Positions 1 to 62,810 of a DNA stretch of 62,810 nt are shown here, in pieces. Both the position numbers and the translations under genes were made by a program. The notes under the pieces are model-generated. The model saw only the letters and a program-made list of their open reading frames with translations, searched no databases and was not told the DNA's origin. This DNA comes from Rhizophagus irregularis. Its lineage: Eukaryota. Each line of letters starts with the position of its first letter. The first letter of the stretch is position 1. The stretch lies in NCBI RefSeq assembly GCF_026210795.1, contig NC_089430.1:6076001-6138810 (forward strand). The letters are read 5' to 3'.

Positions 1-503
1 AATGTCCGTACCTGACAAGTAGTATCATCATGAGCAATTGACAACAAATATCATGGTCATATATGACAAGGAGCATCATTAACAAATATCACGGACATAA
101 ATGTCCGTACCTGACAAGGAGTATCATTATAAGCAATTGACAACAAATATCATGGTCGTATCTGACAAGGAGCATCATCAACAAATATCACAGACATAAA
201 TGTCCGTACCTGACAAGGAGTATTATCATGAGCAATTGACAACAAATATCACAGCTATATCTGACAAGGAGCATTATCAACAAATATCATGGACATAAAT
301 GTCCGTATATGACTATAAGTGAGTATAATCATATATTGTTGGATTAAATTAATTAGCATGATTTGTTTCTATGACACAGCATGACAAGTCAAAGTATATC
401 ACGGACATGGGTTAAAACCATGGGCAGACCATGAAGGATATAACCTAGACACTTGAGACATGAAATGTAAGGTTAGAACCTTTGTTGATCGGTTGAATGG
501 GTG
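1..503. mobile_element. Right end of a CACCC-terminated TIR element with ~100-bp subterminal tandem repeats (runs off the window start)
   Basis: Three ~100-bp units (aatgtccgtacctgacaag...ggacataa) at 1-~308. Terminus ggatataacctagacacttgagac...taaggttagaacctttgttgatcggttgaatgggtg (to 503) resembles the TIR at 61443-61512. Confidence 0.7.
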
Positions 504-1572
504 ATTATTGCGTCAGTCACGCAAGATCATGCTATTATTATAGTAAGAGTATATAAAAAGTATAATTAAACTGCAAATAAAAGAAAAATATCAATTATTT
601 AGCCATCAACAAAAAATATCAGTCCGTCAAAATCTGCATGATCCTATTAGACTGACCAATAAAAGTTATTAACAGTAAGTAATTTTCGATAAATATTTAT
701 TTATCGAAAGTTTTACGATCAAAATTAATTATCATAATTATCATTTTTTTTATATTAAAAAAGGAGCCTTGTCACTTTTTTTATTAAAAAATTCTGTATT
801 CTAAATAAATATAAAGCGTTGCAACATCATTCTTAATAATTTTATTAAATTAATTGTTCGATATTTTGGAAGTTTAAATATATATTTTTTCTTTTAAATA
901 TACTTTTTTTATCGAAGTACACTATTAACTTTGATAGAAACATTAACTAATAATGTTTCCCTTTCTTCCAGGATTACTAGATGGTAAAATTCGAAATTAA
1001 TTTAAAAATTCTTTAACACCAACGTATCTATTTTTTCTACTTTTATAGGTAATAAATCGTTAAATTTTAATATTTATACTTTTTTTTTGATATCGAAATT
1101 TTTTTATACGTATAAATAAATAATAGAAAAATTTTATTGGATAATGGATATACAGTCTATCGAGTAGTCTAATGGTAATTTTATAGGATCATGTGTCCCG
1201 AATCTATAAAGTATAACAGTATAGCCGATAGTATAGTTAATTTGCAACTATACTGTATAGATAATAAATTATACTGTATAGATTTTCGTCAACTATACTA
1301 TACAACATCGGAGGTATATATCATACTCAATATCGTTTGACCGGATCCTCTAAGTGGTTTCTTAACCCATTTGCCGATCCTATTTAAAAACAGTTGAAGT
1401 TTAACCTGCATATGAATCAAGAACGATACTTTTGCTCCTCAGATTTGATCATCTTTACATCATCTTTACATCATCGGCACGTGTTGATAATCATACATTA
1501 TTTATTCCTTTATGATTACTAAACTTTTTTTTTGTTTGCCTTATTATTTGTTACCTCTAAGACTGACTGAAT

Positions 1573-4500
1573 ATGTTGCGTAAAATATTGCCAAAAATAG
1601 AAATAAAAGTTCCCAGAAAGAGAAAAACTTTAGGTAGGCTTTTATTGTGTTTAGAAATATACTGCATTTCGGAATGTTAACATGCCAACCTATTTATAGG
1701 TGCTAAAGATGTCAAAATGTCGAACAGCCCATCTGAAACTAATGCTGTTTCTGGTTTGTAATTTCGTATATGGCTATTTGTACTCTTTATTGTATTCTAA
1801 TTTCTTGTATACGTCTGAAGAGCCTGCTCTTAAGAACCACTCATCTGATGAGAAACAAAACACAGCTTCAGCGGAATTCACTTCAAAACCGGCAAAAAAT
1901 AATGAATTTGTCGAAGGTGACCTCGAAGAGTTTGCAGAGAGACTGGGAATCAAAGAATTTACAGAAAATAAAGTCAAGTGGAAAAAATTTTACAGTACGT
2001 AATAAGTCTAATTCAGCTTGGTTGCATTTTTACTAATATATCCTTTGTTTAGACTTCGCTGGCTTGAACTTTGTTTGGCCTTCCGAATTGAACGCCTATG
2101 AGCATCGTGAAGTCTTTGATTACATTGTTGATCCTATTTGGGAGCCAGACGGAAAGGAACTTGCAATAAATACGATCGAGTATCGTCGTCTACTTGAATC
2201 CGGCATTCTTGATGAACCGAAAGGAACGCGAATTGTCGATCCCATTCGGGAGCCAGACGGAAAGGAACTTGCGATCGAGTGTCGTCGTCTACTTGGTTCC
2301 GGAACTCTTGATGAATCGAAAGGAACGCGAACGCACGTTTTACTTGTTCATGGGAAAGTAATTGGGTACGGAAACGAGATATCTTCAAAACAAAGCAAAG
2401 AATTACAGAAAAAGTTCCCAGGATGCTTCTACGCACCTATTGTTGAACCTTTTGTTGAGTTACGCAGATTCTATGCTGTTGCTGATAATAATACGAAAGA
2501 GTGGCAGGTTTGTATGGTTTATTAGTCCGGAGCGAAGCGAAGGACTATATACTATTCGTTTCGGTTTCACAAATGTCCCGATGTCCGCCCGCTCACTGTT
2601 TGAGTCGATATCCATACATTCGTATTGGTTCTATCGGTTATTTCGGTTAACGTCACTCTTTGTTTATTCATGTGACAAAAATAAAAATAAAAATAGAACA
2701 AAGATTTGCTTGTTTGATTACGTTATACCGTTTATTTTTATACCGTTTATTTTTTAATTAATAATTAATCAAAATTAAAATAGAATAAAATCATAAAATC
2801 ATAATTTTTTTTTTATTCAATTTTCTATTTATTTAATGTAACGAAAAAAAAAATAATATTGTTTAAACTGAACTTTATAATGACGAAACCACTTTGATTT
2901 TTTTTCGATATATCTTCTTTTTATCTGAAACAATAAAAAGTAAATAATTAAGCGCGCGTCTTGCAAATATATAATACATCCCGCGTCTTTCTAAAATAAT
3001 AAAAATAAGAAAATACCCCAACTTGTCCTCTATCGAGCTATCCTGGAGGTAAGCCTTTTTTCCTCCGCCTTCCTTTCCTGTAACCTGCTGCTATTTTTAA
3101 TACGTTGAAGTCTGTCAAACGTAAATTGTCTGAAATAAATGTCGCTAAGAGAACGAATGCGTGACGCCACTACGAATGTCAATCCTGCAGCGAACTCTTT
3201 ACTTCCAATATCTATTTTAGCCTTTGACAACGTCAGACCCTGACTTTTGTGCACGGTTATTACCCACGCTAGGCAGAGAGGAACTTGTTGTCTGGAACAT
3301 ATCGTCCCAGACTTACCTTCCCAACTTCTTTTAATGGGTACTATTGGAACAACATGGTCTCCTTCTGTCGATGTTATGGTGGGTCCTTCATACGCATCGA
3401 ACTTGACGAAAACTGCTGCTGGAAGTGATGGTGGACCTTGATTTTTGAACAGTATGTCATGAACGGTTCCGATCAATCCGTTCACTAATCCTCCTTTGGT
3501 CCACAGGTTTGCTGTGAGCATTACTCGAGCTCCTTTTGCCAATAATAACTGAGGTTCAAGTCCCTTTGCCACATCTGAACTGGCTTTTTTGGCTTCGTTT
3601 CCGCCGGTATGAACTGCCATAATCTTGGCCACAGGTCGCTTCAAAGATCTGAGCTTCTCTATATTGATTTTGTCAACATCATTCCACGTTGTTAATAAGA
3701 ATACAACATCTGAAAATCTTTCACATTCCTGCTGATTTAGATTCTCTTCGAACCGTGTACTGAGTATCTTCCAATCGTCAAGGCTGCTTTCCCCATCACG
3801 CATCCTTAGAAGTATGTCACGGAATTCTTTTTGTTCGTTTGAATTACCTGTTTGCCTTAGAATTACGTTGATCTTGAATACTTCTCTTATATGTTTATAT
3901 GCAGCTATACCTTTATTAGAATTTCCGTCTACACTTGTGTTCTTGGAGAACATAGGAACGTCAAGTACTGGCGGTAATTGATCAAAATCGCCAAGTAATA
4001 TGATGGATCTTCCTCCGAAGGGCTCTTTGGAATTTTTGGGAAAAGCCTGTCTTAATCTCATGTCTATTACCGCGAGCATTCGACGTCCGACCATGCTTTT
4101 CTCGTCAATTATTAGATAAATTACTTTTTTTAACCTTTCTTGTAATTGTTTCAGTCGCCTGCTATCAAGTTTGAGGTTTTTTGGGTTGCGTATTGGTATG
4201 GAAAGCGTTGAGTGTATCATTGATCCATTTATATTAAAGGCTGCTATACCCGTAGGTGCGATAACCAGAACCGGAGAATCAGTGTTGGTTCCTGCCATTT
4301 CGTGAAGTTTCTGCCGTATCGTCTTGATAAGATACGACTTTCCCGTACCAGCGGTTCCCATTATCATAATCCTTAACGCTTTGACCTTCTTCCCGTTGAG
4401 AATATCATTGTAATGTGATTCTATTCGTGTGAAGATTTTTTTTTGATTTTCGTTTAACTTCCAGTAATCTATTGAATCAATATCAACTTCTCTTCCGTCT

Positions 4501-7500
4501 AATATCCCAGAATTCAAGGCGTTCTAAATGAATTCGTCAACATTAGCAATATCGTTATTGGAGTAGTTTTGTTGTGCGTCAGTTATCCAATCGTGATTCT
4601 GATCCATATCACGAGAACCAAGGTCAGATGCGCAATGTATGATCGCTTTGGGTCCCATCTCCGCGAGCCGCATCCAGTCGTATCTATATTGTTCCTCATC
4701 CTCATCTTCGTCCTCTTCGAACGGTAGTTCGTCTTCACTATCTTCATCATAAACCTCTTCTTCGTCAACAGGTTGTCCGAGCAAGTCCTGTGGTGCATCG
4801 TTTATCGTATCTATATGTTGATCGTATAAGGTAGACCAATTGATATTGCCGTTTTCTGTAAGTACTTGCGTTTTGCGATGTCGGACGTGGAGTAGAACTT
4901 TTACTCTGCAATAAGCCTTCCATTGATCTCCGTTACGATAAGATGATGGATGAGGCCAGACGCGAACTATGTTTTCTTTCTTACACTTTTTCCATTGACC
5001 CCTGGAAAACCTATGCGTAAGGTATAATTCAAATAACGAATAATCTTCTAATTCTTCTGGTCGTTTCCAATATCTTTTTAAAGCTGATTGAGTTGTATGT
5101 CCAGTGTCTTCTACATTATCTCCACTACCTGTTCCTTGGATCCACCTTAATCCTTTCTCGTTAACATTTAAAGATACAAAGGAATGACTTGAATGATATA
5201 GTGCAGTTCCATTAAGGAGGTGACAGGTTTCCTGAGCTGATATGTCACGTTCCGACACGCTGTTGAGTAGGAGTTTCTGAATTGGAGAAAGTGAAGAATT
5301 GTCAGGATTGCTGTTGTCAAGAATTTGCTTGAAGATCTCAGAGAATGCCAGTGAACTTGGTTCCGCTTTACTGGCATATTTTGATATATATTGGAGCGCT
5401 GCGTGAATGCTAAGAATAGGCTTTAAATCCATATTTGCTCTCCATCCCTGTAGCTGTATTCTGTTATGTGGATTAATGTAAGGATCGTTTCTTGCCGTAA
5501 GTAATTCTGGCTGCCCGTTTTTATCATCACGTATTAATGTGCTTCTGATGTGTTCCTTAGGGTACCCAAATCTACATGTTTGCACTCCTTCACAATTTGT
5601 GCGTATGCAGTACGATGGGCTGCATCTCGTGTGATGCTGAAGTTTGTTGATTAATTCGATATAATCTTGTAAGCCATCATCGATTTCGCTGCTATCTTTT
5701 TGGCATGGGTGCTTCTCAGGTACGGGTGCATGTATTGCTGGATTTATTGTGGTGACTATAGAATCGATGTAATCAATTACGTTCTTCATCTCTTCTTCGT
5801 TGTTTTTTAAATTCTTCCATTCAATAGTGGGTGCGTTGCGTTTCTTTCCAATACCGTGCATGTGGATGCTCCCTCTGTGCTGCCATTCATACCGAAACCA
5901 CCAGTCCTCGAGGTTCCATTTTTCCTTAAGCACATTATTAAAAAAACTTTCGAATCTTTTGGTAAAGAACCAAGCCGCGATATGAGGGTTATTGATGACT
6001 TTTGATTGAGCGTCTCCGTCGTCTGGCATGAGTCGATGAAGGTTAGGCCAGTGAAAGTCTGCTGTGCTGAATGTATAAAATATTAGACCTTTGTGTCCTA
6101 TTTGCTTTATCATGTCTGTAAGTTCACCACGTTTTGCTATCCAAAATTGCCTTGTCCCTCTTAGCCCTTCCCCGTATCTCATTATTCTGTCTGCTAATTG
6201 TTGATTTCCATTGGATATCATCTCTAGAATGTCAGACACGTCAAGCTGTTTTTCGCTTAAATTCTGTCGGACATATACCTTTCCTTCTTGCAAATCTCTC
6301 CATCGCATCGTAGAATTTAATGTAAAGTACCTCCATCTCGAGTGACGTCCAAATCGTCCATCTTTGAACCAGAGTAAGTGTTTAAAATACTCTGCTGGCT
6401 TGATATCTCATGGACGATTAGATCTGAGATCACCTTTTCCATATGGATATAGAGTCGGAAATGCCCTCGCAATATACCCTAGTGTTTGGAATTCGTTTAT
6501 TGGACTTCCGTCAATCTCAGGCCACAATACTGGTTGCTCGTTGCTTTGTATGCGATCAAGTGTATCGTTAATAATGGCATTTTCTCTTTGCGTTGAAGGT
6601 AAGGCAGGCACAAACGAATGAGTTATTGCGTCGCTCTCGTCGTGTCCATTTTCATTTTTGTTTTCGTTTGAAATATCATCCATCTCATCAATTATTTGGT
6701 CAGATCTTATCTGATGTATCTGATTAATGATAGAACCGTTTTGAGGTAATGATTTAAGTATTTCATCGTCAATGATTATATCTTCGTAATAAGGGTTATT
6801 TGCTTTTAACCAATATAGCGCTTTTGCTATTTTTTCGTGGCGTACGGTGAAATCTCTAAATCCTGATGTGTTGTTGGCTGATTCTCGTCACACTACTAGA
6901 ACGTCTAATGATGAAGGATTTCGTGGAAGGTGCCTTGTGAACTCCCGAACGTCTTGCGGAAAATTAATCACATTGCCTTTGTAGCTGTTTTGTCCACCTT
7001 GTAATCGATATACTGACATTACCATAAAAACCTGCGCAATGAGCATCTCTTCGATGTCGGTAAGTCCCTGAAGTTCATCAGGAACCTCGCCTGGATCCAT
7101 GTTATTATCCGCAGAAAATTTTTTTGGTGTCTTTTTGTCGTTGTGGTAATGACGACACTCGCCCATGATGAGAGTCATATTGGAAATCCGTTCGTTACAT
7201 TCGGGGCAAGTATTATACTGTATGTTATCCATTTTGTTACAAAATTTCTGCAATACTTTGTGATCGTTCTCGCTAATTTTAGTAGACGATGTTGACCTGA
7301 CATGCATGTTTCTATTATCAGGCTTTCTTTGAATATGTTCATTATCATTTGATTCGTTTATTTGCTGATCTTGCAGTTGATTCTTATTATGAGCTCTCAA
7401 CACGCGTTTACGATTACTTTCATGTGCTAAGCAAATAACATGTTCATCGTCCCTCTCCATTTCTTTTTTATTATTTCTTCTTTTGCGAAGGCTTTCTAGA

Positions 7501-8919
7501 CGTTTATTACGTTTATTTTCACTTTCTTTCACTCACTTTTGACGTTTTCTTTCACTTTCTCGATTTAGTCGAGCTTGCCTTTGTTCCGGCATCTCCTGTG
7601 CTTTAGCTTTTCGCTTTCGAATCGTTTCGGGATTAACATTTTCATATGTATTGTCAGACATTTCTCAAAATATTTGATCTTTATAATCAAAACTACCATT
7701 TCTTAAAAAAAAAATCTGATCTTTATATTTTTGTAGAATTTTACTTTATAAGCTCTGCAATCTGTCAATAACAATCCATCCGTGCGCCATTGAGAAAATG
7801 ACTGTCAAGAACAATCCATCCGTGCGGCATTGAGAAAATGATCAATGTTATAGCTAAATCGAGAATAATTAGTTTAAATGATGTACACACTTTATTGTTA
7901 TTCTTTATTGTTATTCTTTACATTGTTATTCTTTACATTGTTATTAGGTAATTTATTACATATAAAAAAACATTTACATTGAAGACATTTTGATCTTATA
8001 TTTTTCGCTTTATTTGATAGTGATTTGAATTGAATTAATATTACAAACGTTAAATTTTAATTATTATGACTTTTTTTTCGAATACTTATAACCGTTAAAT
8101 AAATTTTTGATTTTGTAAATTTCGTGGCTTATCACCATATTACATTTGTACGAAATATGGTTATTCATGGCTTATAATATGAACCTCGTGGCTAATTTAT
8201 TAACGTATTACATAAATAATAAATTTGACTAGCTATTGTGTTATATTCGTTAACTACCTTCCTCCCGTGATTGCTTCAATCAAATTTATCCGTGTTTAGT
8301 TAAATTTACCCATGTTTAATTAAGTCGCTTTTCGCTCTAGACTCCCAACGGTTCCCGTTCCCTAGTTTAATTCATGATAATAAGGTTATTGACAGGTATA
8401 ATTCGATACCTTGTGAAACTTTATAATGAATGATATCTGTCAATGCCTAATAATGGGAATGGTGTTACAAAATTTTAGACGCACATTAGCCTTCGAAATG
8501 TTGATAATCTTAGTGATGTAGTAACAATGTCAAACACTGAACAAAATTTTCGAATGGTAATCGATACTGGAGCAAGCGTGACTATAATTCCATTTTTTTT
8601 AAGACAACAATTGGCGGATTATTGTGATGGTTGGGAAAGATTTACTGTTCGAGCTAGTGGATATGGAAATGGTGTAAAAATCACTCCGGCTTCAAAAAAT
8701 TGGGATGTACACCTAGGTGATGGGAGAAATTGGTCCCGATGGCACAGCACCAAAGAAATTTATTCTTGGCTAAACAATCCTCCATCTTATATCAATTGCG
8801 GATTAATTGGTTACGATGTTCTCAACAATATACCTCATTATAAACCTTGTAGGGTGCCTTATGTCTTTCTCAGGGATGACGTTTTCAAACAAATTCAACA
8901 GTTGCAAGATGTCATATGA
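1573..8919 (+). CDS. Five-exon gene with C-terminal clan AA (retropepsin-like) aspartic protease domain; exons 1573-1633, 1700-1753, 1821-1994, 2053-2507, 8479-8919
   Basis: All four introns are GT..AG with matching phases (1,1,1,0), checked by hand. The last exon has VIDTGASVTII and a later GLIGYDVL motif. Intron 4 contains the Helentron. Confidence 0.7.
2521..8365. mobile_element. Helentron/Helitron2-type rolling-circle transposon
   Basis: Left hairpin TAGTCC-n13-GGACTA (2523-2547). Asymmetric inverted repeat agtccggagcgaagcga (2524-2540) versus tcgcttttcgctctagact (8325-8343). Right hairpin AACGG-ttc-CCGTT (8347-8359), then CTAG and TTT. T-rich flanks, no TSD, RepHel inside. Confidence 0.85.
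3030..7661 (-). pseudogene. RepHel transposase (HUH Rep + PIF1 helicase), broken by stops and frameshifts
   Basis: Rep motifs EWQHRGSIHMHG and YISKYASK. PIF1 motifs GTAGTGKS, IIDEKSM, GDFDQLPPV, TVHKSQGLT. N-terminal VPDELQGLTDIEEMLIA region. Split across ORFs 6888-7532, 6408-6683, 4524-6308, 3030-4517. Confidence 0.92.
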
Positions 8920-9528
8920 ATATTTTTTTCTTAAAAACGGGAATTACTAGACTGGATTTTATCTCGTTTGTTATTTTTTTTATATGAATAGTTGTGTATT
9001 AAAATTAATATTCAAGACCCATACATGTAATTTTCTAATCAGTTTATGCTACCATGTGTATCTATTGAAAAAATAAAAAATAGTATCTGCAGTATATATG
9101 TAATAATTAAAGTTTTATGTTTATTCAATGAGATCCAATTCTCGAAGATGCTCTGGAATAATTATATATGGGTCTTCGTAATACCAAACAGAGGATCCTT
9201 AACGTACATTGAGGGTGTACAATAATTAACGTACACCTCAGGAAAGTGTACGATAATAACATACACCCTCAGTTTTTGGTGTGTACAATAACTAAATGTA
9301 CAATTATATGCTTTATTTCTAAAAATAGCTGTAATATTATGTAAAATATAAATACTTAACGTACTTAACGGCAAAATGACTTTATTAAACTTTTTTTTAA
9401 AAAAAAAACTTATATTTTTTCAAAAAAAAGAAAATTTCAAAAAAATTTTTATCAAATATTTTATTCACTGTTAATATTTCCAAATTCACTCAGCGTTCTA
9501 TCTATTAAAAATCTCTGCACATAACCCT

Positions 9529-11450
9529 TTACATTTCTTGATTCTCATCATTATGAACATATTCCCCAAATCTCACACTCTCTAACATAATTTCACCACT
9601 TTTTCAGCTGTTATGTCTTTATCTTCTTGAATAAATCTAACTGCTGCTTCAGGAATAAGAACTTCTTGCAAATATTCCATTGGTGTTTGTGGTATTGTTA
9701 GAGATTTTGTTAAAATTTTAGTATCAATAAATAGCTTTCTTAAAGTTTCTGCAATTACAATAGCATCACGGGGACCATAATAACCAGGCTAATTTTAAGA
9801 TAATTATAAAAGAAACTTGATTATTTATTATTTATGTATATATATGATATATCATATTGATATAATAAAAAAATTCACCTGAAAACTTTCAATTCGGCTC
9901 ATAAGACTCATAGGTGAATTAATTTTGTTTTTTCCTTTATCACAATATTCTCTCATAAAATTATCACGATAGAAGCTTTTGACTTTCTTTTTACAAATAT
10001 CCAATAGATCAGTACTGAAATTTTCAATTCTTTTAGGAATAGAATTGAAATCTATCACTGTTGGATAACCTTTTTTAATACCATCTGGAATGATTTGCAT
10101 TTCTCCTATATGAGCATGACAAAATTCAAATTGCTCTACGGCTTTTAACCTTTTTCCTTGAAAATTCATAAATAAATCCTTTAACTTATTGGGCAAAGGA
10201 GATGGTAACTTTTCATCACAATAAGGACATATTTCAGGTATCTTTATAATAAAATTTTGAGTTTTGTTAAATAAATTATAACACCAACTGATTTTTATAA
10301 ATAATCAAAAGAAAGTGGAATTATAATTACTTACTGTAATAGAGTTAATATTTTCATCATTGCTACTTGAGTTTCCCTTATTACCGATCTGAAATAGATA
10401 AAAAAATTATCATAACTATTTATTGCATAAAAAATATTTATAATGAATTTCTTACCATAATATTTTCTTTGTTTCCATTAGAATCTTTCTCCTATGTATT
10501 ATTAACAAGAAATTATTTTTTTATAGTTTTGAAAATAAAGAATGAATGTATAAAATCTTTACCTTTAGTTTTTTTGATTTTTTTCTTTGAGAATTAATTT
10601 CTATACCAGATTTTTTCCTTTTATTTGAATGTACGCCACCTTTTGGCTTTACATTTTGTAGTATCTTTATTATGTCATTATTATTAATAATTTGACCATT
10701 ACAATTCTCAATTGTTGCCGCAATTTGTGCATTTAATAATAATGTTATAGTCATCAAAAATTATAGCTGTCTCTGGTTTTTGATTAACAAATCGTTGTAA
10801 TTTCCAAATTGTACGATTAAGTTTATATTTATAATCCTGTTCTAGCTGTGGCTGTTTCATTATTAATTGATCTTGCAAATCATGCAAAGGTTTATGTTTG
10901 TAAAATGATTGGTAAATTTGTATCATTTCGGATTCATTAGGATCTTTACACCAGCATGAAGGATACATCTTTTTAGAAAATGAATCAATATTTAATTGTG
11001 TAGCAACACGAAGAATGTGATGACAAATTATTCCAGAAAAAGCCATATATCCACATGTACACGTAAAAATTTCATTATTCAAACTGTATTCTACTACTCT
11101 TCCATTACTTGAAGATCCAAATCTTGTAATAAGAAATATTTGAAGACTTTGATTTATGCTATTAAATCTATTAAATAGAAAGTAAAATTAATAATATTTA
11201 TTATAAATAATTCTGATGAAAATTTATACTTACATATTAGATTGAATGAAAAATTCACTATAATAATAAAATAATTGTTAAATAAAAAAAAATCCAATTT
11301 TTATATAATAAAAAAAAAGAATTATTTACCTATCAGGAGGAATTTCTTCACATTTATAGCAAGAAGATTGTAACAATTGCTCTTGAAATTTTTTTAAAGC
11401 ATAAATAGTAAGAATAGTAGCAGCTTGTTTTTCAAATAGGCTGGGTGTTT
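9529..11450 (-). pseudogene. 5'-truncated MULE/FAR1-type SWIM zinc-finger gene followed by an RTC4-like domain
   Basis: LFEKQAATILTIYALKKFQEQL (FAR1/MULE-like) and SWIM CTCGYMAFSGIICHH. Downstream exons give QFEFCHAH...GYPTVIDF, GYYGPRD and YLQEVLIPEAAVRFIQED (RTC4-like). The frame stops at the 11450/11451 junction. Confidence 0.65.
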
Positions 11451-11517
11451 AGTAGATAGATTAAGTAGACATCACTATATATATAGTGATGTGAGATGTC
11501 TACTTAATCTATCTACT
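11451..11517. repeat. Nested terminal palindrome
   Basis: AGTAGATAGATTAAGTAGACATC (11451-11473) and its exact reverse complement (11495-11517), with an inner ATCACTATATATATAGTGAT palindrome. A further partial inverted copy lies at ~11524-11540. Confidence 0.95.
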
Positions 11518-12176
11518 TGCACCATAGTGATGCCTACTTATAGATATTGATGCATACTTACTTATTTTTACGTGTCTATGCCCCTTCTGATGCTTTATTG
11601 CTATCCATCTGTTTTCACTGGTCTGTGACTGATTGGTCGCTAAGCAGGGCAGAGGTTTGTTTTTCCATCCTGAAGCCTTTTAACAATTGTATAGGAGTAA
11701 AGTTAGTTTTTTCACTCTTTGACCCTTGGGGTTGCCATATTTGAGGTCGAGGGTGTGGCCCATTTGCTGGCCTTTTAAGTTGCTGAAATGGTGTAAAAAA
11801 ATCATCGGGTGGCGCAGTAAATTTGCAGTTCAGATTTTGGCCAGCTTTATACCATAATTTTGGCCGATCTTTGGAAATTAGCGTCCTGGTAGCGTCCTGG
11901 TAGTATCCTGGAGCTGTCATGGAACTGGCTGGGAACCTGAGTATTTCTATTAGTTTGCCAGTTTCAGGCCAGCTTGGATGCCGAATTTGTACTACGCCTT
12001 ACTGCGCCAGTTACGTGATCCTGTTACAGCACCAAACACCCTTTCATAGTTACAGGCTAGTGACGCAAACATTTCCAGAACATTTCTGGCTTGGATAGCG
12101 AGCTCTTCCCCGTTACCTTCCCGTCACATTCAAGGTGGTGGTTGGTTGAAGGTTTGAAGATGCCCATTTGATTACT

Positions 12177-12342
12177 GGATGAGGCACGAAGTGCCGAGTT
12201 GGTGACCCAGATGTGTAATCCCGCCTTTTATGATCCTTTTGATTGCCGGATGAGACACGAAGTGCCGAGTTGGTGACCCAGATGCGCAATCCTGCCTTCT
12301 ATAACCCTTTTGATTGCCAAGGATGAGGCTCGAAGTGCCGAA
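12177..12342. repeat. ~71-bp tandem repeat (2.3 copies) carrying GGCAC-GAA-GTGCC hairpins
   Basis: ggatgaggcacgaagtgccgagttggtgacccagatg... recurs at ~12177, ~12248 and ~12321. Confidence 0.9.
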
Positions 12343-12842
12343 TTAGTTCAGGCTATACAGCTTTCATATCTTTTTTCATGTATTCTCCTGAACCTTTCTG
12401 CTTTTCTGACCTCTTTTCTACCTATCGCCGGTAGTATCCCAAGTTGTAATTTCTTATTTTCTTTCTATATATTATTCTAACTTGGGTTACTACCAATTTT
12501 ATATCTTATTTTTCGCTCCTGTCTTTTTAGAACTCTTTCCCGTATAGTTGCTATGAAGGAATACTTTTGGGTAATACTGCATCGATTGTTTTTGGGTATT
12601 ACTTTTGGGTACTACCACATCGGTACTACTGCATTATTGTTGAATTCGATCACATATATTTTTTATTTTGAAGATTTACAAGTTTCTATGTAATTTTATA
12701 CTAGTTTCTTACATATACTACCATGCTACTTGCGCAAAAAAAAGCCCAGGCCTCGCCCCCTTGTTTGTTCTGAATAAATTAGTCCGGAGCTGATGATCAC
12801 TACCGCAAATTTCTGCATATATTATTCTATTGTGCCTATAAA

Positions 12843-13369
12843 ATGGAAGATTATAATGATATTGACACTAAAGCTCTGGCATATGCCCAGAGACGTGAAG
12901 AAAGATGCTTAGGCAAAGTTAGTCCTAATACGTATTTATGGTCATGTAAAAAGGGTCATCAATGGGAGGCACCATATAAAAATATGAAACAGAATTATAG
13001 ATGGTGCAACATTTGCCCAAATGTACCAGAAAGAATATGCCGGTATATATTTGAGGATTTATTGCATAAAAAATTTCCTCTCTGAAAATCTAAATTCTTG
13101 GAGGGATTACATCTAGATGGATATAATGAAGAGCTAGGCTTGGCTTTTGAATATAGCGGTAATCAGCACTATCAAATCGTCCCTTTTTTTCACTCGCAAT
13201 GCAAGGGCAGATGGATCTAGATGCACAAATCTGGTGTGATTGGAAAAAGAAAGCGTTATGCTATCGGGAAGGAGTAATCCTTATTACAATCCCTTACTGT
13301 GTAGTAGACTTAGAAACTTTTATAAGGAGCGCTTTATACGCATTCGGTTATCTCCCAATACCCACCTAG
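12843..13369 (+). pseudogene. Zinc-ribbon + PD-(D/E)xK/Vsr-like endonuclease
   Basis: WSCKKGHQW...WCNIC, then after TGA at 13083 LHLDGYNEELGLAFEYSGNQHY, a frameshift near 13200, and D..KK..C..EGVILITIPY ending TAG at 13369. Confidence 0.75.
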
Positions 13370-14532
13370 GAGGTAACATGGACTCTTCCTTAATATGCAT
13401 CAATTGTTCTCTCACGAAAGGGCGTTGGGGTCCTGATTCATCTAAATAATATAAAATAGGCATTGGAGAATTCTTTCCAACAACAATTCTCTGAATCTTA
13501 TGCAGGCTGGGAGACCATTATATCAGATCTGTTATTCTGCGTCGTTCGAAAGGATCATTTTCCTACTCTCCAGAAGTGAGCAAAAATCGGATAGTAGTAC
13601 CCTTTGGTAGTTGTAGTTCATCAACACCTATTGGGCGATTATATTTTACTGATGGTTTGGAATATATCTGCTCAAGTTTTGTGGCGTCATTAGGACTCAT
13701 CCCAATCAATCGAGTTGGCTATCATTCATATTATCAACAATTTTTCTTGCAAACCGCTCACATTCTCTACAGCGCTTGCCAGTAGGTAGGAGAAACTCTA
13801 TTGAATACTGATTTTTAAAAACTCTATATTCAAATAATCCAGCATAACGATCGATCATTGCGAAACTTGTATGCCTGAAACGTGCTATAATTCTTTGGAT
13901 CTCAACGCCATGTTCATCCATTAATAAAGTCACGTATCCCATAAACTTAGTGCCCTTATCACATTGCAATTTTCGAGGCCAGTTAAGAGGTTTATCAGGA
14001 TTATCATATATACTCTTAAATGCTTCTGCAACTTCCTCACTGCTCTTTGATGTTAAAAAAATGAAATCTTTATATCTAGTCGCGCAGTCTATAACCAATA
14101 GTGCATAGTAATATATTGGGCCATCATTATCTAGTAAATTTGTATCCACATTTTCATCATATGGTATTTCGATTAAATCACATTGGTGCACAGTATTTGG
14201 CTTCGTGATTTTAAAGTAACTGGCATAAGGTATATGCTTTGGTAAAAGACGAAAAATTTGATACATTGCTTGGCCCTCAAGCCATTTTTTTACATTAATA
14301 AATGGAAAGCTGTAGCCAGCTTTTTTACAAGCATCCCACAATCCCTTAACATTTTGATACAGACCTTCAGGACGATAATATAGTTTTTGCAAGGCAAGAT
14401 GCTGGTCTAAATTATGAGCTTTTTGGGATCGATATTAATCGTAGGTATTTGTTTTGCTATGATTTGATCTAGCTCTCGCGCTTTTTGAGGATCGATATAA
14501 ATAACCGGTCTTTCGGCTTGGCGCTCTCCCAT
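13320..14532 (-). pseudogene. Retroviral-type (rve) DDE integrase of the Polinton/adintovirus class
   Basis: QKLYY..EG, HQCDLIE, LLVIDCATRY, LQCDKGTKF. After a frameshift near 13715: RLIGMSP, RRRITDLIWS, YYL...RPFVREQL...LPP, ending TAA at 13320. Confidence 0.85.
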
Positions 14533-14663
14533 TCCAATTTTTATAATTACGAAAAAAAGCTAACATCTATAAAGTCAGATTCTATTTATTAGCTAGGGCA
14601 CTTTTTTCCTTGCGGTTAACAAAAATATGTTTCTTGAATAAGTATCCTAGCTTTTCAAAAACT

Positions 14664-15455
14664 ATGGAGTATTACGAGCTATGCAAATTAGACGAAACTG
14701 TACCTTCGAAAAAACAGAATCCATTTGCTCCCAAACTTCCATTTAGACTAGGAGTTGCGGGCACCTCTGAGTCAGGAAAGACAAAGATGGTAGTACATCA
14801 GCTCCTAGGAAGTAAATATCCAAAAGTATATCTATGGATGTCTGGTGAAAAACGTGGTCATAAAATACCAAAAGGCGGAAGCAAAAATTTTGGTGAAAGA
14901 TATATTCCGTGTGATGATCTAATTGTTGTTGCGCAACACCAAGATGAAGAGCTATGGGAAGTAGTATAATATTTTTATGAATTTATAGCCATGGATAAGC
15001 AAGCTCCATGGTATGAAAATGTGAGATTCAAGCTAATCGCACCTGAAGATCTACCTGATATTTCATCTTTCAAAAGAACTTGCCGATCTACTATTATAGT
15101 CTTTGATGATCTTGCTGGGGAACCTTTGGCAACTCAGCTAAAAATTGTTCCTTTTTTTAGATCAGGCAGACATGAAGGAATTAGCTCAATTTATATTGCC
15201 CAGTGTTTCTATGAAATCCATTAAAATATACGCGGAAATTTTAAATATATTTCGTTGCATCATGGATGTGAAACATTAGATAGTATAAAACGAATTTTTA
15301 AAGATATGTATGATGATTATGAGCTTCTAGCAAAAAAAGTTTATGAAGTGATAAAAAAACATTTCATAATTATTGATATCCAAAAACCATCTAATGACCC
15401 CTTATCAATTAGATTTAGATGGGACAAACCTTTAAAGAATTGGCAAAATGATTGA
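14664..15455 (+). pseudogene. A32-like (FtsK-HerA superfamily) DNA packaging ATPase with two in-frame stops
   Basis: PFRLGVAGTSESGKT (Walker A), IIVFDDL (Walker B), FRSGRHEGISSIYIAQ (A32 arginine-finger motif), IRGN. ORFs 14610-14969, 14991-15224 and 15255-15455 share one frame. Confidence 0.88.
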
Positions 15456-15481
15456 ATTCGGGATGATTTGTGCTTTGTGGC

Positions 15482-15637
15482 AGGACCCCGGATATCTAAT
15501 ATAAAGGTCATAATGGACTTTTGGCCAAAAACACCCCTTTTTGCTGAAACTCAAAAAACGATTTTTTGAGCCCTGAAAAATGGGCCAATCTGCCGAAAGT
15601 GTGACTTATGACCTGTTTTGGAGATATCCGGGGTCCT
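15482..15637. mobile_element. 156-bp MITE, TIR AGGACCCCGGATATCT, 8-bp TSD
   Basis: Perfect 16-bp TIR; TSD tttgtggc at 15474-15481 and 15638-15645. A longer relative is at 52201-52496. Confidence 0.93.
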
Positions 15638-15646
15638 TTTGTGGCT

Positions 15647-16819
15647 TCATCCATATCCATAAGGTAAAGTTTCATAGGGGGTAGTCCTGTCTTTTGGTTC
15701 TTCTGTGTATTGGATTGGAAACCCATAACTCTTATTTCTATAGTCTGGATAAAAAATTTCTTTCTTTTTGGTTGGATGAAAAAATCGCCTGTATATATGC
15801 CATATAATTAATATTACTGTGAAGGCAAGAATAACAAAGAAGAATATAAGCGGGATTATTTTCTGATCATTAACTAAAGTATTACTATTACCTCCTAACG
15901 CAATAACAGGTATAGCTGGAATACTATCATAATCTTCTTTTCCATCAGGTTCGCGCTCTGAGTAGTGTGAAGAAAAATGGGGTATCTCTTCTACTACTTC
16001 ATCATGCTTATAATCATTAGATGATGAGACTGGGTCCGCTTCTGCACTACCTATTTTTGAATCATGAATTATCTAATGTGGTTGCGAAACAATCTGATCT
16101 AGTTCATCTTTCAGATTACTTACCCTGGACCTGAGACAGAAAATTAACCCATCCTTAAATGATAAATTTTGCGTAACTTTCTCCAGTTCATTTTCTAATT
16201 CCTTTGCTTTAATCTTAAGAGAGAGATTGCTATACAACTGGTTAGTATTGGAATTCTTTAATAAAACTTTCCGTATAGCTTGTTCCAACTCAGCCTCCAG
16301 TTCATTTATTTTAGTTCCAAGAGAGATGATATCAGAATCCTTTAAAGATGAATCTTTTTGTATCAAAAATATTATACTTTTCAGTGATTTGACCGTAGAC
16401 TTTAGCGATTCTATTTCTTTTAACTGCTTGGCATTAAGATTGGCATGAGACTTTTGTTCGCAAGTAATTTGGGAAACAAGCTTATTATTCAAACCATTTA
16501 GTTGATTAGCTAGAGAGATCATTTGATTCATAGATTTTTGCATACGCACATTTTCTTCATAGGAGTGGTCTAGATCATTTTGTATACTCTCATTTTCTTC
16601 ATAAGAGGCGTCCAAGGCGCTTTGCATACACTTATTTTTTTTATCTAAGGCATGATATTTAGCTATAAGCTGTTTAGCAGATCTTATAAACTTTTCACGA
16701 TCTTTTTTTAGCTGTTCTTCAAGTTCTAATCGGCTTGGTAGATATCGATTGGATGGAGGGCTTCCAAGTTTACTGCTATTACTATTACCTACATCGTTTA
16801 AAGTGTAGATTCGAGGCAT
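15647..16819 (-). pseudogene. Long coiled-coil protein with C-terminal transmembrane helix (390 codons, one internal TAG)
   Basis: ORF 16073-16819 continues in frame past TAG to TGA at 15647, giving IIPLIFFFVILAFTVILIIW followed by HIYRR and a Tyr-rich tail. Confidence 0.7.
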
Positions 16820-17088
16820 AGTTTTTTATCCCGCAAATATAGACAAAAAAAAAAATAAAAACATTTTTCGAAATAATATGCTCTTCTTATATTTCTAAAA
16901 TGATACATTTATCCTAATTATCCCAATAAATCTTTTCGAATTAATATATTTATCCTATTTATTCTATTAAATTATTTTTGAAATATCATAAAAACTACGC
17001 TTATCTTATTTATCACAAAGAATACATTTTTTCTAGTCATCCTATTTAATATTTTTTGAAATATTTTATCTGAAAAAAATACATCATC

Positions 17089-17559
17089 GTGATTATGGTT
17101 AGACAGCGTATAAATTGTAATGTGCCTTTATTTTCAACAGCTGATTACGATTTTATTATGCAACGTGAAAATAAAAGGCCGAGAAAGAAAGTTTTAGATG
17201 AATTGATGGACAAATATAAGACATCAATGAAGCACATATATCAGATTTGGAGAGGCGAAGAAGCTAATAGAATTGCCTGGAATCAACCAATAGCTGATAT
17301 TTCTAATACTACATATGCGGGTGGGTGTTTACCTATAGTAAACTACGACCCACCTCCTGCTATTTCCTCTTCACCTGCCTTACCACTAAAGAAAAATAGC
17401 CGAAAAAAGAAAACAGGTAAAATAAGTGTAGCATCTACTGAGACGGAAACAGAGGTGCTTTCACAGCGCAGTGCTAATACCACTGATAATACTGATAATA
17501 TATCTAAAATGGGATCTGAACTTGAAGAGGTATTAAAACAAATGGATAATATTAAATAA
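17089..17559 (+). CDS. Small basic protein with possible helix-turn-helix
   Basis: Uninterrupted 156-aa ORF. LDELMDKYKTSMKHIYQIWRG resembles an HTH; there is an NLS-like KKNSRKKK. Confidence 0.55.
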   Translation: MIMVRQRINCNVPLFSTADYDFIMQRENKRPRKKVLDELMDKYKTSMKHIYQIWRGEEANRIAWNQPIADISNTTYAGGCLPIVNYDPPPAISSSPALPLKKNSRKKKTGKISVASTETETEVLSQRSANTTDNTDNISKMGSELEEVLKQMDNIK

Positions 17560-17643
17560 CTTACTTCTTTTCAGCAAGTATTTTTATAGCACTTATTGCC
17601 TTACCAAGCCACTCTTCAGCTTTTGCAAGACGTTTTTCAAGCT

Positions 17644-18290
17644 TTACACACTTTTTTTTAAGTCCTCCTCACTATTTGGGCTAGAGGAGTTGGTAGATGC
17701 TTGGTCCTGATCTTCTTTTAGCAGATCTTCAACTTCTGAAGCTTTGCTAAAAGTTGGGATAATGTAAGCTTTCCCATGTAACTTCATTCAGAATTGATTT
17801 TTATTTGGGTCAAGGACACCTTGAACTTTCCTAATCCATGTCATACCTAAACATAACATTGGTTCGGGTTCTCCATTATCAATACGAATAAAATTTCCAG
17901 TAGCTGTGACAGTTTTACTATCCTTATCCTTTATACTGATTGGTACATCAGTAAACCATCCCAATGAATCGGTAATGTGTTTGGAATTACCTTTTATTGC
18001 GAAGTCTGATGGCTTATCAGCTTTCTACCCAAGGGCATTAATTGTTGCATCATTCACTCCCCTGAATTCACTCGCACTATCTAAAAAAGAATTAGAGATC
18101 ATTAAATCATCTATTTTAACATTCAGATATTGTAATGATGAAAACCACTCATCTGATATTGATTCTTTCTTTTGAACTGTATGAGACTGACACATTTTTC
18201 GCATTGCCGGTGAAAGTTTTGGAAATAATTCATCATATGTTTTTGGCTAACTGGACTCTAGAAGTAACTTATCATTTAGTGGTAGTTGTT
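17644..18290 (-). pseudogene. Retropepsin-like aspartic protease in the -1 frame relative to gag
   Basis: Hand translation gives YLNVKIDD...SFLDSASEFRGVN...SLGWFTDVPISI...MLCLGMTWIRKVQGVLD. It has three in-frame stops and is not in the supplied ORF track. Confidence 0.8.
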
Positions 18291-20735
18291 TTTTTTTTCA
18301 GATGTATAATACCACGCATTTTCTACTTTATCATAACCATCTTCCTCATTATCTGAATCTGGAGGCGTATATTGGGGCTGTGTAGATGGAAGTTGAGGAT
18401 AGTAACATTGAGTAAAATTGGATTTAGCTACAGGATTTAACCTTGGGCAATTGTTTTTCTTATGCCCTTCCTGTCCGCAATTACTGCAATAAAAAGGCTT
18501 TCGAGATTGATCATTAAGTGATATCCTACCAAACTTAGATGTCATTTGACCAATTTCATCTATTTTTGACTCTAATCTATCGATTCTAGATGATTGCAAC
18601 TTTTCTGGCTTTTGCGGTTTAGGAGGTGGCCCATAAGCTTTTGCGACTACTCTCATTATTTCTTTCCTAGTAAGTGTATCGGGGAAAGGATTAGCGCTTT
18701 CATATGTATCAAGAAGCTGTTCCATATTTTTAGGAGGAACTGGTGGAGGTATCTTTTTAGTTTGCTGGACCATTTGTGATTGGAAATCGGCTTTTTGTTT
18801 TTCTAATAAAGACTGGTATTCAGTTTTTTGCTGTGCTAATGCATTCTGGATTGCTTTTTGCATATCTTCGAAAGATATTCCATGCTGTTGTGAGGCTAAA
18901 ATAGGTGAAGGTTCATATATTTGCTGAGATGTTCGATTAGATACTAGCAGATCAGATGTTCTATCTCTTTTATGTCTAACTATTTAGCGTAATTCTATCT
19001 CATAAAGCTTTTTAGCTAATTCATCTAATGGCAAATGTTCACCAATATCTTCAGCTTTTTCAAGCCATAAAAGTGGTAAAGCATCTAAGAACTTTCTACG
19101 TAATTCTTCAGGTCTATAGTTGGCTCGTCTACCTATTCGTAATATTTTTCTATATAATTCATCTATAGTCATGTCTCCCTTTCTGATTGTTCCATACATC
19201 AAATCCTGAAGTTCCTCTTCTACTGTAGGGAAATGAGTTTTTAGCCACCATACGGCTTGACAAAATCGAATACCAGCTACAACTACTGTATTTCCAGTAT
19301 TAGCATTTGGTGCATTTACAGGATCATTAGTAGGACAGCCACCTGCTATACGCCAGTATTCATTCCAAGCATCTTCTACAGCTTTTAACTTGACTATTGC
19401 ATTTCCTGGTTAGCCAACAGCCTCATTTAATGCATTAGCTCCTATCTGTACTGCAGTTCGCCCATTTACTGCAACTAAGTTAGCCTGCCCTATATTATCG
19501 AGTAAGTTAGTTAGCTCCCAATTCTGCTTTGTAGTAATCTCATCATCGAACCATTCTAAAGTCCTTCCTCTCATACAGGCTCTTAAATGTCCTATTGCAT
19601 TATCTCTTCCTGTTGGAGGATCTGCTACATTATCATTTGGATCTATTCCCTGATTCTGCAAGTCTAGTCTAAGTTGTGCAAGAAAGTCTGGGATACTATT
19701 ATCCCAGTCGAAATATAAATGAGGTATTCCTGCCATGTTTACTTGATTAGGTGGATTATTCTGAAGTGCCAAAATTTGTCCCTGTAAATTTAAATTATTT
19801 TGGCGCTCTGCTTGGATCTTATTTTTCCATTTCTCATATCGTTCATAGAGCCTATCTCGATTAAATTCTAACAGACCTATATCCCCTCTACTTTGCTGTA
19901 AGTGGTAGGCATTTCGCTGATACAATAATTGTAAGGCAAATTTTTCTTGTACCAGCACACCTATACGGGCTTATTTTCTTGCCATATTACCTATCATTCT
20001 ATTTACCTTGTTTTGAGTATTAATTTGATATTGATGGAGATCACCAATAACATTAGTTATCCTACCTTCAGCAAGTTGCCTTCGTATAATTTCATTATCA
20101 CATTCAGCTTCTGTATCATAACGCCTTCGTTGCTCACAGACTAAATCCTGATGCAAATTATTTTCTTTTTGGCGTATCTGCCTTGTAGCTCTTTTTATTT
20201 GGTCTATAAGAATATCTCTAGTTGTTGCTCTATTATCCACATAACCATCTATAGCATTTGCTAGCTCTGTGATTGTGGCCATATTATCATTAAAATTATA
20301 CAAGTCTGAAGAATTCTCTTGTTCAGACGAATTTTTTCGTAATAAGATGCTTCTGATCTGGCATCGCAATTTCTTAACTTGTTCCTCAGATTCTACTAAC
20401 TGCTCTTCTAAACTAGAAATATATTTTCCCTTATCTCGCACATATTTCCTAGTTTAATATAGCTGACTTTTTAGGGTAAAGATTTCAGATTTTAACTCTA
20501 CTATCTCTTCTTTCGAAGCATTTTTAAGGCGCTCTATCTCCTTATTGAGATCTTGAATTTCTTGCTCACATCGGGTATAATCCTGTTCTAGTTGATTAAT
20601 TTGTCTCTCATTCTGGCGATTAGTATTAACTTTTATCTGCAATTCACTATGAAGATGATAGTTCTCTTCTTCCAGCTCAGCTTTATGTTCTTCACATGTT
20701 CTTTTCTGCCTTGGGTGAGATCTGTGAAATGACAT
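18276..20735 (-). pseudogene. Gag-like polyprotein (coiled coil, Ty3/Gypsy-like capsid, CCHC zinc knuckle), ~820 codons with four in-frame TAA
   Basis: Five supplied ORFs are all in one frame. Capsid-like LRACMRGRTLEWFD, WLKTHFP and GDMTIDELYRKI...RRKFLDALP; knuckle CSNCGQEGHKKNNC. Confidence 0.82.
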
Positions 20736-21043
20736 TCTTTTTTTGTGATTATAAAAGAGAATGGGAGAACCCCTTGGATCAATTTATATTAATCTTCAGA
20801 AAGCACATGATCTTAACCGGGATCTGGGTTAAGGACTAATCTGAAAAATTTGGCAGGTGATACATGAAATGTATAGCGACTTCAACCAATTTTACTAGGC
20901 GATCATCATGTATGCAGATTATTTAGCATAAAAAATAAAGAATAAGTTATACATTGCACCTTTGCATTGGCTAAATAATATTAATTTTCAGTTAAAAGCA
21001 ATAGTCTATAATGTAGAATATTTCTCAGAATCAGTCAAGTCAG

Positions 21044-21736
21044 TTAGACAATCATGATTAATGTTCCATCCCTCAATCTCAACGCAGTGCCTTTTGGCTG
21101 TTTTGCATATTGAGACGAAATAAATATTTTGCCTGTATCACTTTTGCAATTTGATGACTGATAAGAAGTTGGTGGAATCATTTCTTGGTTACCAGAGGTA
21201 ACAGAAATACAAGCTGGCTCGAATTTTGGAGCACTTGGCATAATATTTTCTGCTATAGTTGCTTTAGCTGAAAGGTAAGTTTCATAGCTGACTGAACGAA
21301 TATCATAATCATATGATACCGATGCCAACTTATCCTTTTCTGAGTCTGAGGTAGATTGGGAAAAAAGCTCTAGACGGAGACGATTAATTTTAGCCTCTTC
21401 TTGTAATATGTATTGTTTATATTGCCAGATCTGAAATTCCCTTATATCAATAGATTTGAGAATTTCATTTCTTCTTGCATATTCATTCAAAATAGTATTT
21501 CCAGAAATACATCTCTTCAAGTGGTTATCTCCATAGCGATCCTCAAAAAGACTATTTGCAGGTGTGAAAACTAAGGAGTTACATACACTGCAATATATAT
21601 AATTGGTTGGACGATTATGAATCCTATCATCTACATATAGCTTTCCATACATTGTAATATATCCATTCTTAGAAAGGATTCTTGGATTCTCTTCTAGTAT
21701 TTTTCTAAATGGATTACGAATACGAGAGCACCACAT
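21044..21736 (-). CDS. Hypothetical protein with CxxC...H...C putative zinc finger
   Basis: 230-aa open ORF with YCSVCNSLVF...NHLKRC, directly upstream of and co-oriented with gag. Confidence 0.5.
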   Translation of the reverse strand: MWCSRIRNPFRKILEENPRILSKNGYITMYGKLYVDDRIHNRPTNYIYCSVCNSLVFTPANSLFEDRYGDNHLKRCISGNTILNEYARRNEILKSIDIREFQIWQYKQYILQEEAKINRLRLELFSQSTSDSEKDKLASVSYDYDIRSVSYETYLSAKATIAENIMPSAPKFEPACISVTSGNQEMIPPTSYQSSNCKSDTGKIFISSQYAKQPKGTALRLRDGTLIMIV

Positions 21737-22716
21737 TTCTGGTGTTTCATGATCATGTCTTTCTGCTAAAGAGATTATAGCAACAATAATTCTTATATAT
21801 TCTTCAGAGCATCCGACACTATTGTGTCATGAATTAACTTAGAATAGGCTTTACTATCTAAATCCATATTAGCGTTTTAGTAGATTATAACAGAATATAA
21901 CGATTTTATTGATTTATACTGTTTTTAGCGATTTTAGCCAATTTAGCAATAGTATACTCTAATAAATATCAGATTCATTTTTATTCGATTATAAGCATAC
22001 TGAGGATTTATATAGGGCCATATCTCGACTATGCTAATTTTATATTTACATGCATATGCACAACGCCTTGGCTAAATCGGTTTGTGGTACAACGTATATC
22101 ATATCACAGTATCACCCTAACTCCCTGCCAGTTCCTCGATAGTTCTAGGAGAGTTCCAGGAGCTGGCGAGTTTCTATAAATCACGAGATGATCAGTCAAT
22201 CAGATTTCGATTGATTTATACATTTATTTCTAGATATGAATCGAATTTTTAGTTATATGAAATCATTAAGTTCTTAAGGGTCATAAATTTAAAAATCAAT
22301 AGTCTGATATAGACAAAGCTTTATTATTTTTTTTTATTGATACAGAGCATTTATAAAAAGAAATCCACTGACCGATCGGACAGTGAATAGAAAAATAAAA
22401 ATGACTTCATGGAGACCCCGCATATGAAGTGTGGTCGGAGACATGACATGCAAAAATTAATGCTAATCTTATGTCGCACAGTCCGGCACTGTGCAATTGA
22501 TCTGGCAATTTGTTTTGAAATCACGTGCACGGGACAATTCCAATACAGATATACACATACACGCACACTGGTTAAAAATAGGTGATCTGTTTAGCGAAAC
22601 TTTATAATTTTATTAAGCAATTTTGAATAATATAAACTTAGTTACATGGTAATATGCTAAAAAAAATGCCAATTATTTCACCAACTAATGTTATTTATAT
22701 ATATAAATTATTATCA

Positions 22717-25122
22717 TCATATTACAATTATTTTGTCTATGTTCTCTGGTAAAGGTTTTAGATCATAGAAAAAGTAATCATCAGGTAAGAGTAGCCAATC
22801 TCGTACCTTCACAGAATTGTCAACTGGAGCGGAAGAGTACATTTTTCTCTGTAACTTCTCCTGATTCACAAACTCAGTTCGAATTCTCATGAAGAAATTA
22901 AATATCTTTGTATAATAATGAATTGCATCAAACGAAAACGGAATCAAGCAAGAAACCAGCTCAACGGCCAAGAACTTCTCTTTGTCTATGAGAGAAACTG
23001 AAAATAACATAAGATGATCGCCAATAATTTGAATGCTATAAGTTTTTATCTCTTTAGCAATTTCGACACTGCAATCCAGGTTATTTCCAAGCGTTTGGCA
23101 AAGGCTACATACAGACATCATAAGCAACTTTTTGGCATCTCCGACTGTGTGTTCTCTTGTAACTTTAAAGGAAGGTCCTGAGACTTCAGTGTTCATTATT
23201 TCCAATCCGTCTGATAAACGTATGACAAGTAGATCCGTCTTTCATGGATTGATATCTTCTGCAAACATATTGTTTGCCTTTTTTATTGAAGCAACATTTT
23301 TTTCGATCCAATCATATTTAATATCCAGGAATGCATTTCGGAATGCACGGAAGATAGGTGAAAGAAATTCCACAATATATGTTCTTTCAGATATTTCACG
23401 GTCTAAAACTCTCGGTATTCTATATCTGAAGTTAGCTACAAAATCTATGAGTGCATCCCTTATGAAGCAGTTGAACCTTGCTTCTTCTGTATATATGTCA
23501 CCATTGATAACTGTTTCCAAATTGATTTTTGATTCTATCTCTGTATATTTTGTTTCGAATATCGTATCCAACTTCTTAATCAAAGTTTCCTGTAAAATAA
23601 GTCGGCCTTTTGCTTGTAATAGATTTTTTATTTCTGTGTAGATTCCCTCTTCAATAGTTTCTTTTATGTAATTTATTGTCGTGTTAAATGCGCAAATGAG
23701 GTATGGTGAATATCTATCATATATAGTTTTTGTTATGATAGGTTTTTGTGGTGTAAAAATTGTGGCTTGTTGAGTCGATTGGATAACTGAACGTGGTATA
23801 TCTCGCAAAGTAGAAATAGTATCTAATGGTGTCCGTTGGGTTGATTGAATAATTGGACATGATGTGTTTTCTCGCGAAGTAGAAATATCTTCTGAAATTT
23901 CTGGTGTCAGGAATTCTGAAATTTCTGGTGGTGTCGAGGATTGTTGGGACGTGTCTGGAGTAATTTCATGCGAAGTAGTATCTTCCAGTGTCTCTGAAGT
24001 TTCTACAAGCGGAACAATGACATCTTTATCCATACCATCACTCGCTTTTCTACGTGATCGTTTTCTTAGTTCTTGTTTCTTTTGTTTATTAATAGGTTCC
24101 GAATCAAAGTCAGAAAATTTATGATCATGTGCGAAACAGTAAAAAAAATATCAAATTACTTACTCTCTTGGGTTTCTCAATGTAATCTGGATCTGAGGAA
24201 TGATCTTCTTCCTCTGAATTTTCACGATAACGTATGGATTTTCTTTTTCTGATCGATCTCTTCCAGCAAGAAAAGTTATAAATCAGTTTTAATGTAATTA
24301 ATCTTTAATCCTTAACTGGACTCACTTTTTTTGTAACTTCCACGGTCTCCTCAGCTATATTCTCCATTATATGTTGCGTCTTACTACTTATATCAACATG
24401 GCACCGTTTCTGTACAAGTATATCATTTAGTAAAAGCTCAAAGAGTTATTCAGCCAAAAGCATACTTACCGTTCGCAAAGTTCTCTCTGATTCTAGACGT
24501 TGTTCTTCGTTATTGTTACACATTGACTCAATTTCGTTCCAGAAGTTATTGACATCTTCATTATAGAACCGATGTTTCTGATAAAAAAAAGAAATAAGTT
24601 AATACAAAGTTTGTGATTGCCAAGATGCTCGTGTGAAAAAAAATGTTTAATTGTTTTATTTATTTCGCAGACCACAACGGACAAGAAGACCATAAGGTAG
24701 AAAGCAATAAGGTTTCCACCATAGTTGTGTGAGTTTAATCCCTTCTCAGGACTACTGGGAGACTCCCATACTGCTTGTGGCAGACCACAACGGACAAGAA
24801 GACCATAAGGTGGAAAGCAAGAAGGTTTCCACCGTAGTTGTGTGAATTTAACCCCTTCTCAGGACTACTGGGAATCTCCCACACTGCCTTTAGGATAAAT
24901 TAAAATCACTTGCCTCAAAGCCTTGGATCAGCCGAGTAGCACCCTTCTTAATATCTTTTGAACGATTATCTTTTATCAACAAGTCAAAACTCTTTCTAAG
25001 TATATGTCAGCCTCTTTACAAAAAGAGAATGTAAAATTTTGTTGATTTTGACGGTGTTTATAAAAGCCCAGAAATCGGTATTGATTAGGCGATGTTTCAT
25101 TGAAGTAGCTATCCCACGACAT
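22717..25122 (-). pseudogene. Multi-exon gene of an expanded fungal PD-(D/E)xK (Crinkler-type REase-like) family
   Basis: Start MSWDSYFNE (ATG at 25122), exon DVNNFWNE, then SERTYIVEFLSPIF, *KTDLLVI, EVSG, HTVGDAKK. In-frame TGA at 23242 and an apparent 2-bp frameshift near 25002. Confidence 0.65.
24667..24888. repeat. 113-bp tandem duplication within a predicted intron
   Basis: gcagaccacaacggacaagaagaccataagg... begins at 24667 and again at 24780. Confidence 0.95.
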
Positions 25123-25944
25123 TATAGATGGAAATTTTTTTTCAGTATTAGTAAACGAAGATTATGAAAAAATTTTTTGGATATATGAGAAATTGATGTC
25201 GCACAGATTGATCTGACTCATCAATTGATAAGAACTTTGATATCGTGACCGACGTGACCCGTACTTTTTACATATCAGGTGATAAGCGTGAAGATTCTTC
25301 ACGGTACTTTATCAATGAACGATGAAAAAAATAAGTGATCTCAATTTCTAATAAATTAAAACAAAACTAACTGGCAAAATTTCAGAACTTTACGAATGTA
25401 AGATTAAGCACAAAATTTGATTTATAATAATGTAATCGCTCTTTCGTGTAATGTGAAACTGCCATCTGGTCCTTATATATCTTTTATTATTTCAATTGAA
25501 TTATAATATTAATTACGATATAATAAAAACTTAATAAAAGGATCCTGCAAGTCAGTAGAATTTAATTATAATCTAGCATTACATAATTTCAACTAAACAA
25601 AATGTCTGGTTTTCTATATAATTGGATCAGACCGAAACGGACTAATTCCACTTGCTTTAAATTCAAAGACATCTTCCTATACATATGAAGGAATCAACCA
25701 TTTATCTCTATAATGCTAAAAAAATATCATAATGCTTGAGTGGTACAAAGCACATGCCATGATCATTATTTCAACCCTGCATATTTGCATTTTGAACTTG
25801 TCCATGATATCGCTGTAATTACATATGTCATTTTATATTTTCTTATTAAATATATATTACTATAAATATAATGTTTAAATATAAAAAGATAAAATAAAAA
25901 ACAAACAAAAAAAACAGGAAAAAAAAATCCAAATTGTAATAAAC

Positions 25945-26334
25945 ATGGGTAGTTCTCAGATTACTGGTAAATATGAAAAAAAAATCACTAATGTTCATTC
26001 TTTACATGTTAACATTGAGTAATAAATGTTTTTGTTTTTATTTTAGAAAATTAAAAATTTGAGTAAAAGAATTGATCGAATGGATAAAAGAATTCTTGAA
26101 ATAGAGAAATCCAAATTCGAGGGAAAAGTTATCCAATTGGAGGAAGATAATGCCCAATTAGAAAAAGACAATATCCTTCTGAGGAATGAAAACATCGAAT
26201 TAAAGAATGAAAATATTCAGCTGAAGGCATGGATTGACGAAATGGAGAACAACAATATTCCATTGGTAAACGAAGATACCAAATACGGAAACGTCTCAAA
26301 AAATGAACTCACTAAAACGTCTCAATATCACTAA
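25945..26334 (+). pseudogene. Small coiled-coil gene or remnant
   Basis: MGSSQIT exon followed by a heptad-rich exon (26047-26334). The splice phases do not match. Confidence 0.3.
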
Positions 26335-29300
26335 CATCACTGAAAAAAAAATGTAAAAAATCATTTTGATATAATAAATATAAAATTAGTTAATAGTTTA
26401 AAGTACTAAAGAATTCGATGTATTTCAGAATTAATTTCAAATTTTGATGGTTTCGTGCTGTTTAATAATAAATAAATAAAACATAAATTAACCAATATAA
26501 CTAGCATCTCTAAACATTTTTCCTGAACTACTTTTAGTAAACCATGAGATTTTCTCATTTTTGATAAAAGGTTCATTAAAGGATATTGGGAGTTTATAAA
26601 GAATTATTATTTAAGTTTTATAACGTCTCTGATGATGCATGCTTACGTTATTGATGATTTCTTTTGTATTATTCGAATAATATTTCAAGAAAGCGTCACC
26701 GAATGTCTTGTGCGATTGTGCCGTATGTGATTGGAATGTATACGAAAATGGACTTTAGATGAGGACAGAGAAGCAAATAGATACATTTCATAACGTATTA
26801 TAAATCTTCTAGTTTATGATATTTGCGATATAAAAAAAGAGAATATTTTCTTAATTGTTAAGCTATATTTTTATAATCTTCTTAATTAATCTACTCGCTT
26901 TCCATACAACCATAGCAGTTTGAGCGAGCACTAAGGTACCAGCTGGAGTAGTTGGAAAAATTGAAGCAATCGGAGATTTTTGGTTCCATAAACTTGAACG
27001 ATGATTAACACATGATTTGATCCCATTTTCACAGTGACGCATGGATGGAATTATGGGTATGACTAGAATAAGAGAAAGAAAAGATATTATAGTATAGAAA
27101 AATTAAATAAGTGTATTTTTGTCGTATATATAATATGTAAATTATAAATTGATTAAAAAACATAGTATATCAGACATTAGGCCTGTTCAATTCTGATCGT
27201 TCTGGTTTATTGATCGAAAATCCATTAACCAATCCTATCATGTGATCAAAATCAAAATTGAGTTGATCGGCTTATTGAACGGTCACCTTATTTTTCATAT
27301 TTTTCTTTTTTAAAAATGGCAAATAAGCAATACCATAAAGGTATATTAAACTTTTTGAGGGCGCGTATTAAAACTTCACTTATCACTAGACACCAGACAC
27401 GTTAAAAAAAGACAATATTATAGGCTGCTTCTGTCAACTACACTAGTACATGTTATCGATAATAGGAACATTTAGGTAGTAGGGCAAGGGAATACGATAA
27501 CTCTATACAGAACTAATGACTAAAAGCAATAGATTCTTCGGATTTGAACGAAATAGCAAAATACGTTTCTTCCTCATTATACTTAAGAATTTACGAATCA
27601 ATAATACAAGTCATGAAGGATTTCGTACTAGAATTTTTATTTTATTGAAAAAAAGTAACATCTTTCAATTTACGTTATTGAAAATTACATGGACTAACAT
27701 TGTATTTTTTAGTGTATAAATTACTAGTTCCCTTTCATGGCAGGAAAGTTAACCCGTGAAATCAATCTTTGAAAAAAGTCGGTTACAAAGAGAGAGTCCA
27801 ACTAGAAAGCACCGCAGAATAGACCAGTAGGTATATATTAAATCACCTGAAAGGGATTCCGATGGAATTGTTGCAATAAGTTATCCGAATGAAATGTGAA
27901 TAAAGAAATTATTTACTTTTACTTACATGTTTGATTCTTTGGACCGCTCTTTGGATTAGGTTACAAACATCATCGTTACCACCTCAGAAAGTCCCAACTA
28001 TAACATCTCAATCTCTTTCTCTCCGTTACCATTATCACTACATCATCAATATGCCGATCCACAATTCGCAGACGAGTTGCTACTGCTGGACAAATGAAAA
28101 TAGCTGCAGTACATTACGAATTAATGTGTCTATCATTAATCAGAGTGTTATTGTGTTATCCCCTCGAAAAATAGAATCGGAATAAAAGTCTCGAAAAATT
28201 AAGATTAGCATCTTGCAAAGGACACATACTATTATTTTCCTAAAAAAACACCCAAGTGTATATGGAAATCAACTGTTCCTAGGTGGTGATACCAATTAAC
28301 TGGGATCTGTCGTTGCGTTTCCAGGGACGTGATCGAGAATATTATTTAAGGAGTAACTATTTCGTATGATGCAGAGATTGGCCTTGCATGACCATACATC
28401 AAAGTTTTCCAATAGTATGTGCTATATTTCTTTGGAACCTTCTTGTTGTCGCAATGATTTCATATCTCTTCGTGTTTGAACCTACACACGTTGATTTTTG
28501 ATGAAGTAATCCGAATTAGTAAACATGTAGATAATCAAATACATAAAAAAAAATAACAGATAGGTTCCAAGTATCAATTAGTACAACTTACATGGTATAA
28601 TGAATAGCATATGGATAGTTACGTGTGGATAATTTTTGTAATACCGCATTTCTAAGACTTACTTTATACAATAATTATATTCTTTATTGGAAACAAAATA
28701 AACTATGGTGTTCGATTTCCTTTGTTAAGAATCTACACTACGTATTGCGTTTGCAAATTTCGAATCATACTATGATCAAAGATTTGTTTCTTGCATTTTT
28801 TAACTTAATGAATGAAGACTCGTTGAAATGCACATGATTCCTTATATTCTTGGTATGACAAATGGGAATCGTTACCATAAAAACTATTGTCATTACTCAT
28901 TACAATGAGACCGTAACCCTTGGGTCACAGTATCACATGTCTATATATCTCAAAATTTATTGCATTCTCTGTTATCTCTGTTGTTAACGTTGCATTAGAA
29001 TCTGTTGAAAGAAAACCAAGAAAACCGTAAACTGAGTAATATACTGGCTTTCTCTGGAATTCTGTGTCACGCAGAAATAATTTTAAATAAAGCCAGCCAG
29101 TCACAGATTATATTCTAATACATCATTAATATTTTTTTAATTGCGTACCTCGTAGCCAAAAGTTAACCGAATATCGCTTTGTAATGGGGAAATTGAGTCA
29201 AACATTGAGTTTTTGTATCATAAAAGAAACTATTTTTTTTACATGTGGCCTTAAGACTTGTAGAAAAAGAGCCACCACTTCATAGCGTTTTGGCCGCAAT

Positions 29301-30376
29301 CAGTATCACAATATATACTTATTTTTGGTATACTAGCCGAGTTTGGATTTGATACATTAAAGTGTCGTAATAGTATTTTCTATTTGTTATTATTGAATCC
29401 TAATTATACCATGGTTCGAATTATTTTGAACACTATCGCTATTTTTATACAACATATGCCAGAATAAGAAGTAGACTAGTACTATAGAATATTTTAGGTT
29501 ACGGGTGAATCTTTTTTAGAAAATTAGTAGAACTATTGTCTGCATTAAAATAACGAAATTGTGAAAAAGCTAAATTGCCAGAAATTAAGTGTAGCTCATC
29601 ATTACTTTGCAATTAAAAAATCACATATTTAGGAATAGAACTGGAAATCATTGTAGTCGGGAAGGATACGTAGACAAATTTATTCCTACTGCGTTGTTCT
29701 ATTATGATCGTGATAGTTAATAGAATCTGGACAGCAATTTTTGTCTTGTGCAGTTTCCCTAATATAGTAAAAATTAGGTCACCAATAAACAACGATAGAG
29801 AACAACTTATGTCGTGTGATATCGAGATGTTTGGAAAAAAACTATTCATTCTATATAATTTCGCAGGCAAACAGACTGTTCTTTCTGCCTGTGAAACTTT
29901 GAATGTAAATAGAAAGTAGTATGATATATGTAGCCCGATGGAATGATGGATGAATTGTTTCGTATTTTTAAATGTATTTTGTATATTATACCAACTTCTC
30001 TGCTTGTAGAACCTTAATGTGAATAGTATGATATTATGTTACGCAGTGACGTGGTTGATTGTTACGCAACAACTCGCACATTGTGCGCCATTTCTCTATA
30101 TTTTTCAATGTATGGTCTGTAATGAGTTTATTATTAAGGTAAATTGTTATATTTTGCATCATTTTAATGTTGATTTTTCCTTCCGCTTGTAGAATGTTAA
30201 TGTAAATAGTATGTTAATATTGTGTTAACACGCAACAGAATTATAACTCGCACATGCCATCGTATGATTATAGATATCATTATTGAAGGTAAGTAATAAA
30301 TACGAATAAATCTTCCATTCGTTGAGAATACTATCTTTGAATATTCATATTCAAGTTCTAAGCTAATTCTTTTCAA

Positions 30377-31366
30377 ATGACAGACGCAGTTGATAACTAT
30401 TTTCCAACCAGTGATGTTTTTGATTTCTTTATTTATAGTTTCCTTCCTTTCATGGCTGCATGGAACTATACTTTATTCAAGGGAAGAAAAGCAGTACGGT
30501 TCAGAACTTTTGTTAACTTGGTTGAAACTAACTTGGTTAAATACGCCATACCATTCGGTTGTTGTTGTGTTAACAAAGATATTTCGTTCCATCATCCAAT
30601 GACTTATTACTTTTTGGCATTAATGTCATTAGATGCTATAATGATAATATATTGGATACTTATAAGTAGTATAGAAAGGGATTTGTCGATTTTCAGTATT
30701 GATCGCATCGGAACATTGGAAAATAATTGTTGTCTTAAAATTTTTCACCTGTTTTACTTGTTTGTCCAAGTTATTTTTACTACTTATATACAAGTGCTTA
30801 TTGTTCCTATCTTGACACTTTATTATTTTCATCAAATATTTTCCGTGGTTGAATGTGCTTTATTCTACGGAATAACACTATTACTTATTTTGTTTTTGAG
30901 TTTATTTATTTGGAAAAAATTAAGTTGTTATTTTGCTGTGACTTTCTTCAACTTTTTATTTATTGCGTTACATATTGTGCTGTTTATTTCACCAAATGGC
31001 TATTTTACCAAAGCAGAGATTGGAGTATGCTTTCTTTATTTGAGTAATATGTTTAAACTCAATGAATTATATGGTAGCGTGAATGCATATGATCCATATC
31101 TACAGACCATGTTTGATCATTATCAATCTGTACGATGGTTGGGTTTTTGGATATTTTATTCAATACGTAAAGGTCTCAAAGAAAGCCGGCTTGGTGATCT
31201 TGTTTATGCTGGAAGAGAAGTTAATTTTTATAATTTGAATAGTGGTGATCGCAAAGACTGGTGGTATATTTACGAACTATGGGATTATAAATTTGTTAAA
31301 GAGGTTCAACGTGATAAGAACAGAAGAGAATTATATAACGCTATAATAGAATATGAAATGATTTAG
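30377..31366 (+). CDS. Multi-pass membrane protein of unknown function (329 aa)
   Basis: Long intronless ATG ORF in AT-rich DNA with several hydrophobic segments. Confidence 0.65.
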   Translation: MTDAVDNYFPTSDVFDFFIYSFLPFMAAWNYTLFKGRKAVRFRTFVNLVETNLVKYAIPFGCCCVNKDISFHHPMTYYFLALMSLDAIMIIYWILISSIERDLSIFSIDRIGTLENNCCLKIFHLFYLFVQVIFTTYIQVLIVPILTLYYFHQIFSVVECALFYGITLLLILFLSLFIWKKLSCYFAVTFFNFLFIALHIVLFISPNGYFTKAEIGVCFLYLSNMFKLNELYGSVNAYDPYLQTMFDHYQSVRWLGFWIFYSIRKGLKESRLGDLVYAGREVNFYNLNSGDRKDWWYIYELWDYKFVKEVQRDKNRRELYNAIIEYEMI

Positions 31367-31809
31367 TTTTTTAATTAAATTATTACCATAAGAAATTTAC
31401 ATATACTTTTTTTGTACTTTTAACTCGTATTTTTGAAGATAATTAATAAAATTAATCAATTTTTTGCTAAAGTGATTCTTTTTAGTAATGACTGTCTTAT
31501 GTACAAGATGCTACCAAATAATAGAACCAGTAAACAAAGAAATTTACAAGATCCTAACCAGTATGATTTATAGATTATCGAGATGTTTAATTAAATTGTC
31601 ACCATAAGAATGTTACACTGCCTAATTCAAAGTTGATCCTCGTTAAAAAAAAATGTCTATGTAATTCTTTTTTTTTATTAAATAGTAACGCGTTTTATTA
31701 ATTATTTAAATTTGATACAAATGACATAATTAATCGTTAAAACACTTAGAGCTTATCGAAAAAAAAAATTTCTCAAAACTCTATAACTAAGTATTTTAAG
31801 AACAAAATT

Positions 31810-32080
31810 ACATCTTTTACATATATTACTTTCTATTTTGTTAGTATTTCTTTGATATAAAACATTATATGTAGGCTGTTCTTTTAATAGATTCTTTAAA
31901 CGATAAGAACGCTCTTTCGTATCTTTATCATTGCATTGCCTCTGTAAAAATTCAATTCTATTACTAACAAATTCTAGTGAGAAAAAAACCTTAATATCAT
32001 TTCCTGAAAGTAAATTTAGACAAAACTCTTTCCTCTTACTAGAAATATGTTCAATCGCTCCTAAAAAAAATAAAAAGGAA
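31810..32080 (-). mobile_element. Fragment of a non-LTR retrotransposon C-terminal zinc-binding region
   Basis: SYRLKNLLKEQPTYNVLYQR...NICKRC resembles the LPT...R...CxxC motif downstream of LINE RT; truncated. Confidence 0.45.
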
Positions 32081-32150
32081 TGTAGTTTTGTTTGGTTTTT
32101 GTCAAATGACGCGTGCCGAAAAAAAAAAGTTGTTCGTACAATCATACAAG

Positions 32151-32680
32151 TCATTCTTTATTTCTGGTTCGTGATAAACATACATGTATGAAATCGTTAC
32201 CATACATAGCATACATGTGACACCATACATACATCGGTTTCCATACAATACTTGTTTTTTGTTTAATCTGTATACATGACATGTTTTTTACATACCGAAG
32301 GTCACTAGGTGCTCGTTCTACTTCATTATTGAGTTGGTCTATTACAGAATCGGGTACATCAACAGTTGGTACCGTCACCACTGGCATCGCTTCTTTATCA
32401 TTTTGTGTCTGACCAAATGACAACGCCATCCCATCCACAGCTGAACCCTGTTCTAATAATGCAAGTCTAGCCTCAAGCTCTCCAACTCTAGACTTGAGTT
32501 CGGCATTCTCAGAATCACGCCTCGCATTCTCTTCAATAATTTGCTTCAGCTTCGCATTCTCAGCCTCAACCTCAGCAAACTTTAGTAACTTCTCTCTAAG
32601 TTCGGGAATCTCAGCATTCTCCTTCTTAAGCTCTGCAATCTCAGCTAAGAGCTTGGAATTTAATTCTTAATGGATTGCAT
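32151..32680 (-). pseudogene. Truncated coiled-coil gene fragment
   Basis: ELNSKLLAEIAELKKENAEIPEL...ENAELKSRVGELEARLALLEQ reads in frame into ORF 32151-32438, with a frameshift just after the ATG at 32680. Confidence 0.55.
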
Positions 32681-33604
32681 GTTCGATAATAATTTTTTAT
32701 ATAAAACGGAATAATTCAAAAGTTCGTTAGCATAGATAAAAAAACCGTGACAAATGTCACGATCGGAATTATTGATTTATTGATGTAAAAAAAAATACAT
32801 TGTTTTACAATGTGAAATAGAGTCGCCTGCCGGTGTTTCGCTCATCTAAGCTATCTAAGCTATCTATATACTAACATATCCCAATATTAACTCTAATCCG
32901 ATTTTTTTTGTCTCAACGTCGATATTCTGGATAGAATAAAATGGTCGTCAGTTTATGTATAGAAGAGTCAGAAATAAATTAACAATATTGGGCTTAGTAA
33001 AACTCACCAAAGGTATGTTCCCCGCCTAATAAGGTCCTCGAAATTTCTGAATAAAAAGAGATTAGCTTTACAAGCTATGAATCACTCCCTTGCAAATGCA
33101 CAGTCACAGCCTTTAATTGTGAAGTGTCTCGTCCGGACTTTAATAATTTTTTCGTCAACACTTCTTAACTGCGATAGGTTCATGCTCGGAGAAAATAGCA
33201 CGACGGCTTGGGGTCGGAATAAGAAAAAAAAAGTTGTACAGAGAAAACGCCTTAATTACACCAGATTTAATTTAGTTGTCATTATGACATAATTTAAAAT
33301 TAATTTTATTGGCTACTAATTGTTGTTGTACAACCGAAGAATTAATAAATACCTTGTGAATGCGATCTGAGTATCACTCTTTTTCGCTTGCCGACAAGTC
33401 AATTTTATAAACTTTTTTTTGCTTATATCGTTTATATGTCATTATATCATATTTCGTGTCACCAATTAAGAGTTTATAAAGATCATTTTATAATTAATCA
33501 CGATGTATTCAGAAGTATATATACCTTTTTTTTTTTCTCAAATTTCTCTAAACTTCTTTTAAAAAAAAATATCATTTATAATTTTACAGAAAAATACTTT
33601 CAAA

Positions 33605-36600
33605 ATGAAATTCTCCTTAAATTGTCTATTTCTGAAAGAAGCTTCTGTCCGATCTATTTCAGTTGATATTAGTGACGAAATTATTGTTGGCATTAACAGG
33701 ATCGAATATGAAGATATTAAAGTTTCACATGTCAAATCTCTTATCTTGTCTGGAAAAGGAGTTAGTTATTCTCCTGACAATCTGAATCTTTGGAAGGTTG
33801 ACCGTGATAGTGTCATCAAGAACGACGAGTTGCTTAGAACATTTTCTACCGAAAATGACATTAAAGAAAAACTTGGAGGAGAATTGATGCAACCTCGATT
33901 TCCTCTTGATGAATATTTCAACGAGGATAGTTTTAAAGATAAGAAAAGCAAGTCTGCCATTCACATCATCGTGCAACGTCTGACCACCACCACTGGTAAG
34001 TGTCTCCCAATTTTTTACCTCTCGAACAAGGAAATTGCAGTAACAAAATATCGAGTTTGGTCTGATCTCCTTTTTTTCGCGTTAAAAATAGGTCCCTCCC
34101 AACAAGGTGTTTCATCTAAAAACTATTGGCCTGGAATAATGTCAAAAAATTTCTAACAAATCTCTCACTTATTAATGGTTTTAGGACCTAACTGGAACGA
34201 TGCTTCTTCCATCTATGAGTGGATACAACAACAATTCACATTGGACCGAAAACGAAAACGAATGCGAGTATGTCTTTCCAGCTTTGTCACCTCTCTAATA
34301 ATGAGTTTCTTAGTTCCTCTGATTAAAATAAAATTGACTTTTTCAGCTCGTTGGAAGCTTTGGCAAAAACTTTGAACTTTGTCAACGAGATGACACCATT
34401 AAAACCCTCTGGAATGGTAATCAAAGGCTAATTGGGATTGAGAGACGATTTCAATTCCGTACGGAAGATGACAGAAGCTATCATCCAATTCCTGTCTTAG
34501 CGGGCGGACCTGGAATTGGAAAGAGCAGATTTCTAGACGAAGTTGAAGAATTAATCAAGGAAAAAGCTGAGGAATCTCAAAATAATGATTTCAAAAACAT
34601 GATTACCATCAATACAACCTATGGGAATTCAACCATCGCTGACGAAATCGATGTAAGGATTCAAGCACAGCCATCTCTCGCACTACGTATTCTATATAAG
34701 TACTTTCAACCAAAACACAAAGATTATGCTCAAAGCTATAATTTTCTCTGCTTCCGCGCATGCTGTATGCAAGCTAATCCAGACATTTCATTACTTACCC
34801 TGGACATTGCTCTTCAAATTATCTACAAAGACTTTGTGCAAATTAATCCAACAACACTTGATCCTCTTCTGGTCCTGGTCCTTGGCATCGACGAGTTCAA
34901 TAAATTGCATGTTCAAAATCAAGAGGTCTGTAGGAACCTTATACACGCCATTGGAGCATCAATGTGTGCATCGCATGAAAACATATATTTCATTCCTATT
35001 CTAGCTGGAACGATTGAAGGACCCTTAAATAGTTATATTTCAGGTTCTATGCATGAACCACTTCACCTCCCACTACGCTTACTTAATGATGATGATGCAA
35101 TCAAAATTGGTATGAAAATGAAGTTGTTTGATGATGAATATGTCAGATTGGATCCATATTTTCGATTAAGTATTAGTGATGTTGGAGGACATGTGAGAAC
35201 ATTGGAATATTACTACGAATATTTTTCAGGACAATGTGAGAAAGATATAAAACGCATAAAACAAGAAACAGAAGAAATGATGTCAGAAGAGGAGATACTA
35301 AAAACAGCTGTTTATAACGTGAAAATTAGTGGTATCATGACACTTATCATAGAAAGGATTGGACAAAAATATCTTCAGCAGCTAAACTCACGATGGTTGA
35401 CAATACCTCTTGCTAATGCCATATTGGGTTTTCCGGTTCAAAAAAATGATGCGATCACTCTCAAAAAAAGTTCAATGACATATCAGGAACTTAGTTCAAT
35501 GGGAATTGTGAACCTGGTTCCAACAAAACAAACTAACGAATACCTTATTCGGTTACCCTATGTGTGGGTATGTGCAATCGTTGGAAACTCCAATGACCCT
35601 GGGTTGACTTATTGGAAGTCCATGTTAAATTATAATGAGCCGATGAATTGGTCGAATTTCGAAGATTTTAATACCAAGTTCTGGGCATTACGCCTCTGTC
35701 TCTTTCGTTTAATAGGATATAAGAAGATTGAGTTGAAGACCCTTTTTAAGGGTGCGGATTTCTCTCTTAGTTTTCCAGATGTTGAAGTTGACTTACCTCA
35801 AATTAAAGATATCAAATTATATAAATTACTACATCGATACCCAGGTATTATGTTTTGCAGATTTTTTCTATCATAAAAATCACATCAAACTCAAATCCCA
35901 TTCTAATATAATTTAGTCACTAAAACTTACGAGAATAATCAAGTGAGATATGCAAACATAAAGGAAATAAGAAATGGTTATATTGACCTAGATTTATTGA
36001 AGGATGAAATGATCAAGAGTTATATTGGTTCTGTATTTCTTAATGCGTCTGGGGCTCCCTTTGATGCCTTTGGGTATCTTAATAAAAGTTCTGAGTCTGC
36101 GGGTGAAATTTGTGTAGCTCAACAATCAAAATCAATTATTACTTCTAAGGTTATCATCAACAAAAACAAAAGTTCTGAGTCTGCGGGTGAAATTTGCGTA
36201 GCTCAACAATCAAAATCAACTCAAACTTCTATGGTTACCGTTAACCAAAAATTGTTTGATAAAGAGCATAACAAGGTAACAACACTGCTTCACATATTAA
36301 GTGCACATACATTTTTAAATTGTTGATTAACAAATCTCTTTCTTATATAATAATAAGTCTACCGAAGCTTTGCCTGAGAAAGATTTGGTTTTATTATTCT
36401 TAACGAATGCAGATAAAAAAAACAACCTGTCTATATATGATAAACCAAATAGCGCATTAGTGTCTATGGAAAATTTTCCAAAGTTTTATGGATATACATA
36501 TGCGAGTCGCGCACAATTCGCATCTGGTATGTTTGTAATTTGGAATTCCTTTTTTGATCATAATGTTTGCTAATGTTCTTTTACATTTACATAGCGAACG

Positions 36601-36788
36601 AAAAAGTATATATTAATTCTGCACCTGTTGAGTCACTCGTAATTCTTGGCTTCAATGAGGATGAGAGGATTAATATACGTCTTAAACGCAAAGAACGCCC
36701 TTTCGATAATATAGACGATATAAAAAAAAGGCTTGGCATTGATGATGAGAAATGTAAAAAGTTGAAGCTTGCTAGGATTTTTTTTTAA
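33605..36788 (+). CDS. Crinkler (CRN) family protein: ubiquitin-like N-domain, P-loop NTPase, REase-like, C-terminal HhH; exons 33605-33995, 34092-34106, 34185-34267, 34347-35844, 35917-36275, 36358-36526, 36595-36788 (902 aa)
   Basis: LNCL, LNLWKV and IHIIV header motifs; AGGPGIGKS Walker A; LGIDEFN Walker B; NASGAPFD...QQSK; INSAPVESL...RPFDNIDD. All six introns are GT-AG and phase-consistent; total 2709 nt. Confidence 0.88.
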
Positions 36789-37705
36789 TCTTGGAAGTTG
36801 ATGACTTCTGTATTAAATAGCAATATCACACATGCAAAAACTAGTCAACAAATGTCCATGTAAATTCAAATTATTATGTAAACATATAAACATTGTATAA
36901 TTGTATTAATCACGTTTTTTTTATTAACACTTAATTTAATAATATTATTACATATTTATATAATATTGTAATTTACATAATTTAAACTAACTAAATTTTT
37001 ATTTAAAAAATTACTTTATAATATAGTTGGTAAGTTATTTATTTAATTTTATCCCACGGTTCCTAATCAATTTCTGTAACTTTTTTTACTGATATTTTCA
37101 CGGAACTGATCAACATGTTTATATCACATAATAAATTATACTTTTTATTGTTAAACTTATTATTATACTATTGAAAATAAAAATGATATTATATTATTTG
37201 CATTTATACATCTTTAGATTTCTTCCAAAGCATTTTATATTCATCTTCATCTCCATTTTTCGTCAGAGACTGCTCAAAGAGCACACATTATTGACTTAAT
37301 AACAACATAGCATGCTTTCTATATTATCACTTTGCCGATCACTTTGCCGATTACTTTCATTTTCCATTAAAAAAATAATTTTAACGAAATGTAAAATAAA
37401 TTGCAAAATCTATTAGATATTATTATTCTGAATTACGTAATTGTTTGACACAAGTGTACGCATTTTTATTAGCTAGATTTCATGATGTTACACAAAACTT
37501 AAATTTGTGATATCTTCACTATCTTAATTAAATAGCGCCACAAAAAATTTAATAGCATACATATTTCAATACTTCAAACTCTTTTTAAGTATCTCGCAAA
37601 ATAATTTGAATATTGGAGAGGTAATTCGGAAGTTACAAGTATGTTAAAGTTTCGCATAAAATAGTAATATTATATTTTATAATTATTTTTAGGGGTTTGT
37701 TTTTT

Positions 37706-38077
37706 ATCGCCATGGCGATGCATCGCCAGTGTCACGTGATTTCATAATTCCGGCCGGAATTAAAAGATCGTCAAAGAAATTTTTGGAAGTTTTGTGTAAC
37801 AAAAACTTAGAATTTTGCTGAAAAATAAAATTGCCTTTTTGGATTGTGTAACGTTACCTAAAGCTCCAAAAAAGGATATTTTGGCCAGCGTTATAAAATT
37901 TGGCCGAGATTAAGCATGTGATGTATAGGGAGTGACAAATAGTATTTTTTGCACTGAAAAAATTCCAAGTCCCCAGAATAAATAATAAAAATGGAAAACT
38001 AGAGGATGTGACGCGGGGTGACAAATTATTCACATATGTAAAGTCACGTGACACTTGCGACACATCGCAATGGCGAT
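37706..38077. mobile_element. 372-bp MITE with ~43-bp imperfect TIR in a T-run
   Basis: atcgccatggcgatgcatcgccagtgtcacgtgatttcata versus tatgtaaagtcacgtgacacttgcgacacatcgcaatggcgat. Confidence 0.8.
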
Positions 38078-39184
38078 TTTTTATAAAATCCTTATTTTTA
38101 TTTAATTTATATTTATTCTTATTCAATATAATTATAATTTGTTATTTTTTAAAAGTTTACTTCTATAATAGTCTATTAAAGAAAATAAAGTGACAAGATA
38201 AATATTTTGACCAAATATTTTTGCAGAATAAAGGGAGAGTTTTTTGGTATAGGATTTTCAGAGTAATTTTTTTCCTTTTTTTAATAAACTAATTATATAT
38301 GTTTTTTCACTTTTCTTTTAGGACAAAGTTATTTCATATGTTCCATCAATTTCATTCTACTAAAAGCTTAAATGACATTTTTTAAATGAAATGAAAATAA
38401 TCTTATGATTTTATTTTATTATAGTAAGAAATATGATCTGAATTTTTTAATGGGTTTTGATTGTAGTTATATATTCATTGATTTCTCATATATACTAAAT
38501 AAACCATATGTGCCGATTTTTGGAATTAGTCTAAATTAAGATTTTTATAAAAATTTAATATTTTAGTAAGATTAACATTACACAAATCTAAATTAAATAT
38601 GTGTTACATATTTACGTAACTCAGATTTAATAAAAAATAAAAAAAATTTTTTTAATCAATATTCAAAAATAACGGTAATAACCACTTCTTTTTCCCCATC
38701 ACTGCCCATCACTTTTCCATCATTTTTCTATTCACTTTTATTAAATATGACAAAAAAGTTTATAAGCAAATATAGCAGTTATTTTTAAGTGGTAAGTAAA
38801 AGAAAAAACTTAATATTTTATATACATAGATAAGACATATTTTTTCATAATTTTTAGCTTTAATTTATTGTTTTTTCTTTGTATAAAATACATGCAAATA
38901 AAAAATAATTATGATGTAAAATAGTTGTAAAATGAATAATAAGATATTCTTTTTTTTTCAAAATAACTAATTATATATTTGTTTTTTATCTTTTAAAATT
39001 ATTTTATTAGATTTATTCTACTAAAATCCTTAAATGGCAAATAAAATCTTTTAAATAAAGTAAAAGAATTTGGGATTCTCTTATGAAAGCATTTTTTGGT
39101 AAGAAATAAAATTTTCAGATCGGACTTTATGCAGGTGACAAAATCGTGCATTATTATTCCTGGAGATATGCTAACGTCATCATT

Positions 39185-40195
39185 TTACATTCATTTGAAA
39201 GCTGAGAATTTGCTCTATCGTAAGAATCAAAGATCAGGAAAATTGGATCACTGGATGAGGCGTAATTAACGATCAAAGTCAAATCAAATTTAAAAATTAA
39301 AAATAAATATATTAGACGTAATTATTCACAATCCAGTGATTCAATTCATTCGATTTTAGGCTTATTAGATAGACCTCAATTTTCTCTTTCAAATGAATAT
39401 AATTTCATTCGTGTAGCTTGCATCTACAGGTATTTAATAAATTTTTTTATATCAGATTTTATCAAACTTATAAAATTTTATATTAATAATATAATTGATG
39501 ATTCCTAAACATCTACATATATTAAACGAATTATTTTAAATTTATTTTAAAGATAAAAGTTGGCATCACCTTAGGGAGCAAAGATCATTCAAATTGAATC
39601 ACTACATGTGAAGTAATTAATGATCAAATTTAGATAAAATTCAATAAATATACTGAACGTGATTACTGAACAACTAGTGATTCAATTCACTTGATTTTAG
39701 ATTCATTAGATAGATCTCGATTTTCTCTTTCAAATGAATGTAAATTTATTTGTATAGCTTATTTCTACGAAGAATTATCAATGATTTTGTCATGAGAGTT
39801 ATATTTGATCTTTTAAATTTTAATGATATCTTATATTAAAAAAAAATTAAAAATTATATAATTAATTAGTTTTTTTTGCATTATCTAGTATAAATTTATT
39901 ATTCTTATATAAATGATAATTTATATTTGCTTTAATAAAATTATTTTTGTGTAAAAAAATTAGATTCCAAGGATCGGCCCATATGCTATTTATATTTATT
40001 TGAAAAAGAAAATATACACTAATTTTGGAATTAAAGATCATTCAATTTAAATTATTACATGTGGAGATATTGATGATTAAGTTCAATAATTGGAAATTAA
40101 TATGTTGGATGAAATTATTCATTTACCAGTGATTCAATTTATGTGATTTTTAATCATTGGATAGACCTCACTCTTCCTTTTCAAATAAATGTAGA
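39185..40195. repeat. Three degenerate ~200-bp inverted-repeat modules
   Basis: tcatttgaaag...atcactgg paired with ccagtgattcaatt...gatagacctc...ctttcaaatgaa at ~39190-39400, ~39580-39740 and ~39995-40190. Confidence 0.6.
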
Positions 40196-40543
40196 ATTAT
40201 GTCTCTAGCACACATGTATGTCAAATTATTTACAATTTTGCTATAAGAATTATTTTTGATTTTAATTTTAAGTGAACAGTACATATTAAAGTCCCTCATT
40301 TTATTTCAAATTTTAATGAAAATTTATACACTGATATATTAAATTGATATTTATAGATTGGAAAGTTTGAGGTATATTTATTATGTAAAATTTTAATCTA
40401 CTAAGACATTTATATTAAAAATAATTGAGAGATTATGTTAAATTAAAAATTATTACATATAAAAGTTGACCAATAATGAATGGTTTTTAATAAAAATAAA
40501 TATATTTAAAATACATAATAAAATTAGAAAATTTCTAAGTTTA

Positions 40544-40776
40544 CACGGGGTGTTTGTACACGGGTCATATAAATATAATTTTTAATAGACTAATTTTTTG
40601 TTTTTTAATTTGAAATTGAATGCTACCAACATTATACTCTTTTACTTTTTATTCTTATTATATTACAGATAAATATATGTATTTTCACCTGCTCTGCAAG
40701 TTTACTTAAGGCATTAAAGGAGGTTTTGAATGCCGTTTTTAATCTACTAATATGACCCGTGTTTAAACACCCTGTG
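40544..40776. mobile_element. Tc1/mariner-type MITE, TA TSD
   Basis: ta|cacggggtgtttgtacacgggtcatat ... atatgacccgtgtttaaacaccctgtg|ta. Confidence 0.8.
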
Positions 40777-41029
40777 TACAAATAGAAATTGCCATAAAAT
40801 TAATATATTGGCAAATTTTGAGAATATATTATTATGTAGAACTGTTCAAAAGAATCAATATGATGCATCATAACAATATATGATAAAATTGAAAATGATC
40901 AGCAAAATCTACATGATAATATAGAAAACCTGCTATGCTATTCAGAAACTGAACTAAAAATTGTTAGTGATCCCAAAAAATATTAAAGATGTTTAGTGGT
41001 AATTTTTTAAAAAAAAATTTTTTTTTATT

Positions 41030-41560
41030 TATTTTTTTTTTAGAACTCTTCACTTTAGATCAGTAAAGTTTTGAAAGTTTTATTCTTTTGAAACTTTGTT
41101 TTTTAAAAAATTTTTTTATTTTTTTTATTTCTTTTTTAGGTATCAGCAAGACTCTCATTTTAGATCAATAAAGTTTTAAAAGTTTCATTTTTTTAAAACT
41201 TTGTTTTTTTAAAAAAAAATTTAAATATTTTAAATATTTTTTTTTAGATATCGGCAGGACTTTTCACTTTGGATCGGTAAAGTTTTAAATCATTTTTTGA
41301 AACTTTGTTTTTTAAAAAAATTTTATTTATTTTTTTTTGAGACCTTTCACTTTGGATCAGTAAGTTTTGAACTTAGTTTTTAATATTTTTTTTATTTCTT
41401 TTTTTTTAGGTATCGGCAACCCTCACTTTGGATTGGTAAGTTTCAAAAGTTTCATTCTTTCGAAACTTTATTTTTTTAAAAACAAATTTTTTATTTTTTT
41501 TATTTCTTTTTTTAGGTACTTTCACTTTGAATCAGTAAGTTTTGAAAGTTTCATTCTGAT
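41030..41560 (+). repeat. Tandem array of micro-exon/intron-like units
   Basis: About six units of poly-T + ttag|(gtatcggcaggac)tttcactttggatcg|gtaag. Confidence 0.8.
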
Positions 41561-41769
41561 ATTATTCAAAATAATCTTATTTAATGAAATTTTATTTTTA
41601 TTTGCAAATATTTAAAATTTAAGTCACACAATTACGATTTTAAAGATTTTAAAGAAAAAAATTACTGTATTTATTTTTAATGAAGCGATACAAATAAAAA
41701 AACAATAACAATAAATAAAAAAGAAAAGTAAATTATAATGATCAAGGAGAAAGATGCTAATAAAAAAAT

Positions 41770-42280
41770 GAAACAACAATGGAATAATAAAATAATGAAA
41801 AGTAATAGAAGATGAAAAAGAGTAATGAGAAGTAATGAGAAATAAAAAGGAGAAATAGAATATGATGAGAGATAAAAAGAAGTGATGGGAGGTAAAAAGA
41901 AGTGATGAGAGACAAAAAGAAGTAATAGGAAATGATAAGGAGTAATGGGAGATGAAAATTAGTGATGGAGGACGAAAAGGAGCGATGGGAGATGAAAAGG
42001 AGTGATGGGAAGATGAAGAGGAGTGATGGGAGGTAAAAAGAAGTAATGGAAGACAAAGAAAAGTGATAGGAGGTAAAAAGGAGTAATGGAGTTGATGGGA
42101 GACGAAAAGGAGTGATGAGAGGCAAAAGGAAATAATGGGAAGTAGATAGGAGAGAAAATAGATAATAGAAAATGAAAGTCATAATAAAAAATAATGGGAA
42201 ACGAAAGGATGGAATAATGAGAAGTAATACAAAAAATAAAAAAATGATCATGATAGGAGGTTGGGTAATGATAGGAAACC
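41770..42280. repeat. Purine-rich 20-bp minisatellite
   Basis: Degenerate units of gagtgatgggagatgaaaag. Confidence 0.85.
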
Positions 42281-43031
42281 AAGTAAAAAATAAAACCATA
42301 AAGTAAAAAAAATTAAAGTTAATAAGGAACGAAATATAAGATAGAAATAAAATAAAAAAAAATAAATAAAAAATAAATAACATACTTTTATTAATTGTAG
42401 AACTGAAAGAACTAAAATATCTAAAAAAAATGAAATAAAATAAAACGTAAAGTAATAAACAACTGAATTTTAATTGCAGAACTGAACTAAAGCAATAAAG
42501 AAAAATATCTTGAGACTGAAAAAACCTATACTGGCTAATCTGGCCAATCAAAAATATTAAATCTGTCACATGATCGAAGTCCCAGGCGATAATATTAGCA
42601 ATTCCCTAATTTACCTAATTTATTATAACAATCAAAATTTGAAAATATGTAAATTTTATGCAATATTAAAATTTAAAAAAATAATTAAATTCAATAGTAT
42701 TGGTTTAATTGAGTTATTTAACTCTTTTTATTTACTAAAAACTTTTTAAAAAAAATATAAGGGTCAAAATTATAATTGGCCAAAATTAAGATTAATGTAA
42801 TACTAGCCTAAATAAAAATTATAAATAAAAATTGAGCGTAAAGCTATTTTGTAAAATTAAAAGTTATTTAAAGATTTTTTAATTTTGAGTATAGAGGTTT
42901 CATACTGTAGCATTTGGCAAGTTTATTTTGATTTTACAACCTATTATTACATTCTTGAGAAATGTGAGATGGTAAAATTATGAAAATTTTAATTATTTTT
43001 TGACTGAAAATAAGACTCCCTCTATCGCGCA

Positions 43032-44737
43032 TAAGGTTGCCTGCCAAAACCTATTTGGCTTAATGCTGAAAGGTGAAACCCCTTACATAATGGCAAAACT
43101 GCGAAACTGCAAAATTGCTGAAACTTGCGAAACCTCTATAATTAAGTTTATTCATAGTTTTGGCATAACAAGCATTAATATTTTATATGAACTTCACCAT
43201 AGTTTCGCTATTCTAATATTTTTTAGCATTTTTTTTTTTAATTTCAAATTTTCTAATAAATTTATATGTAATTAAAAAAAAATTATTGTAATTTTTTTTT
43301 ACTTAATATTTTTTTATTTTATTACAATTATTATAATAATAAAGAGATTACATTTCTTTGAAGTAAACTCCCCAGTCCACACCTGAGTTTTGTTTTCCCA
43401 AATGTTTGATAATCTAAAAAAATAGAGAAAGAAACGTTAGTAACGTTTCTTTAATATTAAAAAAAAATCACCTCTCTCTTTTCCAACTAACATTTTAAAG
43501 TCGGATTCGTCCAAGGAGTCTGGCAACCTAATAAAAATAAAGAAATGTTAGTACGTTTTTTTAATATTTAAAAAAACTTCCCTTCCCCCATTCCTTACAT
43601 TCTAAGTCCAGGTTTGTCCAGGAGGCTGTTTTTATTTTATTTCAATAGAATTCATGTTCCGAAAGAATGATCCTAAAGTAAAGAAAAAGGACTATTAGGT
43701 ACGTTTCTACAATGAAAAAAACTAACATTTCCCTTTTCAACCTACCGTTTCACCAAATTCCAGGTCTGAAAGGCGCCCTGAAGTAAAAAAAGAGAAAAGG
43801 AATGTTAGGTACATTCCTACAATTAAAATTAAACAAGTTAAACAATACTTCCCCCTTTTCAACCTACCGTTTCACCAAATTCCAGGTCCAGAAAATGCTC
43901 TAAAGTAAAAAAAAAGAAAGGAACATTAGGTATGTTCCTAAATTAAAATAAAACAACACTTCCCCTTTCCAACGTACTATTACGCTGAATTCCAGGTTCA
44001 GAAGGTGTCCCTAAAGAAAAAAAGAAAAAAGAAACATTAGGTATGTTCTTATAATTAAAATAAAACCACACCTCCCTTTTCCAACCTACCACTTCACCGA
44101 ATTTCAGGTACAGAAGGTGTCCCTAAAGAAAAAAAGAGAAAAGGAATGTTAATGACATTCCTACAAAAAAAATAAATAATGAGACAAAAAATTTGATATA
44201 ATACTAATGTCATTTCAAATGTTTTACTATCGAAAAGCAAAAAAAATTTCGTCTTTTATTTTATCTCTGATGATTCCTTTGGTTGCATGTTTTGACTTAA
44301 ATGGCTTATTGGATTGTTTTAACGAGTCAGCTTTATGATGAAATGGTTTTTTGGTAGGCATTTTAACAAAAATAAATTAAAAACCCAACCTTTCATGTTT
44401 AGGGCGGGTTTATTTTTTCCAACTATAAACAATAAAATGTTTTTTTTTAACCTTTTTTTTTTAATAATAAAAGATTATCAGATCAGTAAATTAGTATGAT
44501 CAGTAAATCATATGATATACCGAAACTGATCAGAATAAAATCTGCAAACCGCAAATTATAGTGAATGCTGAAACTATATGTATATCATATGATATACTAT
44601 GCCGAAACATCAAAACAGTTTCGCGAGTTTTGGCAGTTTTGGCATTTCAGCATTTTAAGGTAATTTTGCGAAATTAGTTTTGGCAGTTTCGTATATACCA
44701 TCTTGCCAAAATCTCCTAATTTTGGCAAGTAACCTTA
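43032..44737. mobile_element. 1.7-kb non-autonomous hAT-like element (TAAGGTTGC TIR family)
   Basis: taaggttgcctgccaaaa ... ttttggcaagtaacctta. Flanks atcgcgca/attgcata are a possible decayed 8-bp TSD. Confidence 0.7.
43400..44170 (-). repeat. Tandem ~115-bp intron/micro-exon units
   Basis: On the minus strand each unit reads ctaac + polypyrimidine + ag | ~32-nt exon (..acctggaatttggtgaaacg) | gtaggt. Confidence 0.8.
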
Positions 44738-45158
44738 ATTGCATACAGTGATGGCTAGCTCATTGCAGTCAGAATTTTGATTATCTGGTAGGTTGATGAT
44801 ATCGTAAGCAAATTTTGAGTTTTGCTTACGGTGCAAAAAATTATAATCTATAAGCGAATCAATTTGTTTAGGACCAACAATATTAATCAAGTCATCTTCT
44901 AAAATGTATCCTTAACTCTCTGTCTTCATTAATGCTTTAATAGTTTTGATTAAATCACTATCTGTCCAAAGTGGTCGATCGGGCCTATCTGAATATTTCA
45001 ATCTCTTAAGATGGAGACTATGTTTCAACTTCATATATTCTGATATATAAACTGAAAATTTACTAGCTATAAACAATTTATTATGCATTAAATTCTTTAA
45101 AATTAACAAAAATAAATATCCTTTAAAAAGAAAATAAAATCTGATATGTACCTGTAAG

Positions 45159-45453
45159 CAGGGTTGAAAATTGTACTAGTACAGTATTAGTACAGTATAA
45201 ACTATAGTACAGTACTAAGTACTATACTTGTACTTGAAAATTTAGTACAAATACAATTTTAGTACATACTATTAATAAATTTTATTAGTTAATTTTATAA
45301 ATATAAACAATATTAATCACATGATATCTACCTAAAATGGTTAAATTATATCCTAAAAAGTAATAATTGTATTAGTAAAGTACTTATACAAAATTTTTGC
45401 TAGTACAGTACATACTAGAATTTTGCTGATACAGGTATATTACCACAACCCTG
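45159..45453. mobile_element. hAT MITE (CAGGGTTG TIR)
   Basis: Perfect 8-bp TSD cctgtaag at 45151-45158 and 45454-45461. Confidence 0.92.
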
Positions 45454-45522
45454 CCTGTAAGCTTTCCATTAGAATTTTTGTATTCTTTAATATACTTATC
45501 AATAATTAGCATGCGTGTACCC

Positions 45523-45741
45523 TAAGGTTGCTGGAAAAACTAGGAAGTTTTGGCAAGTTGGCGAAATGCCAAAATAGCAAAACTTTGCTGATACTATATG
45601 AAAGTTTTATTAAAAAGTTAGCGAAACTCTAGAGAAAAGCGAAACCTGACAAAACTTATTATAAATACCGAAACTGCCAAAACCTTACCAAAATTATAAT
45701 AAAACTATAGTAAAATCTTGGAGTTTAGGCAGGCAACCTTA
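45523..45741. mobile_element. TAAGGTTGC-family MITE
   Basis: taaggttgct...ggcaacctta; reverse-complement homolog of 46930-47173. Flanks gtgtaccc/gtatactt match at 5/8. Confidence 0.85.
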
Positions 45742-46653
45742 GTATACTTATTATTTTGCAAATATGGTCAAATTTGCCTTCAAATTCTTTACATTCTTTT
45801 TTAAATAACAAATATGTTATGTAAGCCCTCTACATATAAATAAATGAGTTCAGTAATGACATACCATTTTGAGAAAGAATATGCTTTTCAAAATATTCTT
45901 CAGCTTCTTCCTTGCTCAAATCTCCAATAACATATGTAGTTACATATAAGTTATGCAAACCTAAACAATAAATGTGGATTAGAAAATCATAAGCCTTTAC
46001 ACTGATATCAAATATGATTATAATAAGGTGGACTTACAATCTGTGATCCAGTTATAAAAGAATGAATCAGAAGAGGTAAGCACAACATGGAAGCGACTTG
46101 TTTGTTTTGTATTTAATATGAACCAGTCAAGATATGATCATAGAAGAACTTTTCCTGCTACCAAACTGTAACCAAGTCGATTAAGTACGTTTACTTCATC
46201 AATAATCAAAATGGGTAGAAGAATATTGTAACCTATCCATATGTTTCGATTTAGAAGAGCACGAGCAATTTTTTTAAGCAAGCTCATAACACTAGTAAAA
46301 GTAAATTTCATTTTCTTGCTTATCAAATAGCTTAAAGTTTAACTCCAAAAAATATGGAAATTTGGCCTTGATTTCCATTTCTGGTAAAATTTTTTTCAGG
46401 AATTTTCTTTGATTTTTGAAGAATGTTTTGAATTGCATGGAAATAGAATGGTATACAGCTATTGGAAAATCAAACTGTTCTAAACGACAGTTTAGAAAAA
46501 GAGATTTGAAATTGCCTTTAGTTGTTACCTCATGAACCAAGGCAGTTTTCCCAGAACTAGGAGGACCTAGAATAACATGAAAATCTGGATAGTCACTAAA
46601 TGCTTTTTTGAACTCTGCAAGTTCTTGTTTCTAATTGAAAAAGGTCTTTTCAC

Positions 46654-46866
46654 TAAGGTTGCTTGTCTAAACCTCTTTAAAATCCTATGATTAGTTTCGT
46701 CAAAATTTTACTATAGATTTATTATAGTTTCGGTAGAGTTTCGGCAGTTTCAGCATTTATAATAAGTTTCGGCAGTTTCGCCTTTCACCAAAGCTTCGCC
46801 AGTTTTTTAATATAATTTTAATATAGTTTTGGCAGAATTACCCCTAGGTTTCGGCAAGCAACCTTA
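46654..46866. mobile_element. TAAGGTTGC-family MITE
   Basis: TIR taaggttgcttg/caagcaacctta; perfect TSD cttttcac. Confidence 0.93.
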
Positions 46867-46929
46867 CTTTTCACCAGTAACTTGTATTATATAACAAGCG
46901 ACATGATCAGTTTTAAGTGTATTTGAGAT

Positions 46930-47173
46930 TAAGGTTGCCTGCCTAAACCTCTTCAAAATCCTATGATTAGTTTCTTCAAGATTTTACTATGGGTTTATTA
47001 TAATTTTGGCAAAGTTTCAGCAGTTTTGGCATTAATAATAAGTTTTGTCAGGTTTCGCTTTTTTCTAGAGTTTTGCTAACTTTTTAATAAGACTTTCATA
47101 TAGTTTTAGCAAAGTTTCGCTATTTTGGCATTTTGCCAACTTGCCAAAACCCCTAGTTTCTCCAGCAACCTTA
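46930..47173. mobile_element. TAAGGTTGC-family MITE
   Basis: TIR taaggttgc/gcaacctta; perfect TSD tttgagat. Confidence 0.93.
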
Positions 47174-47236
47174 TTTGAGATACAACTACTGCTGGTAGGC
47201 AAGTGTTTAGTTAAACTGAAAATAAGCATGGCTATG

Positions 47237-47634
47237 TTATTGCTGTTTTCTAATCACTGTGATCTAGCATTTTTTAATAAAAAAAAAAATTTTTGAGAAA
47301 ACACGTGAAAATAAAAATTTTATTGCATTTTCAAATAAAGAAGATATGATTATAAGCTAAAAATTATAATTTTAAGAAAAAATTTTCAATCTTTAAATAA
47401 GTTTGCTTATAAATAACTTTTTTAAAACCAATTTGTTACACAAAATTTAAAAAGTTATTTATAAGTAAACTTATTTAAAAATTGAAAATTTTTTCTTAAA
47501 ATTATAATTTTTAGCTTATAATCATATTTCCTTTATTTGAAAATGCAATAAAATTTTTATTTTCATGTGTTTTCTCAAAAATTTTTTTTTTTATTAAATA
47601 ATGCTAGATCACAGTAATTAGAAAACAGCAATAA
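47237..47634. repeat. Near-perfect ~400-bp palindrome
   Basis: ttattgctgttttctaatcactgtgatctagcatt... mirrored by ...aatgctagatcacagtaattagaaaacagcaataa. Arms ~190 bp, spacer ~20 bp. Confidence 0.93.
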
Positions 47635-47915
47635 AGTAATTTTTGAAATTTGTGAAAAATTAGTGCCAATTTGATTAACAGAAACATCGCAATTAAGTTA
47701 TGAATTTTCCTAATTAGGGTCTAGAAACAGACTTCAGATTTATTTTCTGTGAACTGAACTTATAAGTAAATCATATAATAAATTTAAATTATTTATGTAT
47801 TTATACTTTCTTATTTATAAAAAGTTATATTACAAAAAAATTTTCTCTCCTACTTTGAAAATTTTTCACGAAAAACACTTTTATTTTATAAACTTTTATT
47901 TTTCTCTTGTCCACT

Positions 47916-48880
47916 ATGTCTACTAAAAATAAAGGGAAAACTGCCCAACATTTTTTCCAATAGCTGCCAACTTCAGCCACTGAACGTACCCTTCACTCCT
48001 ATTCTGGCACTCAATTGAACCGTGCTAATAACTGTTCTCCTTTTCCTGAAACTGCTAAATGTGTTCATCCTAACACTGTCCTGACACTTCTCTTACTACA
48101 TCTATTTACGTACCTGCCTAAGACTCTACTTCTGCTGCTGCTTCTACTTCTGCTCCTGATATTACCCTCGCATTTTCTCCAGACATAACCCAAGCTGCCA
48201 TCCAGACGATCTTCAAATATTACTTGCCTACAGATTTTTGGAACAGGTTTTGTTCCAATAAAATTGCTTGTGACACTGTTGATCATTTTTCTCCAATATA
48301 GTTCTAAAGTACGGTTTTGAAGGCTCTAATGAGTTCAAGCAGATCATCATTTTATTCCGTGCTAAATCTGATTTAGATGAAGTCATTTCTAAGCCTATTT
48401 TTGAATTAGTTAACCTCCTGCTGCTATACGTGCAGAAGATCAGTCTTTGTCTTAGACGCAAAAATTACCTTTTTGACCTGCCTCACCTAATCGACACTGC
48501 ATAAATCATCATGTTCTACTGACCTTCTTATTATAAAATATTTATTTATATTATGCAGAGAGATGATAATATAGTTACATAAGTGAAGAAGGTAATTTTT
48601 GCGTCTCAGACATTCCACTATATCTTACTGAATCATAAATTCATGGGTACTTCTCCCACTATGGTAATATCCTTAAGTATAAACTTTTCACACCAACTGG
48701 TCTTAATCACTTTTGACATGTTCACAGCCTTACTGTGGCTCCTATTTACGTGTTATTCTTTGCTATTATGAAAAAATTAAAGAAATCTTCATCAGGTACA
48801 TTTCGTGATACTTACTGAAGTCCAGGCTTTATGTTATGTCTGTGAAGGTAAAGGCTGTGACCCTACTAGATGCTCCAGAA
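47916..48880 (+). pseudogene. Heavily decayed ORF, possibly LINE ORF1/gag-like remnant
   Basis: Higher-GC, C-rich island starting MSTKNKGK and ending CYVCEGKGCDPTRC, with many frame breaks. Confidence 0.3.
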
Positions 48881-49678
48881 GAATTTTTATACCGATTTAT
48901 TATTAAAAAAAAAATTACAGAAAATTTATTATATCTAATCTATACTATACCGATAACTGATCTATTGCTATTAAAAAAAAAATTTTAAAGAATTTTATTA
49001 TATCTATTATATACTAACTGATCAAAAAAAAAAAATTTTATACTAATTATTATAAAAAATAATTAAAAAAATAGCTTTTTTTTTTAAACAGAGCCAATTA
49101 ATAATATTGGTATCTATGAATTTACCAATCAAATCATTTTAACCATAATAATAGAGAACAAAATCTATAGGTATAGACACAATGCATCATGTAACTCAAA
49201 ATTATTTATATAGAGGATATTCTAAACTCTAGACGTTTAACGTTGAAGTTTGGATACTTGATCAAGTATTGCAAGAAGTAGATCTTCCTTTTCCCGTTAG
49301 AGTAATTAAAAGAACTATTGATGAAATAAGTAGTCTTATTCAATATGTTTTTTCTCTTAAAGTTTGTTATAAACGAAGTACTGTTGGTATGTAATTTACA
49401 ATTAAATTATTAATGTATTATATTTTTTTTCTTTACATTAAGAATATTTAATTTTAGGATTTGAAGATATAATTCAAATTTGAGGAGATTAATTGGTTAG
49501 CAATAATAAAGAGCATACCCCCTTTGCTTTTTTAGAAAATAAAGGTCATCCATCAGATGAAGTATACTGACATATTAATTGCAAACTTATAATGAAAGAT
49601 GAAAATGTATGTGAAAATTGCCAAAAAGTTTGTAAAACAATGCAACAAATTTGTAAAAGGTATTTAGATGGTGTAAAT

Positions 49679-50049
49679 TAGAGGTTTGCAAACGGGGCCC
49701 AGAACTCGGAAACCCTAATCCGGCCTGGACCCGGATCTGGGTTTGGGCCGGCAAATTTTCTTCAAAATTCATCTGGGCCAGGTCCGGGCTGGCACATGAA
49801 GTTTTGTCAAACCCGGATTTTCGTAATTCTGGCCAAAATCGTCTTAATTCTTGCCGAAATTAAACTGACCAAAATTAAGTTGGCCAATTTTTTTGTTTTT
49901 ACAACAAAATAATATAATAAAAGTCTGAGTCCGGTCTGGACCGGGTTTTTGATATTTTAAGTCCGAGCCGGGCCAGGCTGGGTACTTTATGTTAATTTTC
50001 AAGTGCGGGCCGAGCTGGGTTGTAAAATAGTGGTCAATGCAGACCTCTA
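49679..50049. mobile_element. hAT MITE (TAGAGG TIR), GC-rich subtermini
   Basis: tagaggtttgca...tgcagacctcta; TSD gtgtaaat/gtataaat (7/8). Confidence 0.85.
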
Positions 50050-50199
50050 GTATAAATTCTGTGAAAAATGTGCATGTCTCAAAGAAAATTCTTATAAAAA
50101 AAATTGAACATCAAAAAAAACTTATTAAATCATAAAATGTAACTATTATAAAAATAAGAAATTGTTGACAAAAGAAAATAGAGAAAAAAGAGGGAGAAA

Positions 50200-51200
50200 T
50201 ATCAAATAAAATGGCAAATATAGCCTATACTATTATTAATGATATCACAAATAAAAAGATAGATATTTCAAATCTTTATCCTATTTTTCAGAAACTTATT
50301 TGTATTCAGAGTGAAAAGTCAAACGGAACAAGATACCATTCAATATAAGATTTTAATTATTGCATTATTTTCATTATTTTATTAAAAAATTTCGTATATT
50401 TAATTTTCTTAATATAGGTTTTTACATTGGGCAATATCAGTATATAGCAGATCTGAAAAAGCAGCTTATGATGCAATGAAAACAATAATGCGTCTACCAT
50501 CCATTTCTACACTTAAAAGCTATATAAATAAAAGTGAAAAATGTTCAGGATGGTAAGATGAGACTGGATTTCAAATATTAGAAACTTTAACAGCAAATAA
50601 TATTTGGGAATATGGGTAAGTTGGATACTTTTCACATGATTCTTTTAAAATTCAAAAAGGTAAAATTGTTCTTATTTAACTTTGAAATGCATATAAAATT
50701 AATTAATTTATTTATTATTTTAAAAGGTCTTCTTTGGAGTTAACATGAAAACTGTTATGTTGAATATTCAGATTTTGAGAATGAAATGCAAAACCATCAA
50801 TCATTTGCCTTACAATATTAAAATGAGATTCATACAACATTTGATAAAAATAATTTACTACCTAATTCTACAGCTGAAAAGTAAGAATAAAGTCTTGCAA
50901 CACAAATTCATCAAGTTGTTTGGCATTCAGCAACACATAACTTTGTTTTTCCAGTTGCTTATTATGGTATTAATATAATTATAGCACATAACCTGAATGC
51001 TTTATTATTTAATTTTGCATCTAGATTAAAATGTATTAGCATACATATATATGGTTTAATTTGTGATGGTGCAGGAGAAAATAGAACTCATATAAAAAGT
51101 TTTGACTGGTATGCATCAACCTGATCTTCTGGAGATGTTGTGAAAGTTAATTTTAATAAAGATAAAAAATTATTTCATACAGCAGAAATTATAGATAAAG
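50200..51200 (+). pseudogene. Decayed P-element/THAP9-like transposase
   Basis: FLHWAISVYSRSEKAAYDAMKTIMRLPSISTLKSY, FSHDSFKIQKG, FPVAYYG, ICDGAGENR, with introns and stops. Confidence 0.6.
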
Positions 51201-52570
51201 TTTACCTTGTTAGCATTGAATCCAATTCAAATGAATTGCAATTTGTCAGTCATTCCTGCTATTCTGTAGAAACTTCCATGTTTGGAATGCATAGATTGTC
51301 ATTTTTATCTTTGGTAAGATAACTCGCATAGTAGAGTAAGGTCCAAAGTATATTGTCTATATTTGATTTTTGAGCTAAGATATTATAGTCCATATCTTCC
51401 ATAATCCTTATATTGATTGTATAACCCTTGAGTAATATTGATGTATTATTTTTAAAATCTTCAGTTGAGTTCCAAAGCAAATCCTTAATCGTTTTAATAC
51501 CTCCTGTTATGTTGCAGAAAGCATGTTATAAAATAATTCTAACAGAAGCTAATCAATGTAAGACTTACCTGTATCAATCCAATGTGCCTTCAAATTTCCT
51601 TCATTAATAAAAGAATTTATTGACCATAGGTTGTACAAATTAAGACTATTTCCAGCTCGGTATCCATTGTACCATTGCCTGACATCATCTAACTGATTTT
51701 CCTTACCATTATGTTGAAGAAGCATAAAGATTTCATTTTCAGTGAATCCAAAATAATTTGCAAATACTTCATGGTGCATTGGGAATACTTTCAAATTATT
51801 AAGCTCTGATAAATATCCTGACTTAGCAACACGAGAAATACCAACAAGAAGGGCCTTCTCCAAATTTTCATTATTGCCTCTGCGTTGGCCAATCCAATCA
51901 TTTGTAATCGTTTGTTAATCATCATTTGCAAGATTCTGTGAAGGCACTTCAGAGAAGCAAAAAACCACGAGCTTCTTCGTAATATTGATGTTGATAAGCA
52001 ACTTCAAGAGGGTGATCGTACTCATCAATTAGGACAATACACTTATTTCTGTGATAGTCTTTCAAGTACTTAAAGAGATATAGAAGGGCATCTTTAAGTA
52101 ACGCCATCCTTAAATTTACCAGAATTTATCTTATCAAAACGTGATTTATTTAGAATTTTATGGCTGACTTGATAATAAACATAATGATGATCGTTATATA
52201 AGGACCCCGGATATCTCCAAAACAGGTCATAAGTCACACTTTCGGCAGATTGGCCCATTTTCAGGGTAACAAAAATCGTTTTTTGTAAATATCTCGGCAT
52301 CCAGTGGTCCAATTTTGATGAACTTTTTTTTTAAATTGTAGAGCTAAATGAGGGCTACAAAATAAAAAATAGTTCATTAAAATTGAATTACTGGATGCTG
52401 AGATATTTACAAAAAACGATTTTTTGAGTTTCAGTAAAAAGGGGTGTTTTTGGCCAAAAGTCCATTATGACCTTTATATTAGATATCCGGAGTCCTGTTA
52501 TATAGAGTTGCCAACTGCTGACATAATCGGGTCTGCATACTTGACCAAGTTGAACAACTTTCATTATTCT
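51200..52570 (-). pseudogene. Fragment of an AAA-ATPase-like (PF09820/DUF1703-type) gene
   Basis: IVLIDEYDHPL, LLVGISRVAKSGYLSELNNL, FGFTENEI, WYNGY, HWIDTG; split by a MITE. Confidence 0.75.
52201..52496. mobile_element. 296-bp MITE, AGGACCCCGG family
   Basis: aggaccccggatatct...agatatccggagtcct; perfect TSD gttatata; opposite orientation to the copy at 15482. Confidence 0.93.
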
Positions 52571-52927
52571 GCGAAAGGGATGTAAAAAGTAGATCAACAA
52601 AATGGTTTGTAGTATTAGTTCAGACGAGAAGCAGATAACTATGGCACGCTGGACTGGACAGATGTTTAAATGTAAAAGCTAAATCATTTGACGTTTAAGG
52701 TTAACTGCGAAATTCAAATGATTTGCTGTACTGATAAACTGTTTACTTTATAGTTAAATTCTTTGCCAATACTGTCAAACAGTTTGGCGATATGACACCC
52801 CATTAGCCTGATCGGCAAAGGATATAACCTTATCCATCGTGTCTCAAATGCATAGGTTATATCCTCTATGGAAACCACGGTTTTTATTGGCCAATATTAA
52901 GCAGTGATCATGTGACCTTATCAACGC

Positions 52928-53890
52928 GGACATTTTTGCCCTCAATATTTTGAGGACATTTTTGTCCTCGCAACTTTGAGGAAATGATTTTGTCTCACAA
53001 CTACGAGGACATGATTTTGTCCTCGCAACTATATGAGGACATGATTTTATTTTCTCGCAACTTTGAGGACATTTTTGTCCTTACAACTATAAGACATGAG
53101 ATTTTGCCTCGCAACTATGAGGACATGATTTTTGTCCTCGCAACTATGAGGACATGATTTTTGTCCTCGCAACTATGAGGACATGATATTTGTCATTGCA
53201 ACTATGAGACATGATTTTTGCCCCTCGCAACTGAGGACATTTTTGTCCTTACAACTATAAGGACATGATTTTTGTCCTCACAAGTCACAACTATGAGACA
53301 TTATTAATTTTTTGTCCATGTAATTTAAGGACATTTTTGTCCCTCATAATTTGAGTGACATTATTGTTCTTGTAATTGAGAACATTCCTGTTTCTTGGAA
53401 CTCATGACATTTTGTCCTCATAATTTTGAGACATTGTTTGCTCTTGTAAATTTAAGGATATTTTGTCCTCATTTTGAGGACATTTTTGTCCTCAAAATCT
53501 TGATATTTTCATCCTCATAAATTTGAGGACATTTTGTCCTCATTATTACGAGAACATTTGTCCCTGCTTGTCTCGCTGACGAGAACATTTTATTCTTGTA
53601 AATTTGAAGATATTTTTGTCCTCAAAATCTTGTTTCTTAACATTTTTGTCCTTATAAATTTGAAGATATTATTAACCTCGCAACTTTGAGGACATTTTTG
53701 TCCTCACAATTATGAGGACATTTTTGTTCTTGTAACTGTAAATATTGTTAATTTTTTGTCCTCGTAATTTTAAGGACATTTTTGTCCTTATAATTTTGAG
53801 GACATTGTTGTCCTCATAATTTTGAGAACATTTTTGTTCTCATATTTTTGTTCTTGTAACTTTGAGGACATTCTTGTCCTCATAATTTGT
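52928..53890. repeat. Subterminal ~21-23-bp minisatellite (left arm)
   Basis: Units of gaggacatttttgtcctc(gcaact/ataatt), each internally palindromic. Confidence 0.92.
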
Positions 53891-56800
53891 ATATTTTGTT
53901 AATTATTATATAATGTAATTTTTTTTATATTTTAATTAATATATTATATACTATAGTATTAGAAATTACATTAATATTACATATATTATATAAAAAAATA
54001 TACTGATAATTTTAAAATTAATAATTAATATATTTTATTATTTACTATATTTTGCTAATTTTTACTTAATATTTTAATTAATATTATTAGAAGTTACTTT
54101 AATATTACATATATATTGTACTAAAAATTAATAAAAAATAAAACATACAAATAAATTTAAAATTAATAAATCATTTTTTTTATTAATAATTATATTTTAC
54201 TATTTATAATATACATACTGTATAACATCCTATTATTTATTTTATTTGTAATACTCTTAAAAAAATTTGACAAAAAAAAAAGTTTATAATACAATGTATG
54301 ATTTTAAAAAATAATGTTATGAATGTAATTTTACTTACTTTGAAAATGACAGATAATTTTAAATACTATTTTTGACTTATTTAATAAAAACAAGCAAAGA
54401 AATTTCCTTTTTAGAAATTTGTATAATCTTATGTAATAAAATTTTCCATTTTTAGATTTGTGTAATATTACATAATGTAAGCTGGCCAATAAAAATATAC
54501 CAAATTAGATTATTATAAATAAAGATATATAATAGGTTATTACAATTAAATTTTTTTTTTTTTTGCTGCAGCACAAATAATTCCTTATTAAGATTTTAAA
54601 GAGTTAAGCTAATACAATACACATACAACTAAGTTACAATTAAATTTAATAATTAATAAATATAATAATTTATCAACAATTAATTTTAAAATCATTTATT
54701 TTTAATAATTATAATATTTCCTTATAAATTTTTAATATAATATATATATATGTAATATCAAAATAACTTCTATAATATAATATTAATTAATTATTTATTA
54801 AAATAATAAAATATAAAATTTCTAATTTTAACCAAAGGGGAAATTCCTTCTGTAATGAATTAGAAGTGACAAATAAGATTTTTAATAATAAAAAAATTTT
54901 TTATTCCTAAATTAATTAGCAAAAATAAGGACATATATAAATGTAGGTTTAAGTTTGTTTAGCTAAAATATAAAAATTTTTCCTAAAAGAGATTTATTAT
55001 TGCTTATTTGATAACATAATTTTAAAATAGTCAGATATAATTATGTGTAAGCAAAGTATTAAATTATTAATAGTTAGATATATATAGCAGGATAGATTTT
55101 TTTTAATATATATAAATATACATTTACATTTTTTTACATTAAAAAAATCTAATAAAATATGTAAACAAATTTATAAACATGTTTTTTTTAAAAAAAATTA
55201 GTAACGTGCTTTATTAATTTATAAACATGTTTGTGTAAAAGAAATTTACTATTTTTAACACAAAGAATAAGTTAATTGTATATGTGATACAGGAACCATT
55301 TTTAGACGTGATCGTGTAACGTGTTTTTGACAAAACAAATACGCGTCTGCGTAACATTAAAAATATAAAAACATATACGCGTCTGTGTAACGCAGAAAAA
55401 ATATAGATTTAAAAGAAAGGGAAAAATAAGCGTTTTTCTGTTTTTTTATAATTTTACACTATAATTTTTGTAATAATCAATAAAAGTTATTTCATTTTTA
55501 CTTATTAAAAAATTTTTTATAAATATTTTTTTTAATAAATTTTACTAAAAATAAAAATTCCGCGTATTGGTAGCATTACAAAAACATGAATAAATCCATA
55601 AATATCTATTTAATCATGATAACAATTTATATATAAGTAGATTCAAACCTGCTGAACAACTTTACTTAAGAAGGTATCGGATGTTTCCTTTGACTGAAGT
55701 GCCTAAATTACGCTCTGAAGTCACAGAACAGATATACGAAAATATTTATAAGAAACATTTATTAGTTGTAATATTACAAAAAAATAATAATAGCTTTATC
55801 CATGCATTATTTCAAAAATTTTTGTTTTTTTTAGTTTTTTTTTATATACATATTTTATAAAAAAAATTATATATATATATATATGTGTCGTAAAATAATT
55901 AGCTAGCAGTATAAAAAATTTATGGATTAGATAAAAGTTTGCTTAGCAGATATAAAAAATATTTGCTTATTGACCTTAGTAAATTTTGAATTTTTTATCT
56001 GACCTATATATATATTGTTTGGGTTCTACTATAGGGTGTGATATATTGTAATAAATAAACCTAACTTTTAATCTAATTTTAATCTAACCTTAAAGTTGCT
56101 TGTCAAAATTAGTGAATTTTGTTATATCAAAATTGTTAAAATTATTTTTACATTTTGATCAATTTTAATAACTAGAATAATTTTGTCATTTCATTATATC
56201 GAAAATATTAAAATTATTTCTACTATTTTGCGAATGACCGTTTTTATTTTCAATAACATTTTTATCTAATCTAATCCCTACTCAATAATAAATATTAGGA
56301 AGAGAAAATTCCCTTCTGATTAAATGTAGTTATTTTCATAAAATGTAATAATTAATAAAATACAATAATTTATAATTATTTGTATATGTTTTTATATTAA
56401 CATATTTTTATATAAATCATTTATTGATTTTAAAAAAATTATTTGTATTTTTTTATAAATTTTTAATATAATATATATAATGTAATGTTAAAATAACTTC
56501 TAACATTAATTAAAATATTAAAAAAAATTATATTAAAATTAATAAAATATAAGAATTAATAAAAATATGTTAATTTATTAATTTTAAAAATTATTTGATT
56601 TATATAAATTTTTAATGTAATATATATTAATCATATATACTATGTAATGTTAAAGTAACTTCTAACAATATGTAATATTAATTAAAATATTAAAAAAAAA
56701 ATTATATTAAATTTAGTAAAATATAATAATTAATAAAATTATTAATTTTAAAAATTATTTATATTTTTATAAAAATTATATTAATTAAGAAAAATATATT

Positions 56801-58200
56801 TTTTTTATATCTGCAATATGTTGCATTTTCCTTTTTTTGGTAATTTTTATATATTAATTATGTTGATCATTTCAATCGCATGATTTCATTAAGATTTTCC
56901 ATTTTGGATCACAGAAATTACAAATAAATTAAAAAAAAAATTAAAATTATTTTTATTTAAATAAATATGATATATAATATTTTGTTACATATTTTATTTA
57001 TAATATACAAAAATAAAATGGCAAAAAAAAAGTTAATAATATATTAATATATAATATAAAAAATAATGAAATAATATATTTTTATCTTTTTTTGCAAATT
57101 TATTAAAGATGACGAAAACTGGTTTTAGATATTATTTTTGATTTATTTAATAAAAAGCATTTTTTTATTAAATAATTTGTAAAAAAATTGAAAAATTGTA
57201 TAAATCTTGTATAATAATTTTTTTGGGATTTGTGTAATATCATATGATATAAATTGATAAATAATAATATGCCATTTTAAAATATTACAAATAAGATATA
57301 TAGTATGGTATTATAATTAAATTTGTCTTTTTTATTTTTATAAATTTTTATTTTTTTAATATAATATTTATATGTAATGTTAAAGTAACTTCTAATAATA
57401 TATAATATATTAATTAAAATATTAAAAAATATATATATTACATTTAGCAAAATATAATAATTAATAAAATTATTGATTTTAGTTTCATGTAAATTTTTCT
57501 TTAAATAAAAAATATTGCTTCTCTTTGAGTATAATTTATTAAAAATAAAATTATTGATTTAAAAATTATTTGTATTTTTATAAATTTTTAATGCAATATA
57601 TATTATATAATATTAAATTAAATTCTAATAATATGTAATATATATTAATTAAAATTATTTTCATAAGTCTTTATTTTTACAATTTATACAATATAATATT
57701 AAAGTAACTTCTAATAATATATATTGCATTAATAAAGGAATATGTTTTTTTTGCAGCTTTGCGATATATCGCATCTTCTTTTTTGGTAATTTTTATATAT
57801 TAATTATATTGATCATTTTGATTACTGACACTTTATTAAAATTTTCTATTTTTCAAAAATCCTAGCATGAGACTTTATGCAATTACTATATATTATAAGA
57901 AATCTTATATTATGTATATTTTTGACTGCTCTACAAGTTTTCTTAATATATTAAAAAGGATTTAGAATGTCATTTTTGACTTTTATATTTAATATATTAT
58001 AGGAGTGCAACATAATACAGATGCAATAAAAAATAAATCCTTAATTAAAATATTAAAAAAAATTATATTAAAATTAACAAAATATAATAATGATTAATAA
58101 AATTATTGATTTTAGTTTCATATAAATTTTTTTGTAAATAAAAGATATTGCTTTCTTTAAGTATAAATTATTTATTTTTGTAAATTTTTAATGCAATATA

Positions 58201-58364
58201 TGGGGATACGTACTTGGTGAAAACGGGGAGGGGATAGGATCTAAAAATTTTTTTTGAGATTTCATTACAACTGTAATTTTTGGATAAATTGGAGCATAAT
58301 TATCATATAAACTTAAAAAATTTTTTTTTGAGGCTATCCCCTTGTTTTGCTGTGCTTATCCCCA
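58201..58364. mobile_element. Small MITE nested in the foldback element
   Basis: tata|tggggatacgtac...gtgcttatcccca|tata. Confidence 0.6.
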
Positions 58365-58580
58365 TATATCAATATTATATAATGTTAAAGTAATTTTTAA
58401 TAATATGTAACATATATAAATTATTTATTTTATAAATTTTTATTTTTAATATAATATAGTGTAATGTTAAAGTAACTTGCAATAATATGTAATATATATA
58501 TAAATTATTTTATTTTATAAATTTTTATTTTTAATACAATATATATAGTGTAATGTTAAAGTAACTTCTAATAATATGTA

Positions 58581-58847
58581 CCATATTTTGCAGGCCACAG
58601 TACCCTCCCTATGCACAGTACCCTACAAAAAAAGAACTCCCATTTTCTACCGATTTTATTATTTAAAATAATTTAATAAATACCTAGGTATTACTCATAA
58701 TAAATAAATCATCGAATTATTATATAAGTTTTTATACGTATCTGCTTAATAATAAAAACTTCACTTGAAAATGGTGGGAAGTATAAGGATTCAAAAGTCA
58801 TGAAAATCTGTATCGTACCATAGGGGTACTGTGGAAACGTTATACGG
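58581..58847. mobile_element. pogo/Tc1-like MITE nested in the foldback element
   Basis: ta|ccatat...ccacagtaccc ... ggggtactgtgg...atacgg|ta, interrupting an AT-rich repeat unit. Confidence 0.6.
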
Positions 58848-59499
58848 TAATATATATATAAATTATTTTATTTTATAAATTTTTATTTTAATATGAATAT
58901 ATATAGTGTAATGTTAAAGTAACTTCTAATAATATATAATATATTAATTAAAATATTGCAAGAGAATGGCCAGAAATTAAATCATTTTCTAGGAAGAAGG
59001 GAACTCAGGAAGTTAAAAGCAATAGTACTGCAATGTTATACATTTTCGATTTTTAGACACTTGTAGAGTTGTAGTTAATATAATTCTGGATAGAATTTAT
59101 TATTCTATATGAATCGATTCGCTTGACCCTAGTGATCTTGATAAAAACATATTTTGTGAATAACTTTTGATCTAGCAGTTCAATAGCTAGTCTAATATAT
59201 TGATTAAAATAATGCAATACATCATACTATATTAAAAAAAATTATATTAAATTAAACGTAAAATGTAATAATTAATGGAATATATCAATTTATTAATTTT
59301 AAAAATTATTTTTATTTTTTATAAATTTTATTTTTGAATACAATATGTATTATGTAATGTTAAAACCTTAACTTCTAATAAAATTAGTAAAAGCATCCAT
59401 TAGACGCTCCTGAATGAGTTAGTGGATAAAAACTGTTGCCTAATTTAGATAGCTAGAACATATAGATAAAACTAATTTGAAATATTTAAGTGGAAAAAT

Positions 59500-61382
59500 G
59501 TTTTGAAGTTCTGACGAGGCAAAAATGCCTTCAAGTTATGAGAACAAAATGGCCTTAAAATTATAAGAACAAAAATAACCCAAGTTATGAGAATGACAAT
59601 GTTCTCAAAATTACAAAGACTAAAATAAGGATAAAATATCCTCAAAATTATGAGAACAAAAATATTCTCAAAATTATGAAGATAAAATTGTTTTCCTCGA
59701 AATTACAAGAATAACAATATTCTCAAATTATGAGGACAAAAATGTCCTTAAATTATGAGTCTTCAAATTATGTGAAATAATTCTGAAAACAAAATGTCAT
59801 AATTACAAGAGCAAAAATGTCCTTAAATTATGAGAAACAAAAAGAAATATTCTCAGGTAATGAGAATAACAATATCCCTCAAATTTATAAAGATAAAAAT
59901 GTAAAGATTTTGAGGAAGCAAAATGTCAGCCCAAAATTATGAGAATAAAATATCATAATTATGAGGATAATAATGTCCCTTGAAATATGAGGACGAAAAT
60001 ATCCTAAATTACAAGAACAAAAATGTACGCAATTACGACGAAGGAAAAATGTACGCAATTGCAAAGAACAGAAATGTTACCAAAATTATGATAATAATGT
60101 CCTTAATTACGAGACAAAAATGTCCTCAAATTATGAGACAAAAATATCTCAATTGCGAGGACAAAAATGTCACTCAAATTATAAGAACGAAGTAATATGC
60201 TCAGTGGAACCAAAAAATGTCTTGATGCAACAAAATTGTCTCAAATTACGAAACAGAAATGTAAAATTCTGAGAACAGAAATGTTACTCAAATTATGAGG
60301 ATAATAATGTCCGTTAATTACGAAGGACAAAAATGTCCTCAATTGCCAAGGACAAAAATGTCCTCAAATTATAAGAACAGAAATGTCCAAACTCGGCCTG
60401 AGGACAGAAATGTCACCAAGGTAACGGGGAAAGGACTTAAATGTCTCCAAATTAAGGACAAAATGTCTTCAATTACGGGACAAAATTGTCGCCGAATTAA
60501 ACAAGAACAATGTCTCAATTACAAGGACAGAAATGTCCTCAAATTACGAGGACAGAAATGTCATAATTAAGGACAAAAATGGCTGATTCTGAGGGCAAAG
60601 GAAATTGTCACTTAGTGCAGAGCAAAGTAATACGCAATTCTGAGAACAGAAATGTTCTCAAATTATGAGGATAACAATGTCGCTAATTCTGAGGCAAAAA
60701 TGTCTCAAATTATGAGGACAAAAATGTCCTCAATTGCAGGCAAAATGTCACTCAAATTGCAGAAAACGATAATGTCGCCATTCTGAGGATAAATGTCAAA
60801 AGCCGATTCTGAGTTAAAATATTACCAGTGCAAAAACAAAAATGTCCTCCAAATTACAAGAACAGAAATATCCTCAAATTACGAGGACAGAAATGTCATA
60901 ATTAAGAGGACAAAAATGTCTTCAGTGCAAAGGACAAAATTGTCGCAATTCACAAAGAACAGAAATGTCGCAGATTATGAGGATAGCAATGTCATCAATT
61001 CTGAGACGAAAATATCCTCAAATTATAAGGACAAAAATGTCTTCAATCTGAGACAGAAATGTCACTCAATTACGAGACAAAAATATTCTCAATTACAAAA
61101 ACAAAAAATGTCTCCAATTATAAGGACAAAATAATATCAATTACGGAACAAATTGTCATCAAGTTACAAAGGACAGAAATGTTAAATATGAGGGCAAAGA
61201 GATGTCATATAGTTGGAACCAAAAATCATGTCGCAAATAGTTGCGAGGACAAAAATGTCCATAAAGTTGCGAGACAAAATATACTCAATTCTAACTTTCT
61301 TGATAATACATTAATTACGAGGATAAAATTGTCTCAAGTTACGGAGACGAAATGTCCTCAAATTATGAGGACGAAAATGTCC
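59500..61382. repeat. Subterminal minisatellite (right arm, inverted relative to the left)
   Basis: Units of aattatgaggacaaaaatgtcctc. Confidence 0.92.
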
Positions 61383-62148
61383 GCGCTTATAAGGTCGCAT
61401 GATCTACCTTAATATTGGCCAATAAAAACTATGGTTTAGTAGAGGATATAACCTATGCATTTGAGACGTGATGGATAAGGTTATATCCTTTGCCGATCAG
61501 GCGAATGGGGTGCGATATGAAAATAATTTTCCATATTTGGTTAAACTTGAAATGGTGCAATTTAAGTAAAAATTTTCTTTTTAAAAGTCTCGTGAAATCC
61601 TATTTTCTTTATAAGAAATTTGTTTATAGATTTGCAAATACTTTGAAATTAATGGCAAATGTTTTGGGAATTAATGACAAATACTTTGGAATTAATGATA
61701 AATGGTTTATATTTAACGCCAAATGCTTTGTACTTAAGTCAAATAATATGGTATTAATGTCAAATAATTTAGCTTTTACATTAAATATCTGTTCCGAGGC
61801 AGCGTCCTATAGATAACCTTAAATCTTGAGAGATAGGAAGATAACTGGATATTTGCAAAAATATTTATTATAAACATTTGATCTTTCCGTGAATTTTTGT
61901 GTCTTTGGCAGTTTATAACGGCAATTTTTATTGTCGGGATAGATGGGAATTGATAAAAATTTTTAAGCGTAGTGATGTTTATAGTTTTTGAAATTGTGTG
62001 GACGAATGACAAGAGAGATTATTTCTTTGCATTCAATGAACTTAGAAATAAAAAGTGTTTTGTTGATTATAGTAGAACTCTGATTCACAATTTTTTTAAA
62101 ACTATTTAAGTCTACTAGAATTTTTCTGCTTGCAAAGAGAGTAGCGGA

Positions 62149-62810
62149 GTTATGGTTAGGGTTATGGTTAAGGTTATGGTTATGGTTATGGTTAGGGTTA
62201 TGGTTAGGGTTATGGTTAGGGTTAGGGTTATGGTTAGGGTTAGGGTTAGGGTTAGGGTTATGGTTAGGGTTAGGGTTAGGGTTAGGGTTAGGGTTAGGGT
62301 TAGGGTTAGGGTTAGGGTTAGGGTTAGGGTTAGGGTTAGGGTTAGGGTTAGGGTTAGGGTTAGGGTTAGGGTTAGGGTTAGGGAGGGTTAGGGTTAGGGT
62401 TAGGGTTAGGGTTAGGGTTAGGGTTAGGGTTAGGGTTAGGGTTAGGGTTAGGGTTAGGGTTAGGGTTAGGGTTAGGGTTAGGGTTAGGGTTAGGGTTAGG
62501 GTTAGGGTTAGGGTTAGGGTTAGGGTTAGGGTTAGGGTTAGGGTTAGGGTTAGGGTTAGGGTTAGGGTTAGGGTTAGGGTTAGGGTTAGGGTTAGGGTTA
62601 GGGTTAGGGTTAGGGTTAGGGTTAGGGTTAGGGTTAGGGTTAGGGTTAGGGTTAGGGTTAGGGTTAGGGTTAGGGTTAGGGTTAGGGTTGGGGTTAGGGT
62701 TAGGGTTAGGGTTAGGGTTAGGGTTAGGGTTAGGGTTAGGGTTAGGGTTAGGGTTAGGGTTAGGGTTAGGGTTAGGGTTAGGGTTAGGGTTAGGGTTAGG
62801 GTTAGGGTTA
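62149..62810 (+). repeat. Telomere (TTAGGG)n with proximal variant repeats
   Basis: TTATGG/TTAAGG variants at ~62149-62263, then near-pure TTAGGG to the window end; G-rich strand runs 5'->3' toward the end. Confidence 0.99.

What the first reader, a model, noticed from the sequence alone, without database searches (positions are those of the whole stretch)
11451..22350. Candidate new virus-like element: retroviral gag-protease plus Polinton-type integrase and A32 packaging ATPase, with no RT
Seen: one compact, intronless block holds gag (capsid-like + CCHC), a retropepsin, a coiled-coil/TM protein, an A32-like ATPase, an rve integrase with an adintovirus/Polinton-style C-terminus, a Zn-ribbon nuclease and an HTH-like ORF. 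No RT, RNase H, LTR, polB or jelly-roll capsid is recognisable. Known: Polintons pair integrase and A32 ATPase with pPolB, double jelly-roll capsids and a cysteine protease, while Gag and retropepsin belong to reverse-transcribing elements. Inference: a chimeric DNA element whose structural module is retroviral Gag-Pro. Genes abut or overlap (17559/17561; 13320-13369) and show similar decay, which favours one unit over a chance nesting. I know of no description of this architecture but cannot search the literature.
Basis: partly seen in the sequence, partly recalled or inferred. Interest (0 to 1): 0.92.

Follow-up and report, generated by a model that had tools for sequence, protein, structure and literature searches.

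The report
Fungal Polinton with retroviral Gag shell
A decayed copy of a mobile element found across arbuscular mycorrhizal fungi joins a Polinton-like integrase and DNA-packaging ATPases to a retrovirus-type capsid (Gag) and protease with no reverse transcriptase, so it likely used a retroviral shell in place of the Polinton capsid that has never been found in these fungi.

Summary
11451-~22350 is a decayed copy of a multicopy Glomeromycota element: nuclease, rve integrase, A32 ATPase, coiled-coil/TM protein, and gag-protease. Gag has a retroviral CA fold (PEG10/Arc/Copia, Z 9.7-11.6). No RT, polB or jelly-roll capsid was found, and there is no room for one. It is not a one-off nesting. Integrase sits head-to-head with gag in 3 of 16 metagenome loci and behind an ATPase in 6. 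Gag-pro and ATPase are consecutive genes in R. diaphanus. Across subfamilies ~30% identical the protease ends at a conserved Lys run; where readable, a short coiled coil follows, not RT. New here: two slippery sites, a second ATPase paralogue, an integrase stub and a terminal palindrome. It is not wholly unseen. R. irregularis Polintons lacking a capsid are known, and a 2021 figure legend lists Gag/retropepsin on a PolB-bearing element (host not named in the text I could read). Best reading (0.55): a Polinton lineage whose structural module is Gag-Pro; this copy lacks the replicase. Particles, the packaged nucleic acid and the link to polB are untested.

The parts
11451..11517 (.). Left terminus, begins 5'-AG; near-perfect palindrome (23-bp perfect arms, about 30 bp with a 7-nt bulge)
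   Evidence: other contigs break or change flank at 11450/11451; a different 34-bp perfect palindrome lies at the matching end of L012
11518..12842 (.). Left non-coding subterminal region with three 71-73-bp repeats (12164-12347)
   Evidence: matched by L012
12843..13369 (+). Zn-ribbon nuclease-like gene, one stop and one frameshift; convergent with integrase
   Evidence: same position in 7 of 16 integrase loci
13320..14532 (-). rve integrase, broken by frameshifts and stops; D-D-D rather than D-D-E triad in the family
   Evidence: third acidic position D in 77 and N in 6 of 83 motif matches
14664..15455 (+). A32-type ATPase, paralogue A (263 aa in homologues), 2 stops; Walker A has E at the usual glycine position
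   Evidence: E in 72 of 75 motif matches
15482..15637 (.). Nested 156-bp MITE with 8-bp target duplication; not part of the element
   Evidence: empty-site joint 15474-15639 in 3 of 4 runs; related copy at 52200-52497
15640..15730 (-). N-terminal stub of a second A32 ATPase (paralogue B, 37% identical to A); its body is replaced here by the inverted ATPase-A cassette
   Evidence: matches the start of P0059 and L014, where ATPase-B is whole and runs into the integrase
15647..16819 (-). Coiled-coil protein with a C-terminal hydrophobic (TM-like) segment, one stop; no family found
   Evidence: its C-terminus precedes ATPase-B in L014 and in model P0101
17095..17559 (+). Small ORF of unknown fold (HTH not confirmed)
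   Evidence: 73% identical over 56 aa to part of Acaulospora model P0191, which joins it to ATPase-A
17561..17662 (-). Short coiled-coil ORF in the -1 frame after the protease, behind an A AAA AAA run (17659-17652); lies where pol would be
   Evidence: equivalent short tail then stop in P0258, P0259, P0475
17644..18306 (-). Retropepsin-like protease in the -1 frame of gag, broken by stops
18288..18294 (-). In-frame A AAA AAC slippery heptamer at the end of gag; no stable downstream stem-loop predicted in this copy
   Evidence: fold -1.3 kcal/mol; homologous gag frames end in KKN or KKK
18276..20735 (-). Gag: ~320-aa N-terminal coiled coil, CA-NTD, ~90-110-aa conserved Ala/Asn/Gly-rich insertion, CA-CTD, CCHC knuckle; 4 in-frame stops
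20761..20830 (+). N-terminal stub (21 codons) of a second integrase, head-to-head with gag
   Evidence: the same head-to-head layout is whole in L004, L010, L015
21044..21870 (-). ORF of unknown function with a Cys/His cluster
   Evidence: no family
22122..22182 (.). Diverged inverted match to 11865-11934, possible remnant of a terminal inverted repeat; repeat cover ends near 22300-22350 and no right terminus is left
   Evidence: 34 bits against a maximum of 28.3 in 100 shuffles

Best explanation
This is a decayed, replicase-less copy of a Glomeromycota mobile-element family that joins an rve integrase and A32 ATPases to gag-protease without RT, and it is likely a Polinton/Maverick lineage in which Gag-Pro took over the structural role of the jelly-roll capsid and cysteine protease. 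Shown: gene content, CA fold, recurring linkage, purifying selection, a sharp left end starting AG, no RT in this copy. Inferred steps: (1) Gag is made in excess and Gag-Pro by -1 frameshifting at the conserved slippery site, as in retroviruses. (2) The integrase excises and inserts a DNA copy. (3) That DNA is copied by a pPolB or primase-helicase encoded by fuller family members, in trans for copies such as this one. (4) Gag assembles a shell around the DNA, with the NC knuckle binding it and an A32 ATPase loading or condensing it; the retropepsin matures the shell. (5) The coiled-coil/TM protein anchors particles to membranes, aiding movement between nuclei of the coenocytic mycelium or across hyphal fusions.
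For: Linkage: of 16 integrase loci, 9 have enough upstream DNA to judge; 3 carry gag head-to-head (L004, L010, L015; integrases 80, 62, 80% identical to P0002) and 6 carry an ATPase in tandem (two of these only 20-28-aa ends); 7 of 16 show the nuclease downstream. RGB34391 (gag-pro) and RGB34390 (ATPase-A) are consecutive on one R. diaphanus contig, and that model runs gag-pro > CC/TM end > ATPase-B start in the window's order. A Funneliformis model (P0052) joins antisense gag start to integrase. Five consecutive integrase/ATPase-A accession pairs in R. irregularis. No RT: 0 of 29 gag hits of 575-2000 aa and 0 of 9 further members scanned; longest of 62 gag-family proteins held is 1107 aa. Protease frames in subfamilies ~29% identical end about 147 residues after the catalytic Asp at a Lys run; in P0258, P0259, P0475 and the window a short coiled coil and a stop follow. 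dN/dS about 0.2-0.4 for gag and 0.13-0.34 for integrase against metagenome copies. Literature: Glomus Polintons of 11,954 and 11,019 bp lack MCP, penton and cysteine protease, the smaller has an ATPase (PMC4028283 Table S1); the window element is about 10.9 kb; no MCP found for G. intraradices (PMC7805220); Rhizophagus/Glomus A32 ATPases group with Maverick-Polintons (bioRxiv 2026.06.19.733378); Gag/retropepsin labelled on a PolB-bearing element (PMC8502044).
Against: No locus I could read holds gag together with a polB or helicase; all 16 loci are under 2.9 kb and no host genome was available. The R. clarus gag-pro cluster (P0110) has accessions far from any listed ATPase or integrase, e.g. 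GES95095 vs GES94739 and GES88864 vs GES88719 on shared contigs (lists capped at 15 members, ATPase-B never searched), so some gag-pro subfamilies may live without these genes. Summed contig depth is several-fold higher over the 5' half of gag and the right end than over the ATPase/CC region (the tool warns this is no copy number). What follows the protease could be read in only two other subfamilies; RT in a -1 frame is not excluded elsewhere. A32 ATPases are known to work with jelly-roll shells, not Gag lattices (recalled), and paralogue A has an atypical Walker A. No TSD or intact TIR pair could be shown. No relatives in IMG/VR for integrase, gag or ATPase. That the integrase is Polinton-type rests on recalled motifs and was not tested against reference Polinton integrases.
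Confidence: 0.55

Rival explanations
1. An integrase-driven DNA transposon of Polinton descent that keeps gag-pro as a conserved accessory (nucleic-acid chaperone, condensate or anti-silencing scaffold). No DNA-filled particle is made, and the ATPases are vestigial or repurposed.
For: Module order is shuffled among copies; ATPase-A has a non-canonical Walker A; nothing in viral contig collections.
Against: Both CA domains, the knuckle, the protease and the frameshift layout are kept across ~30%-identical subfamilies under purifying selection, which fits a working assembly-and-maturation module; a membrane-anchored coiled coil and two packaging-type ATPases are also kept.
Confidence: 0.2
2. An RT-less retro-like element: Gag packages the element's RNA, RT is borrowed from co-resident Gypsy elements, and its own integrase inserts the cDNA (like TR-GAG or LARD elements, recalled).
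For: A CCHC knuckle normally selects RNA; the gag/pro/third-frame layout with two slippery sites looks like a gag-pro-pol whose pol was cut; Gypsy elements are recently active in R. irregularis (bioRxiv 2021.03.30.436303).
Against: No LTRs; the end starts AG with a palindrome; genes lie on both strands, so no single genomic RNA reads them; A32 ATPases would have no role.
Confidence: 0.12
3. The element needs no replicase of its own: it leaves the chromosome as a hairpin-ended linear DNA copied by host polymerases and resolved by its nuclease, and the terminal palindromes are opened hairpin telomeres.
For: Two unrelated palindromes sit at the same terminus in two copies (window 11451-11517; L012 2706-2739); the nuclease gene always flanks the integrase where visible (7 of 16); inverted module swaps fit replication through head-to-head dimers.
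Against: Only two termini seen; Polinton-sized Glomus elements and Rhizophagus pPolB are on record; stubs at 15640 and 20830 show that this copy has lost sequence.
Confidence: 0.08
4. A one-off nesting of an LTR-retrotransposon fragment in a Polinton remnant.
For: The region is subtelomeric and full of nested elements (Helitron, SWIM/MULE, MITE).
Against: Gag neighbours integrase or ATPase at several independent loci and in at least three species; the gag family shows no RT; repeat cover spans the block and stops at both of its ends in 4 of 4 runs.
Confidence: 0.05

Closest known systems
Glomus/Rhizophagus Polintons (Polinton-1_GI, P_Gi1.1, P_Gi1.2) and class Polintoviricetes
   Same: Same host group; about 11 kb; no MCP, penton or cysteine protease; A32 ATPase in P_Gi1.2; rve integrase; terminus begins AG (Polinton trait recalled).
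   Different: Gag-retropepsin is not mentioned for them in any text I could read; this copy has no pPolB; two ATPase paralogues. I could not compare sequences with the Repbase entries, so it may be the same family.
PolB-bearing element with 'Matrix/Capsid/NC/Pro' in Fig. 5 of Starrett et al. 2021 (PMC8502044)
   Same: Gag and retropepsin in a Polinton/adintovirus-like DNA element; the paper also mentions Rhizophagus PolB sequences.
   Different: That element has PolB. Its host, gene order and any ATPase are unknown to me: the figure is not held, the text read does not discuss it, and the supplement is cut before Table S1.
Metaviridae/Pseudoviridae and retroviral gag-pro (Ty3/Gypsy, Copia, PEG10, Arc)
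   Same: CA fold, CCHC knuckle, retropepsin, slippery A AAA AAC between gag and pro (the heptamer's use in HTLV/MMTV is recalled).
   Different: No RT/RNase H, no LTRs, integrase is a separate gene often on the other strand, a 320-aa coiled coil replaces matrix, and a ~100-aa insertion lies within CA.
Caulimoviridae coat protein
   Same: Gag-like shell that holds DNA; weak BFVD matches to badnavirus and caulimovirus coat proteins (E 0.17-0.19).
   Different: Caulimoviruses reverse-transcribe and have no integrase or A32 ATPase (recalled).
Cross-lineage chimeras such as bidnaviruses, cruciviruses and Teratorn (recalled)
   Same: Replication/integration module of one lineage joined to the capsid of another.
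   Different: None of them pairs a Varidnaviria packaging ATPase with an Ortervirales Gag.

Membership tests
Polinton/Maverick (Polintoviricetes) | rve integrase | tested here: met
   PF00665 E 3e-6 to 6e-7, slightly below the cut-off; stand-alone gene of about 400 aa
Polinton/Maverick (Polintoviricetes) | Integrase falls in the Polinton clade | tested here: inconclusive
   Nearest relatives are unnamed stand-alone integrases of 330-370 aa; no reference Polinton integrase could be reached; resemblance is recalled
Polinton/Maverick (Polintoviricetes) | A32/FtsK packaging ATPase | tested here: met
   Pox_A32 above cut-off; a preprint places Glomus/Rhizophagus A32s with Maverick-Polintons, not checked on these sequences
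Polinton/Maverick (Polintoviricetes) | Protein-primed polB (or helicase-primase) | tested here: not met
   Absent from this copy; full-length family members could not be read
Polinton/Maverick (Polintoviricetes) | Double and single jelly-roll capsid proteins and adenain-type protease | tested here: not met
   No hit and no spare coding room; the two unassigned ORFs (17095-17559, 21044-21870) have no usable structural model
Polinton/Maverick (Polintoviricetes) | Long TIRs starting AG and a 6-bp TSD | tested here: inconclusive
   Left end sharp and starts AG; only a 40-60-bp diverged inverted match on the right; right terminus and TSD lost
LTR retrotransposons / Ortervirales | Gag with CA fold and NC knuckle | tested here: met
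LTR retrotransposons / Ortervirales | Retropepsin | tested here: met
   D-S/T/P-G motif and weak Pfam/PDB hits in homologues; not folded
LTR retrotransposons / Ortervirales | Reverse transcriptase and RNase H | tested here: not met
LTR retrotransposons / Ortervirales | LTRs | tested here: not met
   No long direct repeat in 10-24 kb
Element drawn in Starrett 2021 Fig. 5 | Same host and homologous Gag/PolB | not testable with these tools
   Figure not held; supplement cut; no Rhizophagus MELD taxon found

The most novel reading that the evidence does not exclude
Glomeromycota carry a family of integrating DNA viruses that replaced the whole jelly-roll morphogenetic module with retroviral Gag-Pro yet kept the A32 pump. 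They package DNA in a Gag shell without reverse transcription, a chimera of two virus realms, and Gag is the missing capsid of the Glomus Polintons.
Probability: 0.4. Interest if true: 0.92.

Novelty: new variant of a known kind. Interest (0 to 1): 0.76.

Why it matters
Polintons of Glomus/Rhizophagus have been listed since 2014 as lacking any capsid gene, and a 2021 survey still found none. A conserved, selected Gag-Pro module in their place gives a direct candidate and makes the question testable with existing genomes. If the Gag shell holds DNA, the retroviral capsid is not tied to reverse transcription, and an A32 ATPase can work with, or outlive, a change of capsid fold. The family is spread over at least ten genera of plant-symbiotic fungi, with intact-looking ATPase, integrase and gag-pro gene models, so live copies may exist.

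Tried and rejected
No host genome held; metagenome loci not searchable as genomes. IMG/VR scans with integrase, gag, ATPase and distant integrases found nothing; GTDB scans found nothing. These are absences from those collections only. Atlas searches for the 21-kb ORF and the coiled coil gave no usable lead. A by-eye likeness of the 21-kb ORF to the N-terminus of P0144 failed (E 2.1). The HTH model was too poor to search; HTH-like tails on ATPase-A models P0173, P0184, P0185, P0192 are by eye and did not match the window ORF. PDB sequence search with the integrase profile gave nothing. BFVD search of the Gag model gave no hit under E 0.1. The sequence that follows 11450 in run X17 is not in the window, so no TSD could be read. 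No stable stem-loop behind the gag slippery site in this copy. A genetic-code change was considered because the 4 gag and 2 ATPase stops are all TAA, and rejected: other frames carry TAG and TGA stops and frameshifts, and close homologues are open. Earlier scan findings: none. The 2006 Polinton paper is not held; PMC3671162 had no passage on Glomus.
Full report
Setting. The window is from an arbuscular mycorrhizal fungus close to Rhizophagus: integrase homologues are up to 92-95% identical, and every named hit among 96, 29 and 67 is from Glomeromycota. The window ends in TTAGGG repeats, so the locus is subtelomeric. No whole genome was available.

Observation. Gag is one frame of 820 codons with four stops. 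A 92% identical homologue folded with a 21-row alignment (mean pLDDT 65, CA helices about 80-87) matches retroviral CA C-terminal domains: PEG10 Z 11.6, rmsd 2.3 over 84 residues, Arc Z 10.0, and Copia over both domains Z 9.7. Foldseek E-values were only 0.07-0.1, and Z under 13 for helical bundles is not conclusive alone, but nearly all 50 listed rows are CA proteins and the knuckle and protease follow in the retroviral order. The protease is supported weakly but consistently. 'HTH' was not confirmed.

Extent. Laying contigs of four runs from four studies gave raised cover from about 11450 to about 22350 and low flat cover beyond (depth is no copy number). At the left, one contig changes flank exactly before 11450 and another leaves the window after 11450, so 11451 is a true end. 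It starts AG and is a palindrome of about 30-bp arms. L012 has a different, perfect 34-bp palindrome at the matching end. On the right only a 40-60-bp diverged inverted match to the left subterminal region remains; the terminus and any TSD are gone.

A 156-bp MITE with an 8-bp duplication sits at 15482-15637. Beside it is the stub of a second A32 paralogue (B), which is whole and directly upstream of the integrase in L003, L014 and L016 and in models P0059, P0077, P0082; here the inverted paralogue A takes its place. A 21-codon integrase stub lies head-to-head with gag at 20761-20830. Gag ends at an in-frame A AAA AAC and the protease at an A AAA AAA run, each followed by a -1 frame.

Is it a unit? 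Of 16 integrase loci from 77 pattern matches (all under 2.9 kb), 9 show an upstream neighbour: gag head-to-head in 3 and an ATPase in 6; 7 show the nuclease downstream; the rest end too soon. In R. diaphanus, gag-pro and ATPase-A are consecutive accessions, and the gag model runs on through the coiled-coil end into the ATPase-B start in the window's order. Integrase and ATPase-A are consecutive in five R. irregularis pairs. Models from Funneliformis (gag start plus integrase) and Acaulospora (ATPase-A plus small ORF) agree. Against: the R. clarus gag-pro cluster P0110 was not adjacent to any listed partner (capped lists), and gag 5' and right-end cover exceeds ATPase-region cover. So the modules travel together in shuffled order, and some gag-pro copies may sit in layouts I could not see.

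Is RT really absent? None of 29 long gag hits, nor 9 further members scanned, carries RT (the search scored only 7,999 candidates). The longest of 62 gag-family proteins is 1107 aa, and protease frames from subfamilies 29% identical stop at a Lys run about 147 residues after the catalytic Asp. Where the next frame is readable (window, P0258, P0259, P0475) it is a 35-45-residue coiled coil and a stop. This looks like an old gag-pro-pol whose pol was lost once, with the rest kept under selection (dN/dS about 0.2-0.4).

What is known. Krupovic 2014 Table S1 (read) lists Glomus Polintons of 11,954 and 11,019 bp with no MCP, penton or protease, the second with an ATPase. Bellas and Sommaruga 2021 (passages) still found no MCP for this fungus. 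Yutin 2015 (passages) has a Rhizophagus pPolB. Barth 2024 (passages) notes many primase-helicases in R. irregularis. A 2026 preprint (passages and section 5) places Glomus/Rhizophagus A32s with Maverick-Polintons from fragmented assemblies and has no 'gag' in its text. Dallaire 2021 (passages) reports recent Maverick expansion. Starrett 2021 (passages, sections 3.4, 4 and data availability, supplement part 1 and searches) labels 'Matrix/Capsid/NC/Pro' in Fig. 5 among PolB-bearing elements without discussing it in the sections read; the figure, the uncut supplement and the preprint's supplement were not visible and bear directly on novelty. Gallot-Lavallee 2017 and Muszewska 2017 (passages) added nothing on this layout. 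Ten library searches (uninformative, 128) found no paper that describes a Gag-encoding Polinton family in these fungi; subscription journals are largely not covered.

How it likely works. The most economical reading (0.55) is a Polinton lineage that swapped jelly-roll capsid and adenain for Gag and retropepsin, which are like-for-like functions (shell and maturation protease), and kept integrase and packaging ATPase. Replication would come from pPolB or a primase-helicase in fuller copies; this copy is a decayed derivative. Rivals: gag-pro as non-particle accessory (0.20), RNA packaging with borrowed RT (0.12), hairpin-ended DNA copied by the host (0.08), chance nesting (0.05). It works like a Polinton in integration and like a retroelement in its structural genes, but this copy fails the membership tests of both: no pPolB or jelly-roll capsid, and no RT or LTR.

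Verdict. Real, recurrent and surprising; a new variant of the Glomus Polintons, probably glimpsed once in a figure, with a family-level anatomy I did not find described. Interest 0.76; 0.92 if Gag shells are shown to carry the DNA.

Noticed in passing
window 3033-7532 (-): Helitron with Rep (Helitron_like_N E 3e-29) and PIF1 helicase (E 3e-37), broken by few stops.
   Followed up: partly
window 8479-8916 (+): Stand-alone retropepsin-like ORF with a DTG motif (gag-asp_proteas E 0.006), outside the element.
   Followed up: no
window 10708-11187 (-) and 11344-11442: SWIM zinc-finger (MULE-like) remnant just left of the element; a small repeat at 11344-11442 is shared with other contigs.
   Followed up: no
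window 15482-15637 and 52200-52497: Very high-copy MITE family with AGG...CCT ends and 8-bp target duplications.
   Followed up: partly
window 33563-36323 (+): Crinkler-domain gene (PF20147 E 3e-10) followed by a P-loop region.
   Followed up: no
window 61966-62810: Telomeric TTAGGG array with an internal switch of orientation, which may be an assembly fold-back.
   Followed up: no
window 47237-47634 and 45547-47150: Long inverted repeats (189 bp at 96%; 177 bp at 90%), probably fold-back or MITE elements.
   Followed up: no
window 52880-61400: Degenerate 24-29-bp and AT-rich repeat arrays in opposite orientations on either side of a very AT-rich block (13-20% GC).
   Followed up: no
Gag residues ~400-490 (window ~19250-19550): A conserved Ala/Asn/Gly-rich insertion inside the capsid domain in all subfamilies, low pLDDT, no match found; a candidate surface spike.
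   Followed up: partly
and 86 tables: Pairs of consecutive ATPase genes (Glove_135g76/77, Glove_645g44/45, CAB4473746/7), either split genes or tandem copies.
   Followed up: no
P0472 (GBC43461) and P0051: A distant gag-pro and an integrase share a contig length (1,228,016) in DAOM 181602, and name-giving tags GLOIN_2v1777355 (gag) and GLOIN_2v1777358 (integrase) are 3 apart; suggestive of linkage in the distant subfamily, not verified.
   Followed up: partly
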